Source: an uncultured delta proteobacterium (GTDB lineage Bacteria > Desulfobacterota > Desulfomonilia > UBA1062). Taken from it: 64,000 nt of DNA. The stretch lies in assembly GCA_963785235.1 (NCBI GenBank), contig CAWAUM010000001.1, positions 416,001 through 480,000 on the forward strand, given 5' to 3'. Of this stretch, positions 1-64,000 are shown piece by piece. Made by a program: the position numbers and the translations under genes. The notes under the pieces were generated by a model. That model saw only the letters and a list, made by a program, of their open reading frames with translations. It did no database searches and was not told the origin of the DNA. Position 1 is the stretch's first letter; the number at the start of each line of letters is the position of its first letter.

Positions 1-105
1 CCCTCGGATACAAACCCGAAGAATTATGGGCCTTTAGGAATTATTTTTTCGACCTTCCCTGTGAGCAGGCTCCTCGACGCCGAACAGCAAGTAAGCTGAC
101 CGCAG

Positions 106-2461
106 ATGATTCCCGGCAGATACGGACTATCCAGAACACGGCCGGAAGTTTTCCGATGTTGCGAACATCAGCACGCTCAGCTACAGCAGTGGGGGTATCA
201 ACCCTGCGGTATCCAGAGATATCACCACGAAGGCGGCGCCGCGCTGCTCAAAAGGACCGTGGTGACGTCGGAAGAACTGGTGAGTGAAAGAACAGCCGAG
301 CTCACCAGTTTGAATGAACAGCTTTCACGGGAGATCCAGAAGCAGAAACAGACAGAAGATTCTCTTAAGAATCAACAAGCAAGACTTGACAGTATCATCC
401 GTTCGGCCCCCATCGGCATCGGCATAGTTGCCGATCGCGTTATGCTCGAAGTAAACGAGCATTTGTGTAATATGACCGGATACAGCCGTGAAGAACTGAT
501 AGGGAAATCCTCCCGCATGATCTATGTAACCCAGAAAGAGTTTGAATTTGTAGGAATCGACAAATCCCGTCAAATCAAGGAACGGGGTGTGGGGTGTATG
601 GAAACACGCTGGAAGAGAAAAGACGGCGGTATTCTCGATATTCTTCTGAGTTCCACCACATTAGTCCCAGGCGATTTTTCTTCCGGGGTAATGTTCACTG
701 CCCTTGATATAACCGATCGAAAGCGTTCTGAAAAACAATTGCTCGAATCCCAAAGAGGTGCGCCGGTGCTGGACGCCATTCCGATACGGATCGAGAAAGA
801 CCTGGATCTGAACTATCTGGGATGCAACCGTCGATTTACCCAAGAGGCAGGCCTGGTCAAACGAGCCCTCCATTGTCCGCTATGAACGATTGCAATCAGC
901 TGGGCTTGGATGAGAGTTTACCGATGCATAACCCTGCGGTGATTGATACCGGGCTACCCAAACTAAATTACGAACATCTCGAAAAAAGGTCGGACGGCAG
1001 CTCGGCATGGCTGCGATCAAGCAAGATCCCTCTCCAGGATATAGACGGCAAGACCAAAGGGATGTTGGGTATTTCTGAAGACATCACCAAACAGAAACTG
1101 GCCGAAAAAGAGCTAGGGCAGAACCAAGAATACTTCCACGCGATCACTGAAAATTTGCCGGGAGTTGTCTTTCAGTTCTTTGCGCGCAAGAACGGCGAGA
1201 GCGGGCTTTACTATGTGAGCGACCGCTCCGCTGAGATACTGGGCTGGACAACAACCCGAAAGATTTCTTTGAGCTTATTGTCTCCCGCTGTGCCCCTGAA
1301 GATAAAGAGAACCTGTTCGCATCGATAGATGAAGCTATCCGATCGGTCAGCAGGTGGGAATTTGAGAGCGAGTTATGAAAAACCAACAGGAGAGAAGATG
1401 TATATCCGGGGCATTTCACTACCCAAAGAGTATGAAGACGAGATCATCTTCAGCGGATTGCTTTTGGATGTCACGGAGCAGAGACTTGCGGAAAAAGCCA
1501 TCAGAACAGCCAATAAACAGCTGGAAAACATCATCGAGTTCCTGCCGGATGCAACCTGTATCATTGATGAGAGAAAAGCGCATTATCGCCTGGAACCGTG
1601 CCTTGGAAGAGATGACAGATGTCCCGAAAAGGGATGTTATCGGGAAAGATCATTACTACTGCAAGCACCTTTCTATAAACCAAGCCAGTCGCTCAGGAAC
1701 CCTGAAAAGATGATGAAGAGATTACAGCGAGAACACCTTGGTAATAAGGGCTGTGGACTCGGTCGCGATTTTCCCTTCAATGATACCAAGTGAAAGGGCC
1801 ACTGGGCAGTGCTTCTCGCTGTATGATGGAGAGGAAGTGATCGGATGCATCGAGTCCCGACAACGACCATGAAAGACCGGAGCATGAGCTGAAGGACACC
1901 TGGATAATCTCAGAAGAGATGGTCAAGGAACGAACAGCAGATCTGACAAAAACATACGAGCAATTGAAACAGGAGAACGAGACAAGAAAAACTACGGAAA
2001 ATCTCTTGCGATCACGGGAAATGGAGCTTGAACAAAATCAGCTGAACCTGAAAGAAACAAACATCGCCTTACGGATTCTGCTCCAGAAGAGGGATGAGGA
2101 CCGGGTTACATTGGAAGAAACCATCATGACCAATATCAAGACGGCTGTCTTCCCCTTTATTGAGAAGCTCAATAATCAGGCTTACGGAAGGGCAGAATGC
2201 ATACTGTCCGAGATCGAGCTCCATCTGAGAGAGATCGCATCAACCTATATCAAGAAACTGTCCTCTGATCATATCAGCCTCAGCCCGTGCGAGATCCAGG
2301 TGGCGTCACTCATCAAGGAAGGGAAGTCCTCAAAGGAGATCGCGGAACTCCTGAATGTATCTCTGAACACGGTCCTGTCCCATCGGTTCTGCATCCGGAA
2401 AAAAACCGGGCTGAAAGGGAAAAAGATCAACCTGGAATCCTATCTGCAGACCTTGACATGA
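106..2461 (+). CDS. Multi-PAS sensor with C-terminal LuxR-type HTH (one-component regulator), split by several frameshifts; 5' end uncertain
   Basis: ORFs 106-885, 822-1328, 1329-1793, 1375-1713 and 1919-2461 give successive PAS/PAC motifs (TGYSREELIGK, RKDG, DITDRKRSE, EDITKQKLAE, AWNRALEEMT) and end in a LuxR HTH (LSPCEIQVASLIKEGKSSKEIAELLNVSLNTV..HR..IRKK). Confidence 0.75.
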
Positions 2462-2483
2462 AGTGATCTTTTAGGGATTTTTT

Positions 2484-2741
2484 TCATGGCATCTTTTTGG
2501 GCAAGGCCTTCAATGCCTTTATGTACCTGGCCTCATTGAAAGGCCTTGTGGATTTGAGCATATCATTCATCTCCCTGACCAGGACAAAGGCGATCAATCG
2601 CATTGCTTCATCGTGAGGACGGCCTTCACGAATCAACTGTGATAGGGTGAGTTTTGTTTCTCTGGGATTGTTCTTATCGATCTGACTCTGGATTGTTTCG
2701 AACAGTGCCTCTCTCACATTTATCTTGTTGTCATTAGCCAT
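2484..2741 (-). CDS. Small helical hypothetical protein
   Basis: 85-aa ORF with ATG and GGGGGA RBS, convergent with the LuxR gene. Confidence 0.65.
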   Translation of the reverse strand: MANDNKINVREALFETIQSQIDKNNPRETKLTLSQLIREGRPHDEAMRLIAFVLVREMNDMLKSTRPFNEARYIKALKALPKKMP

Positions 2742-2928
2742 TATTTCCCCCGGTTCTAAAACGATCTGATGTGGTTTTTCCTGATCAGTAATCCTGCGTA
2801 TCCCACGAGTGCGAAGGTTTGCACCGGCCCAGAAGGTGGCGGCAGGGGAGGCGACATCCCAAAGCCATCCGGCCAGAATGCTCGCTATCAGCGTGCCATA
2901 CCTTTCATTACACGATACCTGTCAGTGC

Positions 2929-3591
2929 TCACTCATGTATTGGCCATACAGAAGGATACGGGGCTTCGATCTTGATCGGTGAGTTCAGCGTGGGGTGCAT
3001 GAACTCCATTTTCTTGTGGTGCAGTGCAATCTCGCCGGTGGGTGTCCATTTTTCTCCGCCATAGTGAACGTCACCGAGGATAGGGAACCCGGCGGCTCCG
3101 AATTGTGCCCTGATCTGGTGGTAGCGGCCGGTCTCAAGGATGATCTCAACAAGGATTAATGTTTTAAAACGATTAATGATGCGATAGGTCAGCAGCGATT
3201 GCCGTGATCCGGGCTCTTGTGGAGAAGCGAGCACGGACCTCATCCGTGAGTGCTTCAGGTGGTGCATCAGGGTACCGTGCGGCCCCGGCAGGTCATTGGT
3301 GACAACGCCGTGGTAGACCTTGATGATGCTCTTGCCTCGCATCTGTTCGTTCATCCTGCTTAAGGCCTTGCTCGTCCGGGCAAAGATCACTATGCCGCTT
3401 ACCGGCTTGTCAAGACGGTGAACAGCATGAAGGTAGACCTCACCGGGCTTGTCTTTGGCCTGTTTGATCCAGGCCTTGGCCTGGGCCTCCAGGCTGTCTT
3501 CGGTCTTTCCTGATGGCTGGGTGAGCAGGCCTGCCGGCTTGTTCAGGGCCAGCAGGTGGTTATCCTCATAAAGGATCTCTAATGAAGCCAT
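2929..3591 (-). CDS. RluA-family RNA pseudouridine synthase
   Basis: Motifs ILYEDNHLLALNKPAG, HRLDKPVSG (catalytic Asp), TGRYHQIR, PILGD..YG. Confidence 0.93.
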   Translation of the reverse strand: MASLEILYEDNHLLALNKPAGLLTQPSGKTEDSLEAQAKAWIKQAKDKPGEVYLHAVHRLDKPVSGIVIFARTSKALSRMNEQMRGKSIIKVYHGVVTNDLPGPHGTLMHHLKHSRMRSVLASPQEPGSRQSLLTYRIINRFKTLILVEIILETGRYHQIRAQFGAAGFPILGDVHYGGEKWTPTGEIALHHKKMEFMHPTLNSPIKIEAPYPSVWPIHE

Positions 3592-3603
3592 GGCTTGGCT
3601 ATG

Positions 3604-4501
3604 TCATCTCCTAAGCAGGGATGCCTCTTCACAGACCCACCTGCAATATGTTCCGCTGGGTACCGGCAGCACGAGCCCCTTGCCTTCCAGCAGCATCTCG
3701 CCGCTTTCGTAATGTGATGGAATCTGTGAAGGCGTTGTGCCGGTCAGGATGTTCTGAAGCGCCCGTGGCGTACAGGTGGGGGTATGTGAAGTCAGCAGGA
3801 TGAACAGGGGAGCCTCTGATAGCAGGGTCCAGCATTTTTTCACTGTTGCAATGAGCTCATCCTCGATCTTATAGACCTCTTCATTTTTGCCATGGCCATA
3901 GGTGGGAGGATCCAATATCACTGCATCGTAACGCCGCTGGCGCCTTATCTCTCTTTCCAGAAAACGGTTCACGTCTTCTACTATCCAGCGGATGGGGGCA
4001 TCGGTCAGGTTGTTGAGCTCCGCATTCTCCCTGGCCCATGTGACCATGCCCTTGGATGCATCCAGGTGGCAGACCTGAGCCCCGCAACGTGCAGCCGCAA
4101 GGGTTGCACCGCCGGAGTAGGCAAAGAGGTTGAGCACGGAGACCTGTGTCCGGCCAATGACGTTTGCCTGTGTCAGGAGGGAGTTTATCCATTTCCAGCA
4201 GGCCTCGTTGTTCGGGGAAGATCCCAAGGTGTCCGAAGTCGGTAGGGCAGAGCCTGAAGCTCAGTCCTTCGAGTGTTATACGCCAGGATTCCGGAAGTTC
4301 GGTGCGGACCTGCCAGCCTTTTCCGGGTTTGCGCTCAAAGGTGGCATCGGCCTCTTCCCATGCCGCCGTGTCTTTCTGCGGTTCCCAGATGGCCTGTGCA
4401 CAGGGCCTGATAAGCTGGTAGCGGCCGAAGCGTTCAAGCTTCCTGCCATTACCGCTGTCCATAAGCTCATAATCGTATGCCTGGGGTTGTTTGGTTTTCA
4501 T
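3604..4501 (-). CDS. Class I SAM-dependent methyltransferase (RlmI/RlmK-like, short form), one frameshift near 4200
   Basis: YELMDSGNGRKLERFG...GHLGIFPEQ in ORF 3881-4501, continuing as VLNLFAYSGGAT, DASKG, ILDPPTYG in ORF 3604-4227. Confidence 0.85.
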
Positions 4502-4550
4502 GGCTTCCTTTGATGATTGTTAGCATCACTAAGTACGGCCTGTACAGGTA

Positions 4551-5522
4551 TTATTTCATGGATTTGGGTGTTATAATTTCCTGGCCGTAAACTGCAATCC
4601 TGATAACTTTGCCCTGTGAGTCTTTGGCAGGGAATAAGCTGATGGCAAATGACCTCCCCAGGTTCTCATCGGAAAAACGCAGAGGTTTGCCTGAACTGAT
4701 GACCTGGTCAAAGTAGGGTTTTCTCCTGAGTATTACATCTCTTGTAACATGATCAGCAATAGGGGACCGCACTATTTCTTTTACGGATTTGCCCATTATC
4801 CGTGCTGCAGAATCGTTCAGGGCAAGAACAGTGCCTGACGGATCCAGAAGGAGTAATGAATCCGTACAGGCGTTCAGCAGGGCTTGCGCTGTTTCTTCAC
4901 GCTCCCTGAGTGATTCCAGTATCTCGATGCGCTCGGTGATCTCCCTGGCTACCGAGATCACCTCCACAACCTTGCCATCCCGCATGATAGGGACTTCGCT
5001 CAGCTCTCCAAACTTACCTGCACCATCTTTGGTGATGAACCGGAAGATAGATGAATAGACCTTTTTTCCCGAGAGCAGGAGCAAGGCATTTTCGATCGCC
5101 TCCTCCAGGTCTGCAGGGTCGAGCACGTTCAATTCATGAAACTGTTTGCCAACAATTTCCTCTGGCTTGTATCCGAGGATTCTTTCAACATTCGGGGAGA
5201 CACCTTTGATCCTGAACTGATTATCCCAATGAAACATGACATCATTTGACAAGGAGAAATGGATGCGATATTTTTCTTCATTCTCGTGTAGTGCTGCTTC
5301 AATTCTTTTATACTCTTCAAATTCCCGGTTCAGCAGTTCGTTTGCAGCCTTGATTTCAACGGTGCGTTCTCTGGCCAGATCATCCAGGAGATCCGCCTGT
5401 TTCTTTAGTTCTTCTGCTTCTTGCTTGGACTTGGATACAGCGTTTTCCAGATCTGCTATTGTCCTGCGTGCCATATCCAGCTCTTCTATGAGCTGAGCTC
5501 TCGTCTTGACATCATCTTTCAT
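4551..5522 (-). CDS. Coiled-coil plus two PAS domains, no output domain
   Basis: KTRAQLIEEL N-terminus, ERILGYKPEEIVGK and TKDG (PAS1), LLLLDPSGTVLALN (PAS2). Confidence 0.8.
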   Translation of the reverse strand: MKDDVKTRAQLIEELDMARRTIADLENAVSKSKQEAEELKKQADLLDDLARERTVEIKAANELLNREFEEYKRIEAALHENEEKYRIHFSLSNDVMFHWDNQFRIKGVSPNVERILGYKPEEIVGKQFHELNVLDPADLEEAIENALLLLSGKKVYSSIFRFITKDGAGKFGELSEVPIMRDGKVVEVISVAREITERIEILESLREREETAQALLNACTDSLLLLDPSGTVLALNDSAARIMGKSVKEIVRSPIADHVTRDVILRRKPYFDQVISSGKPLRFSDENLGRSFAISLFPAKDSQGKVIRIAVYGQEIITPKSMK

Positions 5523-5785
5523 GCCGGGTATCCCCCGCTCCGGCATAAATGGTGTTGAATGGGTTCACCTGAATGCCCCGCCCTTTTTCTGCAAGAGGGA
5601 ACATGGTGAAAGATAAAGGTGCCCTTGGTAAGGATGAATAATCCCTTGTAGTGTATCCTCATAAGATTTCCATATCATCTGTTTATTTTGTATACCTATA
5701 AATAATAATGCTCAAAATATCATGTGCAATATTGAGAAGCGAAGCATATTTCAATCAGTAGTCTTTAAAAAAGAAGTTTTCCCAG

Positions 5786-7015
5786 TCATTTTGTCTTGCA
5801 GATAAGTCCTTTCAAATAGCTTCCTTCCGGGAAGGAGAGCAGGACGGGGTGGTCGGATGACTGCCCCAGCCGCCTTATGATCTGGGCTTCACGTTTGGCA
5901 TCAAGTGCGGCATCCGCAACGATCTTGCCGAAAAGCTCAGCAGTGATATGCCCTGAGCAGGAAAAGGTAAAGAGGGTACCGCCAGGATTCAGTAGTTTGA
6001 ACGCCAGCAGATTGATGTCCTTGTATCCACGGCTCGCCCCCGCCACCTGTTTTGCAGATGCCGCGAACTTGGGCGGGTCGAGGATAATAAGGTCGAACTT
6101 TTTATCCGCATCCCGCAGGCTTCTGAGCACCAGGAACACATCGTCCTCCATGGTAAGGAATTTCTGGTCCATGCCGTTCAACCCTGCGTTCGTCAGCCCC
6201 AGCGCTAAGGCGTCAGGTGATGATTCGATGTTCGTCACCTGGAGTGCGCCACCCTTAAGGGCCGCTATACCGAAGGCCCCTGTATAGGAAAAGCAGTTGA
6301 GCACCTCGGCCCCTTTGGAGAACTCCTGAACGGCCATCCTGTTTTCGCGCTGATCCAGATAGAATCCGGTCTTGTGGCCTCTTCTGACATCAACCTGAAA
6401 ACGCATGCCGTGTTCCCTGATCTCGAGGAGTTCCGGAGGGTCTTCTCCCCAGATGGTCCCAACGCTGGTCTCAAGCCCTTCCAGGGCACGTGTGTCCGTA
6501 TCTGAGCGATCAAAGATGCCCTTGGCATGGGTGATGTCTGCAAGTTGCCTGATGAGCTCATCCTTGAAGAACGCCACGCCTGATGAGAGGAACTGGCAGA
6601 CAAGAAAATCATTATAGCGGTCTACAACAAGGCCCGGCAAGCCGTCTGACTCCGCATTCACCAGGCGGCAGGCAGTAAGGTCTCCACCTTCAAGCAGGTG
6701 TGAGCGTGCCGCAATTGCATACTCAAGCTTTTTACGGAAAAACAACTCCGTGATGGCCTCGCCTTTTGTGAAGGACCAGATGCGCACACTTATCTGCGAG
6801 TGGGGGGAATATGCGCCTGTCGCGATCCATGTACCATCGGAGGCACATACGTTTACGGTCTGGCCTGGAGTCGGATTGCCCGTAACCTCTGCTACCGCCC
6901 CGGAGAAAATCCAGGGGTGGTGTCTTTGCAATGACTCGTCACGGCCTGGTTTGAGGATTATGGTGCATGTTGTGTCTACGTTCGAGTTTTTATCCATAGC
7001 CGCACACAATAGCAT
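5786..7015 (-). CDS. rlmI: 23S rRNA m5C1962 methyltransferase (RlmI family)
   Basis: PUA-like HHPWIFSGA, RLVNAESDGLPGLVVDRY, GHKTGFYLDQRENR, VLNCFSYTG, LDPPKF, TFSCS, FPEGSYLKG; true start may be slightly downstream. Confidence 0.9.
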   Translation of the reverse strand: MLLCAAMDKNSNVDTTCTIILKPGRDESLQRHHPWIFSGAVAEVTGNPTPGQTVNVCASDGTWIATGAYSPHSQISVRIWSFTKGEAITELFFRKKLEYAIAARSHLLEGGDLTACRLVNAESDGLPGLVVDRYNDFLVCQFLSSGVAFFKDELIRQLADITHAKGIFDRSDTDTRALEGLETSVGTIWGEDPPELLEIREHGMRFQVDVRRGHKTGFYLDQRENRMAVQEFSKGAEVLNCFSYTGAFGIAALKGGALQVTNIESSPDALALGLTNAGLNGMDQKFLTMEDDVFLVLRSLRDADKKFDLIILDPPKFAASAKQVAGASRGYKDINLLAFKLLNPGGTLFTFSCSGHITAELFGKIVADAALDAKREAQIIRRLGQSSDHPVLLSFPEGSYLKGLICKTK

Positions 7016-7098
7016 TTAAGGGCCGCAATAGATAGGCCCAAGGCATCGAAAAAAATCACTTCTTGCGGGCAAGGCCAGGCGTTTTTGTCTGCACCCCG

Positions 7099-8010
7099 CT
7101 AAGAACAGTTGCAGGTATCTCCGGTGATCCTGCACTCCTCACCGCTGTATTCGATTTCAACCGTGGAGTGATCCATTCCGTGGGTAAGCATGAGGTTTCT
7201 TATGTGGTCTTTGATAACCATGATATCTTCTCTTGTAGCACCCTTGTCCACCACAACATGGGTGGTCAGTACGTGATGCATGCCGTCCAATGACCATATA
7301 TGGGTATGGTGGGTGCAGGTGACGTGTTCCAGCGAGCGCATATCTTTTTCAATGGCCTCTATATCAACCCCTTGGGGTACACCCTGCATGAAGACTCCGA
7401 AGGTCTTGCCCAAGTTTTTCAGGACATTGAACAGTACATAGGCCGTGATCATACAGGACAGCAATGGGTCAAGAAAAGGTATATCCCTGATGAGGAGGAT
7501 GAGGCTGACGGCAAGGACGGCGGCCCATCCGAGCACATCCTCCAGAAGGTGCCATGTAACCATCTTGGCGTTTATGCCGGTGCTCCCCTTGAGTCTGAGA
7601 ACTGCTGCGCCGTTTACCGCAATCCCCATGAGGGCGAAAAGGACCATGCCTGGTGCGTAAGAATGCTGGGGGTCAAATATCCTTGGGATGGCATGGAGCA
7701 GGATGAACACAGAACCTAATATGAGCACAGTCGCGCTGATCAGCGCGCCCAGCAGGGAGAATCTGCGGTACCCGTATGAATAGAGCGCATCTCCTTTTTT
7801 CATGGAGAGACGTTCCAGGAACCATGCTGAGCCCAGGGCGAAACTGTCCCCCAGGTCGTGGATGGCATCGGCCAGGATGGCAAGACTGTTTGTCCACAAC
7901 CCGCCGAAAATCTCGATGATGGTAAAGACAAGGTTCAGGAAAAATGCGAGCCTGATATTGCCCAGATCGGCGTGCTGGTGATTATTGTGATCGTGATGGT
8001 CATGCCCCAT
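7099..8010 (-). CDS. Cation diffusion facilitator (CzcD/ZitB-like Zn/Co/Cd exporter)
   Basis: His-rich N-terminus, SLAILADAIHDLGD, YSYGYRR, HLLEDVLG, HIWSLDG. Confidence 0.92.
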   Translation of the reverse strand: MGHDHHDHNNHQHADLGNIRLAFFLNLVFTIIEIFGGLWTNSLAILADAIHDLGDSFALGSAWFLERLSMKKGDALYSYGYRRFSLLGALISATVLILGSVFILLHAIPRIFDPQHSYAPGMVLFALMGIAVNGAAVLRLKGSTGINAKMVTWHLLEDVLGWAAVLAVSLILLIRDIPFLDPLLSCMITAYVLFNVLKNLGKTFGVFMQGVPQGVDIEAIEKDMRSLEHVTCTHHTHIWSLDGMHHVLTTHVVVDKGATREDIMVIKDHIRNLMLTHGMDHSTVEIEYSGEECRITGDTCNCS

Positions 8011-8124
8011 GGTTTTGCAGCGCCCCTTTGAATTCACCTTCTCTTTGCAAGATGGTGTTTAAGGCGTTAAGGATTCTTTCCATCTCCATCGTTCAGGGCG
8101 CACTCTTCACATGGTTATATCTGT

Positions 8125-9250
8125 CTAAAACACCTTGTTCAGGCCCGCGCTCAGGGTGAAGCCCTTATAATCGAGGTCTTCATCCGGGTGATACCAGTTT
8201 TTCTTGTCCTTCATACTGAACAAAGTCAGGTCAATATTCCCCTTGGTGGTCTTGGAAAAGGTCTTCTCCATGCCGCAGCCGAGGGCTATCTTGTGGCGTC
8301 CTCCGGCATAGTAGGGGGAGTCCTGCTCGAAGCCGTTTTCCGCAATGCTCAGGAAGCTCAAGTGGGATATCACTGAAGTGGTGGAGCTCAGGAAGCATTT
8401 TTCTTTCAGGGTTGCCTGCCATTCATCGCCGTAGTTTTTCTCGCTGTTTATCGGTGTTGCTGCAGTGGTGTAATATTTGCCCTTGGCGCGGAAGATGCCG
8501 GTAATGTCTGCATCCATCTGCCATGACGACCGCGTATAGGTTGCCCCCAAGCCAAGAAGCGTGAGTGCGCCTTCTTTGTAATAATCGTCGCCGCCCACCG
8601 TGTCTTTGCCGTAGCTTGCATATTCGCCCAGGATCCTTCCCTGGAGCTCTTCTGTAAGGGCATAAACACCCTCGGCGGTCATGGTAAAGACATCGCCGGG
8701 ATCAAGGTCCTGGATCATCTCGGAGTAATCATATTCCCCTCTCCACTGGTATCCCATGCCGAATCCGGCTGTCAGCCTTTCCCATTCCTTTGATACACCC
8801 AGATAGGGATTGATGTTGAACCCCTCACCAAACGAGGTGATGGGCAGCAGGTCAGGGGGCAGGTAAGTGAGCGCGAGTTCGTCGGTCTTGAAGTCGGTGT
8901 AACCGGTGGGCAGATTGAACCCGCATCCGGCAAGGATGTCAGCCGGAGTCCGGCCGATAACCTCATAGGAGAAGTTTATCTTGGTGTCAAGAAAGCGGCT
9001 CAGAGATACCGAGTCCCCCTCATCGGGCTTTATGGATGTGTAGGCAAAGGCGTTTAAAAGCTGGCCCTTGAATCCCTCATATACGAACTCAGCGTGTATG
9101 GGCACGGCCACCTGGGTGCCCTTGTCGCTGTTATCGCTTTTGAACCAGGTGAAGCTTACCCCGGTGTCGAGCTGCTTTTCAAGGGCAAGGGCAGGGCTGC
9201 TGAACAGCATTAGTAGCATGAGAATCGGAGCTAATCAATCTATGGATCAT
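8125..9250 (-). CDS. Putative outer-membrane beta-barrel protein (probable frameshift in signal peptide)
   Basis: Signal peptide ending ALA, alternating amphipathic strands throughout, and a C-terminal BAM-type signal (FTLSAGLNKVF); RBS plus ATG at 9250 lies in a different frame from ORF 8125-9219. Confidence 0.7.
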
Positions 9251-9282
9251 ATCCATACCTCACTAGATGATTTCATATTCAT

Positions 9283-10963
9283 TTATGGGAGAACGGTTAT
9301 AACGACATCTTCATAGTCCATCCCAGAAGGTGAACCGTCATCTGTCACGCTGAACCGTATTGTATTTGATACAGGAGGTGTTACAACCGCGCTCGGGGTC
9401 CAGGTGAAGGTCTGTGTTGCGGCATCAAAGGCTACGCCTGCAGGGAGTCCTGAGACGACCGAAGGGGAAGACATGCTGTAGGTCAGCGCATCATTTTCCG
9501 GGTCAGTAGCCGTCACGATGAACTCGATGGGTTGGTTGTTTCTCACAGACCTGCGGCCGATGGGGGTAAGTTCAGGCGGACGGTTCACACTGCCTACAGT
9601 GAACACCACGTCCTCGGATGCGGTGAGGCCGTAGGGGGCATGGTCGGCAGGGTCACTGACGCTGAAACGCAGCCAGTAGTTACCAGGAGTCGAAGATGAC
9701 CATGAAAACTGGTGGGTTCCCGTTGAATCATATATATAGTTGGTTGCAGCCTGCTGGCCGGTTATCGTTGCAGGCGGGTTATAGGTAAGCGGATTGTTGT
9801 CAGGGTCTGTGGCGGTAACAGTAAACGAAACCGTACCCCCTGCTGCGATCTGCCTGTGCCCGATGGGGGCCAGGACAGGGTACCGTCTGTCCATGAGCTC
9901 ATAATCAGCATCAGAATTGTATACCTGTATTTTGACCCATGCATAATCGCTCATCTTCGGGGTTCCATTATCAGTGACCCTGAAGAGGACCTTATATTCA
10001 TCCAAATTAGTAGGGTTATTCCAGGTGAAGATTCTTGTGGAGGGGTCAAAGACAGGGCCCGAGAGGTAGCTGTTCCACCAGTCTTGGGGCATTTCGGCCA
10101 TGTCATAGGTCAGGGTATCGCCATCAGGGTCTGTTGCGGTTACGGTCAGGGAGTTGGAAGAGCCCGGTATGAAATGCTGAGTCTCCAGCGGGAATGTAAT
10201 CACCGGCGGCTGGTTCACAATGCCTACTGTAATGGTTACATCTAAGGTAGCATTTCTCGGCGGAATCCCGTCGTCAGTTGCCTGGAAGCTGACTATGTAG
10301 TTTCCTCCCTGGGCAGAGCCCGGGATCCAGTAGAAGAATTGGCTTGAAGGGTCAAAGGTCGCACCGGTGGGGAGATTAGTTGCACTGTAGGTCAGCTTGT
10401 TTCCGTCAGGATCAGTGGCGCTTACCGTGAAATTCAGGGGCTGAAGCTCACTGACCTGCTGGTTGGCAATGCTGGCAAAGACAGGCGGGTTGTTCGAACT
10501 GGTCACTTCAATCAGCCCCGCATCGGTGGTCTGGCCAGCAATTACCTGGATGCCTCCTTTGCTGCCCCTGAGGACGACATTCCCCTGGGCATCCTTCAGA
10601 GATATGGAGATGGTATAGCCATCCCCCTCCTCGACGCTTCCGATGGTACCTTCTCCCGTGTCGCACGACCAGGGTCCCCCCGAGGCCACAAGAATCTCCT
10701 GGTTGCTGTAAACCTGGGCATCCACGCTTGCAATGCCGTATTCGACACAAGGTATGCTGGTCGCCTTGTATTGGGGCAGGGATGTTTCCGTTGGTGGCAT
10801 CTTCAGGGCAAATGAGATGCCCCCCGTGCCATGTCCGCTGCCGCCTTTGCTGCAGGCACTCAGAAAGCAGGGCAATAAAGAGGATGACAAGGAATCCTCT
10901 CATCAAGGCGGATACGGCATCTGTTCCCCTTTGGTCTGTATGAGAAAGATGAAGGTTGTGCAT
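9283..10963 (-). CDS. Lipoprotein with N-terminal GGPWSCD domain and four cadherin/He_PIG-like Ig repeats (frameshift in signal peptide)
   Basis: Lipobox LSAC, four NxPP...TV.ATDP(D/E)...LTY repeats; start MHNLHL with AGAGG RBS lies in the frame of ORF 10508-11005. Confidence 0.8.
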
Positions 10964-10979
10964 TGCTAATATCCTCTTC

Positions 10980-11886
10980 TTACCATCTGACACGGATCTC
11001 ACCACTGGCCGCCGGCCGGAATTCTCTGAAGGTCGAGATATTCTTTTTGATACTGAGCGTCGATGAATTCTGCTCTTCCTGTGTGGCCAGTACAGCGCTG
11101 CTCCTGGGATTGACGGTCACGAGCTTCAGGTCCATGGAGTTCCCTGATGGCATCGGTTGCCGGGGTTAGCTGCGGATCCTGCTCAAGTGCCTTGCGGTAG
11201 TAGAAATCCGCTGAACCGTAGTTGCCCCGGTCGCTCGCATCGAGCCCCAAGGAGAGGTAAATGAGCGCTCGGTAGCTCGTTGTCAGAGGTCTTTTGAGCT
11301 TTTCCTTCTGTGCCTTGGTGAGCCTGACCTTGAGCAGTTCAATAATCTCGAAGAGGATCTTTTTCTCCATATCGAAGATTTTTTCGGGCTGCCCGTTTGC
11401 AGAAGGCTGACCCAGGGAGCTCTGGTCCTTTACCTGGAGGAGGTCGGATACCACAGAGATCTCCGGAGCCTGGCTGCTTGTGATATCTCCGCCCACCAGG
11501 TAGCTTGCACCCAGCAATTTGCCTAGACGAGGAGAGGTGTTGCTGTCCACGATCCCGGATGCACCGAGATTGAGTTCTTCCAAAAGGGCCTGGAGCTTCA
11601 CCCTTTCCACTATCTGAATGCCCTCCACCTGATGGAGATCTGTCATGAGCATAAAGGCAAAGCCCTTCTGGAGAGGATCCAAGAGAGGTCTGTCCGGATT
11701 TGTTTCTAAAAGCAAGGACAGCCAGTGTATTCGGTGCGGCAATGGTCCCCTGGGACTGTTCCTGTCCATAGCGGTCTTGGCCCAGGCCCTGTCATCATCG
11801 CTCACAACCTGGCCCGCAGAGGCTCTTGGTTCGCAAACCGCACACAGGATAAAGCAGGAAAGGATTAAGATTATGGTCTTTTTCAT
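10980..11886 (-). CDS. Exported CsgG/HfaB/TolB_N-like protein with a TPR (frameshifts)
   Basis: Signal peptide MKKTIIL..ASA; alternate-frame NTLAVLAFRNKSG; IVERVKLQALLEELNLGASGIVDSNTSPRLGKLLGASYLVGG; TPR LGLDASDRGNYGSADFYYRKALEQDP; alternate-frame C-terminus ...SGEIRVRW stop at 10980. Confidence 0.75.
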
Positions 11887-12078
11887 ACCTTTACGTCCTT
11901 TTTGGTATGTATGGTTGCAGGTCTTGCACTGATACATGCAAAACCACGAGTAGCTATACATTTCTTTGAAGAATGGAATAAACCGCCTCATGCTCACGAA
12001 CAACCCCACTCGGAGGTAATTGCCTAGGGTCTTCAGCGACCGCCCAATACACTATATCCTCAGTGGAAAAACGTGGTT

Positions 12079-12106
12079 ATTATAAAGTGAATACCAGTAA
12101 TGTCAA
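12079..12106 (-). promoter_or_regulatory. Consensus sigma70 promoter upstream of the CsgG-like / Ig lipoprotein / beta-barrel genes
   Basis: Minus strand TTGACA (12106-12101), 16-nt spacer, TATAAT (12084-12079). Confidence 0.7.
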
Positions 12107-12203
12107 GTAGACCGTTGCCGGGCGCCTCGGCCTTTGTTTGTTGCCATGGATTTTATTTTTTCAGGTATAGTATGCGAGCAGGGTACTATTCTTTTTTTGT
12201 CAT

Positions 12204-15200
12204 TCAATACCCGAATTCATAAGCGCCCATATCCACAACGTCCCCCATGATACGGGGAATGCCTTCAAGGTCCGTATCAAGGATGCAAGGGGCATCATTG
12301 AACCCTTTGTTAATGCATGGTGAAACGCCGGACAGGTGGAAGTCACCATTTGCCGGGTCAATGAACCCGGGATCCTCGTCTATGCAGTGACTGCCCCATG
12401 GTGTCTCTGTGGAGCCCAGCTCGACATCGCTATAGTCGAGCGTTACTGTGGAGCTCAATCCGTATATCTGCTTGTTATAGGCCCCCCAGCTGTTTGACCA
12501 TACAATGGAGTTCCAGACCGATACCGTACTGCTTTCGCAATATATTCCACCTCCCTTGTAGCTTGCCTGATTCCCATAGACAGTACAGTTCGTTATTGCA
12601 GCATCAGTACTGTTCCAGATTCCTATGCCGCCCCCCCTGGTATCATACGATCCGGTATAAGCGGAATTATTGGTGAAGAGAGAATTGCTGATGCATATCT
12701 TAGGCCCTGTGCAACTGATCCCGCCGCCATTTCCGGCTGTGTTGCCTGTGAATACACTCCGTGAGATCGCTGTATCTGCAGACATACCGTAGATGCCCCC
12801 GCCGGTCCGGCTGGTGGATGCGGTGTTGTTTTCAAACAGGCAGTTTATGACCATAAGCCGTGAAGCATTATTGGAGTTGTTGATCCCGCCACCCTGGGAG
12901 GCATGATTATCCCTGAAGGTGCAGTTGGCAATGGTTAACGATGTTGCCATATTATTATTAGAGATCCCGCCGCCGGGACTTGATGGAGAGTACCCATTCC
13001 TTATAAAGAACCCGTCGATGATTACCGTGCTTGCTGCCCCTGAGAGGGAGAAGCACCTTACCAGGCCTTGCCCGTCCACATATACGGTGTTGTTGGTAAA
13101 GTTTCTCTGGGAGAGGTAATGCTCGGTTCCTTCGAACCCGCCATAGAGTGCCAGGTTCTTATTCACTTCGATCCTTCCGGTCAGGAGATATACCCCTTGT
13201 TTCACCCAGATCTGATCGCCGGGATTCGCCAGCGTTATGGCCTCCTGTATGCCGGGTACTGCCATGGGCCAGCTTCTGCCCGTGTTCCCTGCCTGGCCGT
13301 TTTCAGGGTCGACATATACGATATTCGCAGGCGACACAAAAGGTCCGGGATAACTGCCTGATGCGGGCAGCGGGCGCCCTGGCCGTGCATATCCGTGAAG
13401 GAAAGAATAGGTATGGGGTTCAGAGGTCAGTCGCAGTGCTGAAGGTATAGGTGCCGTTTGATGCCGAACCGGATGAAAGTGTCATGGGGTAAGGGGCATT
13501 GTCTATAAATACGGATGCACTGAGCGGGTTGTGCCCGTCTTGATCCGTGTAATGGACACTGAAGGTGAAGGAGGTGGCAGTTGTCCCATCGCCAGGATCG
13601 ACATGAGCCGTTTATCAGGGCAGGGGGATGGTACACTGTCGGGCCTGGCCAAGATCCTGAAGCCGGAGACCTGCCTGCATCGCCTAGACTGTCGGTGAAG
13701 GAGAAGTAATGAGGAATGGGTTCCGGGGGGTAATGTTCCCTGGTAAGTATAGGTGCCGTTTGACGTGGTTCCCGAAGAAAGGACCATGCTTCTGGGGGAA
13801 CCGTCTATGTATACGAATGCGGTTGAAGGGCTATTCCCGTCCTGGATCATAGTAGCCGATGCTGTAGGTGAATGTGGTTGCAGAGCAGTTCCTTCGCCCG
13901 GGCTTACACCCGGACTGTTGAGGCTGGGCGGAGTATTCACCGAGGTCCAGAAATGCGCCTGTTACGGGCAGCCTTGCCGAGCCTCCGTGTCCGTCGCTGA
14001 ACGAGAAAATAATAGGTGTGCGGTCCCGGGCCCAGGGATGTCCGGAAGGTATAGATGCCGTTGGAAGGAGACGCCCCGGAAGCAAAGGACATGTCATGGC
14101 CTATGCCGTCGATATATACAGACCCGCCCGAAGGAGCCTGTCCGTCCTGGTCATAGTAGTTGACGCTGTAGGTAAATGTTGTTGAAGTTGTTCCGGATCC
14201 AGGGTTCACCGATGCGCCGGTGAGCACCGGAGAATAGTTTACAAAAGGCCCGGCATACGTGTCAATGATCGGAAGCCTGGCTGAGGCCGATGCCGTCAGA
14301 GAAAGAGAAGTAATAGTTATGGGTCCCTGGGGATAGGGTGGTACTGAAGGTGTAGGTACCGTTCGATTCAGTGCCGGATGAGAGTGCCATGGCATGGGCT
14401 GTCCCGTCGATGTACACGTTCCTGGACGCTGGGCGGTCCCCATCCTGATCCGAGTAATGCACACTGTAGGTGAATGTGGTTGTCGTGGTCCCTTCAACAG
14501 GTGTTAGTAAAGGGTTGTCGATCACGGGGGGATGATTGTGCTCAGGGTCGGGTTGAATGGGAACCGTAGGTCCGGACAAGGTTCCGCTCGGAGGTGCCTG
14601 GGCAAAGCCTCCGTGCCCGTCAGCGAATGAGAAGTAATAGTTGTGTGGTCCAGACCCAAGGGTGGTGCTGTAGGTATAGGTGCCGTCCCACGCACTCCCG
14701 GAAAAGAGTTTCATAGAGTGCGGGGCGCCGTCAATGTACACCAAGGCAAGGGCAGCGGCGTGGCTGTCCTGGTCAGAATAATGGATGCTGTAGGTAAAGG
14801 TCGTCCCTGAGGGCCCCTCAGTCGGGCTTAGTTGGCCGTTATTGATTATCGGGTCATGGTTAACCGGGCCGGTCACCGTAAGCCCAAAGAGGATCCCGAG
14901 GAAGGCAGCCGTGCCGAGCCCCCATGACCGTCGGAGAAGGAATAGTAATACTTGTGAGGACCCAGCCGGCAGCTCGGTGCTGTAGGTATAGGTGCCGTCC
15001 CATGCGGTCTTGTCCGGCTGGAAAGGGTCATTGAGTGGGGGATGCCGTCAATATAAACATAGTGGGCTGTGGGGCTTTGCCCGTCCTGGTCGGTATAATG
15101 TACGCCGAAGGTGAAGGTGGTGTCTTCTCCTCCGGTATCAGGGCTCACCTCGGCCCTGCTCAGCACCGGTGCATGGTTTGCTTCGGAGATGATGGTGATG

Positions 15201-16006
15201 GTTACCTTTGCAGTATCCGTTCCGCCGTGGGCATCTTTCGCCTCATAGGTGAAGCTGTCGGTGGTGTCGTTCCCGCCATCGTGGGTATAGCGGAAGGTAC
15301 CGTCCGCATAGATTGTCAGCGAACCGTGGCTTGGCCCTGAGATGGGTGTCGTGTTCGCATACAGGCTCTGCGTGTCAGGGGCAAGGTCATTGTGCAGCAG
15401 GCTTGCATATCCGGAATCCAGAACGCTGACCGTACCCCCCCGGTTTACCGTGGCGGAGTCATTGAGAGCATCGAGGAGGACCTCTTCAGAGCTCAGGAGA
15501 TCGATCTCAATGACAGCCTCTGCCACCTTGCCGGCTATGACCGTGATGTTTGACTTTTTGCCCGTTAAAATGAGCCTTCCCTCATCGTTGTTGAGGTTGA
15601 CACGCACAGACCTGTTGGCTCCATGCTTCACCCTGGTGAGGGTCCCTTGGCCGGCATCACAGCTCCACGGACCTCCCCGGGCTATGAGGGCATTCTCCTC
15701 ATCGAATACCCGGGCCTCCACCACGGAGATGCCGAATTCGGCGCAGCGGTCCGAGATCCCTTTGTACAGGGGTGCGGCAGCAACTGAAGAAAGACTCGAT
15801 AAAGGAAGCTGCAGCGAAAGGGAGAGTGATCCTGTTTCAGGAGAAGGGTTATCACTGGAACTGCTGCAGGAGCACAGGATAAAAATGAAAAGGCACAGGA
15901 AATTACAAAGGTAATGATTCCGGCAGACATAGTTCTGGAATCCTTGAACCTGCCCATCACCGGGTGCTGAAGGGTATGTTGACCGGGTGCAGGTAGTTCC
16001 CTTCAT
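12204..16006 (-). CDS. Large surface lipoprotein: GGPWSCD domain, cadherin-like/Big_9 domain, six ~98-aa beta-sandwich repeats, C-terminal parallel beta-helix (pectin-lyase-like); many frameshifts, start uncertain
   Basis: Lipobox-like LCSC; LLHND..GPSHGSLTIYADGTFRYTHDG..DSFTY; repeats across ORFs 14873-16141, 14262-14876, 13937-14497, 13503-13940; GGGI/F..N repeats and GDFHL...SPCINKG..D..G.PR....VDMGAYEF in ORF 12204-13337. Confidence 0.72.
13400..15180 (-). repeat. Six degenerate tandem coding repeats of about 295 bp
   Basis: Unit consensus N.PP.L....V.P..G...TTFTYSVHY.DQDG..P....VYIDG..H.M.L.SG...NGTYTY...L..G.H.YYFSFSDG.G.SARLP; boundaries approximate. Confidence 0.8.
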
Positions 16007-16382
16007 GGTGTCTCTATTCCAATGTCTTCTCGCCATGTGGCCTATGTACCTTAATCTTTTTTGCCCTTTCCCTTGTGAGACCTCATTGCAAAAAGAGAAG
16101 CCGACAACCAGTTCAATGAATAAACAAAATGAGTATAGCATTCATGCGGTGTGATTGCGATACCCTATGAATCATGGGACATGAAGCAATATTCATGCAA
16201 GACGTATACACTAAATGATATTAACAGGTTAATGCTATTATGAAGAAGCATATCACGAAGCATTGGCAATAAGTTTCCTATTTTGAAGTAAAATAGTTCT
16301 CACACATGGTTATATTTTGAGTCTTGCAAAAAAAAATTAGGAGGCTATTTTTCAGGTAAATTTGCCGATCAATAATTGAGTT

Positions 16383-17468
16383 ATGGACAAGGTGAAAACA
16401 GACAGCAGGCTACAGCTCTGGAGCGTACTCTTGACGGTCCTTGTGGTGAGTGTGTTTGCCGGGGTAGCCATGCAGCTTTCAACCATAGTATCTTCCCATC
16501 CAAAGACATCCCTGAGTCATCCGGGGCCAAGCATGGGAAATGATCTCAGCTCCATCTTGCCCTCGGCAGGTATGAAGGGTATTGCAGGGCACAGGGCAAG
16601 GATTTCAGCGCATGACGGAAAGGTGAGACTTGATAAGGAAGTGATCTCACACCTGAAAGACCGGTACGGTAAGGGTTTGAACAGCCCTATGGTTCAGGTT
16701 CAGGTCATAGAACAGATTCAACAACTCCTGGAAACCCAATATCCCCAGAACTATCAGGAGAAGATGGGTGAGGCCATCAAGCTGGTGTTCCCGGATAATA
16801 CCGAAGGGCTCATGAGGATGTGGAGCAAGGTTGCCCGCTATGACCTGTGGCTCAAGGGAGCCTGGGCGACCCTGCTCACCAAGGGAGCTAAGGAGCGGGA
16901 AGGCATCATCCGGGGCAAGCGTAGCGAGATCTACGGCCCTGATGCGGATAAGATCTGGCCGGACAATCTGAAGGCAGAAACAATCAGTCAAGTCCTGAAA
17001 GGATTGAACAAGGTTAAAGGGGCCTCGTTGAAAGAAAAGCTGGCCTTTCTCAATGATAGTATCCACCAGGAATACGTCTCTGATGCCGATGGCTATATCA
17101 AGGATCATCAGCAGGACCTCATAAATCGTTTTTTCAAACTGGAGAGCGTTCAATCAGACCTTAAGAAGATGCAGCCTCAGGAGAGGAGGCAGAACTTGCG
17201 TGCCATACGTCAGGGCTTTGGGATGGACGAGGGTACCCTGGCGCACTGGGATAAGCTTGAAAAGGTCCGTGACGAGCGGTGGGAAAAGGGCGTGCTGTAC
17301 ATGAGGGACCGGCAGCAGGTCATGGATTCGGTTCCCGTAGAGCTTCGCGAGATCGTTCTTCATGAATTGAGGCAGAAATATTTCGGTAATGATGCTACAA
17401 CGGTGTCCGGCGAGGAGAAGGCCGGTTATTTCAGGTTCAAGGTCAAGAGGCTCTACGGGTTGAACTGA
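16383..17468 (+). CDS. Membrane-anchored alpha-helical protein, lipase-chaperone (Lif)-like C-terminus
   Basis: N-terminal TM segment, charged helical body, end DERWEKG..Y...RQQV.......LHELRQKYFG; the family resemblance is from memory only. Confidence 0.55.
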   Translation: MDKVKTDSRLQLWSVLLTVLVVSVFAGVAMQLSTIVSSHPKTSLSHPGPSMGNDLSSILPSAGMKGIAGHRARISAHDGKVRLDKEVISHLKDRYGKGLNSPMVQVQVIEQIQQLLETQYPQNYQEKMGEAIKLVFPDNTEGLMRMWSKVARYDLWLKGAWATLLTKGAKEREGIIRGKRSEIYGPDADKIWPDNLKAETISQVLKGLNKVKGASLKEKLAFLNDSIHQEYVSDADGYIKDHQQDLINRFFKLESVQSDLKKMQPQERRQNLRAIRQGFGMDEGTLAHWDKLEKVRDERWEKGVLYMRDRQQVMDSVPVELREIVLHELRQKYFGNDATTVSGEEKAGYFRFKVKRLYGLN

Positions 17469-17503
17469 ACCGGTCTCCTTAATCTGTTTCACTCATGCAT
17501 TTC

Positions 17504-18193
17504 TCAAGAGAAGTATTTTTTCCCATACAGCGCCTGGTCATAGTCTGCCCGGCGGGATGGACAGTTCTGCCTTGGGCACAGGGAGCAGTTCACAAAGTTT
17601 TCACCTCCGACATACTGGATTCCTGTGACGGACTTTAAAGGGTAAAGGAGCATGTGAGGACTCAGGCGGACCCCTACGGTCTTAGTGATCGATTCTAGCA
17701 GAGCGAAGAGTGGCCGCTGCTGAGACAGGGGCCAGTCTTCGAGTGATCCGGGGTTCATGCACGAGAGCTGTGCCGGGCTCACCTTGTCTTTCAGGTGCGC
17801 CTCCAGGGCCGCCATGGCCGAGCCCAGGGCCAGGAGCATGATGGTGTCAGCCCAGAATGCATGCAGTGTCCCGGTTATGGACCGTGCCCATTCCTCCAGC
17901 TCAGGGCCGCAGGTAGCGACAAATGGGTAGACAACCTTTGCGTCGGTCAGGTTAATGCGCAGCACACGACTGTCAAACCGGATCCCCTTGATGAGCACAT
18001 GTGCATCTCCCAGGGAATCCACCGTAGTAACCCTGAAGGCGGCCCTGGGACAGGCAACTGACAATGTCCGGGCGAGCATCCCGGAAAGCTCTCCGGCCAT
18101 CTTCGTGCCGGTCCGGACCTTGAGGATATGGCACAGGTCTTTTTCTTCGATGGTAAAAGGGATGTTATCGAGGATAATCGCGTCTTCGGTCAT
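17504..18193 (-). CDS. Stand-alone B12-dependent methionine synthase activation-domain-like protein
   Basis: FVATCG..LE, MNPGSLEDWPLSQQRPLF, LYPLKSVTGI, C-terminal CSLCPRQNCPSRR. Confidence 0.85.
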   Translation of the reverse strand: MTEDAIILDNIPFTIEEKDLCHILKVRTGTKMAGELSGMLARTLSVACPRAAFRVTTVDSLGDAHVLIKGIRFDSRVLRINLTDAKVVYPFVATCGPELEEWARSITGTLHAFWADTIMLLALGSAMAALEAHLKDKVSPAQLSCMNPGSLEDWPLSQQRPLFALLESITKTVGVRLSPHMLLYPLKSVTGIQYVGGENFVNCSLCPRQNCPSRRADYDQALYGKKYFS

Positions 18194-19772
18194 CTCATTA
18201 CTCCTGAAGGTATGGGGAACGTAGTGCAGCGGATAAATTCATCCTGGAAGCCGGGTTGAAGCGCCAGTTCCACCTCACGGACCTGATCTCTCAGAGTAGA
18301 CGCCCTGTTCATGAACAGGGCGTCTATACAGGCTGTCTCGGCTGCTTTCAGGCTTGTGTTGCCCAGAAATTGCCAGCGCGCATTCGGGAAGTCCGGCAGG
18401 AAACCCAGGGCCTTGAAATTTTCAAGGTTCAGGTGTTCGCCAAAGGCCCCGGCTATGAGCACCTGTTCGATTGCAAGCTGCATCCATGCCGGACTCCTTC
18501 AAAAGGATGCGGGAGGCGGCAAGGCCGGCAGCCTTGGCGAGCTGGAGGTTTCGTATGTCCCTCTGGGTGAAACGGATATCGCCTTCAAGCCTGAGTGTCT
18601 TCATGCCTTCAATTTCTTCGGCGGCAAGTGGGGAGGGCAGGAAAGAGCGCTTAAGGTCCTTACAAAAGGCACCGTCAGGCCGGATGATTTTCCGCCTCAA
18701 AAGGATAGCCGTCAGGTCCACGAGCGCAGTGCCTGAGATGCCGACAGGCTCTCCACTACCCATCATGGACAAGTCAAGACCTCCCGGGCCATCTTCCACT
18801 GCGGTTATGGCCCCGTCTTCGGCGGTCATACCCCAGGTGATGTTCATACCCTCCAGGGCCGGACCCATGGCACACGACGTTGCGAACAGCTCCTTGTTCC
18901 CGTTCATGACGAACAGCTCACCGTTGGTTCCGAGGTCCATGAAGAATGTGTTCTTTTCGATACCGGATCCACGGCACAGGGTAAGCCCGCCCATGAGGTC
19001 TCCGCCGATGAAGGCGCTGAGAACCGGCAGGGCAAGGATCCGTGCGCCCGGAAATGCTGGTGCGCCGATGTCCTCAGGGGTGAACCCGGTAAAGTCCCTT
19101 GTCTTCACCTTGTAGGGGTGTATTCCGAGCGGCACCACGTCGAGGCCGAAGAAAAGCGAGAGCATGGTCGTGTTCCCGGAGAACACGATGAGTTCACAGC
19201 AGCGAGCAGACATGCCGCATGTCTGAATGAACCGCAGCATGGCATTGAACACGGATGAGCGGATAAGATCGGATTGCCTGAGGGCTGTTGCCGGGTCGGA
19301 GCAGGCGGCGATGCGCGAGATCACGTCATGCCCGAACCGGCGCTGGGGGTTAAGGAACGAGTCTATGGGGAAGGTGTCATGGCTTTCAAGATCAATGAGC
19401 GAGACGCGGACCGTAGTGGTGCCGAGGTCGCAGGCCAGCCCGTAGCGGCTTTCCTTGGGAAGGCCTGGGCAGGGTTGCTGTTCCCGCTCAGCTTTCTCCT
19501 CCATGAAGACCTCGACATCGCCTTGTATCACTGCCTGGCATGCCAGGCGCATGCCGGGCATGCCATGCAGTGCCTTTGCTTCGATAGGGTTCTGTCCCGA
19601 AAGATCACCAGTTGCTTTTACCATGCATTTACCGCAGGTGCCCTTGCCTCCGCAGGGGGCTCTCACGGCAATGCCCATATCCATCAGGGCGTCAGCCAGC
19701 AGGGTCTGCCGGGTAAAAAGATGATGCCTGCCTGAAGGGATGAGCCTGAGCCTGCAACCGCTCACCGGGCAT
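18190..19772 (-). CDS. ASKHA/DUF4445 ATP-dependent reductive activator of corrinoid proteins (RACE) with N-terminal 2Fe-2S domain; frameshifts
   Basis: PCGGKGTCGKC, RLACQ, DLGTTT, NPQRRFGHDVISRI, GNTTM, FIGGD, DLGTNGE, GPALEG, TQRDIRNLQLAKAA, then IAGAFG and GNTSL in ORF 18190-18483. Confidence 0.9.
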
Positions 19773-20743
19773 CAACCCTTGAGGCTCAGTGCCGCTTCGA
19801 TGAAGGCATCCAGGTTTTCCGCAGGGGTTTCGGGTGGAAGGTCGCAGCCGGATGAAAGGATGAAACGCTCCCCTTTCATGGCAAGAACCAAACTCAAAAC
19901 CTTTTCCCTGACCATTCCGGGTGTGCCCTTGAGCATGACATCCACCGGGTCAATGTTGCCGAGCAGTGTCTTGGCCTTGAGCAGCGGTGTTTCATCGAGG
20001 ATTTTCCTGAAATCAACAGGCGCGTCAAGACTCAGGCCGAAGAGGTGCTCGGTCCCGGCAAAGGCCTCGCACAACCGGCTGGTGTCTCCGCATACATGCA
20101 TGATGGGCGAGGGGAGTTGCGAAGCTATGCCATCGAGATGGGTTCTGATGGAGTTTGTGAAGACCGCAGGCGGGAAGGCCATGATCTGCGGCTCGAGCAT
20201 GATGATGGCCTGTGCGCCTGCCTCAGCCAATGCCTTGGCATAGGGCGTGATGACAGCTGCACACCGATCAAGGATCCGTGCGAACCCCGGGGCATCCTTC
20301 AGGGCGGCCCTTATCAGTGCGGGCAGGCCCATGAGGTGGGCCGCCACCGTCACTGGTCCCACCACGAAGGCTGCCACCGGCTTGTTGGTCAGGCGGGTAA
20401 GATTTCTGACAGCCTTGATGCCCACCTGCATGGGAGGCGCATCATCGGGCTCAGGAAACCTGAGGCGGTCCACAGCATCGGCGTCTGTACAGATGTGGCC
20501 GGTTATCACCGGGACCCTGCCTTTGAACTCCCAGGGGCACCCGAGTGTACGCGCCTCCACCGAGGTGTCCATGAGCGGTGCTGCAATGTCGATGTCCGGG
20601 AAGCGTTTTAGGAAAGCTGCGAGCGCCTCGGCCTGGGTCTCGGGATTGTGGATGGCCTCCTCGGCCGGGACCCCGGCCAGGCGTATTCCCATGGAAGATG
20701 CAATGGGCGCGATGCAGGGGAAGGGGATGTCTTTTATGCCCAT
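19772..20743 (-). CDS. URO-D superfamily methyltransferase, MtaA/CmuA (MT2)-like
   Basis: VEARTLG, VVGPVT.A, Zn-type motif MHVCG plus ILSSGCDLPPETP, LLGNIDPV. Confidence 0.85.
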   Translation of the reverse strand: MGIKDIPFPCIAPIASSMGIRLAGVPAEEAIHNPETQAEALAAFLKRFPDIDIAAPLMDTSVEARTLGCPWEFKGRVPVITGHICTDADAVDRLRFPEPDDAPPMQVGIKAVRNLTRLTNKPVAAFVVGPVTVAAHLMGLPALIRAALKDAPGFARILDRCAAVITPYAKALAEAGAQAIIMLEPQIMAFPPAVFTNSIRTHLDGIASQLPSPIMHVCGDTSRLCEAFAGTEHLFGLSLDAPVDFRKILDETPLLKAKTLLGNIDPVDVMLKGTPGMVREKVLSLVLAMKGERFILSSGCDLPPETPAENLDAFIEAALSLKG

Positions 20744-20745
20744 GT

Positions 20746-21393
20746 TCACGCCGCCTTGCTGTAGGAGGTGAAGATCCGCAATGCATCGATGGCGGTCTCG
20801 CCGTAGGCGTCCGCCCCCATCTCACGGCACAGGGCCTCAGAGGTGCAGGCCCCTCCGATGACGATCTTCACGGCATCCCGCAGTCCCGCCTTTGCGCTCA
20901 TTTCCACCACGTCGCGGATGCTCCCCACCATGGTGGTGAGCAGGGCGGAGAGCCCTATGAACCGTGCCCCGGTGGCCTTGGCCGTTTCAATGATGCGCTG
21001 TGCAGGCACGTCCACCCCCAGGTCGATGACCTCGAACCCGTTGGCAGACAGGATCATGCCAACGATGTTCTTGCCGATCTCGTGAATGTCTCCGGCCACC
21101 GTTGCCAGGATAACCTTGCCGCGCAGGCTTGCTTCATCAGGGTTCATACGTGCCTTGAGAGCCGGCATGGCCTCCCGCACCACCTCGCCTGCCATGACGA
21201 GGTCTGCCAGGAAGTATTCACCCGACTCGAATTTTTTACCCACGATCTCAAGCCCTTTGCTGATGCCGTCCTGGATGATCTCCTCGGGCGCTAAGCCTTC
21301 TGCGAGGGCCTTCTCCACCAGGGGGATTATGGCATCGATATCCAGTTCGTCGATGGCCTTTACAATGGCTGCGATTGCATCCTTCATGGGCAT
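20746..21393 (-). CDS. Corrinoid (B12-binding) methyltransferase protein
   Basis: Cap domain (GKKFESGEYFLADL), DxHxxG motif GDIHEIGKNIV, DLGVDV, GLSALLTTM, IGGA, GADAY. Confidence 0.95.
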   Translation of the reverse strand: MPMKDAIAAIVKAIDELDIDAIIPLVEKALAEGLAPEEIIQDGISKGLEIVGKKFESGEYFLADLVMAGEVVREAMPALKARMNPDEASLRGKVILATVAGDIHEIGKNIVGMILSANGFEVIDLGVDVPAQRIIETAKATGARFIGLSALLTTMVGSIRDVVEMSAKAGLRDAVKIVIGGACTSEALCREMGADAYGETAIDALRIFTSYSKAA

Positions 21394-21442
21394 CTCTCCT
21401 CTCTTTTCATCATAAGGTTTGCGTATACAAAACCATGGCCTT

Positions 21443-22612
21443 TTAGGAAACGGCTATAGGGTACGAACCGTAGCGAGCCACGGCATCGACCATGACGGTA
21501 AGCTTGTGCGCCGGGATGCTGCTCAGGCTGTGGACCGGCGAGATAATGAACCGTCCGCCGGGCCCCAGCTCGGCTATGAGCTTCTTCACGCTGTCCACCA
21601 CCTCGTGGTCTTTCGAGCGGTCCGTAAGGAGGTAATCAACGCCCACGCCCCCGATCATGGTCACCTTGTCCCCGTGGATCTTCTTCTCATGGAAGATGTC
21701 CACATTCGAGGTGTTCTCATAGGCGTGCAGCCCGTCGACGCCCCAGGAGATGAAGGTGTCGAAGAGCAGCGTGTTGTCGCCGCACGAGTGGAGAACATAC
21801 TTGCCGCCGCGGTCATGGACCGCCTTGATGATGCGCCGGTAGGGCCCTCCAAAGAGCTCGTCGATGAGTTTCGGGTTCATGATGGGGCCGCTCTTGAAGG
21901 CGAAGTCGTCGCTCTGGAGGACGACCGGTATGCCTGCATCGAGCATGGCCATGGCGGTCTTGAGGCTGACCTCTTCGCACAGGTCGATGAAGCGCTTGAC
22001 GAGATCTTTCTCCCTCCTGATCCACAGCGGCAGCCGTTCGATGCCGATAGCCCAGTACAGGGACTCCTGGATGCCGTATGCCGAGGACTGGCCAAAGAGG
22101 CAGATCCTCTCGCCGTACTTGGCCACCATCTTTTTGAAGAACCGGTAGGTGCTCTGGGCGAGCCGGTCCGGGTCGGGCCAGTAAGGCCAGGACTCGAAAT
22201 CTTCCCTGCTCTTGATGCCCGGGCAGCGGTACATGTAGGTCATATTGCCGAGCCCGTCGGGCTGCAGGTTGAAGATGGATCCGGTGCAGCGGGCCATGGT
22301 GTTGTGGTTGAGTATGGTGAAGGTTTCGTCCAGGATGGCCCAGGTGGAGTCGAAACCAAGCTCGCAGGCTGCCTTGATACGCTTTTCCATGGCGCGGTTG
22401 ATCTCCGGCTGGACGATGGGTCTGGTCAGCTTCGGCCCCCAGCGGTCAAGGATGAATCGGGTAAACGGGTTGTTGAGCTGCTTCTCCTGGGATACGAGAG
22501 GCTTGCCCAGCACCTCGTTGAAGGTACTGTCTTCCACCATGGCGCAGAACGTGGGGACACGGTCTACGGGTTTGCCTTCGAAAGTGCGGAGAACGCGTTC
22601 CTTGGGGTGCAT
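21443..22612 (-). CDS. URO-D family protein, probable substrate-specific methyltransferase (MT1)
   Basis: MHPKERVL...KPVDRVP, SDDFAFKSGP, LHSCG, GGRFIISPVHS. Confidence 0.82.
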   Translation of the reverse strand: MHPKERVLRTFEGKPVDRVPTFCAMVEDSTFNEVLGKPLVSQEKQLNNPFTRFILDRWGPKLTRPIVQPEINRAMEKRIKAACELGFDSTWAILDETFTILNHNTMARCTGSIFNLQPDGLGNMTYMYRCPGIKSREDFESWPYWPDPDRLAQSTYRFFKKMVAKYGERICLFGQSSAYGIQESLYWAIGIERLPLWIRREKDLVKRFIDLCEEVSLKTAMAMLDAGIPVVLQSDDFAFKSGPIMNPKLIDELFGGPYRRIIKAVHDRGGKYVLHSCGDNTLLFDTFISWGVDGLHAYENTSNVDIFHEKKIHGDKVTMIGGVGVDYLLTDRSKDHEVVDSVKKLIAELGPGGRFIISPVHSLSSIPAHKLTVMVDAVARYGSYPIAVS

Positions 22613-22659
22613 GGCAGCCTCCTCATTTTTTGAAAAATTTCGGATGCCTTATTTAACGC

Positions 22660-22688
22660 AGCATAGAGGCGGAAGGCATGTTTGTCAA
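22660..22688 (-). promoter_or_regulatory. Sigma70 promoter of the corrinoid methyltransferase operon
   Basis: Minus strand TTGACA (22688-22683), 17-nt spacer, TATGCT (22665-22660). Confidence 0.75.
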
Positions 22689-22715
22689 GAATAAATTGGT
22701 AAGACCAATTTATTC
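22689..22715. promoter_or_regulatory. FadR-subfamily (PdhR/LldR-type) GntR operator
   Basis: Perfect palindrome GAATAAATTGGT-AAG-ACCAATTTATTC with TGGT-N3-ACCA core, abutting the -35 box and next to a FadR-type gene. Confidence 0.85.
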
Positions 22716-22775
22716 CCGGAAGAACAGGGATATGCCCTGAAGGACTGAACACATAGGGTTGAATCTTGCCATGAT

Positions 22776-23525
22776 TCAGGGCGTTTTTAAAGGGATCGTG
22801 CGTCTCCCGGCCTTCAGGTCCAGTGCGGTGAGCAGTCTTTTTTCTGCATCGATTACTGCATCATCCATGATGCGTGCCGCATTGTCCGGGTCTTTGCTGC
22901 TGATCGCGGCAGTCAGGTCATTGACGAAAGCGATGGTTGCCTGCGCAGAATCGGGCAGATTGTAGTAAATGTCCGTATAATACCGGTAGATGGGCTTGAA
23001 CGAGTTGAAGAGGAGCTGAAAGATGAGGTCTTTTGTCATCCTGGCGAGTAAGGAATGGAACTGAAAATCGCTCTCGGAGATTTTTGCAGTACCCTTGCCA
23101 TGTCTCCCCAGTGCCTTTATCAGGACCTCTCCTGCAATGCGGAACTCTTCGATATCATCGGGCCCGGCCATGAGGGCGGCCTGGCTTGCATAAAAAGGTG
23201 CGGTAATCCGTCTGAATCTGAGCAGGGATATGAGCACCCCGGAATCAATGACCTCGGTGGTCTTCATGATGTGGACAAGCAGGTCAAGCGATCCCTCTGT
23301 CTGGTAGTCGGTGACATAGGTCCCGCTCTGGGCAAGGGTCTTTACCAGGCCGAGTTCGCTCAAATGGGCCACAGCCTCCCTCACGGCCGGTCGGCTTGCA
23401 GTGTATATGCGGGCGAGCTCGCGCTCGGAGGGAAACCTGGAGTGCGGCTTGTAAAGGCCACTGAGAATCGCCTTTTCCAGCTCGAGAAAGATCTTGTGTG
23501 AAACACGTAAGGGCATGGACGACAC
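22776..23525 (-). CDS. GntR/FadR-family transcriptional regulator
   Basis: wHTH FPSERELARIY.ASRPAVREAV..L...GLV....SGTYV and FCD-type DFQFH. Confidence 0.92.
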   Translation of the reverse strand: MSSMPLRVSHKIFLELEKAILSGLYKPHSRFPSERELARIYTASRPAVREAVAHLSELGLVKTLAQSGTYVTDYQTEGSLDLLVHIMKTTEVIDSGVLISLLRFRRITAPFYASQAALMAGPDDIEEFRIAGEVLIKALGRHGKGTAKISESDFQFHSLLARMTKDLIFQLLFNSFKPIYRYYTDIYYNLPDSAQATIAFVNDLTAAISSKDPDNAARIMDDAVIDAEKRLLTALDLKAGRRTIPLKTP

Positions 23526-23808
23526 CTTTCCTTAATAATTCCATAATGATCTAGACCATAGCCGGTCCAGCGTCAATCTCAACCGTGATGGCGTGGTATG
23601 GATTACCTGGGCCGGTTCTCCAGACATTACAACAACGTGATGAGATTGCAGGAATCACTGGTATTAGAAAATTGTATCTGATTCCACTTTATGCCACCTC
23701 GTTTATTCATTTACAAGTCCTGGGTTGATTTTGCTTTTCCAGGCCATATAAGAAAAGAAAGAAGTATTTATTAATAATAATGAGGAAAAGAGAACACTGG
23801 CCCCAATC

Positions 23809-24363
23809 ATGAAGACGTATGCTGAGATGGGAAGGAAACTCCTCAACATAATTCTGTTTCAGGCGGTTTGGTTCGCAGCAGTGCTGGGGGCTGCAGGCGG
23901 AAATGACTGGTATGGGCCGCTGGCGGTGGCGCTGGTGCTTTTGGTGCATTTCGTGCTCACGGAAGACCGCCTAAGTGAGCTGAGTTTGCTGCTTGTAGCT
24001 GGAATTCTCGGATTCTGTTTCGATACAGCGCTGTCGGTCGCTGAAATCGTCACCCCCCGGGGAGATATCCTGCCCCATCCGCTCAGCCAGCCCTGGATGA
24101 TCTCCCTCTGGCTCAATTTCGCAGCCACGCTCAATGTATCTCTGGAATGGCTCAAGGGGCGCTACCTGTTGGCGGCAATTTTCGGCGCTGTCGGAGGGAC
24201 CTGCGCCTACTACGGCGGCGCACGGCTGGGAGCGACACTGGCGCTGCCGGATGTCCATGGTATCATCATTCTGGCAGTGGGTTGGGGGATCGTGACACCG
24301 ATTCTGGTGTGGCTGGCGGGGAGGTTTCAGAAGAAAGACTTCCCTTCAAAAACAGTTCCATGA
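23809..24363 (+). CDS. DUF2878-family membrane protein
   Basis: NIILFQAVWF, PWMISLWLNFAATLN.SL.WL, FGAVGG..AY.GG..LGA. Confidence 0.85.
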   Translation: MKTYAEMGRKLLNIILFQAVWFAAVLGAAGGNDWYGPLAVALVLLVHFVLTEDRLSELSLLLVAGILGFCFDTALSVAEIVTPRGDILPHPLSQPWMISLWLNFAATLNVSLEWLKGRYLLAAIFGAVGGTCAYYGGARLGATLALPDVHGIIILAVGWGIVTPILVWLAGRFQKKDFPSKTVP

Positions 24364-24393
24364 GAACACCTCACATACGGAAGGAAGGAAAGC

Positions 24394-24798
24394 ATGATGA
24401 AGGTCATCTATCTCTATTTTCTCACAATACCTGTATTTTTCGGGATCGATATGATCTGGCTCGGGTTTGTGGCAAAGGGGTTTTACCACAAGAATCTGGG
24501 TCATCTGCTCCGGCCGGATGTCAACTGGACCGCCGCACTTGTCTTCTATCTGCTGTACATCGGCGGTATCCTGATCTTTGCAACTATGCCGGCACTGGAG
24601 AAAAATTCGCTGTATCAGGCAGTTGTTCTCGGGGGGTTGTTCGGTTTCTTCGCCTATGCCACCTATGACTTAACTAACATGGCCACCCTGAAGGACTGGC
24701 CGCTCAATGTCGTTATAGTGGATATCATCTGGGGCATAGTGCTGACTGCAAGCGTTGCGGCGGCGAGCTTCCTGATCGGCCGATGGCTCATGACTTGA
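24394..24798 (+). CDS. DUF2177-family membrane protein
   Basis: IDMIWLG, FY..LG.L, AYATYDLTN.ATLKDWP....VD..WG. Confidence 0.9.
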   Translation: MMKVIYLYFLTIPVFFGIDMIWLGFVAKGFYHKNLGHLLRPDVNWTAALVFYLLYIGGILIFATMPALEKNSLYQAVVLGGLFGFFAYATYDLTNMATLKDWPLNVVIVDIIWGIVLTASVAAASFLIGRWLMT

Positions 24799-24823
24799 GA
24801 GAAGAGCTGCAAGGGGTGATTCA

Positions 24824-25603
24824 ATGAAACTGGCCAATACCTTTTTAAGCGCTGCACTGATCGTGTTCCTGTACATGACGGCATTATACCTGCTGGCTCT
24901 CAGGCGCAAGGACAACAGTATTGCCGATGTGGCCTGGGGTTCGGGTTTTATACTCGTGGCCTGGTTCACCTTTCTTTTGTACGGTTCCTTTACCGTGCGG
25001 CAACTCACAGCTTGTTTTCTGGTATTGATCTGGGGGCTCAGGCTCTCCGTCAGGATCTATCTGCGCAACAGAGGTAAAGGGGAAGATGCACGGTACCGGA
25101 AGTGGCGGGAGGAATGGGGCAAGTCTTTTATCATAAGGAGCTATCTCCAGGTTTTCCTCCTGCAGGGAGGAATCCTGATTCTGAACATTACCCCTGTTCT
25201 TTTCATCAATACCTATGCCGCGGGTAACCCGGGTCTGATGGACTTGCTGGGAGTGTCTCTGTGGGTGATGGGTTTCTGCTTCGAGTCTGTTGCCGACTGG
25301 CAGCTGGACAGGTTCATCAAGAACCCGGATAACCGGGGTAAAATCATGGACCAGGGCCTTTGGCGTTATTCAAGACACCCAAACTACTTCGGCGAAGTCA
25401 CCATGTGGTGGGGCATATATATACTGGCTTTATCAGTACCCTGGGGTTGGGCATCCATTATCGGACCACTCACGATAAGCTACATAATCCTGTTTGTGTC
25501 CGGGGTTCCTATGACGGAAAGATTCATGGAGGACAATCCGGCATTCGCTGACTACAAAAGACGAACGAGTGCATTTTTCCCCTGGTTTCCGGGAAAGGAT
25601 TGA
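24824..25603 (+). CDS. DUF1295 (steroid 5-alpha reductase-like) membrane protein
   Basis: SIADVAWG, WGLRL, GEDARY, ADWQL, GLWRYSRHPNYFGE, YKRRTSAFFPW. Confidence 0.92.
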   Translation: MKLANTFLSAALIVFLYMTALYLLALRRKDNSIADVAWGSGFILVAWFTFLLYGSFTVRQLTACFLVLIWGLRLSVRIYLRNRGKGEDARYRKWREEWGKSFIIRSYLQVFLLQGGILILNITPVLFINTYAAGNPGLMDLLGVSLWVMGFCFESVADWQLDRFIKNPDNRGKIMDQGLWRYSRHPNYFGEVTMWWGIYILALSVPWGWASIIGPLTISYIILFVSGVPMTERFMEDNPAFADYKRRTSAFFPWFPGKD

Positions 25604-25652
25604 ATACGAAAGTGCATGGTATTTATTCTGCAAAGGGAGATAAGGTGGATGT

Positions 25653-26282
25653 ATGAACAGTAAAACACGGAAACTTCTTCTCTTAAGCATTATTATGACA
25701 GCCCTCTTGATGACAGCCCTCTTGATCCCCTTACCGAACAACATCGCCCTGGCAGGCTCGGATAAGGGTCAGTCCGCCGGCACGATCACCATCTCAGGGG
25801 TTGTGATGGATAAGACAGTTCAAATAGACGGCTATTCATGTGACTTGATCGGGGCAGGACTGCTCCGCTATCGGACTGTGTTCAAGGCATATGTGGCAGC
25901 CCTCTATCTGGGGAAAAAGCATACCTCTTCAGACCTGTTCAAAGACATCCCCAAGAGCCTGGTGATCGAGTACTTCCATGGGATTGCTGCCCAGGATTTC
26001 ATTTCAGCCACCCAGCAGGGTTTCATGAATAACCTCTCCAAGGATCAACTGGAGGCAATCAATGAACGAGCCAAGACCCTCTATTCCCTTTACCGTGATG
26101 TCAAGCCGAAGGATAGATATTCTTTTACATACATACCAGGTATAGGCTCACAAATAGCCCTGAATGGAAAGGTTTTAGGGACCATCAAGGGACTTGATTT
26201 TTCAAACGCCATGCTGTCCATCTGGCTTGGTCCTAATCCGCTGGATCAGAACCTGAAAAAAGCTCTTCTGGGCAAGAATTAA
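25653..26282 (+). CDS. Exported chalcone isomerase-like (fatty-acid-binding) protein
   Basis: Signal peptide, L.GAG.......KAYVAALY, LSIWLG..P....LK.ALLG. Confidence 0.85.
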   Translation: MNSKTRKLLLLSIIMTALLMTALLIPLPNNIALAGSDKGQSAGTITISGVVMDKTVQIDGYSCDLIGAGLLRYRTVFKAYVAALYLGKKHTSSDLFKDIPKSLVIEYFHGIAAQDFISATQQGFMNNLSKDQLEAINERAKTLYSLYRDVKPKDRYSFTYIPGIGSQIALNGKVLGTIKGLDFSNAMLSIWLGPNPLDQNLKKALLGKN

Positions 26283-26494
26283 AAGATTCTCTATAAAAAG
26301 CATAAGAGGTTCTGCCAGGGTTGCATAACGAGAAGAAGGTATACATATGCAGATGCCTTCACTCTTCTCAGGGGTACCTCTTGAGGAAACATAAAAACGA
26401 AGCTCCTTGAGCTTGATTTTCTCTTACGTCTTTCTTACTTTGTATTATATTGTCTTATTACTGAGGAGTTATACCTTAGGCGGGGGAACAAGTA

Positions 26495-27752
26495 ATGAAA
26501 ATAGCGGTCGTGGGTGCAGGTGTTGCAGGCATTGTTTCATCCTATCTCCTTCAAAGACAGCACGACATAACGTTATATGACAAGAATGACTACATTGGCG
26601 GCCATACCCACACCATTGTCCTTGAGAGCGGAGAAGATGCGGGTACACCTGTGGATACCGGCTTCATCGTGTTCAATGAGAAGACATACCCCAACTTCCT
26701 GCGTTTCCTTGCACAGCTCGGGGTTGAAAAGCAGAACAGCACCATGTGCTTCAGCTATTATGATGAAAGAACAGGTCTTACCTATGGGAGTGAAACCCTT
26801 GACACCCTATTTGCACAGCGCATCAATACCTGCAAGCCATCCTTCTGGATGATGATCTTCGGAATCCTCCACTTCAATCGCCATACTCCGAAACGCCTGC
26901 ATGAAGGAAGGCTGCGGGGATTCACCATGGGTGAGTATCTCTCGAGTTGCCGGTACAACCCCCACTTCATCGAGAAATATCTTCTTCCTATGTGTGCCTC
27001 AGTCTGGTCAGCACCTGATGTACGGATGCTTGAGTTTCCCATGGAAACCTTTGCGCGATTCTTTTTAAACCACGGCCTTTTCTCCATCATCAAGCACCCC
27101 CAGTGGTACACGGTGAAAGGGGGGAGCCACGAATACGTCAAGGCATTTTTAAAAACATTTCAAAGGGCGTGTTCTTCCAAACACTCCAGTGCAGGGAATC
27201 CGAAGAGAAAACGGCAAGGTGTTCGTAAAGGCCAAGGATGGCAGCGAAGAGGCTTATGATAAAGTCGTGCTTGCCTGCCATGCAGACGAGTCGCTGCGCA
27301 TACTTGCCGATCCATCGCCGGAAGAGTCTCGACTTCTGACTCCCTGGACGTATTCCTTCAACAGGACTGTCCTTCACACAGATACATCTTTTCTCCCTTC
27401 CCATCAAAAGGTCTGGTCTTCATGGAATTATGTACGCTCATCAGAGGTACAATCAGGTTCGCCTGTCATGCTCACCTATCACATGAACCGATTGCAGAAC
27501 CTCTCAACCAAGAACCAATACTGTGTAACCCTTAACCCCAAGAGATCGGTGGAACAAGGCCATGTTATCAGAGATATGGTCTACACCCACCCGATTTATT
27601 CGCCTGAGGCCTTATCTTCGCAGGCGGAGATCAATAAGATGAGCGGACAGAGGAACACTTATTACTGCGGGAGTTATCTGGGATACGGTTTTCACGAGGA
27701 TGCAGTGAAGTCTGCAGTGGCCGTAGCGAGGTCATTGGGTATCGAGTTATGA
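26495..27752 (+). CDS. FAD-dependent oxidoreductase (COG2907 type, UfaD-like), frameshift near 27170
   Basis: KIAVVGAGVAG, GGHTHT, VDTGFIVFN..TYPNF, FF.NHGL; then LACHADE, SWNY, TYHMNRLQ, YTHP, GYGFHEDAV.SA. Confidence 0.9.
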
Positions 27753-29749
27753 GGTCAAGGATTTACGAAGGCTTTGTTGAGCACATCCGGTTAAAGCCTG
27801 TCTTTCACAGGCTGAGATATCCCCTGTACTTTTACTGCATCGACCTGGACGAACTCTTTGAGATGGATAAAAAGCTTCCCCTTTTCGGCTACAACTGCAT
27901 GCGGCCTGTATCCATCCATGACGCCGATTACCTTGATGGCGGGGCAGGCCCGATCAAGGATAAGGTCATGCACCTTCTCGGACAAAGCGGCCTTGACTCT
28001 GAAGTCCAACGTATCTTCCTTGTCACACAGCCCAGATACTTTATGAGCATATTCAACCCGGTGAGTTTCTACTACTGTTTTGGAAAAAACGGAAATCTCA
28101 AAGGTGTGGTGACCGAGGTAAACAACACCTTTGGCGAACGGCATGTATACGTTCTGAAGGATGCGCGGGATCAGGGAAATGTCTATCCTGCCGTGTTCAC
28201 CACGGACAAGGCATTTCATGTATCGCCCTTTAACGATGTGAGCGGCAGCTATGAAATGAGCTTCTCTGAGATTGGAGATGAGGTTGACATCCATGTAGAT
28301 CTCATCCGCGATGGTGAGAAGGTATTCGGTGCCCAGCTCTTTGGAAGGGCACGGCCAATGACCACCAAGGAACAGCTCTCTATCATCTTGAGGCACCCCC
28401 TCATACCCCGACTCACCATGGCCAGAATCTACTGGGAAGCGGCCAAGCTTTTCTTCTTGAGGAAGCTATCCTATCACCCTAAACCTTCACCCATGAGCAT
28501 CATGACTATAAAGCGGAACCCACCGACTGCAATGCAACGTTTTATCATGAAGGTGATTGAAAGCCTGCTCGAAGGGATTGAACTGGGCAGACTCGAGCTC
28601 TTGTTGCCGGATGGGAGTACGCACAGCTTCGGAAAAGAATACGGGTCTCTGCAATCTGAGCGCATCCTTGTGAACGACTATGAATTTTTCACACGAATAG
28701 CGTTTCATGGCGATATCGGCCTGGGCGAGGCTTACATGGATGGTCTGTGGGACAGCGATGACCTGACAGGGGTACTCAAACTTCTCATCGAGAACAGGAA
28801 GGCCATATCCGAGGGTAACCTTGCATTCTCAGCTATCTCCCGCAGCCGGAACTACAGGTTGCATCTCTCACGACCCAACACCGTTGCCGGCAGCAAGGAG
28901 AACATTGCAGCTCATTACGATTTGAGCGCCGACTTCTATGCCACCTTCCTGGATGAGACCATGACATATTCCAGCGGGATCTTCAGGTCTGAAGACGAAA
29001 GCCTGGAAGAAGCTCAGCACAATAAGATACAAAGTATTATTGAAAAGGCCGGGATCACAAAAGAAGATCATGTCCTTGAGATCGGGTGCGGCTGGGGAGG
29101 GTTTGCCATAGAAGCTGTCAAGGCGACTGGATGCAGCCTAACCGGCATAACCATCTCAAGAACACAGTATGATTATGCAAAGGAAAGGGTAAAGCACGAA
29201 GGCCTTGAAGACAGGATAGAGATCCTTTTAGAGGACTATCGCACTGTGCGAGGTTCATATGACAAGATCATCTCCATCGAGATGCTCGAAGCTGTGGGGC
29301 ATGATCACCTGGGAAGCTTTTTTGCGATCTGCGATAACCTCCTCAAAACCGACGGCCTGGCAGTGCTCCAGGTAATAACCATCCCGGATGCCCGCTATGA
29401 AACGTATCGGAGTGAGGCGAACTGGATCAACAAACATATCTTCCCAGGCGGACACTTACCTTCGCTCACTGCGCTGTGCAATGCCATGACTGAGCGTTCC
29501 CGCCTCCAGGTTGAGCATGTGGAGAACATCGGCATTCACTATGCCGAGACGCTCAAGCGCTGGCGGCAGCGTTTTATCGCTGCAAAGGATGCGTTGACGA
29601 AGATGGGCTTTGACAGGACTCTGCAGCGTAAATGGATCTACTACTTCTCCATCTGCGAGGCCCAGTTCGGACTGCGCGTGCTGAACAATCTCCAGCTAGT
29701 GCTTACCAGGGAGGGGAACAGCGCTCTGATAAATCAGGGCTCGAAATAA
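27749..29749 (+). CDS. DUF1365 fused to a cyclopropane-fatty-acyl-phospholipid synthase-like SAM methyltransferase
   Basis: N-terminal H.R..P..H, FNPVSFYYC, EVNNTFGERH, KAFHVSPF, IYWEA..L; C-terminal GLGEAYMDG.W, NIAAHYDL, MTYSS, LEIGCGWGG, SIEMLEAVG, IFPGG. Confidence 0.92.
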   Translation: MRSRIYEGFVEHIRLKPVFHRLRYPLYFYCIDLDELFEMDKKLPLFGYNCMRPVSIHDADYLDGGAGPIKDKVMHLLGQSGLDSEVQRIFLVTQPRYFMSIFNPVSFYYCFGKNGNLKGVVTEVNNTFGERHVYVLKDARDQGNVYPAVFTTDKAFHVSPFNDVSGSYEMSFSEIGDEVDIHVDLIRDGEKVFGAQLFGRARPMTTKEQLSIILRHPLIPRLTMARIYWEAAKLFFLRKLSYHPKPSPMSIMTIKRNPPTAMQRFIMKVIESLLEGIELGRLELLLPDGSTHSFGKEYGSLQSERILVNDYEFFTRIAFHGDIGLGEAYMDGLWDSDDLTGVLKLLIENRKAISEGNLAFSAISRSRNYRLHLSRPNTVAGSKENIAAHYDLSADFYATFLDETMTYSSGIFRSEDESLEEAQHNKIQSIIEKAGITKEDHVLEIGCGWGGFAIEAVKATGCSLTGITISRTQYDYAKERVKHEGLEDRIEILLEDYRTVRGSYDKIISIEMLEAVGHDHLGSFFAICDNLLKTDGLAVLQVITIPDARYETYRSEANWINKHIFPGGHLPSLTALCNAMTERSRLQVEHVENIGIHYAETLKRWRQRFIAAKDALTKMGFDRTLQRKWIYYFSICEAQFGLRVLNNLQLVLTREGNSALINQGSK

Positions 29750-29779
29750 TGCGGTTGAAGGAACTCCACCCGTAAAGGA

Positions 29780-30382
29780 ATGATGGGGTATCATATGGGA
29801 GCTAGAATCTTCATGGGAATGCTGCTGCTGGCCGTGATCGTCCTGGCATACGGCTGCGCTGGCGGCAAGGCCAAGGGCGCCCAGGATATCAGGATCACCT
29901 ATGACGCCCTCAATGAGACAGACCTGGCGAGGATGAAGCACATGGAACATGGAACGCCCTTAGAGCAGGCTGCCATCGAGAGGTTCAAGGAGTTCTACAA
30001 GATTTTTTCTGAGGAGAGAATCAATGCCTCGTTTGCCGAGGTTTACGCCAGGGACGCCTACTTCGAAGACGGAATCAGACAGGTCAAGGGCCGCCAGAAC
30101 ATCAAGGAGTATTTCCTGAGCAACACCGTTTACTTTGACGAATGCACCTTTGACATCAAAGACGTGGCATACAGCCCGGGCAACTACTACTTCAGGTGGA
30201 TCATGCACCTGAAGCTCAAGCGCGACCCGGACAACCCCATGGTGCAGCCCGGTATTTCCCATGTTCGGTTCAACGAGCAGGGTCAGGTCGTATTCCAACA
30301 CGATTACTGGGAAACCCTGGCACTCTTCGAGCGGATCCCGGTCATGGGGAGCGTCATTCGTTGGATCAAGGGAAGAATATGA
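29780..30382 (+). CDS. NTF2/SnoaL-like lipoprotein
   Basis: Lipobox-like AYGC, Y..DAYFED, GISHVRF...G.V..QHDYW, PV.G.VIRWIK. Confidence 0.8.
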   Translation: MMGYHMGARIFMGMLLLAVIVLAYGCAGGKAKGAQDIRITYDALNETDLARMKHMEHGTPLEQAAIERFKEFYKIFSEERINASFAEVYARDAYFEDGIRQVKGRQNIKEYFLSNTVYFDECTFDIKDVAYSPGNYYFRWIMHLKLKRDPDNPMVQPGISHVRFNEQGQVVFQHDYWETLALFERIPVMGSVIRWIKGRI

Positions 30383-30435
30383 ATCATAGTGAAATCAGGA
30401 TATAGTATAGCACTGAAGAGAGGGGGAGATTCGCA

Positions 30436-31020
30436 ATGAGTAAAAAGGACAGAAGGATCATTCTCATCTGCCAGTGCCTTGTAAACCCTTATTGCAGGGT
30501 GCACATTTTAGGACAGAACTTCCCCTTATCCCTTGAAGTCACCGACTACCTCCTGAGAAAGAACGTTGGCATCATCCAGTATCCCTGTCCCGAGACTACT
30601 GCCATGGGTCTGATGCGTAACCCCCAGGGCCGCCAGCAATACGACAACATCTTCTTCCGCAGCCACTGCAAGGAGTTGCTCCAGGTGCCCATGCTCATGG
30701 TCAGGGAATTCCTCAAGAACCGCTACCGCCTGTGCTGCTTCATCGGCCTGGAAAACAGCCCCACCTGCGGCATCCACTGGGGTCGGCACAAGGTGAACAG
30801 GTATGGCACCGAGTCGCCCAACACCGACGAGGGGTATGGGAAAAACCCCAAAGACCCAGTTCTCCGGGGAATCATGGCCGAGATCCTGGAGGAGGAACTG
30901 GCCAAGGAGGGGATCACAACCCCATTCCTGGAACTGCCGGCCCTTTCTCCTGCCGATTCGGACAAGAGGAAACAGTTCTGGAAAGATCTTGAGGATGCAC
31001 TTTATTATATTCCCGAATAA
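30436..31020 (+). CDS. DUF523/TudS-related putative Fe-S desulfidase
   Basis: CQCLVN, IQYPCPE and GLENSPTCG Cys pattern. Confidence 0.7.
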   Translation: MSKKDRRIILICQCLVNPYCRVHILGQNFPLSLEVTDYLLRKNVGIIQYPCPETTAMGLMRNPQGRQQYDNIFFRSHCKELLQVPMLMVREFLKNRYRLCCFIGLENSPTCGIHWGRHKVNRYGTESPNTDEGYGKNPKDPVLRGIMAEILEEELAKEGITTPFLELPALSPADSDKRKQFWKDLEDALYYIPE

Positions 31021-31156
31021 GAGCAGGTAGCATCTTGAGATCCCTCTACCTGTGATATTACACATCCTGTTTTCAAAGATACCGCAGGATGCTTCACACT
31101 ACTGATCCGCGAAAGTTTTGGGGCACATTATTACAAAAGAATTCAAGGGGGATACC

Positions 31157-31807
31157 ATGGAAATGGATACACGAAGCTCTCAGTTTATAGTCTTCTTTAT
31201 TTTCATTTCCTTGCTCCTCATACCAGGATATGAAACAGCAATGGCAATTGAAGAGGCATTCTACACAGTAATTGAAAAAAATGGGGATTTTGAGCTTAGA
31301 CAATATGTGCCTCAAATCGTAGCAGAGACTATTGTTGAAGGGGATTTCGATAAGGTCGGAAATGAAGGATTCTCCAGGCTCTTCGGTTATATCTCGGGCA
31401 ACAACACAAAAAAGCAATCGATTTCAATGACTGCCCCGGTGTCACAGGAGGCAGGTTCAGAAAAAATTCCCATGACTGCACCCGTTAACCAGGAACAGGT
31501 CGGCAACAAGTGGCATATCAGTTTCTTAATGCCATCCAACTACACGTTGGAGACCCTGCCTGAACCGACTGACAAGAGGATTATACTGAAACAGATTCCC
31601 TCTCGAAACGTTGCTGCGATTATCTATTCCGGCACATGGAGTAGATCGCGTTATGAGGAACACAAAGCCATTCTGGAGAAAGCCATGAGCAACAGAAAGC
31701 TGAAACCTGTTGGTGAGTATATATTTGCACGATACAATCCTCCTTTCATGCCGTGGTTTTTACGACGAAACGAGGTGCTGGTCAGCGTTGAGTTATTTCA
31801 TGAGTGA
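31157..31807 (+). CDS. SOUL-family heme-binding protein
   Basis: ELRQY, GFSRLFGYISG.N, duplicated MTAPV, F.MPS.Y....LP.P, ARYNPPF....LRRNEV. Confidence 0.92.
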   Translation: MEMDTRSSQFIVFFIFISLLLIPGYETAMAIEEAFYTVIEKNGDFELRQYVPQIVAETIVEGDFDKVGNEGFSRLFGYISGNNTKKQSISMTAPVSQEAGSEKIPMTAPVNQEQVGNKWHISFLMPSNYTLETLPEPTDKRIILKQIPSRNVAAIIYSGTWSRSRYEEHKAILEKAMSNRKLKPVGEYIFARYNPPFMPWFLRRNEVLVSVELFHE

Positions 31808-31821
31808 AAGGAGCTGTTCCC

Positions 31822-32682
31822 ATGTCGAAGGAACATATGCCACGTGTTTTGACACAGGATATCGGTGATGCAGACCTGTCTTATCTGCTCTATGAGGGTG
31901 AAGGACCTCCCCTTGTTCTTCTCCACGCCACTGGTTTTCTTCCCTGGTTGTGGCACCCGATTGCAAGGAAGCTCGCGCCAGAGTGGCGAGTTATTGCACC
32001 CTATTTTTGCGATCATCGGATATCAGACCCAGAAAAGGGAGGTCTGAACTGGCTGACTATTGCCCAAGATCTGGCAAACTTATGCAAGGGGCTCGGACTT
32101 GAGCGGCCTGCCATGGCAGGACACTCTATGGGCGCCACTATCATTACCATTGCCAATGCATGCTTCGGGGTCGATGCGCGAGGCCTAGTCCTTTTCGAAC
32201 CCATATTCCTTCCAGATAATTTCTATGAGTCGCAGGTAACCATAGACCTCCACCCGCTCGCCTCAAAGGCCATACGCAGGAAAGACAAGTGGTCCGGCAA
32301 GGACGAGGCGCATGCATATCTAAGATCAAAGGCCCTGTTCAAGAACTGGGATGAAGAGATGCTGGAACTATATATCGAATACGGCATGAAAAGACTCGAT
32401 GCCGGAGGACTCCAGCTCACATGCTCGCCTATACGTGAAGCGTCACTCTTTATGGGTGGAATGCAGTATGATCCCTGGCCTGTGCTGCCTCAAATTTCAT
32501 GTCCTACACTGGTTCTTGAAGGAGAAGAGAGTGAAAACCGCGCTTATATCGACTTGAAGAAGGTCACTTCACTTTTTAAACAGGGCACCTACAAGCTAGT
32601 GAATGGAGCTGGTCACCTCATCCCACAGGAGAAACCCAGGGAGTCGCTCGAGATCATCAGGAGTTTCTTTAGTAACCGCTAA
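31822..32682 (+). CDS. Alpha/beta hydrolase
   Basis: LLHATGF, nucleophile elbow GHSMG, catalytic His in GAGHLIP. Confidence 0.9.
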   Translation: MSKEHMPRVLTQDIGDADLSYLLYEGEGPPLVLLHATGFLPWLWHPIARKLAPEWRVIAPYFCDHRISDPEKGGLNWLTIAQDLANLCKGLGLERPAMAGHSMGATIITIANACFGVDARGLVLFEPIFLPDNFYESQVTIDLHPLASKAIRRKDKWSGKDEAHAYLRSKALFKNWDEEMLELYIEYGMKRLDAGGLQLTCSPIREASLFMGGMQYDPWPVLPQISCPTLVLEGEESENRAYIDLKKVTSLFKQGTYKLVNGAGHLIPQEKPRESLEIIRSFFSNR

Positions 32683-32717
32683 GAATGCAGGGTTGTAGCT
32701 CCTATAGTAATAAACTG

Positions 32718-34895
32718 TTAACCGATAATAACGATTCCCAGATACCCATCAACGGTTAACAGGTCACCCGTTCGAATGAGGGTTGTTGCGTTCGGCACAC
32801 CCGTTACGCAGGGAAGCCCGTATTCCCGGGCGATGATTGCGCCGTGAATCAGCATCCCGCCTCGGCGCTCGACGATTCCCGCACACAGCGGCACGACAAA
32901 GGTCATGTTGGGCTCGACAGCATCGCAGACCAGTATTTCTCCTGCCTTGAAGTCAAAAAGGGAAGAGGCATCGAGAATCACCCTGGCCTTCCCCGTAGCA
33001 ATTCCCGGTCCTGCCGGCTGACCAACGATCTGTCGTGCCTTGACACCATCAAATTCCATGTTTTTCTCGGATGATGATCGGTCCTGCAGGGTGTGTGAGG
33101 GTTCGATCAGCACGTTGATCAACTCTTTTGTTTCGCCCGCGTCTGATTTTGACCCCTTTCGATTTGTCGTTCGACGCCTTCCCTCGTCCATCGCGTTCAT
33201 CACTTGCTTTTCAACTCTTCCCAGATAGATATTGTCGTCGTCTCTCATCTGGTAACTTGCACGTCCAAGATCGAGAATCTCCGACGCAAAGGTCTTCTGT
33301 TCGCCCTCAAAGTGCGAAAGAAACTCGGACATCAGGGCTTCGGGGTCCCGGGCACTCTCCTTTTTCTCCGCAGGGCGATGGGAAGCCATTTCGAGAAGAA
33401 GCCTTATGATACCCTCCTTCCCCTGGGAGCAGTAGTTCCCTTCCTCTACCGAACAAGACAGGTCTCCGAATGTTTCGATGAAGGTGTCGAGCACGTGACT
33501 GAACGTTTCGTCTGCGGACCCTTCTGAATTTCTTAAATACTCAGCGAGAGAGATGTTTCCTTGTATCATTGAGGCCATCTCATCCAGCATGCGGTTCCGC
33601 TCGAGGCTTGCCAGCCGTTTGTTTCCCAGAAGGTCCATGAACTCGTAAGGGTCCTGTGGCCTTACGGCGTCGTTATAAAATTGCCCGAACAGTCGCATCC
33701 CATGAGCAAACGGGATGAAGTCATTATTGTAGGTTTCCACCCAGCGATCGTAAATCTCTTTTCTCCGCCTGATCTCCTCGGCCAGATGATGACCCGAGAG
33801 CTCAGTCAGATCGAGACGTGAGAGATCGGCTGCATCTTCGATCATGGATGGAATCAGTTCCCCTTCAATTTTTCTGCGGAGTGTCTTGAGACTCTCAAAG
33901 CTTCTTCGGAGACTGAGATACCAAGGCCTTTTGTCTTCGCCTCGCTGAGAAGAAATCGTTGTGATAGGGCGGGATTGAAGGATGTAAAGACTATTTCCAC
34001 GAAACGTCCACTCAACGTCTTGCGGCGCTGCAAAAAGACTTTCAGTCTTCTTAGCCAGGTTGAAAACATCATGTACTTCCTCATCGCCCAACGGAGGTTC
34101 CTTCGATAATCTCTCAGGAAGGGGTTCGAGTCGAATTCCCAAGTCCGAGGGAAGTACCCGCTTCTCCCGGATCACCGGAGTCCGGGAAAGAATCTTTCCT
34201 GTTTTGCGGTCAAGAATCCACCGGTCAGGCTCAACCGTTCCGTCCACCATGCCGGCGTTCAGCCCGTAGACAGCCTCAATGACTGCCTGGGATTCGTTGT
34301 TCGGATTCTTTCCAAAGGCAACGCCCGATTTTTCCCCAGTGACAATTTCCTGCACCAGGACAGCCATTGTAGAGTTTTCGAAATCCAGCCCCAATTCCTG
34401 TCGGTAAAGAAGTGCTCCGTCTGACCAGAGGGATGCCCAGACCAATCGGATATGGTCCAGGATGGACTCTGCCCCTTTTACGTTCACGTAGGAGTCATGG
34501 AGGCCTGCAAAAGATGTGTGGGATGAATCTTCTCCTGGTGCAGAAGATCTCACCACCACCGGTTTGTCCTTGAACTTCTCGTCAATGGCTGCCCGCAGGG
34601 AGGAGAGAAGATCAGCAGGGAGAGAGGCATTGAGAAACATGTTTCGAATCCGCAGTGAAGTGTCCCACATCTCCTCCCAGCGCATCTCCTGGAAGTTTTT
34701 GCGATTCAATTCCAGCAGGATTCGCTCTCTCAAACCCTCCAAGGCTATGAACTGGTTATACGCCTCGGCCTTCACGCACAAGGCGTCAGGGACGTTCAAT
34801 CCCATCCGGATCATGGTCGCCAGAGAGGAGGCTTTCCCTCCTACCTGATCCCGATCCTCAGCTCGTATTTCATTCAGCGGAATAATCAGGTTCAT
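32718..34895 (-). CDS. PEP-synthase/rifampin-phosphotransferase-like dikinase (ATP-grasp, central domain, C-terminal phospho-His swivel)
   Basis: VGGKASSL, VRSSAPGED...SFAG, QDVEW, ILQSRPIT, GGMLIHGAIIAREYGLPCV. Confidence 0.88.
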   Translation of the reverse strand: MNLIIPLNEIRAEDRDQVGGKASSLATMIRMGLNVPDALCVKAEAYNQFIALEGLRERILLELNRKNFQEMRWEEMWDTSLRIRNMFLNASLPADLLSSLRAAIDEKFKDKPVVVRSSAPGEDSSHTSFAGLHDSYVNVKGAESILDHIRLVWASLWSDGALLYRQELGLDFENSTMAVLVQEIVTGEKSGVAFGKNPNNESQAVIEAVYGLNAGMVDGTVEPDRWILDRKTGKILSRTPVIREKRVLPSDLGIRLEPLPERLSKEPPLGDEEVHDVFNLAKKTESLFAAPQDVEWTFRGNSLYILQSRPITTISSQRGEDKRPWYLSLRRSFESLKTLRRKIEGELIPSMIEDAADLSRLDLTELSGHHLAEEIRRRKEIYDRWVETYNNDFIPFAHGMRLFGQFYNDAVRPQDPYEFMDLLGNKRLASLERNRMLDEMASMIQGNISLAEYLRNSEGSADETFSHVLDTFIETFGDLSCSVEEGNYCSQGKEGIIRLLLEMASHRPAEKKESARDPEALMSEFLSHFEGEQKTFASEILDLGRASYQMRDDDNIYLGRVEKQVMNAMDEGRRRTTNRKGSKSDAGETKELINVLIEPSHTLQDRSSSEKNMEFDGVKARQIVGQPAGPGIATGKARVILDASSLFDFKAGEILVCDAVEPNMTFVVPLCAGIVERRGGMLIHGAIIAREYGLPCVTGVPNATTLIRTGDLLTVDGYLGIVIIG

Positions 34896-35344
34896 TGCTT
34901 GATGTGAAGCTCCATAACGTTCTGAAAATTGTTCACGATGTAGTAAGTATCCACGTCTACCTTGAGCAGGGCACAGGTAGGCGATGTAACAAACTCCTTG
35001 AGATACGGATGCCTAGAGAGATAGAGTTTCAGGAGAAGATCTTTTTCTGAGGCTCCGGCCTCTTTTACTGACCCAGTGGCCGTTACGGCAATGGCCCGAT
35101 GAAAATCCGTTTCCTGGTTGGCTCGGTTATCCATCACGAGTGCGACCATGGGATTAAGGGTCAGATTATCAAACTTGCGAGTATCGCGCGTGGTGGCGAA
35201 GAGCAGGTACTTGAGATCATCGGTTGCGGCGAAAGCCACTAAGCTGCCATACGTCTTTCCACTGCCATACGTCGCCAGGACGGCCAAAGACTGAGACGAG
35301 AATAAATCTTTAAGAAGCGTTTTAAGCTGGGTTGTATTTTTCAA
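34892..35344 (-). CDS. Pyridoxamine 5'-phosphate oxidase-like split-barrel protein
   Basis: LAVLAT, SLVAF, FAT...TRK..NL..NP.VAL..DNR. Confidence 0.85.
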   Translation of the reverse strand: MKNTTQLKTLLKDLFSSQSLAVLATYGSGKTYGSLVAFAATDDLKYLLFATTRDTRKFDNLTLNPMVALVMDNRANQETDFHRAIAVTATGSVKEAGASEKDLLLKLYLSRHPYLKEFVTSPTCALLKVDVDTYYIVNNFQNVMELHIKQ

Positions 35345-35370
35345 GGGTCCCTCTCCGTGGTGGTATCTTC

Positions 35371-36279
35371 TTACTGAGCGACAATGCTCTGCAGAGCCTT
35401 GTCAATCTCAGGATATTGGAATACAAAACCGCTGTCAAGCAACCGACGTGGAATGACTCGCTGTCCTCCGAGAAGGACTGACCCAAATTCTCCCAGCACC
35501 AACTTGATCATGAACCCGGGGGCTGGCATGAAAGAAGGCCGGTGAAGGGCTTTTCCCAGGGCCTTTGCCAGATCCTTGTTTCGTTCGGGTCCTGGAGCGC
35601 AGAGATTCACCGGTCCTGAAATCTCCGGATGTTTCATCAGGAAAACGAAAACTTCGGCAAGATCTTTGATGTGGATCCAGGAGAACCACTGGAGGCCGCT
35701 CCCGATAGGGCCACCAATAAACATCTTGAAGAGGGGTATCATCTGGCCGAGCGCCCCTCCATTTTTTCCCAGGACGATACCGAACCGGATTGTAACGACC
35801 CGTGCGCCATATTTTTCTGCTTTGAATGCTTCGGTTTCCCAATCATGGGCAAGCCTAGCAAGGAAATCGTTGCCAGAGGGCGAATCCTCAGTGAGCTCTT
35901 CGTCCTCATGCAAACCGTAGTAGCCTGTGCCAGAGGCGCTGAAGAGCCCGATCTGTTTGTCTGAACCAGCAGAGATTCCCTCCACAAGATTCCTCGTGGT
36001 GCTGATCCGGCTTTCTATGAGCAGCCTTTTATAAGCTTCGGTCCACCTGCTGAAGACGGAGGCACCAGCAAGATTGATGATGATGTCGTGATCCCTGATC
36101 GAATCCTGCCATGGCCCTTTTTGAGTGCAGTCCCCCTGTAGATAGGAGATGCCGGGGCAGCGCGCCTTCAATCCTTCATCAGATCTGGCAAGGATGGTGA
36201 CCTCATTTCCAAACTGGATTAAATGTGCGCAGAGGTAGGTGCCAATAAATCCGGTACCTCCTGTGACTAAAATTTTCAT
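35371..36279 (-). CDS. TIGR01777-family NAD-dependent epimerase/oxidoreductase
   Basis: ILVTGGTGFIG, INLAG, SRI.TT, RFGIVL...GGAL, G.QW.SWIH, DUF1731-like GFVFQYP tail. Confidence 0.92.
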   Translation of the reverse strand: MKILVTGGTGFIGTYLCAHLIQFGNEVTILARSDEGLKARCPGISYLQGDCTQKGPWQDSIRDHDIIINLAGASVFSRWTEAYKRLLIESRISTTRNLVEGISAGSDKQIGLFSASGTGYYGLHEDEELTEDSPSGNDFLARLAHDWETEAFKAEKYGARVVTIRFGIVLGKNGGALGQMIPLFKMFIGGPIGSGLQWFSWIHIKDLAEVFVFLMKHPEISGPVNLCAPGPERNKDLAKALGKALHRPSFMPAPGFMIKLVLGEFGSVLLGGQRVIPRRLLDSGFVFQYPEIDKALQSIVAQ

Positions 36280-36340
36280 CGTTACCCCTCCTGTTTTTCT
36301 ATGAAGAAAAGACTCATTACCAGTTTGAATTCCAGGATGT

Positions 36341-37696
36341 TTATGGCTTTAATCGGCTCATCAACCTCACGTATTCGTCGGCATCAAACTTCCGCTTGAG
36401 ACCTCCTTCGTTCATGTACCGGACATTCCCGAAGATCTCCCTTTCTTTCCATGGGCGGTCGTGTTTTCCGAAGCACCATGCCACGCCGGTGAATCCGCTC
36501 GGGTCTCTTCCATCCAGCTCGTATTTGTTGTTCAGGTAAAGGGCTGCCCGGAAGGCCTCATCGGGTGTCTTGCTCCATTCCAGAATTTTTTTGCCCCAGT
36601 ACATTCTCATATACCCGTGCATCTTCCCGGTAAAAACCATCTCCTTCTGGGCTGCATTCCAGTAGGGATCATGGGTTTTACCCGTTTCCAGTTCTTCAAG
36701 GGCATAAAGATAGGGTCGCTTGTCTTTCTGATGGGCCTTCAAGGTTTTTTGTGCCCATTGGGGGATTGCCCCTTCAAAAGAATCGTATTGCCCATTATAG
36801 AAAACGAAATTCATGCTTAGTTCCCTTCGGACGATGAGCTCTTCGAGATAGGCTTCTTTGCTCAGGCCCTGTGTCTGTGATACGGTTAGCGCAATGGACA
36901 GCGGTGAGATCTGGCCAAAGTGTAGGTATGGGCTCATGTGTGAAAGGAAGTCGACCGTGGGGTCATTTCTCATTTCCGGGAAACGATCCAGCTTGTCTCT
37001 CAAGAAGAGCCGAAGATGTTTTTTGGCTTCCCCGGCGCCGCCACGATAGCAAGAAACCTTCTTCACGCTCCGGTCAATATGAAGTCTGGAAACTGCTTCT
37101 TCCACATCGTCGATGTCAAAGGAATCAAAATCCAGAGACAGGGAATCCATGTCGGGATCAACCTCCTTGAGCGGACAAAGGAAATGATCCAGCTTCTTGT
37201 GAATCTTCGACCTGATGGTGGCTGCAGTGTATTCCTCTTTCGGAGAGGTCTCTTCAATGGGAACGATAACGTCACTTTCGACTTGAACCAGAGGGCAATC
37301 CATTCGGCCGGCTGCGTATTCTCTCCACGCTCTCTGGATTTTCAGGTACCCGCGGTCTACAACAACGAAAGACGCTCCTTTCGCGAACTGAACCACTCCT
37401 TGTTCAGGGGACGCGTGTTGGATCACAATCTGGATGCCTCTTTTCTCAAGAGAGAGTCTTACTTCCCTGAGGCCTTCGAGCATGAAGGTGTAATGCCTCT
37501 GAGAGCCCTGCGGGAAGTGATCGGTAATACCGAAAAAGACAACAAGGGGCTGGTGCAATTCATTGGCCTTAAGCACGGCATACTCAAGGGCATGGTTATA
37601 ATCCGTCCTTTGAGAGGCCTGCATCCAGTAGAGAACGTATCTTCCCTTTTTCGTCTCCTTGGCATTCAGGGCTTGGATTCGTTCTTTTTGAATCAT
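36341..37696 (-). CDS. phr: Class II CPD DNA photolyase
   Basis: VLYWMQASQR...N.AL, SHMSPYLHFGQIS, EELIVRREL, THDPYWNAAQ, GKMHGYMRMYWGKKILEW, LDGRDP..F.G. Confidence 0.95.
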   Translation of the reverse strand: MIQKERIQALNAKETKKGRYVLYWMQASQRTDYNHALEYAVLKANELHQPLVVFFGITDHFPQGSQRHYTFMLEGLREVRLSLEKRGIQIVIQHASPEQGVVQFAKGASFVVVDRGYLKIQRAWREYAAGRMDCPLVQVESDVIVPIEETSPKEEYTAATIRSKIHKKLDHFLCPLKEVDPDMDSLSLDFDSFDIDDVEEAVSRLHIDRSVKKVSCYRGGAGEAKKHLRLFLRDKLDRFPEMRNDPTVDFLSHMSPYLHFGQISPLSIALTVSQTQGLSKEAYLEELIVRRELSMNFVFYNGQYDSFEGAIPQWAQKTLKAHQKDKRPYLYALEELETGKTHDPYWNAAQKEMVFTGKMHGYMRMYWGKKILEWSKTPDEAFRAALYLNNKYELDGRDPSGFTGVAWCFGKHDRPWKEREIFGNVRYMNEGGLKRKFDADEYVRLMSRLKP

Positions 37697-37778
37697 GGTC
37701 GCCTCTTTTCTTTAAGTGTTGGTGAACCCCAATGAAAAGATCGCCGGACTGCGTAAGCGGGTCCGTTGAATTATTTGT

Positions 37779-39202
37779 TTATTTTATCAAATCTCTTGCT
37801 GCATAATAGCCGCAAAGGCCGTGAACACCGCCACCGGGTGGCGTCGATGAAGAGCAGATAAATATATTGTGCTGAGATGTCCTGTAGGGATTGAGGGATA
37901 CCACCGGACGGGTATAGAGCTGAAAGATATCCTGCACTCCGCCGTTAATATCTCCCCCGACATAATTGGGGTTGTACTGTTCCATCATTGTCGCCGACAT
38001 GGTGTTTCTTGCCAGGATGACCTCTCGAAACCCCGGGGCATAGCGTTCAATCTTTTTTTCTATACTATCGGCCATATCCGCTTTTGAACCATGGGGAACA
38101 TGGCAATACCCCCAGGCCGTGTGCCTGCCTTCAGGGCTCCGTGAAGGATCGAAGAGGCTCTGTTGTGCGAGCATCACATAGGGCGTCTTGCGATATTTCG
38201 CCCTTGTTTACGCAACAGACCGAAGCGGCTATCTCCTCATACGAATTGCCCAGGTGAACAGTCCCTGCCTTTCTACATATACCGGCCTTCCAGGGGATCG
38301 GTTCTTTCAGTGCCCAGTCCATTTTATAAACGCCTGGTCCGTAACGGAATCCGGCAAGTCTTTGCCGGTAATTTTCGGAAAGACCAAGGCCTTTCATATC
38401 CAACAACTGCCGGGGCGTGACGTCAAAAAAATAATAGGTTGCCCGCGGCATATCCTCCAAAGAACTGACCGGTTTGCCCGTTACGATTTCGCCTCCCCGG
38501 TCAATGAAAGCAACGGGACAGGGCATCGGCCAGATTCTGCGAGCCGCCTTGTACAAACGGCCACCCTACAGCATGGGCTAATGTCGCAAGTACAATGCCG
38601 AAGGCCGCCGTTGCGGGTTTGTGAAGGGGAATCATGGCATGGGCTGCAAGCCCGGCAAATAACGCTCGCGTCTGATGGTTGTGGAATTTTTTTTCTCCAA
38701 GACCTTTTGCGGAATAAAGTGCCTTTGATGCAAATCTGGCCATGAGAAAGGGATCAAAAGGAAAGGGAATCGGTCTTAATATGCCGGATAACAATCTTTC
38801 ATAGCCCTTTACAAAAGGCGTAAGAAGATCTTTGTATGCCGTGGCGTCGCGACCCAAAGCATCGGCTGTTATATCCAGGGACCGGTGGAGAAAAACAGCA
38901 GATCCATCCTCAAACGGGTGGGCAAGCGGTATTTCCGGATTGACCCAGGAAAGGCCATATTGATGAAGTTCAAGTGGTCTGAAGAAAGATGAGGAGGCCG
39001 CAAGAGGATGAGCGGTGGAACAGATGTCGTGAACAAAACCAGGTAGAGTTAATTCTGCGGATCGGCACCCCCCCCCGATGGTTTCTTTCGCTTCCAGCAG
39101 AATCACGGATGGAAATTTTCTGCTGAGGGTAATCGCAGCAGCCAGGCCGTTGGGACCACTGCCCACGACGACAGCATCATAATGTTGTTTCTTAGGCGTC
39201 AA
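37779..39202 (-). CDS. Phytoene dehydrogenase-like FAD oxidoreductase (COG1233), two frameshifts
   Basis: VVGSGPNGLAAA, GGCRSAELTLPGFVHDICS, KMDWAL..PIPW, AGTVH, WGYCHVP, NPNYVGGDI.GG, CSSSTPPGGGVHG.CGY.AA across ORFs 38501-39202, 38131-38556, 37779-38177. Confidence 0.88.
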
Positions 39203-40332
39203 TGTTTTTGACCATCATTCATATTTTTCCGGGAAGAGAGAATTCTTCTCAGCAGATACAGCGGCATATAGAAAGAAGAGCGGATGGCACCGCAATACCA
39301 GACATTTCCCATCTCGCCCCACCGAAGACGGCTGTCGATCAGGACATTTTGCTGTTCGATCCTGCCTTCAACGCCCAGGCGTGAGGCAAGATTACCCAGC
39401 GTCTGATGCCAGAATTGATCCTCCTGCCGCGCCGCACCCAATCGAAAACCAAGTTCCATAACGGGATCGGCTGCTCTGAAGAGGGGATGCACCTGGATGA
39501 TGGTTTTATGATCCTGGCGAAAACTGCTGAAGGTTATCCAGCCACAAAGCATGTGACCCTGTACCGTCGAAAAACAAAAGGAGTCGTCATCGGCGTATAT
39601 AACCTGGATGCCTGTTGCCAGCACAAGCATGCCCCCGATGCTGAGATTCAAAAGCGCCGTCGCACCAGGGACTATGGGAGCGCCGCCGGAGGTGAACAGA
39701 TGGTTGCCTTTCGGCCAGAAATGGGGAAACTCGGACCGCCAGAGAGATACGATCTTTTGCGGCTCCATATCTGTGTTGTCGATCTGAAAGCGGTATTTCT
39801 TATCCCAAAGGCGACCGAATCCATTGACAGGGCTGGTAACTTTTCTGCCGTTTACGTTTATATTCATTGCCTCTGCAGGTACATCACCTATGGATATATG
39901 CTCAACATTTCCCGCCCAGCCAGGGACAAGGGGTCCCTTGTACACTTGGAACGCACCTGAGGCGGTTTGAACCCTTGTTGGGAAAGGCCGTTGGCGCAAC
40001 GCTTCATGTTCGTCTTCAAACAACGCTATGGCCTTATCAAGGCATGTCAGACGAAAGACATCCCGGAAAGGGTCTGCGAGATTGCTGGCCGCCAGCCCGA
40101 TCTTCTTTTGCGCAAGTCTGGTTGCATAAACGAGCAGAAGGCTTGCCCCTTCAGAATCCAGGTGGGTAAGATTGGCAAAATTCAAAAGAATGTTTTTATT
40201 TTTTCTCATTCCCTCATCATATAATCGAGACAAGGTATTTTCCCAGGTTCCATTGAGTGGTCCCTGTATATCCAAAATCAAAGTCTCCCCATCGGCAATC
40301 CTTGGTCTAATGGTACCTTTGTCTTCAGACAT
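39199..40332 (-). CDS. STAS (anti-sigma antagonist) domain fused to a DUF1990-like domain
   Basis: ILLNFANLTHLDSEG (phosphorylatable Ser position), FRLT.LD.AI..F.DE.EAL; then GFG.LW.K.Y, VIYADD.SF.F.T..GH. Confidence 0.72.
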   Translation of the reverse strand: MSEDKGTIRPRIADGETLILDIQGPLNGTWENTLSRLYDEGMRKNKNILLNFANLTHLDSEGASLLLVYATRLAQKKIGLAASNLADPFRDVFRLTCLDKAIALFEDEHEALRQRPFPTRVQTASGAFQVYKGPLVPGWAGNVEHISIGDVPAEAMNINVNGRKVTSPVNGFGRLWDKKYRFQIDNTDMEPQKIVSLWRSEFPHFWPKGNHLFTSGGAPIVPGATALLNLSIGGMLVLATGIQVIYADDDSFCFSTVQGHMLCGWITFSSFRQDHKTIIQVHPLFRAADPVMELGFRLGAARQEDQFWHQTLGNLASRLGVEGRIEQQNVLIDSRLRWGEMGNVWYCGAIRSSFYMPLYLLRRILSSRKNMNDGQKH

Positions 40333-40742
40333 GGGATCTTCCTTTCCTCTTGCAATATTGTGTCAATCAAATGGTCTTGATATTCTATCACATCATGCAG
40401 GAGAATGCTTCCGTTCTCTCTTTATCTAATACCGTTGATCTCTTCGATATTGCTGGCCCCAATCTCAGATTATGAACCATTGATTACTGCAATAGATCAA
40501 GGTTTTGAGATGGCTGGAAACTGAATATCTTGTGTTGAACCCTATGCAGATAACCCCTCCACATCAAAGCGTGAAGACTGGCACATGAATCTATGGTGTA
40601 AGGCATTTAACAGCTTATTGCTTTACACCCAATATCTGGATATACTGCTATGGTTCATCAGATAGTGGGATATGCTTACAGAAGTGCTGTATATTTAGGA
40701 TGAATACCTGGAAGAATAAATAAATTTGTAAGGGAGTTTATA

Positions 40743-40928
40743 ATGGGAGATCTTAAAAAGGGCGATGTGGTTAAATTAAAGAGTGGAAGTCCTGCAATGA
40801 CGGTTGAAGATGTTACTTCCGATGGTACGCTAAGTTGTGTTTGGTATGATAATGACAAGAAGGAAATCATGGGTAGAAAGTTCTCGTATGAATGTCTTGA
40901 TCTTGCCACCCCCGTTAAGCCTGAATAA
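40743..40928 (+). CDS. YodC/DUF2158 small protein
   Basis: GDVVKLKSGSPAMTV...CVWY; GGGAG RBS. Confidence 0.88.
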   Translation: MGDLKKGDVVKLKSGSPAMTVEDVTSDGTLSCVWYDNDKKEIMGRKFSYECLDLATPVKPE

Positions 40929-40992
40929 ATCAAAGCCTCTTCGATTGAATCATCATGAAAGAAAGGACCAGTGAAGAGCAGGGAGTATTTGA

Positions 40993-41721
40993 TCATCTAT
41001 TATAGCCATAAGCTGCCCATCCGGAAATATCGTCATTCCAGCCGTCCATTTCGATACCGTTGTCTTCGGCCAGCTTTTTACGGAAGGCAACCTTTTCCTC
41101 ATCCAGTAGCGGCCGGTCCATTCTGAAAACCAGGGCAACCGACGATTTACCACACTGCGCATAATAACCGTACTCTCGGGTGAACCGGTCGAAATATACA
41201 ATTACCTGGGGTTGGGAAGGATCGCTGCTGCCGGTGGCCATGTGGCCGTAGAAGGGTCGATGAGGGATATTGAACAGCTCGAAGGAGTTCTTGTTCAGAC
41301 CTGTTGCAACGATGGTTCCTGCCGGGAGTTCCGATATCTCCTTCATGGAGAGTTTCCTGCCCAGGATCACCTCTACACCTTTCTCCAACGCCTGCCTGTA
41401 GAGGACATTCTCCAGAGAGAGCTCTCCCTTTCCCCTCTCCATGGTGTAGGCCTCCGTCAGGTGAGGCAGGGCAAACTCAAATCTCTTTCCATAAGCCAAA
41501 ATCCGGGTGGATTTCCAGGGCTCGAGCGCTTCGCGGATGCTGATCCCAAGCTCCCTTTCCAGCACCGCCGGATACATGAGGGTGGCATCAGCAAAGGATA
41601 TATCTCCCCCGATAGTGTTCTTCGCCTCGTAAATTCTTACCTTGAAGCCCTGGCCGGCAAGGTTTATGCCCGCGACCAGTCCCGCCAATCCTGCCCCTAC
41701 AATATCTATCTCCCTTGACAT
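40993..41721 (-). CDS. NAD(P)/FAD-dependent oxidoreductase, possibly 3'-truncated
   Basis: IVGAGLAGLVAG, YE....IGG, IVATG; no C-terminal GD/GE FAD motif before the stop. Confidence 0.7.
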   Translation of the reverse strand: MSREIDIVGAGLAGLVAGINLAGQGFKVRIYEAKNTIGGDISFADATLMYPAVLERELGISIREALEPWKSTRILAYGKRFEFALPHLTEAYTMERGKGELSLENVLYRQALEKGVEVILGRKLSMKEISELPAGTIVATGLNKNSFELFNIPHRPFYGHMATGSSDPSQPQVIVYFDRFTREYGYYAQCGKSSVALVFRMDRPLLDEEKVAFRKKLAEDNGIEMDGWNDDISGWAAYGYNR

Positions 41722-41809
41722 AACCTCTTCCTTTCATACCACCTTGTAACTCGCAACTCGCTGAATCCGGATTTATTCCGGGTATGAAGCCGCCTGGAGG
41801 GCGGAATTG

Positions 41810-42786
41810 TCACCGTCTGATCTTTCCCGGCAGGATGTAGGGATACGGCCTTTTGAGGATGTTGGTGCAGATGATGCGGTCCAGCCTCCTGAGGGCAAGA
41901 AAGAGTCTCCAGATAAAGGCATCCTCGCGATAGTACGATTTCACCTCGTTTTCGGTTATGGGTTTTATCTTGATGTCGGATGCCTCGTGAACAAAAAACG
42001 AGTTTGCCGCATCAATGAAATCCCTGATGAGATCGGGCCGCTGTTCCTTGTACAGGTTCGCAATAAGGTCGACTGCTACGAGATGGAAATCATAATACCT
42101 GTCCAGGACGCCCTGAAGGAAAAAGGCCCTGATGAGCCATACCAGGAATGACGGGGCGCTACGCAGGAAGAGCTCGGGCTCGAGCTGCTCCTTCCCATTG
42201 ATCCGGATCAGCGGTGTACTCGTGTCGATATAATAGAGTTCTGCATCTGTTTGTGACTGAAGGGGCCGCTGGATTCAAATCCTTCAGCGCCCAGTTGGAG
42301 AGCTGGCCGTCTAGCCCCATGAGTGTTGCACCGCTGTTTGCGTTGAATCTCCACACCTTGAGCATATGCCTGAGGATTACGAGAAAGAGCGTCTTCAATG
42401 AGGCTGTATCGAGACTGTGGAGAAGCCGGTGGCACAGGGACTCGGGCCGCAGCTTTTGCTGGATGATGTAGACGACCATATTCCCGGTCTCTGGATATAC
42501 CCTCGCTGTTGAATATTCAGGAACCATGATGCCGATCTCTTCACTCAGGAGCTTGTTATACTCGTATGAACAGGGCCTCGTACCGATCCATCTCATCCAT
42601 GCTCAGAAATATCGGCATACGTTTAAAGGCCAGGCCTCGCTGGTTCTCCTGGAGGATTTCAAAGATGGTGCTTATCTCCCCATAGCCGAGGATCCTGGCC
42701 GGGATCAGGCTTTTTTCCGGGGCCTTAGGGTTCAGGCCGTGCTCGAAACGATTGAGAAGATCAATGTCTATGCCTTTTTCGATCAT
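41810..42786 (-). CDS. DUF6206-like protein with protein-kinase-like motifs; frameshifts
   Basis: LGYGEISTIF, AFKRMP, GLDGQLSNW, YIDTSTP, DLIANLYKE, YYREDA.IW, YPYILPGKIRR-stop read across frames. Confidence 0.65.
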
Positions 42787-42796
42787 GGTAACACCT

Positions 42797-44057
42797 TCAG
42801 GCCAGACCAAGAAACCTTTTGGTGTCGTCAAGGGCTTTGTCCACGCGCTCAATAATCTCATAGGCCAGTTCATCATCGATGATGAGCGGGGGCAGGAGCT
42901 GGCTTATCCGCGTATCGTTGTTGGCGTAGATGCTCAGGACACCGTTGTCGTAGCATGCCTTGGTCATGATGGGACCGCAGAGATCGTTTACCATCTCGAT
43001 TCCCATCATGAGCCCAAGCTGGCGCAGGCCCACGAGGATCTCGGGGTGCTTCTTCTTTAAGGTTGTGAACCCTTGGTTAAAGATTTCCGCAAGGCCCTGT
43101 ACGTGAAGGAGGAATTCACTCCGGGACGACTCTTCGAGCACGGCCAGCGCCACCGGGCAGCCCACCTCGGCCCCGCCGAAGGTGGAGATGTGGATGAAGG
43201 GGTTCTGGTGGAAGAATGGCTCCAGTTCTTCCCTGAAGCAGGTGGCGCTCATGGGGTATATTCCCCCGGACAGCCCTTTGCCGATGACGATGATATCGGG
43301 GACTACACCATAATGCTCTATGCCCCAGAGCCTGCCGGTGCGGCCAAGGCCGGTCTGGACCTCGTCCATGATGAGGAGCGCGCCGTTTTCCGTGCACAGT
43401 TCCTTTACCAGGAGGTAGTAGTCCGCCTCCGGGATGGGCATGCCCAGGGTAGCCGGAATGGTCTCGAAGATGACGGCTGCCGTATTGTGGTCAATGGCGG
43501 ACCTGATGGCGGCTTTGTCATTGAAGGGCACCTGGACGAATCCCTGGGGTTGCGGCCCGAAGGGTGACCGGTATTTCTCGTCTCCTGCGGCCAGCGCAAG
43601 TCCGGTATGTCCGTGGTAGCCGCCTTTGGCCGAGATGATCTTGTGCCTTCCCGTGTATCCTCTGGCGAGTTTTATGGCCAGGTCCACTGCCTCTCCGCCG
43701 GATACGCCGAATACGGTGCGGCGAAATGTCGCCGGGCATGAGCCGGGCGAGCCTTTCAGCCAGCAGTGCGCGCTGTTCGCTTATGAGATGGTGGTTGCCG
43801 ATGTCGAGCTCGTCGAGACTTTCCTTGAGAACCTGTATGATCTTGGGATTTCTGTGGCCCAGGTTGAAGACCCCGCCGTTGCAGTGGCAGTTGATGAGCC
43901 TCCTGGTGCCGGTGGCATCCCACACATAGGGGCCTTCCCGCCTGCCGAAGACAAAGTCGATGCCCACGCCGGTGAAGAAGGAAGCCTTGCCGCTGGAGAC
44001 ATGTGCAGAGAAGCGCTCAATGATAGCCTCTTTCGTATCAATGCCGGAGAAATTCAT
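42797..44057 (-). CDS. Class III PLP aminotransferase (ArgD/putrescine aminotransferase-like), frameshift near 43720
   Basis: FNLGH.NP, GYHGHT, IMDEVQTGLGRTG, IGKGLSGG (PLP Lys), STFGG, LLPPL. Confidence 0.9.
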
Positions 44058-44376
44058 TGCAAGCCCTCAAAGCCTTTCGATAGAGCGAAAGGGATTTTTA
44101 CCTGAAACCCTTTAGATGACCATACAGCCAAACCAGATGTGCGGTCAACACCCTGCAATGTTCTTGCACCTCCCTTGACCGATTTATGGGGTGCAGGTGG
44201 CCGTAAGCTATTCTTCGGGTTTTTATATGCAAACCATGTGATAATTTGTTAATAATCAGAAATTAAAAGGCCATGGTTATTGTGATGCCAAATAGTATGT
44301 CTTGTGGATGCCTGCTGCGTGCTCGAACATGGAAGCGTTGTCCGCTGCCCTTATGAGATTTAAAGGTATTTAACTT

Positions 44377-44676
44377 TTGACCTGCTGGTATCTATACATC
44401 GTAAAAACCGTTGATAACTCCATGTACGCAGGCATATCAACCGATGTTCAAAGACGCTTCAGAGAGCATCTTGCCCAGGGTAAGAAAACCGCGAAATATC
44501 TGCTTGCCCACAAGCCAGTGAGCTTGGCCTTCTCACAAGTGCTCGGAGACCGGTCCCTTGCCCTGAAGGTGGAGTACCATTTCAAAGAGCTTTCAAAAAA
44601 AGACAAGGACAGGATTGTAGATGCGCAAAACCTGATCTTTGAGCCGGAATCTGGACGTATCAGGGTTCCGGACTAG
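44377..44676 (+). CDS. Small GIY-YIG nuclease (UPF0213/YhbQ-like)
   Basis: WYLYIV...D.S.Y.GISTDV.RRF.EH..G...AKY, ALK.E...K.LSK..K. Confidence 0.88.
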   Translation: MTCWYLYIVKTVDNSMYAGISTDVQRRFREHLAQGKKTAKYLLAHKPVSLAFSQVLGDRSLALKVEYHFKELSKKDKDRIVDAQNLIFEPESGRIRVPD

Positions 44677-44731
44677 GGATAAGACGTGTATTGGTTTTTT
44701 TGAAACACAGATGTTACAAAGGGTAATCTCT

Positions 44732-45079
44732 ATGGAAGCAAAGACAGTATATTCGACTGAACACGGAAGAATGTGTGCAAAGTGCAGCCGCGCAATCGCC
44801 CAATGTGAATGCGGCCGCACAAAGGCCGTTCCAAAAGGCAAGGGCAATGTCCGTGTAGGGCTACAGACAAAGGGGCGTAAAGGGAAAGGGGTGACCCTGA
44901 TCACCGGGCTCCCGCTTGACGAAGACGAACTCCAACGGCTTGCAAAAGAACTGAAGCAGAAATGCGGTACCGGTGGAACCGTGAAGAACGGCATGATCGA
45001 GATCCAGGGAGATCGCCGGGCCGTGCTCGTGGAAGAGCTCAAAGACCGGGGCTATCCTGCAAGGCTCTCGGGCGGGTGA
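44732..45079 (+). CDS. yciH: SUI1/eIF1-family translation factor
   Basis: VYSTE.G, C..C....C.C, KGRKGKGVT.I.G, LK..CG.GGTVK.G.IEIQGD. Confidence 0.92.
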   Translation: MEAKTVYSTEHGRMCAKCSRAIAQCECGRTKAVPKGKGNVRVGLQTKGRKGKGVTLITGLPLDEDELQRLAKELKQKCGTGGTVKNGMIEIQGDRRAVLVEELKDRGYPARLSGG

Positions 45080-45118
45080 ACACCAGGAACTCATCCAACA
45101 GATAAATGGAGGTTTCAG

Positions 45119-46556
45119 ATGAAGAACAGGTTCTGGTTTCTGCTGATCATTGCTGTTTTTGTCAATTGCATAAGTGCCTGCACCCATTACTCGCTTGATT
45201 CAGCAGGCGCCCTTGGCAAAAAATGGATATCTCATCAGGGATGTAAATGTCTTCACCGCTGTTGCGGGTACCCCGGTGCTTGAGGATATGGATGTGTATA
45301 TACAAGGTGAAACCATCTCCATGATTTCCAGTCAGAGGTTGGATGTCCCCGGGGCAGAGGTTATTGACGGCAAGGGGAAGATGCTCCTGCCTGGTCTCAT
45401 AGACTTTCATACCCACATCACCAGCGGCATGATCATTCCCTGGGGCGATATTACACCGACCATGCGCTTTAACATGGAGGCGTGCCTGTACAGCGGGGTA
45501 ACCGCAATTGTGGACATGAGCGGGAAATCAACGCCTGAGATGAAGGCGCTGACTGAGGACATCGAAGCAGGCAAGCTCGCGGGGCCGCATCTGTTCCAAT
45601 GCGGTATGGGGTTCACCGGAAAAGGCGCGCACCCCATTCCCATGATGGAGGAACTCAAGTCGACTTACCCCTGGTTTGTCCGCCCCTTTTTCCCTGAGGT
45701 TGTGATTCAGGTTCAGGACGTAACCGACATGGAACGGCTTGAAAAGCACCTTGATTCCGATCCTGATTTCACCAAGATCTTTCTCGATGACCTGCCCGAT
45801 GGTACGCCTAAAATGAAGCCGGAGATCGTCAAGGAAATAGTCAAGCGCTCGCATGAGCAGGGTATCCCGGTTGTCATCCACATAGGCAGGAATGAGGATG
45901 TGAAGGTCGCCATCGAAAGTGGTGCAGACGGTATTGGCCACGATGTCTACAAGGAGCCGCTTGATCCGGAGCTTGCCAGAGAACTTGCAAAAAGGAAGAT
46001 GTTTGTTACCCCGACTGTTTATGTGTTCCACAACCTGAATGACTTCATGAACAATAAGAACTACACCCACTATACGAAACTCGAATGGGAAACCATGTAT
46101 CCATCCGGTGTTAGTGCGTTACAGAATCCCAAACCGTACCAAGTCCCCCAAGGGGGCCCGTGGGGTAACTATTATAAGCATTTTAAGGATTCATATGCCC
46201 GGGTGCTGCATCCTAATATCAAAGTTTTGAAGGATGCAGGGGTGACGATCATTGCAGGGACCGATGCACCCAACCTGGGAATTGCAGCCGGCGGCTCGCT
46301 GCATGTGGAGCTTCAGCATCTCGTGGAAGGGGGGCTGACACCCACCGAGGCCCTGATATCGGCAACCTCCACACCGGCGAGGACACTGAAGCAGGTCTTC
46401 CACCGGAATGTGAACTTCGGGACCATTGAAAAAGGAAAGGCAGCTGACCTTCTTCTGGTGGATGGAGATCCAACAAAAAATATCAAGGACACGGAAAACA
46501 TTGTTGCCGTGTTTTATCAAGGGGTCCGTTTAGCCAGATCCAGAACAAATCATTAA
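45119..46556 (+). CDS. Metal-dependent amidohydrolase, probable lipoprotein (frameshift after signal peptide)
   Basis: GGAGG RBS then MKNRFWFLLIIAVFVNCISAC; IDGKGK.LLPGLIDFHTH, VVIH, IGH, AGTDA, G.IE.GK.ADL..VDGDP. Confidence 0.87.
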
Positions 46557-46631
46557 GAGTGATCAGCTCAAATCTCTGATTCTCCTTCCATTGACCGAGG
46601 GTAGAGGGAAGATTATATTTAGGTTAAGGTA

Positions 46632-49600
46632 TTGAAGTGTCCGAAATGTCTATCAAGGGGGAACCTCTTGAGATTCGGGAAAGCCATCATTGCTGTTTTC
46701 ATCGGCGTTCTCATCTTCTTTATTGCTGCGCTCTTCGCTGTATACAATGATGTCAGGGAACGCACCATTGACGATCTGAACATGAATCAGATGGTTCATG
46801 CCCGGCAGGCAGCCCGGGGGATCCAGGATCATATAGCAAACATCATCAGCACAATGGAATTTTTTGCACACCTCCCTGAGATTATTGATATGAGCGATGA
46901 GGGAAAGCGCATCATGAAAGACTATCAGTCCCTTCACGCCGACGAGTTGAAGGGGGTGACCCGGGTCGATGCGAGAGGCCGGATCGTCTATACGTTCCCC
47001 TACAAGGCAGACGCGATCGGGAGGGACATCTCGTACCAGGAACATGTCAGAGAAATCCTTCAGACCCATAAAACCGTGATCAGTGATGTGTTCATGGCAG
47101 TCCAGGGATACAGGACCATTGCCATCCATGTCCCTGTATTCAAAAACAAGGCCTTTGACGGCACCGTCGCATTCCTGCTGTCGTTCGACACCCTGGCCCA
47201 CAGGCACATCGAAAACATCCGGATCGGCAAGAGCGGATACGCCTGGGTCATCAGTAAAAAGGGGATAGAGATATCGTGCCCTGTGCCCGGCCATGTGGGC
47301 AGGAGCGTTTACGATACCTGTAAGGACTTTCCCGACATCATCGTCATGGCCAGGGAGATGATGAAGGGCCACAAAGGCATCACGACCTATCACTTCGACC
47401 GTATCCGCGGGACAACGGTGGAAAAGGTTATCAAGCACGCCGTATATATGCCGATCCCCATCGGCAACACCTTCTGGTCCATCGTGATCGCCACGCCCGA
47501 AGACGAGATCATGACCTCCATGGCAGGCTTCAAGACAAAGTTCACACTCATCACCATGGTGCTGCTTTTCTTCGCCATAGCCTTCACCTATCTCCTGGTC
47601 AAGTCCCAGGTCATGATCCGGGAGAAGAAGAAACGCGAGTCCATCATGGACGCCCTCCAGGAGAGCGAGAAGAAGTACCGGACACTCATTGAGACAACCG
47701 GCACCGGGTTTGTCAGTCGTTGATCATGAGGGCATTGTGCTGGATGCAAACACTGAGTATGTACGCCTCACCGGTTATCAGGAGCTCAGCCAGATTCTCG
47801 GCAGGAGCGTTGTCGAATGGACTGCCGCCTATGAAAAGAAAAAGAACGAAGAGGCGGTTAAAACAGTGCTTTGAGCAAGGCTAAGTCAGAAATCTCGAGA
47901 TCGACTATATAGACCTGAAAGGGAATATCACCCCCATTGAGATCAATGCCACGGTAGTAGAACTGTGGCGGAACACCGAGGATCCTCACCCTGTGCAGAG
48001 ACATATCAGGGCGCAGGCAGGCTGAAGCCGCCCTTGCACCGGAATGAAGACATGCTCCAGAGATCCCAGAAGATCGCACATCTTGGATCATATGCCCTCG
48101 ATGCACAAAAGGGAACCTGGACCTGTACACCCACCTTGGATGAGATATTCGGAATACAGCAGGATTACCCGAAAGACATGCAGGGGTGGATAGCCCTTGT
48201 TCACCCGAACCAGAAGGAGGAGATGCTTCACTACCTTAAAGGGCATGTGCTGGAAGGTCATAAACGGTTTGAAAAAGAGTATCGGATAATCAGACACAGC
48301 GATCAGCAGGAACGGTGGGTTTCAGGGGTCGGTGAACTCGAATATCGACGGGCAGGGGAATGCCACCCGGATGATCGGCACGATTCAAGACATCACCGAG
48401 CGGAAACTCTCAGATGAGGCGCTCAAACAGAGCGAGTCCAAATACCGTATCCTTACTGAAAAGATGGAGGATATAGTCTGGACGGCAGACTTGAATTTCA
48501 ACGTGACCTACACCAGCCCCTCGGTGGAAAAGATCCTGGGATTTTCCATTGAAGACCGTATGAATCAGTCAATCATGGACAGGCTGACCCCGGAATCCCT
48601 TGCCATAGCGAATGATCTGATGAACACACAGCTCCGGCTGGAGCTGGAAGGGAACGCCGATCCCGATAGGACACTGAGGTTGGAGCTCGAGTACTATCGC
48701 AAGGACGGATCAACGGTATGGATGGAGAATATCATCAGCGCCATCCGTGATGATGCAGGGATATTGATGGGTGTCCACGGGGTGTCGCGTGACATAACCG
48801 GGCGCAAGAACTCGGAGGAAGAACGGGAGAGACTCCAGATGCAGCTGATGCAGGCGCAGAAGATGGAGTCCATCGGCAGGCTGGCAGGCGGTGTGGCCCA
48901 TGATTTCAACAATATCCTGCAGGCGATCCTGGGATACACGGAGATAGCACTGATGAAGGCGGCTCCATCAGATCCGCTCTATCAGACCCTGCAGGAGATC
49001 CACAAGGCCGGCAAGCGCTCCGCTGACCTGACACGTCAGCTGCTGGCCTTTGCCCGCAAGCAGGTGGCCAACCCCAAGGTGCTGGACCTGAACGACACCG
49101 TTTCCGGCATGCTCAAGATGCTCCAGCGGCTCATAGGCGAGGATATTGACCTGGTGCTGATCCCGGGGCATGGCCTGTGGAACGTGAAGATGGATCCCTC
49201 CCAGCTCGACCAGATCCTGGCCAATCTGGTCGTCAACGCACGGGATGCCATTGACGGGGCAGGCCGCGTCACCATCGAGACGGCCAATGTCATAATCGAC
49301 AAGGCATATTGTGTCGACCATCTGGAATGCGTTCCGGGGAAATATGTTACGCTGTCGGTGGAAGACACCGGGAGCGGCATGAACCTGGAGACATTGTCCA
49401 ACATCTTCGAGCCCTTCTTTACCACCAAGGGTGTGGGTGAGGGAACTGGACTCGGATTGGCGACGGTGTACGGCATCGTCAAGCAGAACGAGGGCTTCAT
49501 AACCGTTGCCAGCGAACCCGGCCATGGAACAAAATTCACGATCCACTTCCCCGGTATCATGGATACTGTTCGCAAGACACCCATTAAGGCGGATGATGAG

Positions 49601-49984
49601 ATACTGCTCAAGGGGACAGAGACAGTGCTCCTCGTTGAGGATAATGAGGTAGTCCTGGAACTCGGTACGCGTATCCTCGAAGGGCTCGGGTACAAGGTGC
49701 TCTCGGCAGGTATGCCGGGAGAAGCTTTGAAACTGACCGGCGAATATCCCGGAACCATAGACCTCCTGGTCACCGATGTGATCATGCCCGAAATCAACGG
49801 GAGGGAGCTGGCTGACCGCCTCATCTCCATGAGGCCTTCACTCAAGTGCCTTTTCATGTCCGGTTACACGGCCGATATTATAGCCCAGCACGGGGTGCTG
49901 GACAAGGGCGTGCTCTTCATCCAGAAGCCGTTTTCCATGAAGTCTCTGGCGGAAAAGGTCAGGGAAGCCCTCAGACAGGCTTAG
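46632..49984 (+). CDS. Hybrid sensor histidine kinase (TM, dCache, TM, PAS domains, HisKA, HATPase, REC); frameshifts at about 47700-48340
   Basis: Two TM segments flanking a Cache-like region, PAS motifs, QAQKMESIGRLAGGVAHDFNN, NLVVNARDA, FEPFFTTK..G.GTGLGL, LLVED, TDVIMP, FMSGY, QKPF. Confidence 0.9.
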
Positions 49985-50074
49985 ACGACAAGACAAAGAA
50001 GAATCATCCCAATCCATTTTCAAGACCCTTGCATACCCCTTCAAATATTTTATTTCGAAATGAAAAAAACCTTA

Positions 50075-50125
50075 CCCGTTAAAAACATGCATCTTGGTGA
50101 AACCAAGATGCATGTTTTTAACGGG
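50075..50125. terminator. Perfect 24-bp inverted repeat between convergent genes (probable bidirectional terminator or cruciform)
   Basis: CCCGTTAAAAACATGCATCTTGGT-GAA-ACCAAGATGCATGTTTTTAACGGG. Confidence 0.6.
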
Positions 50126-50201
50126 CCAATTTTTGGTTTGTATTTAAAGAGATCCTATAGTTGTGCAAAAGTCCCTTTTCAACAAAACCTAAGGTGATAG
50201 G

Positions 50202-53173
50202 TTAAGGCTTTTTCCGTTTTGGCGCCGGTCTGTACAACACCTTGACGATATTTTGCGCGTCCGGGTTGTGCAGGAGGGCCTCGGGATGTTCCATGTAAGG
50301 CTTCAGGAGATCCTTCACCTTGTCACCTAAGAGCACCAAAGATACGTTTGCGGTCTTCATCATCTATCTTCAGCAGGTATGCCGTGAGCACCCTGAGCTG
50401 GGTGTTGATGAATCCTGCGGTCTTCATGGATATACCGTGTACCCGGGAAAAGGCATAGTCCTCATTGACGGCTGCGAAACTGATATCCCGCATGACCATG
50501 TTCCAGCCTTTCGTGCTCTCGGGTGATTCGTCCCTGACCAGGATCTGTTTGATGCGGTCAGTGAACTCGGGCATGATGTACTCGTTGAGTACATCAGGGT
50601 TGAATTCCTTCCCATAGATCTTTTCCGCTTCATACCGGAAACGGTCGGTGAGATTCCTGAGCCATTCGAAGTACGAGGCGTTAACGCCCCCCTGGTTTGC
50701 CAGGAAATCATAGATCACTGCCACTTTGTTTCTTGCCAGGATTATCTCTGCCTTGGAGGTATGGGGTCCGTTGCTGCCGCAGGCAATAACCTTTGCCCTG
50801 ATCTTGGGGAGCATTGTGGATGGTGATGGCATTTTCCAATGCCGCAGGCACGAGGATGTCACATTCCAGCTCCAGGACGCATCCCCCTTCTCTGGCGCCG
50901 AAGATCTTCTGCGTAATGTTTTTTTCTGCATGCATGACTGAGAATCTCAGTCTACGCTCGGCTTCGTTGGCTGAATTGTTCACGGCTCTGAGCAGTTCAT
51001 CCACATCAAGATGGTCCCCGATGACAGCACCACCTGCATCGGCCACGGCAATGACATTGACGCAAAAGGGCTTCAACTCCTGCAGCAATGACCCTCCCAC
51101 CTTGCCTGATCCCTGGACCACGACCTTCTTGTCCTTTAAGAGCTTGGGGTAGATCTCTGTGGTCAGCTTAGCCCACTCATCATCGGTGAGCAGGTCGAGG
51201 CCCTTCTTCTCGATGATCAGTTTTTCCGTTATGGCTGCTGCCTTTTCCAGAAGAGTCTTTTCAGGAGGGGATAACTCTTCGTTCAAAGGCCAGTCGCCAT
51301 GCAGGTACATGTTAGTCGCCATGGAAAGAATGCTGAAGAGGAGCCCTCTGCCTGTAGCGCCGCTCCTTGCTGGGATTCCCATGCGCGGCTTTCCCGTTAT
51401 CTGGGGGGCAACCACCAGTTCAAGATACCTTTCGCTGGTAATGAGCTCGTGCAGTATGCGCATGTCATAGGGATTGATATGGAAATTCTTCTCCAGGAGT
51501 CGGCGCGCCTCTTCCACCGAGATGACCCTGTCGCCGATGATGCTCAGGCTCTTCTTGATGCCCGAGGCCATGAGAGCCAGGTCACGCAGCGCGGACTTGA
51601 AGCCTTCGAACATGTCGCCGATCTCCGGGCCACCGCATCCCACATCTCCGGCCGGGACATCCAGGGAAGGTCCGGTGACCAGGAAGAGCGACCGGCCGAA
51701 GCTGGCCAGCGTGTCGAAGAAATCGATCTTGTCGTCGAAATCTTTAGGGTTCAGAACAATGCCGCCCTTTCCACCTCCGTAGAGGATCTTGGAACGGGCG
51801 CACTTCCAGGTCATCATGAAGGCAAGCGCCGCCACCTCGACGAACTTCACGATGGGGTCGATGCGTAATCCACCCTTGTAGGCCCTGCCGCGCAGAGCAT
51901 TGTGCTTGGTCCTGAAACCGGGTTTATGGGATAGTTCTCCCTTATTTCTGCTGAGCACGAAGAACTCATCAAAATGGTCAAAGGCGAGAAAGAGCCGGAT
52001 GATCTCGTCGCTGTTGTCGAGTCCGAGGAAGGAGAGTCCCTCCATGAAGTCGGAAAAGCCATTGAGCAGGAAATCGCCGATCTCGTCTTGCTTGGACAGG
52101 TCGGTATTGATCCTCATGAGCTCTTTGAGTCCTTCCACGGTCTCGTGAACCTTTTTTTGCGGAAGGCCCGGATCGCTCAGTGAACGTACCAACTCCTCAA
52201 GCCTTTCCTCTATGCGTGCAATGCGGTCTTTTTCCGGGGCAATGACTGATTCGCCTGATATAAAGATCTTTCTCAGGTCCTCTTCAATCCCTTCCAGACG
52301 TGTTGTTCCAGGCACATAGAGCGAGATGATCCCTACCGAGAAGGGGAGATCCGGGCCGGAAAAGAGGTCATAGTATGATCTGCTCAAAGAGATACCTTTG
52401 TTCTTGAAACAGTCCAGGACCGCAATCACCGACCCCACATGGGGATTCATGATGCCTACGGACACCCTGGACTCGCTGATGGCGATCTTGTCTGTGTCGA
52501 TCTCCTGGGACGTATCCTCCCTGGAGATGAAGAGGCTGCCGTCGGCTATGGTGTCTTCAAACATCTTGAGGTGCCGCTTGATCCGCAACGGGTACATGGG
52601 GTTGTTGATCTCTTCAGAGAAATAGCACTCATCAAGGCAGTTCAAAAAGCCTTGGGTATGGCTGCATCCCTCTTTCTCTCCGAAACAGTTCATGGCCCAT
52701 ATCATCTTGTCCAGGGCTTCCTGGTCATAGAGCGGGTAGAGATCCCTGCCCCGAGTTCCTTTTTTCTGGATGGTGATGATCCTCAATCCCGAGCTTGTCT
52801 TTACCGAGTCGAAGGAGGATATGCCCATGTCGGCGTTCTCGCTGATGATCCTCTCCATGCGGCCCGGGAAATCCCTCCCGATATTGAGAAAATAGGTAAT
52901 GGTCTTCCCGTCATTGCTCACCTGGGTGCAGTACTCCTTGTTGGCATCCAGGAGCTGGCTCATGATCACGAAATGGCCTGCAATGTCCGCGGCCGTATTG
53001 CTCAGGAAGTACCACGGCGGCAGGTATTCCACGGAGAAGTAGGATTCCAGTATCTTGCTGGTGGTGTTGATGTCCAGTTTGTGGTCCTGTTCCAGATGAC
53101 CACGGACATCTGTGGCAAGGGACTCGAGATAGCGATCAATGGTTTTTGTGCTGCTTGGGCTGTTGATATTCAT
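50202..53173 (-). CDS. Large Glu/Leu/Phe/Val dehydrogenase with a ~400-aa N-terminal extension; frameshifts near 50810 and 50330
   Basis: YKGGLR, WKC....YGGGKGG, DVPAGDVG, ITGKP, ATGRG, VQGSGKVG, CDILVPAALEN, GSNGP, DFLANQGGV.ASYFEW..N; alternate-frame tail ends at 50202. Confidence 0.85.
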
Positions 53174-53211
53174 AAGGCCTCCCTTTTGAAAAAGGCATAG
53201 GCGGTATTTCC

Positions 53212-54399
53212 TTATCCGAGCCCGGCAAGGGCCTGTTCGAGGTCGGCAATGAGGTCCGGAACGTCCTCGATACCCACGGAGTAGCGCACGAGCCCCTCGG
53301 GAATCCCCATGGCAGCGCGTTCTTCAGATGTGCATTCCACGTGGCTCGTGGTGGCAGGAGGGCCTGCAATGGTCTCCACAGCACCAAGGTTGGCCGCCCG
53401 GTGGGCGAGTTGCAGGCGCGGCAGGAAGGCCTTCACGGCATCCAGGTCACCATGAAGGGTAAAGCTCAGGACCCCGCCGAAGCCCTTCATCTGTTTTTGG
53501 GCAATGACATGTCCCTGATGGCTTTCAAGTCCCGGGTAGAATACCTCTTTGACCGCCTTGTGACCCTCCAGGTAACGGGCGATAGTCATGGCGCTCTCGT
53601 TCTGCCGTGAGATGCGCAGACTCAGGGTCTTCATGCCTCTGAGCAGCAGGTATGCGGCCATGGGATCGAGCGCTGCGCCGTTGATCTCCCGGAAGTGATA
53701 GATCTTCTTCACCAGATCCATGGGTCCGCATATGACCCCGCCCAAGGCATCGGCATGGCCCCCTAAAAACTTGGTGGCGCTGTGTATCACCAGATCCGCT
53801 CCCAGATGTAAGGGCCGCTGGTTGATGGGGGTGGCAAAGGTGTTGTCCACCACTACAATGGCGCCTGCATCGTGGGCCGCCCTGGCAAGCCTTTCTATGT
53901 CCACGACCTTGAGCGTGGGGTTGGTGGGGCTCTCCAGGTAAAGGACCTTGCACCCCTTCTTAACCTCGTTTTCGATCTGCTCATGGTCTGTTGTTTCGCA
54001 CAGGAAGGCCTCAATGTTGAATCTCGGGAGGAATTCAATGAAGAGCTTGCTCGTGCCGCCATAGCTGTCCTTGATGGACACCACACGGTCTCCTGGCGAG
54101 AGCAGGGTGAACAGGGTGTTGCTGATGGCAGCCATGCCGCTGGAAAAAGACGTTGCCGCCTGCCCCTCTTCCAGCAGACGGACCTTTTCTTCAAAGGCCG
54201 CCACCGTGGGATTGGTGTTCCGGCTGTAGATGTTTCCGGGTGCAAGGCCTTGACCCACCTTGATCCACTTTTCCATGTCGTCGTATCCGAAGGACACGCT
54301 CTGCACGATGGGGACCTGGGTGGGGTTCCCGGATGCGCCCTTGTCCTCGCCTCCCCACACTGCGATGGTGCCGGTGCCCTGCTGTCGTTTTTCTTCCAT
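53212..54399 (-). CDS. Cys/Met metabolism PLP enzyme (cystathionine gamma-synthase / gamma-lyase family)
   Basis: YSRNTNPTV, FSSGMAAI, YGGT, ESPTNP, DNTFATP, HSATKFLGGH, RGMKTL, GLVR.SVGIED. Confidence 0.92.
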   Translation of the reverse strand: MEEKRQQGTGTIAVWGGEDKGASGNPTQVPIVQSVSFGYDDMEKWIKVGQGLAPGNIYSRNTNPTVAAFEEKVRLLEEGQAATSFSSGMAAISNTLFTLLSPGDRVVSIKDSYGGTSKLFIEFLPRFNIEAFLCETTDHEQIENEVKKGCKVLYLESPTNPTLKVVDIERLARAAHDAGAIVVVDNTFATPINQRPLHLGADLVIHSATKFLGGHADALGGVICGPMDLVKKIYHFREINGAALDPMAAYLLLRGMKTLSLRISRQNESAMTIARYLEGHKAVKEVFYPGLESHQGHVIAQKQMKGFGGVLSFTLHGDLDAVKAFLPRLQLAHRAANLGAVETIAGPPATTSHVECTSEERAAMGIPEGLVRYSVGIEDVPDLIADLEQALAGLG

Positions 54400-54431
54400 G
54401 TTCAATGGGCCTTTCTAAAGTTTATCATGTC

Positions 54432-54590
54432 TTAAGGAGAAGTGCCTTCCCTCTTGAACACAAACAGTGAGATGCCTACCAGGAGGGCACCCATGCCCAG
54501 GCTTACCATGTCCGGCTTCATGATGCCGTAGATGAAGTCTATCACGCCGATGGCGACAAAGGCCAGTGGTACGATCTTATTCCTGGTCAT
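54432..54590 (-). CDS. Small two-TM membrane protein (52 aa; not in the ORF track)
   Basis: Manual translation MTRNKIVPLAFVAIGVIDFIYGIMKPDMVSLGMGALLVGISLFVFKREGTSP, tightly packed between operon genes. Confidence 0.6.
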   Translation of the reverse strand: MTRNKIVPLAFVAIGVIDFIYGIMKPDMVSLGMGALLVGISLFVFKREGTSP

Positions 54591-54593
54591 TCA

Positions 54594-55052
54594 TCAGTAC
54601 CCTGATTTCTTGCCTGAAACTTCTGCAATCTGGATCCTGATGATGGCGATAGTCCCCAGTGCCTCTTCAGGGAAGTTGAATTGACCTTGAGTATACTGCT
54701 TCATGATGATCTCAAGGGCCTTGTGTTTGGCCTCGAGCCCTTCCACAAATGATGCCTCCCCATAACCAATGACACTGCGGTATCTCATGGAGAATGAACA
54801 GGGCTTATCCCCGATCTTAACCTCGCAGTCGGATTCGAATTCGAAGCAGACAGTGCTGTTGCTTTTCAGAAACTCGATCTTTCTGCCCTCCTTGGCGCAG
54901 TGAAGAAAGATAACGTTGCCCTCATACCCGAAACACATGGGCACGATATAGGGGATGCCATCGTCGCACATGCCCAGGCGGCATACCTTGGCGCTCTCGA
55001 TCACCGAGTCGATCATGGCCCGCTCGCCCATTTCCTTGTCTTTTCTTCTCAT
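54594..55052 (-). CDS. Pyridoxamine 5'-phosphate oxidase/NimA-like flavin-binding protein
   Basis: MRRKDKE, PYIVP.CFGY, HCAKEGRK, VCFE, YRSVIG.G, SGKKS. Confidence 0.88.
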   Translation of the reverse strand: MRRKDKEMGERAMIDSVIESAKVCRLGMCDDGIPYIVPMCFGYEGNVIFLHCAKEGRKIEFLKSNSTVCFEFESDCEVKIGDKPCSFSMRYRSVIGYGEASFVEGLEAKHKALEIIMKQYTQGQFNFPEEALGTIAIIRIQIAEVSGKKSGY

Positions 55053-55138
55053 GGAGGCCTCCCGCAAGAATTAAGTGGCCTTGCTTAGGGCTCATTTAAG
55101 AATACACATGACCCTTTTTTCTATTAGCATGAAATGCA

Positions 55139-55170
55139 GCGGCGGTTCCAGCAGGGCTTGGAGCCGCCGC
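55139..55170 (-). terminator. GC-rich hairpin after gdhA
   Basis: GCGGCGGTTCCA...TGGAGCCGCCGC (12-bp stem, one mismatch), weak U-tract. Confidence 0.4.
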
Positions 55171-55194
55171 CCCATGCATAAAATTAATTTCAGT

Positions 55195-56544
55195 CTACAC
55201 GATGCCCTGGGCCATCATGGCATCGGCAACCTTCACGAAACCTGCAATGTTCGCCCCGTTCACATAGTTACCGGGAGAGCCATAGGTTGATGAGGCATTG
55301 ACGCAGGCCGAGTGGATGGCCTTCATGATCATCCTGAGCCGGTTGTCCACCTCTTCGCTGGTCCAGTTGATCCTCATGCTGTTCTGGGTCATCTCCAGGC
55401 CGGATACCGATACGCCGCCGGCGTTTGCCGCCTTGCCGGGTCCGTAGAGGATCTTATGGTCGAGGTAGATCTCTACACCGTCAGGGGTGGTGGGCATATT
55501 GGCGCCTTCACTCACGACATAGACGCCGTTCTTGATGAGGTTTGCCGCATCTTTGCCGTTGATCTCGTTCTGGGTGGCAGACGGGAAGGCGCAGTCGGCC
55601 TTGTGGTTCCACAGGGGATTGAAATCCTTGGCCGGATCGATAGGGGTGTATACGACACCCTTATACTTGTCTGCATACTCCTTCATGCGGCCCCTGCGGA
55701 TATTCTTAAGCTCCATGACATAGGCCAGCTTCTCACGATCAATACCCTTTTCGTCGAAGATGTATCCGTTTGAGTCGGACAGGGTAACTACCTTTGCGCC
55801 GAGGTCCAGGAGTTTTTCCGTGGTGTACTGGGAAACGTTGCCCGAACCTGATACCAGGCAGGTCTTGCCTTCCAGGGTCTGATTCCTGGTGGAGAGCATC
55901 TCTGCTGCAAAATAGACGGAGCCGTAGCCGGTGGCCTCGGGCCGGATGAGGCTGCCGCCGAAATTCAGCCCTTTGCCGGTTAGCACCCCTACAAACTCAT
56001 TGCGGAGTTTCTTATACATCCCGAAGAGATACCCGATCTCCCGGGCGCCTACGCCGATATCACCTGCCGGGACATCGGTGAACTGGCCGACATGCCGGAA
56101 GATCTCGCTCATGAAGCTGTGGCAGAAACGCATGACCTCGCGGTCCGACTTGCCCTTGGGGTCGAAGTTGGAGCCGCCCTTGCCGCCGCCCATGGGCAAC
56201 GTGGTGAGTGAGTTCTTGAATACCTGTTCGAAGGCCAGGAACTTGAGGATACTGAGGTTCACCGAGGGGTGAAACCTGAACCCGCCCTTATAGGGCCCGA
56301 TGGCGCTGTTCATCTGGATCCGATAACCCCGGTTCACCTGGACATCGCCCTTGTCATCAACCCAGGGCACCCTGAACATGACCAACCGCTCCGGTTCCAC
56401 CATCCGCTCAAGGATCTTTTCCTTGCGGTATTCGGGGTGCTTTTCGAGGACCGGTTTCACTGATTTTACGACCTCAGAGACTGCCTGGAGAAATTCTTTT
56501 TCCCCTGGGTTGCATTCCTCACACTTCTGTAAAAAGTCTTCCAT
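55195..56544 (-). CDS. gdhA: NADP-specific glutamate dehydrogenase
   Basis: EFLQAV.EV, FRVPWVDD.G, GPYKGG.RFHPSVN, PMGGGKGGS.FDPKGKS, DVPAGDIGVG, RPEATGYG, SGSGNV, EGANMP, PGKAANAGGV. Confidence 0.96.
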   Translation of the reverse strand: MEDFLQKCEECNPGEKEFLQAVSEVVKSVKPVLEKHPEYRKEKILERMVEPERLVMFRVPWVDDKGDVQVNRGYRIQMNSAIGPYKGGFRFHPSVNLSILKFLAFEQVFKNSLTTLPMGGGKGGSNFDPKGKSDREVMRFCHSFMSEIFRHVGQFTDVPAGDIGVGAREIGYLFGMYKKLRNEFVGVLTGKGLNFGGSLIRPEATGYGSVYFAAEMLSTRNQTLEGKTCLVSGSGNVSQYTTEKLLDLGAKVVTLSDSNGYIFDEKGIDREKLAYVMELKNIRRGRMKEYADKYKGVVYTPIDPAKDFNPLWNHKADCAFPSATQNEINGKDAANLIKNGVYVVSEGANMPTTPDGVEIYLDHKILYGPGKAANAGGVSVSGLEMTQNSMRINWTSEEVDNRLRMIMKAIHSACVNASSTYGSPGNYVNGANIAGFVKVADAMMAQGIV

Positions 56545-56739
56545 AGTTTTGAATCCTCCTTTTTAAGGTTTCGTATGCATGTTTCTTATTGTTACATCAT
56601 AGGCTGTGAACCTTTTTCTATTCAGCTTTTCCTGGTCATTTTGCCTGCTCACAGCATTTTGATGCTCCTTTTCTGCAGAAATAATCTCGTTCCTTTTTCC
56701 TACGTCCTTCGATGACTGGTTCGTGGTGAATTTGGGGGT

Positions 56740-56779
56740 GTTCAATCCATCCATCCTTTGAGAGATGGATGGATTGAAC
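56740..56779. terminator. 16-bp perfect hairpin downstream of the ABC operon
   Basis: GTTCAATCCATCCATC-N8-GATGGATGGATTGAAC. Confidence 0.55.
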
Positions 56780-56832
56780 GTTATGAAGAGAGGGCTAAGA
56801 GTATCTATCCGGTGCCATGTTCACCTTCGTGT

Positions 56833-57543
56833 TTAAATCCCCAGGTATGCTTCCCTGATCTTCGGGTTAGCCAGGAGTTCCTTGCCGGTGCCTTCCATAA
56901 CGATGCGGCCGTGCTCGAGCACATAACCGCGGTTTGAGAGGCTCAACGAGTGCTGCACATCCTGCTCCACCAGGAGCACCGTGGTCCCCTGGTCTGCGAT
57001 GGTCCGGATGGTCTGGAAGATCTCCTTGATGAGGACCGGAGCAAGTCCCAGCGACGGCTCGTCAAGCATGAGGATCTTGGGCATGGCCATCATGCCCCTG
57101 CCGATGGCCACCATCTGCTGTTCGCCGCCGGACAGGGTAATGGCCTGCTGTTTTTCCCGCTCTTCCAGCCTGGGCAGCAGTTTATAGACATCCTTGATGG
57201 TCTCGGTCTTGTGGGGGAATGCCCGGGTATTATGGGCCCCCACATCGAGGTTTTCCTTCACGGTCATGAGGCTGAACAGCCTCCTGCCCTCGGGCACATG
57301 GATGATGCCCTTCTCCACGATCTTCTCGGGGCGGAGCGCCTGGATGGGCTGGTTCTCGAAGAGGATCTCACCGGAGGCGGTCTTCATGAGCCCGGAGATG
57401 GTCCTGAGCATCGTGGACTTGCCGGCCCCGTTGGCGCCGATAAGGCTGATGACCTCTCCTTCCTCGATGTGCAGTGAGACGTCGTAGATTACCTGGACGT
57501 CGCCGTAAAAGCAGTTTATGTTTTTAATGTCAAGCAGCGCCAT
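56833..57543 (-). CDS. livF: Branched-chain amino acid-type ABC transporter ATPase
   Basis: GANGAGKST, VPEGRRLF, LSGGEQQM, LDEPSLGLAP, VEQ, AYLG. Confidence 0.92.
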   Translation of the reverse strand: MALLDIKNINCFYGDVQVIYDVSLHIEEGEVISLIGANGAGKSTMLRTISGLMKTASGEILFENQPIQALRPEKIVEKGIIHVPEGRRLFSLMTVKENLDVGAHNTRAFPHKTETIKDVYKLLPRLEEREKQQAITLSGGEQQMVAIGRGMMAMPKILMLDEPSLGLAPVLIKEIFQTIRTIADQGTTVLLVEQDVQHSLSLSNRGYVLEHGRIVMEGTGKELLANPKIREAYLGI

Positions 57544-58255
57544 AGCTCTCCCCCAGGTATGCCTTGATTACTCGTTCATCTTTCGCCACTTCTTGAGGCG
57601 TGCCGTCCATGATCTTCTTGCCGAACTGGATGACCGTGATCTTGTCGGAGACCGACATGATGGCGCGCATGATATGCTCGATCATGAATATGGTGACGCC
57701 CTTGTCCCTGATCCACCTGATCACGTCCAGCGTCTCGTCCACCTCGTTGGGGCGTAGGCCCGCCATGCATTCGTCAAGGAGCAGCAGTTCGGGGTCAGTG
57801 GCCAGGGCGCGTGCGAATTCAAGCCGCTTGCGGTCGGCAATGGTAAGGTTCTTGGCAAGCTGGTTACGCTTGTCTGCAAGGTGGAACTTCTCCAGGGAAT
57901 CCAGCGCCATATCTCTTACTTCAGCCACGTTGCTGGACCTGATGAATGCACCCACCATGGCGTTGAAGAGCACGGTCTTGGTCTGGAACGGCTTCACGAT
58001 CTGGAATGTCCGGGCGACCTTTATCCTGCAGATATCCCAGGGTTTCATGCCCGTGATATTCTGATCCTTGAAGAGGACGTTTCCGATGGTCGGTGCAAAT
58101 GAGCCTGCCACGCAGTTGAAGAGCGTGGATTTCCCTGCGCCGTTGGGACCGATGAGGCCGTATATCTGGCCTTTTTCAATGGTGAGGCTCACCTGGTCGA
58201 CGGCCTTCAGGCCGCCGAAGTGCTTGGATACGTTTTGGATGTCGAGTATAGCCAT
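57530..58255 (-). CDS. livG: Branched-chain amino acid-type ABC transporter ATPase
   Basis: FGGLKAV, GPNGAGKSTLFN, ARTFQ, LLLLDE, IEH, VIKAYLG. Confidence 0.92.
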   Translation of the reverse strand: MAILDIQNVSKHFGGLKAVDQVSLTIEKGQIYGLIGPNGAGKSTLFNCVAGSFAPTIGNVLFKDQNITGMKPWDICRIKVARTFQIVKPFQTKTVLFNAMVGAFIRSSNVAEVRDMALDSLEKFHLADKRNQLAKNLTIADRKRLEFARALATDPELLLLDECMAGLRPNEVDETLDVIRWIRDKGVTIFMIEHIMRAIMSVSDKITVIQFGKKIMDGTPQEVAKDERVIKAYLGESYGAA

Positions 58256-58256
58256 G

Positions 58257-59298
58257 TTAAGCCTTCACCTCCTTTGCAGACTTTGCCCCGCTGAGCTTGT
58301 CGAGGGTCCAGTCGTAGAATCTCGTAAGCGGCAGCACCAGGCCCCGGGGCTGGAAGAGCATGACCAGGATCAGGACGAGCCCGTATATCACCAGGTGAAG
58401 ACCGGGCAGTACCGCGCTCAGGTAGATCCGTGAAAATTCGCCCACAGGCCTCAGCAGGAGCGCCCCGATCACCGGGCCGGCAATGGTGCCGCGGCCGCCG
58501 ATGAGCGCGATGAAGGCAAGCTCGAAGGAGAAGTCCAGGCTCAAGATCCCCTTGGGAAAGAAGTACAGGTTGAGCTGGGCATAGAAGGTTCCGGCAAATG
58601 CGGTGAGGAAGCAGCTCAGTGCCATGAAAAACTCCTTGTACCTCGCCACGTTTACGCCCAGGGCCTGGGCCGCCTCGGGCTCCTCTCCGCCTGCGAGGAT
58701 GTAATAACCCGGCCTGATCCTTGATACGTACCAGGTGATGAACAGCGCAATGCAGAGCATGATGAGGATGATGTAGTAGTAGGGGAGCTTGTCCACGAAC
58801 TGGTAATTGATGAGGTTTTCCATGGGTGTCCCCATCTTCAAGGGGACGCTGATCCCCCGGGGGCCGTTGATCTCAAAGGGCCCGAGTTTCATGGTGTTCT
58901 CCACCAGCACCCTCACCCCTTCACCAAAGGCCATGGTGGACAGGGCGAAGTATGCGCCGCGGAGCTTCAAGGTCGGTATGCCGATAATCAATCCTACAAC
59001 CGCTGCAAGTGCGCCCCCTACGAACATGCCGAGCCAGGGGCTTAACCCATAGGTCATGAACAGAACCGTTGAGGTATACGCCCCGATCCCCACATATGCT
59101 GAATGCCCCAGGGGCAGGACCCCGGCAAAGCCCCCGACCAGGTTCCATGAGGTGGTAAGGTAGGCATAGAAGAACAGCAGGATAATGATCTGCAGGTATG
59201 TGGGGCTCGTCATCCACAGTGGGCAATGTGAATACGACTCCGATCAGCACGATCTTCAGTGCATTGTCGATTAATTTTCTCTTTTTTGACCGAAGCAT
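58257..59298 (-). CDS. livM: Branched-chain amino acid-type ABC permease (frameshift near 5' end)
   Basis: WNLVGGFAG...LGH.A..GIGAY, LRGAYFALST, GG.GTI.GPV.GA, QPRGL. Confidence 0.88.
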
Positions 59299-59319
59299 TC
59301 ATCTTCGTTGTCTCCTTTC

Positions 59320-60205
59320 TTACCAATCCCGCTTTTCACCGAAGAGGCCGGCCGGTCTGATGAACAGTACTGCCAGGAACACCACATAGACGATGAGCTC
59401 GGTCCATGTGGAGGTCATGTAAATGGCGAACAAGGACTCGATGAGTCCTACGATCAGACCGCCGATGAGTGCCCCTGGGATGCTCCCAAGACCGCCTAAG
59501 ACCACGATGATGAAGCATTTCACGTCAAAGACGACCCCCACCGAGGGAAATACATAGTAGAATGGAATGAGGACGCATCCAACGATCCCTGCAATGGCGG
59601 CCCCTATGCCGAAGGCGATATTGTACACGCGGTACTGGTTGATCCCCATGAGGCTTGCGGCATCCCTGTCCAAGGAGGCGGCCCTGATGGACTTGCCCAT
59701 CCTGGTGTATTTGAGGAACCAGAGGAGGAGACCCGATGTGACTGCCGTAGTAATCACTCCATAGAGCTGTGCCTTGGGGAAGATGAAGTCGCCGAGCATG
59801 AAGATCTGCCCCGACATACTGGTCTGGACAACCCGGTACTCGGCCCCGAAGAGCATGAGGGCAAGGTTGTCAAGGATGTACCACACGCCCGTGGTCACGA
59901 TGATGACCTCGGTGGGCTCGCGCACATCGCTCTGTGCGTCCAGGATCGGTTTGATCAGAACACCCTGCAGCGCATAGCCGAACACAGAAGAGCATGGGGA
60001 CGACCAGGAAAAGGGCTGCATAGGGGTTCCATCCGGTCAGCTTCACGATCCAGTATGCGGTGAACATGCCCACCATCAATAAGGAACCGTGGGCGAAGTT
60101 GATGACCTTTATGACACCGAATATGAGCGTGAGGCCCAGTGCTGCGAGACCATAATATGAGCCGGTCATGACCCCGTTTATGATTGCTTGAATAATAACG
60201 TCCAT
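59320..60205 (-). CDS. livH: Branched-chain amino acid-type ABC permease (one frameshift near 59990)
   Basis: GLAALGLTLIFGVIKVINFAHG, T..GKSIRA...D..AA.LMGIN, VVLGGLGSI.GA, RPAGLFG. Confidence 0.9.
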
Positions 60206-60235
60206 GGTGACCTCGTTTCTGATTGGGTCGCGGGG

Positions 60236-60260
60236 GCCGGGCCCTTTTTAGGGGCCCGGC
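60236..60260. other. GC hairpin between the binding-protein and permease genes (mRNA stabiliser or partial terminator)
   Basis: GCCGGGCCC-N7-GGGCCCGGC. Confidence 0.5.
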
Positions 60261-60320
60261 TTTACCGCTTATGCTCCAATACGTTTTCTTCTCTTTACGC
60301 TCCGCTTGGTTATGACGTTC

Positions 60321-61595
60321 TTACGGCATGGGGAATACGGCCTTGACGCCCTTCCTTGCTGCCGCAACCGGCCACACCGTCACGCGCTCCATGGTGCCTT
60401 TGACATCGCGGAACTGCACCAGCACGATGCCGGCTTCCTTGTTCTGGCCTGTCTCGTCAAACGCGACGCAGGGGTATGAAAGGATGTTGATGCCCAGCGG
60501 TGCCTTGGGACCCTGGCATAGTTTGGTTGCAGCCAGTGCATCCCTGATCTTTTTCGGGATCTGTCTGATTTTGCCCGCTCCAATGCGTCAGCGATCACAT
60601 AGACCGATGCAAAGGCATCGACGGATTCGCCGGCCAGGTCATAGCCGTTGCGCTTCTTGAACTCGGCATTGAGTGTGGGGATCTCCGGCCTGCCAAGGTC
60701 GGTCTCCCACTCCACCACGTCGAACATGTATTCGCAGTTCTTGGCGGTGTTCTTGCGGAACATGGGGTCGGCATGGCCGCCGCCGGTTCCGATGATGGCC
60801 TTGACCTTCACCTTCATGGTGGCCATGGTGTTGGTGAGCAGGATGGCATCGGCTGCGTTAGACGTGAGCAGCAGGACATCGGGCTTGGCGTTCTTGATCT
60901 TCATGACCACCGGGGTCAGGTCGGACGCCGTGCTGGGATAGGGCTCATCCAGGACGATCTTGTAGCCGAACTGCGCTGGCAAGCTTTGTCCACTGGTCCT
61001 TCATGCCGGTGCCCCAGTCGCCGTTCTCATAGACAAAGGCGATGGTCTTGAGGTCGGTCTTTGTGGCCTTTTTCATGTCATCGAGGAACCGGAACTGGTC
61101 ACGCGCCCACCAGCCGTCCTTTGCAGCGATGCGGAAGGTGTACTTGAAGCCGCGCTCCGTGATCTTGTCTGCAACGGATACCGGGACCACAAAGGGGATC
61201 TGATAGCGCTCTGCAACCTGGGTGGATGGATAGGTGACCGCCGAGTTCCAGCAGCCGGACAGGACGCTGACCTTATCCGAGTTGATGAGCTGCTCTGCAG
61301 CGCTCACGCCCACCGTCGGGTCGCCCTTGCTGTCGGTGAAGATGTTCACGAGCTTGGCGCCGCCTAAAGACTTGATGCCGCCTGCCTTGTTGATGTACTC
61401 GGTGGCCAGTTCAATGGCCTTCTGGTTCTGGATGCCCACGGATGCAGACGGGCCGGACAAGGGCAGGATGTTGCCGATCTTAACCTCTTTCGCACCTGCT
61501 GCAAGCACGGATGTCCCTGTTACGAACACCAGCGCGCAGGCAAGGGCGAATACCAAGATACTCAGTTTCGTAAGCCAGAAAGTCCTCTTGTTCAT
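60321..61595 (-). CDS. Periplasmic amino-acid-binding protein (LivK/LivJ-like); frameshifts
   Basis: Signal peptide, VKIGNILPLSG, IN.AGGIKSLGGAKL, ITERG.KY.FR, YEN.DWG, KIK.A.PDV, tail TVWP......AVFPMP. Confidence 0.88.
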
Positions 61596-61697
61596 ATAAC
61601 TCCCCCTTTAGATTTGTTTTGCATTCTTTCCCACTCTGGGATCGTTCTCTTAATCATAGTAGCCATTAAGAGGCCATATTCAATCTGTCTCCAAAAG

Positions 61698-63009
61698 TTA
61701 TTTTTTCTTTTTCAATGAGGCAAAGGCGTCGTCGAGTATGGAAACCCCTTTCTCGACCTGCTTGTCTGTGATCACGAGCGGCATCATGGTGCGGATCACA
61801 TTGCTGTACTGGCCGCAGGACAGGATGTTCAGCCCCTTCTCGAAGCAGTATTTTACCACTGCTGCAGTTGCCTCGGGTGCCGGCTCCTTGGTCTTGCGGT
61901 CTTTGACCAGCTCCAGGGCCAGCATCGGGCCAAGGCCCCTCACATCGCCGATGACTTCGTGCTTGGCCTTGAGATCGTTGAAATGTTTTCTGAGCTTCTT
62001 GCCGAGCTTCTCGCTCCTATCAAGCATCTTCTCTTCCTCGTACACTTCGAGGACTGCCAGTGCCGCTGCGCAGCACACCGGGTTGCCGCCATAGGTGCCG
62101 CCGACACCACCCGGATGGACACAGTCCATGATCTCCTGCTTGCCGACCACTGCGGAAACGGCATGCCTGCTGCCAGGCTCTTGGCCACCAGGAGCAGATC
62201 AGGCTCCACGCCCCAGTGCTCAATGGCGAACATCTGTTTGCCGGTCCTGGCCCATGCCGCGACTGGATCTCGTCTGCTACAAAGAGGATGTCATTGTCTG
62301 TGCAGATCTTGGCAAGTTTGGGGAAGTATTCCTTGGGAGGGGTGATGAATCCGCCTTCTCCCTGGACAGGCTCGACCACCAGGGCGGCGATCATATCCGG
62401 GGCGATCTTGCCGAAGAAATCCTTCATGTAGTCTGCACAGGCACAGTCGCACTTGGGATAGGTGAGCCCGAAGGGGCAGCGGTAGCAGTAGGCGTTCGGT
62501 ATCTTGTAAATTTCCGGGGCGAATGGTCCGAAACCCCATTTATAGGGTTTGACCTTGCTGGTCATGGTCATGGTGAGCAATGTCCTGCCATGGAATGCAT
62601 GATCCAGGGCTACAATTCCCTGCTTTTTCGTATAGTACCGGGAAATTTTTACCGCGTTTTCCACCGCCTCGGCGCCGGCGTTGATGAGGATCGCGCGTTT
62701 CGGGGTCTTCCCCGGTGCAAGCTTGCAGAGCTTCTCGGCCACCCTCACTGCGACTTCATAAGGTGTGACCATGAAGCAGGTGTGGGTGAACTTCTCGGCC
62801 TGGTCCTGTATGGCCTTGATCACCTTTGGGTTGGAATGCCCCACGTTCATGACCGCAATGCCGCCGCCGAAGTCGATGTATTCATTGCCTTCCACGTCAT
62901 AGATCATGGCCCCTTTGGCCGAGGCGATATAGATGGGCTTGCCGCTGGCAAAACCCTTTGCCATGACCTTGCTTCTCAATTCACCAAGTGACTTGTTATT
63001 GACCTTCAT
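61698..63009 (-). CDS. gabT: 4-aminobutyrate (or 5-aminovalerate) aminotransferase; frameshifts near 62150-62260
   Basis: YIDF.GGIAV.NVGH, FTHTCFMV.PYE, GAEAVENAVKI, FHGRT, EPVQGEGGF, ADEIQ, AKSLA, GGTYGGNP, G.G.M.A.ELV. Confidence 0.88.
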
Positions 63010-63069
63010 CTTGTCAGTTCCTCCTGAAAGCGTTCTTTATCTTACGCCCATGTCCGGCTTTGTCTGTTA

Positions 63070-64000
63070 TTACAATGCCGCCTTATAGATCCTTTTTGCA
63101 TCATCCAGCGTGAGCGTGCGCGGGTTGTTGGCCAGCAGCCTGCGTGACTTTCATGACACCGTCTGCCAGCATGGGTATATCTTTCTCCTTTACGCCGAAA
63201 TCCGCGAGATGGCGCGGCACCCGAATGTCGTCGGCAAGGCGGTCGATGGCTGCGACTCACCTTGTCCACGATCGCTAAGTTATCGAGACCTTCAATGGGT
63301 AAACCGAAGGGTTTGGCGAGCTGGGCGAACTTTTCAAGGTTCCCGAGCACATTGAAGCGGATCACGTGCGGGAGCATGAGGGTATTCGCTATACCGTGGG
63401 GGATATGGAACTCGGCGCCGATGGGGTATGCGAAGGCGTGCACTGCCGTTACCCCGGCATTGGCGAATGCTATGCCTGCCAGGAGCGCCCCTTCCATCAT
63501 GGCGGTGCGGGCTTCAATATTGTCGCCTTTGGCAAAGGCGATACGGATATTCTTGTAGATGAGCTCGATGGCCTTGATGCAGTACATGTCGGTGATGGTG
63601 CCGGCATTAATGGATGTGTAGGCCTCGATGGCGTGGATAAGGGCGTCCATGCCCGTGGCCGCGGTTACATGGGGCGGAAGGCCTATGGTGAGCTCGGGGT
63701 CCAAGATACCGATGGCCGGGAAGAGATAGGGGCTTACGATACCCTTCTTGAGCTTCTCGCCTTCGTCGGAGAGGATGGCAATGGGGGTCACTTCGCTGCC
63801 GGTCCCGGCTGTGGTGGGGATCAGGATCGTGGGAAGGCCCGGTTTCGGGACCAGGTTGATGCCGAAGTATGCGCCGATGGGCCCCTTGTTGGTAAGCATG
63901 ATCGCGGCGGTCTTGGTGATGTCCATGGGGCTGCCGCCGCCGATGCCCACAAGCATCTGGGCGCGGGCATTCTCAGCCATCTTCACGCAATCGGCCACGA
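63070..64000 (-). CDS. Iron-containing (type III) alcohol dehydrogenase; 5' part outside the window, frameshift near 3' end
   Basis: GIGGGSPMD..K, IPTTAGTGSEVT, DALIHAIEAY, HAFAY, HIPHG.AN; alternate-frame tail RTLTLDDAKRIYKAAL-stop. Confidence 0.9.

Follow-up and report, generated by a model that had tools for sequence, protein, structure and literature searches.

A lipobox-proximal "GGPWxC" domain linked to tail-bearing partner proteins and outer-membrane barrels: a candidate docking handle of bacterial lipoproteins

Gene organization of the locus

The analysed stretch of DNA (64,000 nucleotides, subsequently referred to as the window) carries a set of four co-oriented genes on its minus strand (Table 1). 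They encode two lipoproteins (genes A and B), a TolB_N/CsgG-like protein, here called the partner, and a 16-strand outer-membrane barrel. The initial annotation had described this set at 8125–16006; it is present and extends to 16036. Several starts and extents had to be corrected: the barrel gene begins at 9256 instead of 9219, gene B at 10963 and gene A at 16036 or 16006, and the CsgG-like gene spans 11886–10980. The barrel and lipoprotein genes are tightly spaced, with 26 bases between them.

All four genes contain at least one frameshift. The barrel gene is shifted near 9232, just past its start, gene B near 10870, inside the signal peptide, and the CsgG-like gene near 11125–11135; gene A harbors many 1-base frameshifts from about 13400 to 15050. 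Since none of the four reading frames is intact, the system of domain, partner and barrel may be inactive in this genome. Frameshifts were also observed in other genes of the window.

Table 1. Features of the four-gene set (positions in the window)
Feature	Position	Strand	Evidence or remark
Gene A, large lipoprotein, ~1270 codons	12204..16036 (alternative start 16006)	-	ORF pieces in three frames; tblastn
Gene A, shared N-terminal domain	15491..15868	-	BLASTP and alignment; domain HMM 122 bits
Gene A, Big_9 / cadherin-like domain	15194..15466	-	Pfam Big_9 2e-19, Cadherin_4 1.6e-11
Gene A, divergent ~90-aa repeats (TTFTYSVHYSDQDG...VYIDG...NGTYTF...YYFSFSDGHGG)	13430..15190	-	most frameshifts here
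Gene A, C-terminal right-handed beta-helix (PMP repeats), choice-of-anchor Q end	12204..13337	-	Pfam Chlam_PMP 3.3e-12, DUF5123
Partner (TolB_N/CsgG-like)	10980..11886	-	partial Pfam CsgG; 144 homologues of ~301 aa
Partner, tail SGEIRVRW	10983..11006	-	fits [T]-G-x-[IV]-x-[IV]-x-W-stop
Gene B, lipoprotein of ~560 aa	9283..10963	-	orthologues P0004 to P0015, beginning MHSIHL...LLSACSKGG
Gene B, shared N-terminal domain	10492..10854	-	BLASTP and alignment; AlphaFold2 model
Gene B, passenger with He_PIG / Big_9 / cadherin-like Ig repeats	9283..10491	-	Pfam He_PIG 4.8e-26, Big_9 1.9e-17
Outer-membrane beta-barrel, ~374 aa, ending in F	8125..9256	-	model and homologues

Despite its frameshifts, gene A is not shortened relative to its orthologues P0017 (1218 aa) and P0018 (1287 aa), which in tblastn matched its N-terminal 328 aa with 78% and its C-terminal 377 aa with 74% identity. 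In its product, the lipobox Cys (codon 15866–15868) is followed by a Ser-rich linker, a first strand (TGSLSLSL) and the motif GGPWSCD. Gene B has the same layout with a Gly-rich linker and the strand TGGISFAL, and its GGPWSCD-containing domain carries the invariant Cys36 and Cys64. Behind the domain, the two passengers are unlike each other according to Pfam and NCBIfam, as had been noted initially: Ig repeats in gene B; a Big_9/cadherin-like domain, ~90-aa repeats and a PMP beta-helix in gene A. The ~90-aa repeats did not match a named family in Pfam or NCBIfam, and a DNA-level tandem repeat was not found in this region. The C-terminal end of gene A scored 36.4 bits with the NCBIfam model choice_anch_Q (cut-off 25).

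The shared domain defines a large lipoprotein family

The domain common to genes A and B comprises ~120 aa directly behind the lipobox Cys and displays 42% identity over 91 aa (BLASTP, E 8e-23). In a 127-column alignment of the two copies, 46 columns are invariant; the lipobox Cys, GGPWSCD and two additional Cys are among them. A profile search of 1.84 billion proteins returned 728 cluster representatives at E<=1e-3 (282 at E<=1e-10) from several phyla, among them Desulfobacterota and Nitrospinota. Among 150 matches listed, 147 have the domain at the N-terminus, starting no later than residue 80. The lipobox Cys ahead of it is at least 90% conserved in 95 aligned members, this residue, the two further Cys and GGPW together reaching 90–100%, and GGPW.C was found in 121 of 147 representatives. 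The passengers of the 95 members differ widely in Pfam content: Big_9 (35), Cadherin_4 (25), PKD_4 (20), He_PIG (15) and fn3 (11) are frequent, and Lcl_C (6), FGE-sulfatase (4), beta-helix (4) and RCC1 (3) are rarer. These variable C-terminal regions resemble adhesins or binding modules, and they also differ at their C-termini. The initial annotation, which had pointed out the common domain with its two conserved Cys, had suggested an HMM search for N-terminal, lipidated copies with variable passengers, and this is what the family displays. It had also not recognised the domain as a named family; indeed, no Pfam or NCBIfam model covering it was found when eight domain sequences were scanned (E<=5). 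Judged by its sequences, the "GGPWxC" domain is the putative handle at the N-terminus of a large group of outer-membrane lipoproteins without a family name.

An AlphaFold2 model of the gene B domain (pLDDT 86.8) shows a 7-strand beta-sandwich that is complete by itself, with a low-confidence loop after strand 1 (residues 21–40, block means 57 and 73). Fold matches were weak (E 1.6e-3 to 2.4e-2), and generic or unrelated beta-sandwiches scored alike. Type V pilins were among those with the highest query TM-scores of 0.56–0.59 (FimA 4q98, TMq 0.59, E 1.6e-3; Mfa2 5nfi, TMq 0.58, E 8.8e-3). A specific structural neighbour was not found for this fold, which is a common beta-sandwich. The invariant Cys pair suggests that the handle folds in the periplasm.

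The partner protein and its C-terminal tail

The partner consists of a signal peptide, a TolB_N/CsgG-like alpha/beta module, one TPR-like motif and a C-terminal tail; the window encodes a C-terminus like that of its orthologue P0283 in the other frame. It matches Pfam CsgG (PF03783) with 2.8e-10 and 40.3 bits (cut-off 20.8), at model positions 38–100 of 210 only. Its homologues carry the source names "CsgG/HfaB family" or "TolB-like". The consensus of 56 homologues (...A|GQVV) lacks a conserved lipobox Cys and reads as a signal-peptidase I site; a loose regular expression found a lipobox-like string in 23 of 120 homologues. A profile of the 56 homologues did not match CsgG in the PDB, TPR proteins alone being hit at E<=1, and the fold class showed weak matches to LpoB and FlgT_N/FlgO, which are periplasmic families. 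The initial description as a CsgG/TolB_N-like TPR protein stands for the alpha/beta module, but the TPR-like motif is single and below the Pfam cut-off. The protein is probably not a CsgG channel, because it has only a TolB_N-type module, no lipobox in its consensus and no CsgG match in the PDB. There is no sign of a 36-strand channel.

The tail, [T]GxIxVxW behind a Gly-rich linker, resembles strand 1 of the domain, TGS[IV]xFS behind a Gly/Ser linker. Among 120 homologues found through CsgG-like homology alone, 66 carry it, including essentially all of those above ~45% identity. True pairs of tail and strand 1 share 29 hydrophobic matches, a number reached by 1 of 5000 shuffles, although this figure is inflated by related loci.

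The outer-membrane barrel

The barrel model (pLDDT 91.1) has 16 strands by our own reading, beginning at residue 14, and no N-terminal periplasmic TPR. The terminal Phe noted initially is found in 112 of 120 homologues. A long conserved loop with a helix (residues 104–134 of the 364-aa ORF) is characterized by the motif NLPTG.T ... FGEGFN.NP. The window protein itself had no family match at E<=1. PF13557 (Phenol_MetA_deg) was matched by 13 of 61 homologues (best 1.7e-12) and occurs in 16% of the members of the nearest Atlas cluster; the top fold matches, FadL and CymA among them, are generic (TM 0.40–0.50). None of the 61 homologues matched SlipAM (PF04575) at E<=1, and hhalign against four Slam-like neighbours gave a probability of 1.6%, so that the barrel was rejected as a Slam homologue. 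Its gene stays beside the lipoprotein gene at barrel identities down to ~35–40%.

Linkage of domain, tail and barrels in related loci

A degenerate DNA pattern for the motif yielded at least 79 loci, or 74 after five overlapping duplicates were dropped; 67 of these have a domain match of at least 60 bits, amounting to 78 domain copies. This is a motif-selected sample with many relatives, and the following counts are not independent events. A same-strand ORF that lies at most 1 kb upstream and ends in G.[IVLFAT].[IVLF].W accompanies 51 of the 78 copies, one in each of 51 of the 67 loci. Variant W tails occur in a further five loci (L033, L037, L041, L045, L047), raising the number to 56 of 67. 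As a control, 6654 six-frame ORFs in 965,706 bp were inspected: 53 end in the motif, 51 of them lie directly upstream of a domain gene, and one other is the CsgG-like gene of L017. The strict tail is carried by 18 CsgG-like partners of ~300 aa, 11 long TPR-CsgG-like-TPR proteins and 22 small proteins, and the variant tail by two, one and two, respectively. The small partners (~110 aa) are encoded beside caspase and DUF4384 genes; Peptidase_C14 lipoprotein genes were detected by Pfam in L005, L013 and L052 and by phmmer in further loci. The window locus has no caspase gene. In at least four loci with ample upstream sequence (L042, L048, L054, L066), an upstream partner was not found, and second domain copies of a cluster, such as gene A, are without a partner of their own. 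The general feature is the C-terminal tail [T]GxIxVxW, borne by whichever protein the adjoining upstream gene encodes.

The hydrophobic Gly-rich tail region of 8 of 23 small partners gave sub-threshold matches to NF058595, "lipo-invert putative C-terminal anchoring domain" (best 21 bits, E 3.3e-4, cut-off 37 bits); window-type and long partners gave none. A literature search found no paper under this name.

Loci with a ~300-aa partner number 20, and in 19 of them the window-type barrel comes next, the exception being L004, which has only 1094 bases downstream. However, the pair of this barrel and the CsgG-like protein occurs in only about 20 of the 67 loci. In long-partner loci, SlipAM (PF04575, cut-off 22) was detected in L017 (38.6 bits, model 1–288 of 288), L011 (41 bits) and L043 (27 bits), and TPR_Slam alone, below threshold, in L074 (30.4 bits, cut-off 35.2). 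An HMM built from these four proteins also found L006 strongly and L047 weakly, giving six long-partner loci with a Slam/T11SS homologue or weaker relative. The initial proposal that the domain would be a sorting, anchoring or polymerisation module served by the barrel and the CsgG-like protein is partly supported, the checks suggested with it, genomic linkage included, having turned out in its favour; this pair, however, is not the universal partner, the tail being general instead.

Possible mechanism and alternative explanations

The linkage of the domain to a tail-bearing gene and to barrels suggests that proteins are attached to the bacterial envelope in a manner not described so far. We propose, at roughly even chances and from sequence data, that the domain serves as a docking handle for surface-displayed lipoproteins that are served by interchangeable barrels. 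After Sec export and lipidation, the handle would form a disulfide-stabilised 7-strand beta-sandwich a few Gly/Ser residues past the lipid. The protein encoded upstream would recognise it via its C-terminal tail (Gly-rich linker and [T]GxIxVxW-COOH), which may imitate the linker and strand 1 (TGS[IV]xFS) of the handle itself. In window-type loci this tail would be borne by the periplasmic TolB_N/CsgG-like protein with its TPR motif, followed by the dedicated 16-strand barrel. Other lineages would employ a Slam/T11SS barrel in its place, and further ones small tail-bearing proteins together with caspase-like and DUF4384 proteins. On the inner side of the outer membrane, the partner would most likely retain the lipoprotein or pass it on; the barrel would then allow the passenger to get to the cell surface, and the pair of handle and partner would act as the anchor. 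A point against this reading is that the periplasmic folding suggested by the Cys pair agrees equally well with a periplasmic anchor and with a lack of any export. The limited occurrence of the barrel, its lack of Slam homology, the domain copies without a partner and the missing cargo domain of known Slam substrates also speak against it.

It is possible, though we would not expect it, that assembly proceeds by strand exchange as in type V pili: strand 1 of the handle would be displaced or cut off and replaced by the partner's C-terminal strand, locking the adhesin non-covalently onto a scaffold, with the caspase-like lipoproteins found in some loci acting as the processing protease. Tail and strand 1, each behind its linker, share one template, and matched pairs share more hydrophobic residues than shuffled ones, subject to the inflation mentioned above. 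The low-confidence loop after strand 1, the TM-scores of FimA and Mfa2 and the Peptidase_C14 genes in small-partner loci fit as well. However, generic sandwiches equal these weak fold matches, the modelled handle is already complete alone, and the window locus has no caspase gene. A conserved donor strand is also not apparent at the lipoproteins' own, differing C-termini, so that no polymer would be expected. If exchange does occur, it would represent strand-swap anchoring outside Bacteroidota, a tentative idea in which the first strand, right after the lipid, is swapped for the look-alike C-terminal strand of a CsgG/TolB_N-like or tiny membrane partner. This would fasten interchangeable adhesin passengers to an envelope scaffold, with passage via either of two unrelated barrels, the Slam type or the new 16-strand type.

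Some of the same features could belong to a periplasmic envelope complex without surface display, in which the partner is a scaffold like LpoB, TolB or FlgT and the barrel a porin or anchor. The weak LpoB and FlgT_N/FlgO matches, the signal-peptidase I site without a conserved Cys, the handle's Cys pair and the fact that the barrel is not seen in most loci agree with it. We nevertheless consider it unlikely: the passengers are typically extracellular modules (cadherin, PKD, He_PIG, PMP beta-helix, choice-of-anchor Q), the dedicated barrel remains by the lipoprotein even in its distant homologues, and long-partner loci hold homologues of Slam, whose known role is the surface exposure of lipoproteins (PMC8406197). 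Less probable still is that the barrel takes up hydrophobic compounds as an unrelated channel (PF13557/FadL-like) and merely shares the operon. The PF13557 matches and the FadL and CymA folds would fit such a channel, but these fold matches are generic, the barrel has a fixed and tightly spaced place behind the lipoprotein in loci of this type, and a Slam-type barrel replaces it in other lineages. Finally, the initial annotation had stated that its proposal would be contradicted if the shared N-terminus were merely a local duplication or a generic Ig-type domain occurring anywhere in a protein. The common sandwich fold without a specific structural neighbour would permit this, yet the 728 representatives in several phyla and the control on tail-motif ORFs refute it, as do the N-terminal position, the specific motifs and the specific gene neighbours; we regard it as extremely improbable.

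Comparison with known systems

Several of the components resemble described families. The partner exceeds the Pfam CsgG cut-off and in this resembles the group of CsgG/HfaB, LpoB, TolB_N and FlgT_N, but its match is partial, its consensus has no lipobox, and it has an additional TPR-like motif and a W tail. The barrel is connected to PF13557 and generic outer-membrane barrels through its matching homologues, and differs from them in its own loop motif and gene context. The similarity of small partners to NF058595 concerns the tail region, with every match under the cut-off.

As in Slam/type 11 secretion (DUF560, PF04575), a barrel is encoded beside variable lipoprotein cargo and TPR modules are involved. 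The Slam barrel has 14 strands, whereas the window barrel has 16 by model reading and is without Slam homology. The initial analogy to Slam is directly supported by other lineages (L011, L017, L043), in which true PF04575 members adjoin a CsgG-like gene and a lipoprotein. The TPR-like motif resides here on a separate periplasmic protein and not on the barrel protein. What is conserved in the cargo is a sandwich at the N-terminus, whereas known Slam cargo has a C-terminal 8-strand barrel domain (PMC12282271); this domain (TbpBBD / lipoprotein C) is absent from genes A and B in Pfam and NCBIfam and does not appear in the 25 Pfam families most frequent in the 95 members. A tail-bearing partner is not known from T11SS; CsgG and TolB do not appear in the main texts of PMC12282271 and PMC8406197.

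A last comparison concerns the type V pili of Bacteroidota (FimA/Mfa). There, the place of the first strand after the lipid anchor is filled by another protein's C-terminal strand. The handle lipoproteins belong to other phyla (Desulfobacterota, Nitrospinota and others), and the similarity in sequence and fold is not significant; the would-be donor strand lies on a different, non-pilin protein, and signs of polymerisation are absent. The two systems have in common lipoprotein precursors with a conserved lipobox Cys, a clan CD peptidase near some loci and a weak fold resemblance. In both, the first strand lies just after the lipid anchor, and another protein's C-terminal strand could take its place.

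The cluster and its surroundings

The four-gene arrangement described in the initial annotation is real. Lipoprotein gene A, a gene for a CsgG-like protein, lipoprotein gene B and a beta-barrel gene follow each other with close spacing on the minus strand of the window; their features and those of neighboring genes are listed in the table. The genes on either side, for a cation-efflux protein, for RNA methyltransferases and for a corrinoid methyltransferase set, bear no relation to it, and an Rfam scan of the window gave zero matches.

Features of the four-gene cluster and of other genes in the window
Feature	Position	Strand	Description
Gene A	about 16036-12204	minus	lipoprotein, ~1270 codons
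Gene A, lipobox Cys	codon 15866-15868	minus	
Gene A, shared domain	15868-15491	minus	directly after lipobox Cys
Gene A, ~90-aa repeats	13430-15190		TTFTYSVHYSDQDG...NGTYTF...YYFSFSDGHGG
Partner gene	11886-10980	minus	~300-aa secreted protein
Partner gene, frameshift	near 11125-11135		true C-terminus read in other frame
Gene B	10963-9283	minus	~560-aa lipoprotein; He_PIG/Big_9 repeats
Gene B, frameshift	near 10870		within signal peptide
Gene B, shared domain	10854-10492	minus	
Barrel gene	9256-8125	minus	beta-barrel with terminal F
Barrel gene, frameshift	near 9232		directly after start
Corrinoid methyltransferase set	18422-22612	minus	RACo-type activase, two URO-D/MtaA-like proteins, B12-binding protein
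GntR/FadR regulator	22776-23525		adjoins corrinoid methyltransferase set
Gene set	23809-29749	plus	DUF2878, DUF1295, chalcone-isomerase-like protein, amine oxidase, 666-aa DUF1365-cyclopropane-fatty-acid-synthase fusion
Split genes outside the cluster	3604-4501, 18190-19765, 26495-27752		ORFs overlap or adjoin; methyltransferase, RACo-like activase, amine oxidase

In gene A, the shared domain is followed by Big_9/cadherin-like sequence, divergent ~90-aa repeats, a PMP-repeat beta-helix and a choice-of-anchor Q end. No Pfam or NCBIfam model matches the ~90-aa repeats, and Tandem Repeats Finder reported zero DNA-level repeats in the gene, the ~90-aa units being too divergent for the program. All four genes of the cluster are broken by single-base frameshifts, with many in gene A. 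Despite these, gene A has the full span of its 1218-1287-aa orthologues (identity 78% within the first 328 aa and 74% within the last 377). Since split genes also occur elsewhere in the window, the frameshifts are not limited to the cluster, and error-prone assembly is just as likely a cause as general decay.

The shared N-terminal domain defines an unnamed family

The two lipoproteins share a domain of ~120 aa, here called the handle, with 42% identity over 91 aa (E 8e-23). A profile built from these two sequences and searched against 1.84 billion representatives matched 728 proteins at E<=1e-3, of which 282 reach E<=1e-10. Among the matches listed, the domain starts within 80 residues of the N-terminus in 147 of 150 (the exceptions are P0118, P0148 and P0151). 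Protein length varies between 82 and 1287 aa. Across 95 aligned members, conservation reaches at least 90% at the lipobox Cys, at two other Cys, in the GGPW motif and at several Gly; a 53-row alignment shows no variation at the two internal Cys, and GGPW.C was found in 121 of 147 representatives. What follows the domain is very diverse: the same 95 members carry Big_9 (35), Cadherin_4 (25), PKD_4 (20), He_PIG (15), fn3 (11), Lcl_C (6), FGE-sulfatase (4), beta-helix (4) and RCC1 (3) domains as well as beta-propellers. The initial annotation had asked whether related domains would be N-terminal, lipidated and attached to variable passengers; position, conserved lipobox Cys and passenger diversity in the family all speak for this.

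The family has no name. Eight domain sequences compared with Pfam and NCBIfam found no covering model even at E<=5, and in the language-model Atlas the domain falls into unnamed clusters only. An AlphaFold2 model of the handle, based on the 53-row alignment, is a 7-strand sandwich (pLDDT 86.8) with a low-confidence loop after the first strand. Foldseek comparison with the PDB gave weak, generic matches only (best E-value 5.9e-4), including a transthyretin-like domain, CnaB pilins, cohesins and FimA/Mfa2 (TMq 0.56-0.59). One lipoprotein (L011:9704-12523, protein family of P0024) has two tandem copies of the domain, the second of which aligns from model position 30 on and thus has no recognizable first strand.

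Partner and barrel families

We refer to the protein encoded directly upstream of a handle gene as its partner. The partner in the window, annotated initially as a CsgG/TolB_N-like TPR protein, has a partial match to Pfam CsgG (2.8e-10, model positions 38-100 of 210) and a single TPR-like motif. There are at least 144 clusters of homologues, about 301 aa long, which their sources label 'CsgG/HfaB family' or 'TolB-like'. In the family consensus the start is of the signal-peptidase I type and there is no conserved Cys, and a search of PDB sequences, profile included, returned TPR proteins alone and no CsgG. Judged by these sequence comparisons, we therefore reject a true CsgG channel and regard the partner as a TolB_N-type module.

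The barrel gene does encode a beta-barrel, as had been proposed: the model (pLDDT 91.1) has ~16 strands by our reading of the DSSP output. Its most conserved motifs sit in a long helix-containing loop. Foldseek matches were generic (TM 0.40-0.50), and a comparison with PDB sequences gave zero matches. For the barrel, too, the Atlas offered unnamed clusters only. Homologues of about 374 aa form at least 140 unnamed clusters, mainly from Desulfobacterota, a minority of which match PF13557 or PF13505.

Three types of gene neighborhood

Species-representative genomes were scanned with a degenerate DNA pattern for GGPW.C....G.[IL]..[VI]..G. This gave at least 80 stretches with 79 locus ids, or 74 loci after 5 that overlapped others were taken out. 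Six were chance matches without the domain (L007, L053, L063, L065, L073, L076) and L021, with a weak partial match alone, was left out. The remaining 67 loci hold 78 domain copies and were searched with HMMs built for barrel, partner and domain. They come mostly from Desulfobacterota MAGs and two cultured strains, Desulfatitalea alkaliphila (L045) and Desulfosarcina variabilis (L003); the other sources are Nitrospinota, one Thermodesulfovibrionia, one Cytophagales-labelled MAG and several Bacteriovoracaceae-labelled MAGs.

The neighborhoods fall into three types. The window type consists of co-oriented genes for a ~300-aa CsgG-like partner, the lipoprotein and the barrel, and is found in 20 loci (18 with the strict tail described below and, in addition, L041 and L045). 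Nineteen of them have the barrel; the sequence of the remaining one, L004, stops 1094 bases downstream. In L019, L038, L039, L050, L057 and L079 the barrel is followed by another domain gene, which in L008 and the window precedes the partner instead.

In the long-partner type (11 strict cases and L047), a 400-600-aa TPR-CsgG-like-TPR protein is encoded directly upstream. Such a partner lies one gene away from the domain gene in L017 and L043, and in L006 it is nearby and transcribed divergently. The gene before it encodes a Slam/T11SS homologue above the SlipAM Pfam cut-off in L011, L017 and L043, while L074 has a TPR_Slam match only, below its cut-off. An HMM built from these four Slam-like proteins matched strongly in L006 and weakly in L047. 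In another long-partner locus, an FHA and SLT transglycosylase protein precedes the partner, with no Slam homologue in that place (L001:6685-8187).

The small-partner type (22 strict cases, L033 and L037) has a protein of ~100-140 aa directly upstream, made up of signal peptide, hydrophobic segment, Gly-rich stretch and tail. In many cases this protein stands behind a DUF4384/FlgT_N-like protein and a Peptidase_C14 caspase-domain lipoprotein. The co-occurrence with a barrel and CsgG-like pair expected from the initial annotation thus holds for the window type, whereas other loci have long or small partners instead.

Further genes recur in these neighborhoods. Peptidase_C14 lipoproteins lie upstream of the tail protein at L005:7988-9253, L013:5654-6739 and L052:4141-5400, and DUF4384 proteins with a weak FlgT_N match at L013:4768-5571, L035:2010-2864, L037:4203-4994 and L072:3558-4031. 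In L024, L025, L030, L034, L064 and L075 the caspase gene is apparently reduced to a 156-aa N-terminal piece. Many loci also have in their vicinity a module made up of a Ser/Thr kinase, which includes a PEGA domain in L014 and L055, an AhpC/TSA-TPR-CsgG-like-FlgT_C protein of ~650 aa and a CsgG/LpoB/FlgO-like lipoprotein of ~180 aa (L003:15608-19294, L077:1398-3978, L014:9428-13654, L055:6916-11338, L074:8040-9950 and others). It is absent from the window.

A common C-terminal tail of the upstream partners

The handle is tightly linked to an upstream gene that has one of these three unrelated architectures and ends in a common motif, the tail. For 51 of the 78 domain copies, the same-strand ORF ending just upstream terminates in G.[IVLFAT].[IVLF].W. 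In these 51, G at -7 is invariant, T occupies -8 in 30, V or I is found at -5 in 43 and at -3 in 49, and W is last. As a control, we collected 6654 six-frame ORFs of at least 60 aa from the 74 loci (965,706 bases). The motif ends only 53 of them: the 51 ORFs upstream of domain copies and two others, one of which is the CsgG-like gene of L017. This is a strong control, and together with the family search it rules out that the shared N-terminus is a local duplication or a generic Ig domain.

The 27 copies without a strict tail comprise 11 second copies in a cluster, 5 with variant W tails (at five further loci), 4 with less than 600 bases of upstream sequence, 2 with the partner one gene away (L017, L043), one with a divergent Slam and CsgG-like pair nearby (L006) and 4 with no partner in view (L042, L048, L054, L066). 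In an independent sample of 120 proteins collected by partner homology alone, 66 end in the motif and another 3 differ from it by M at -3; together they make up practically every protein with more than about 45% identity. The possibility that the tail only reflects a ribosome-binding site of the gene that follows was rejected, since the motif is kept at the protein level over gaps of 72-372 bases, counted to the domain start. More distant partner homologues (P0348-P0402) often end in ...NIxVxFP or similar rather than ...IxVxW, possibly a sister tail that serves another family of cargo.

The tail and the Gly-rich linker before it match the template of the lipoprotein's own linker and first strand. 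In 76 copies, strand 1 of the handle shows T in 49, G in 73, S in 52, I/V/A/L in 74 and F/L in 75. Matched pairs of tail and strand 1 have hydrophobic residues in common more than shuffled pairs do, a figure inflated by relatedness among the loci.

Proposed mechanism

The finding is real, widespread and unnamed, and two of the partner architectures are linked to outer-membrane barrels of two unrelated kinds, Slam being one. We propose that the tail would dock on the handle, probably through pairing or replacement of a strand, that the partner would hold the lipoprotein on the inner side of the outer membrane, and that the barrel would let the adhesin-like passenger get to the cell surface. We give this general reading about an even chance. 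Within or beside it, a true strand exchange of the type V pilus kind is possible but somewhat doubtful. A purely periplasmic complex, likewise within or beside the general reading, seems unlikely. A complex prediction of P0283 (the orthologue of the window partner, residues 25-301) with the handle scored 0.34, 0.02 and 0.18 against a mark of 0.32 and is taken neither as support for binding nor as evidence against it. The idea of the initial annotation is largely borne out, but its center has to be moved to the pair of tail and handle.

Little is known of how diderms place lipoproteins on their surface, except in some Proteobacteria, in Bacteroidota and in spirochaetes. The question becomes testable with the combination of a cargo handle that is large, without a name and easy to recognize, a partner tail that is short and of high specificity, barrels of two unrelated types in one locus position, and cultured carriers. 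Slam/T11SS would be extended to a new cargo class, and both the prediction of the surface proteome and surface display in sulfate reducers, syntrophs and Nitrospinota may benefit.

Comparison with known systems

We found neither the domain nor the tail nor the gene set described in the literature searched. NCBIfam NF058595, a 'lipo-invert putative C-terminal anchoring domain', gave sub-threshold matches only, in 8 of 23 small partners, and a literature search for it found no publication. The curators may have had something related in mind, which limits our claim of novelty.

Slam/T11SS is closest in its working to the system found here, and some of the related loci have a real Slam. The barrel of the window itself was rejected as a Slam homologue by profile comparisons. 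The main text of both T11SS papers (PMC8406197, PMC12282271) contains none of the terms CsgG, TolB or Desulfo-. The signature of known T11SS cargo is a C-terminal barrel (PMC12282271), whereas the handle family shows the opposite, a conserved N-terminal sandwich.
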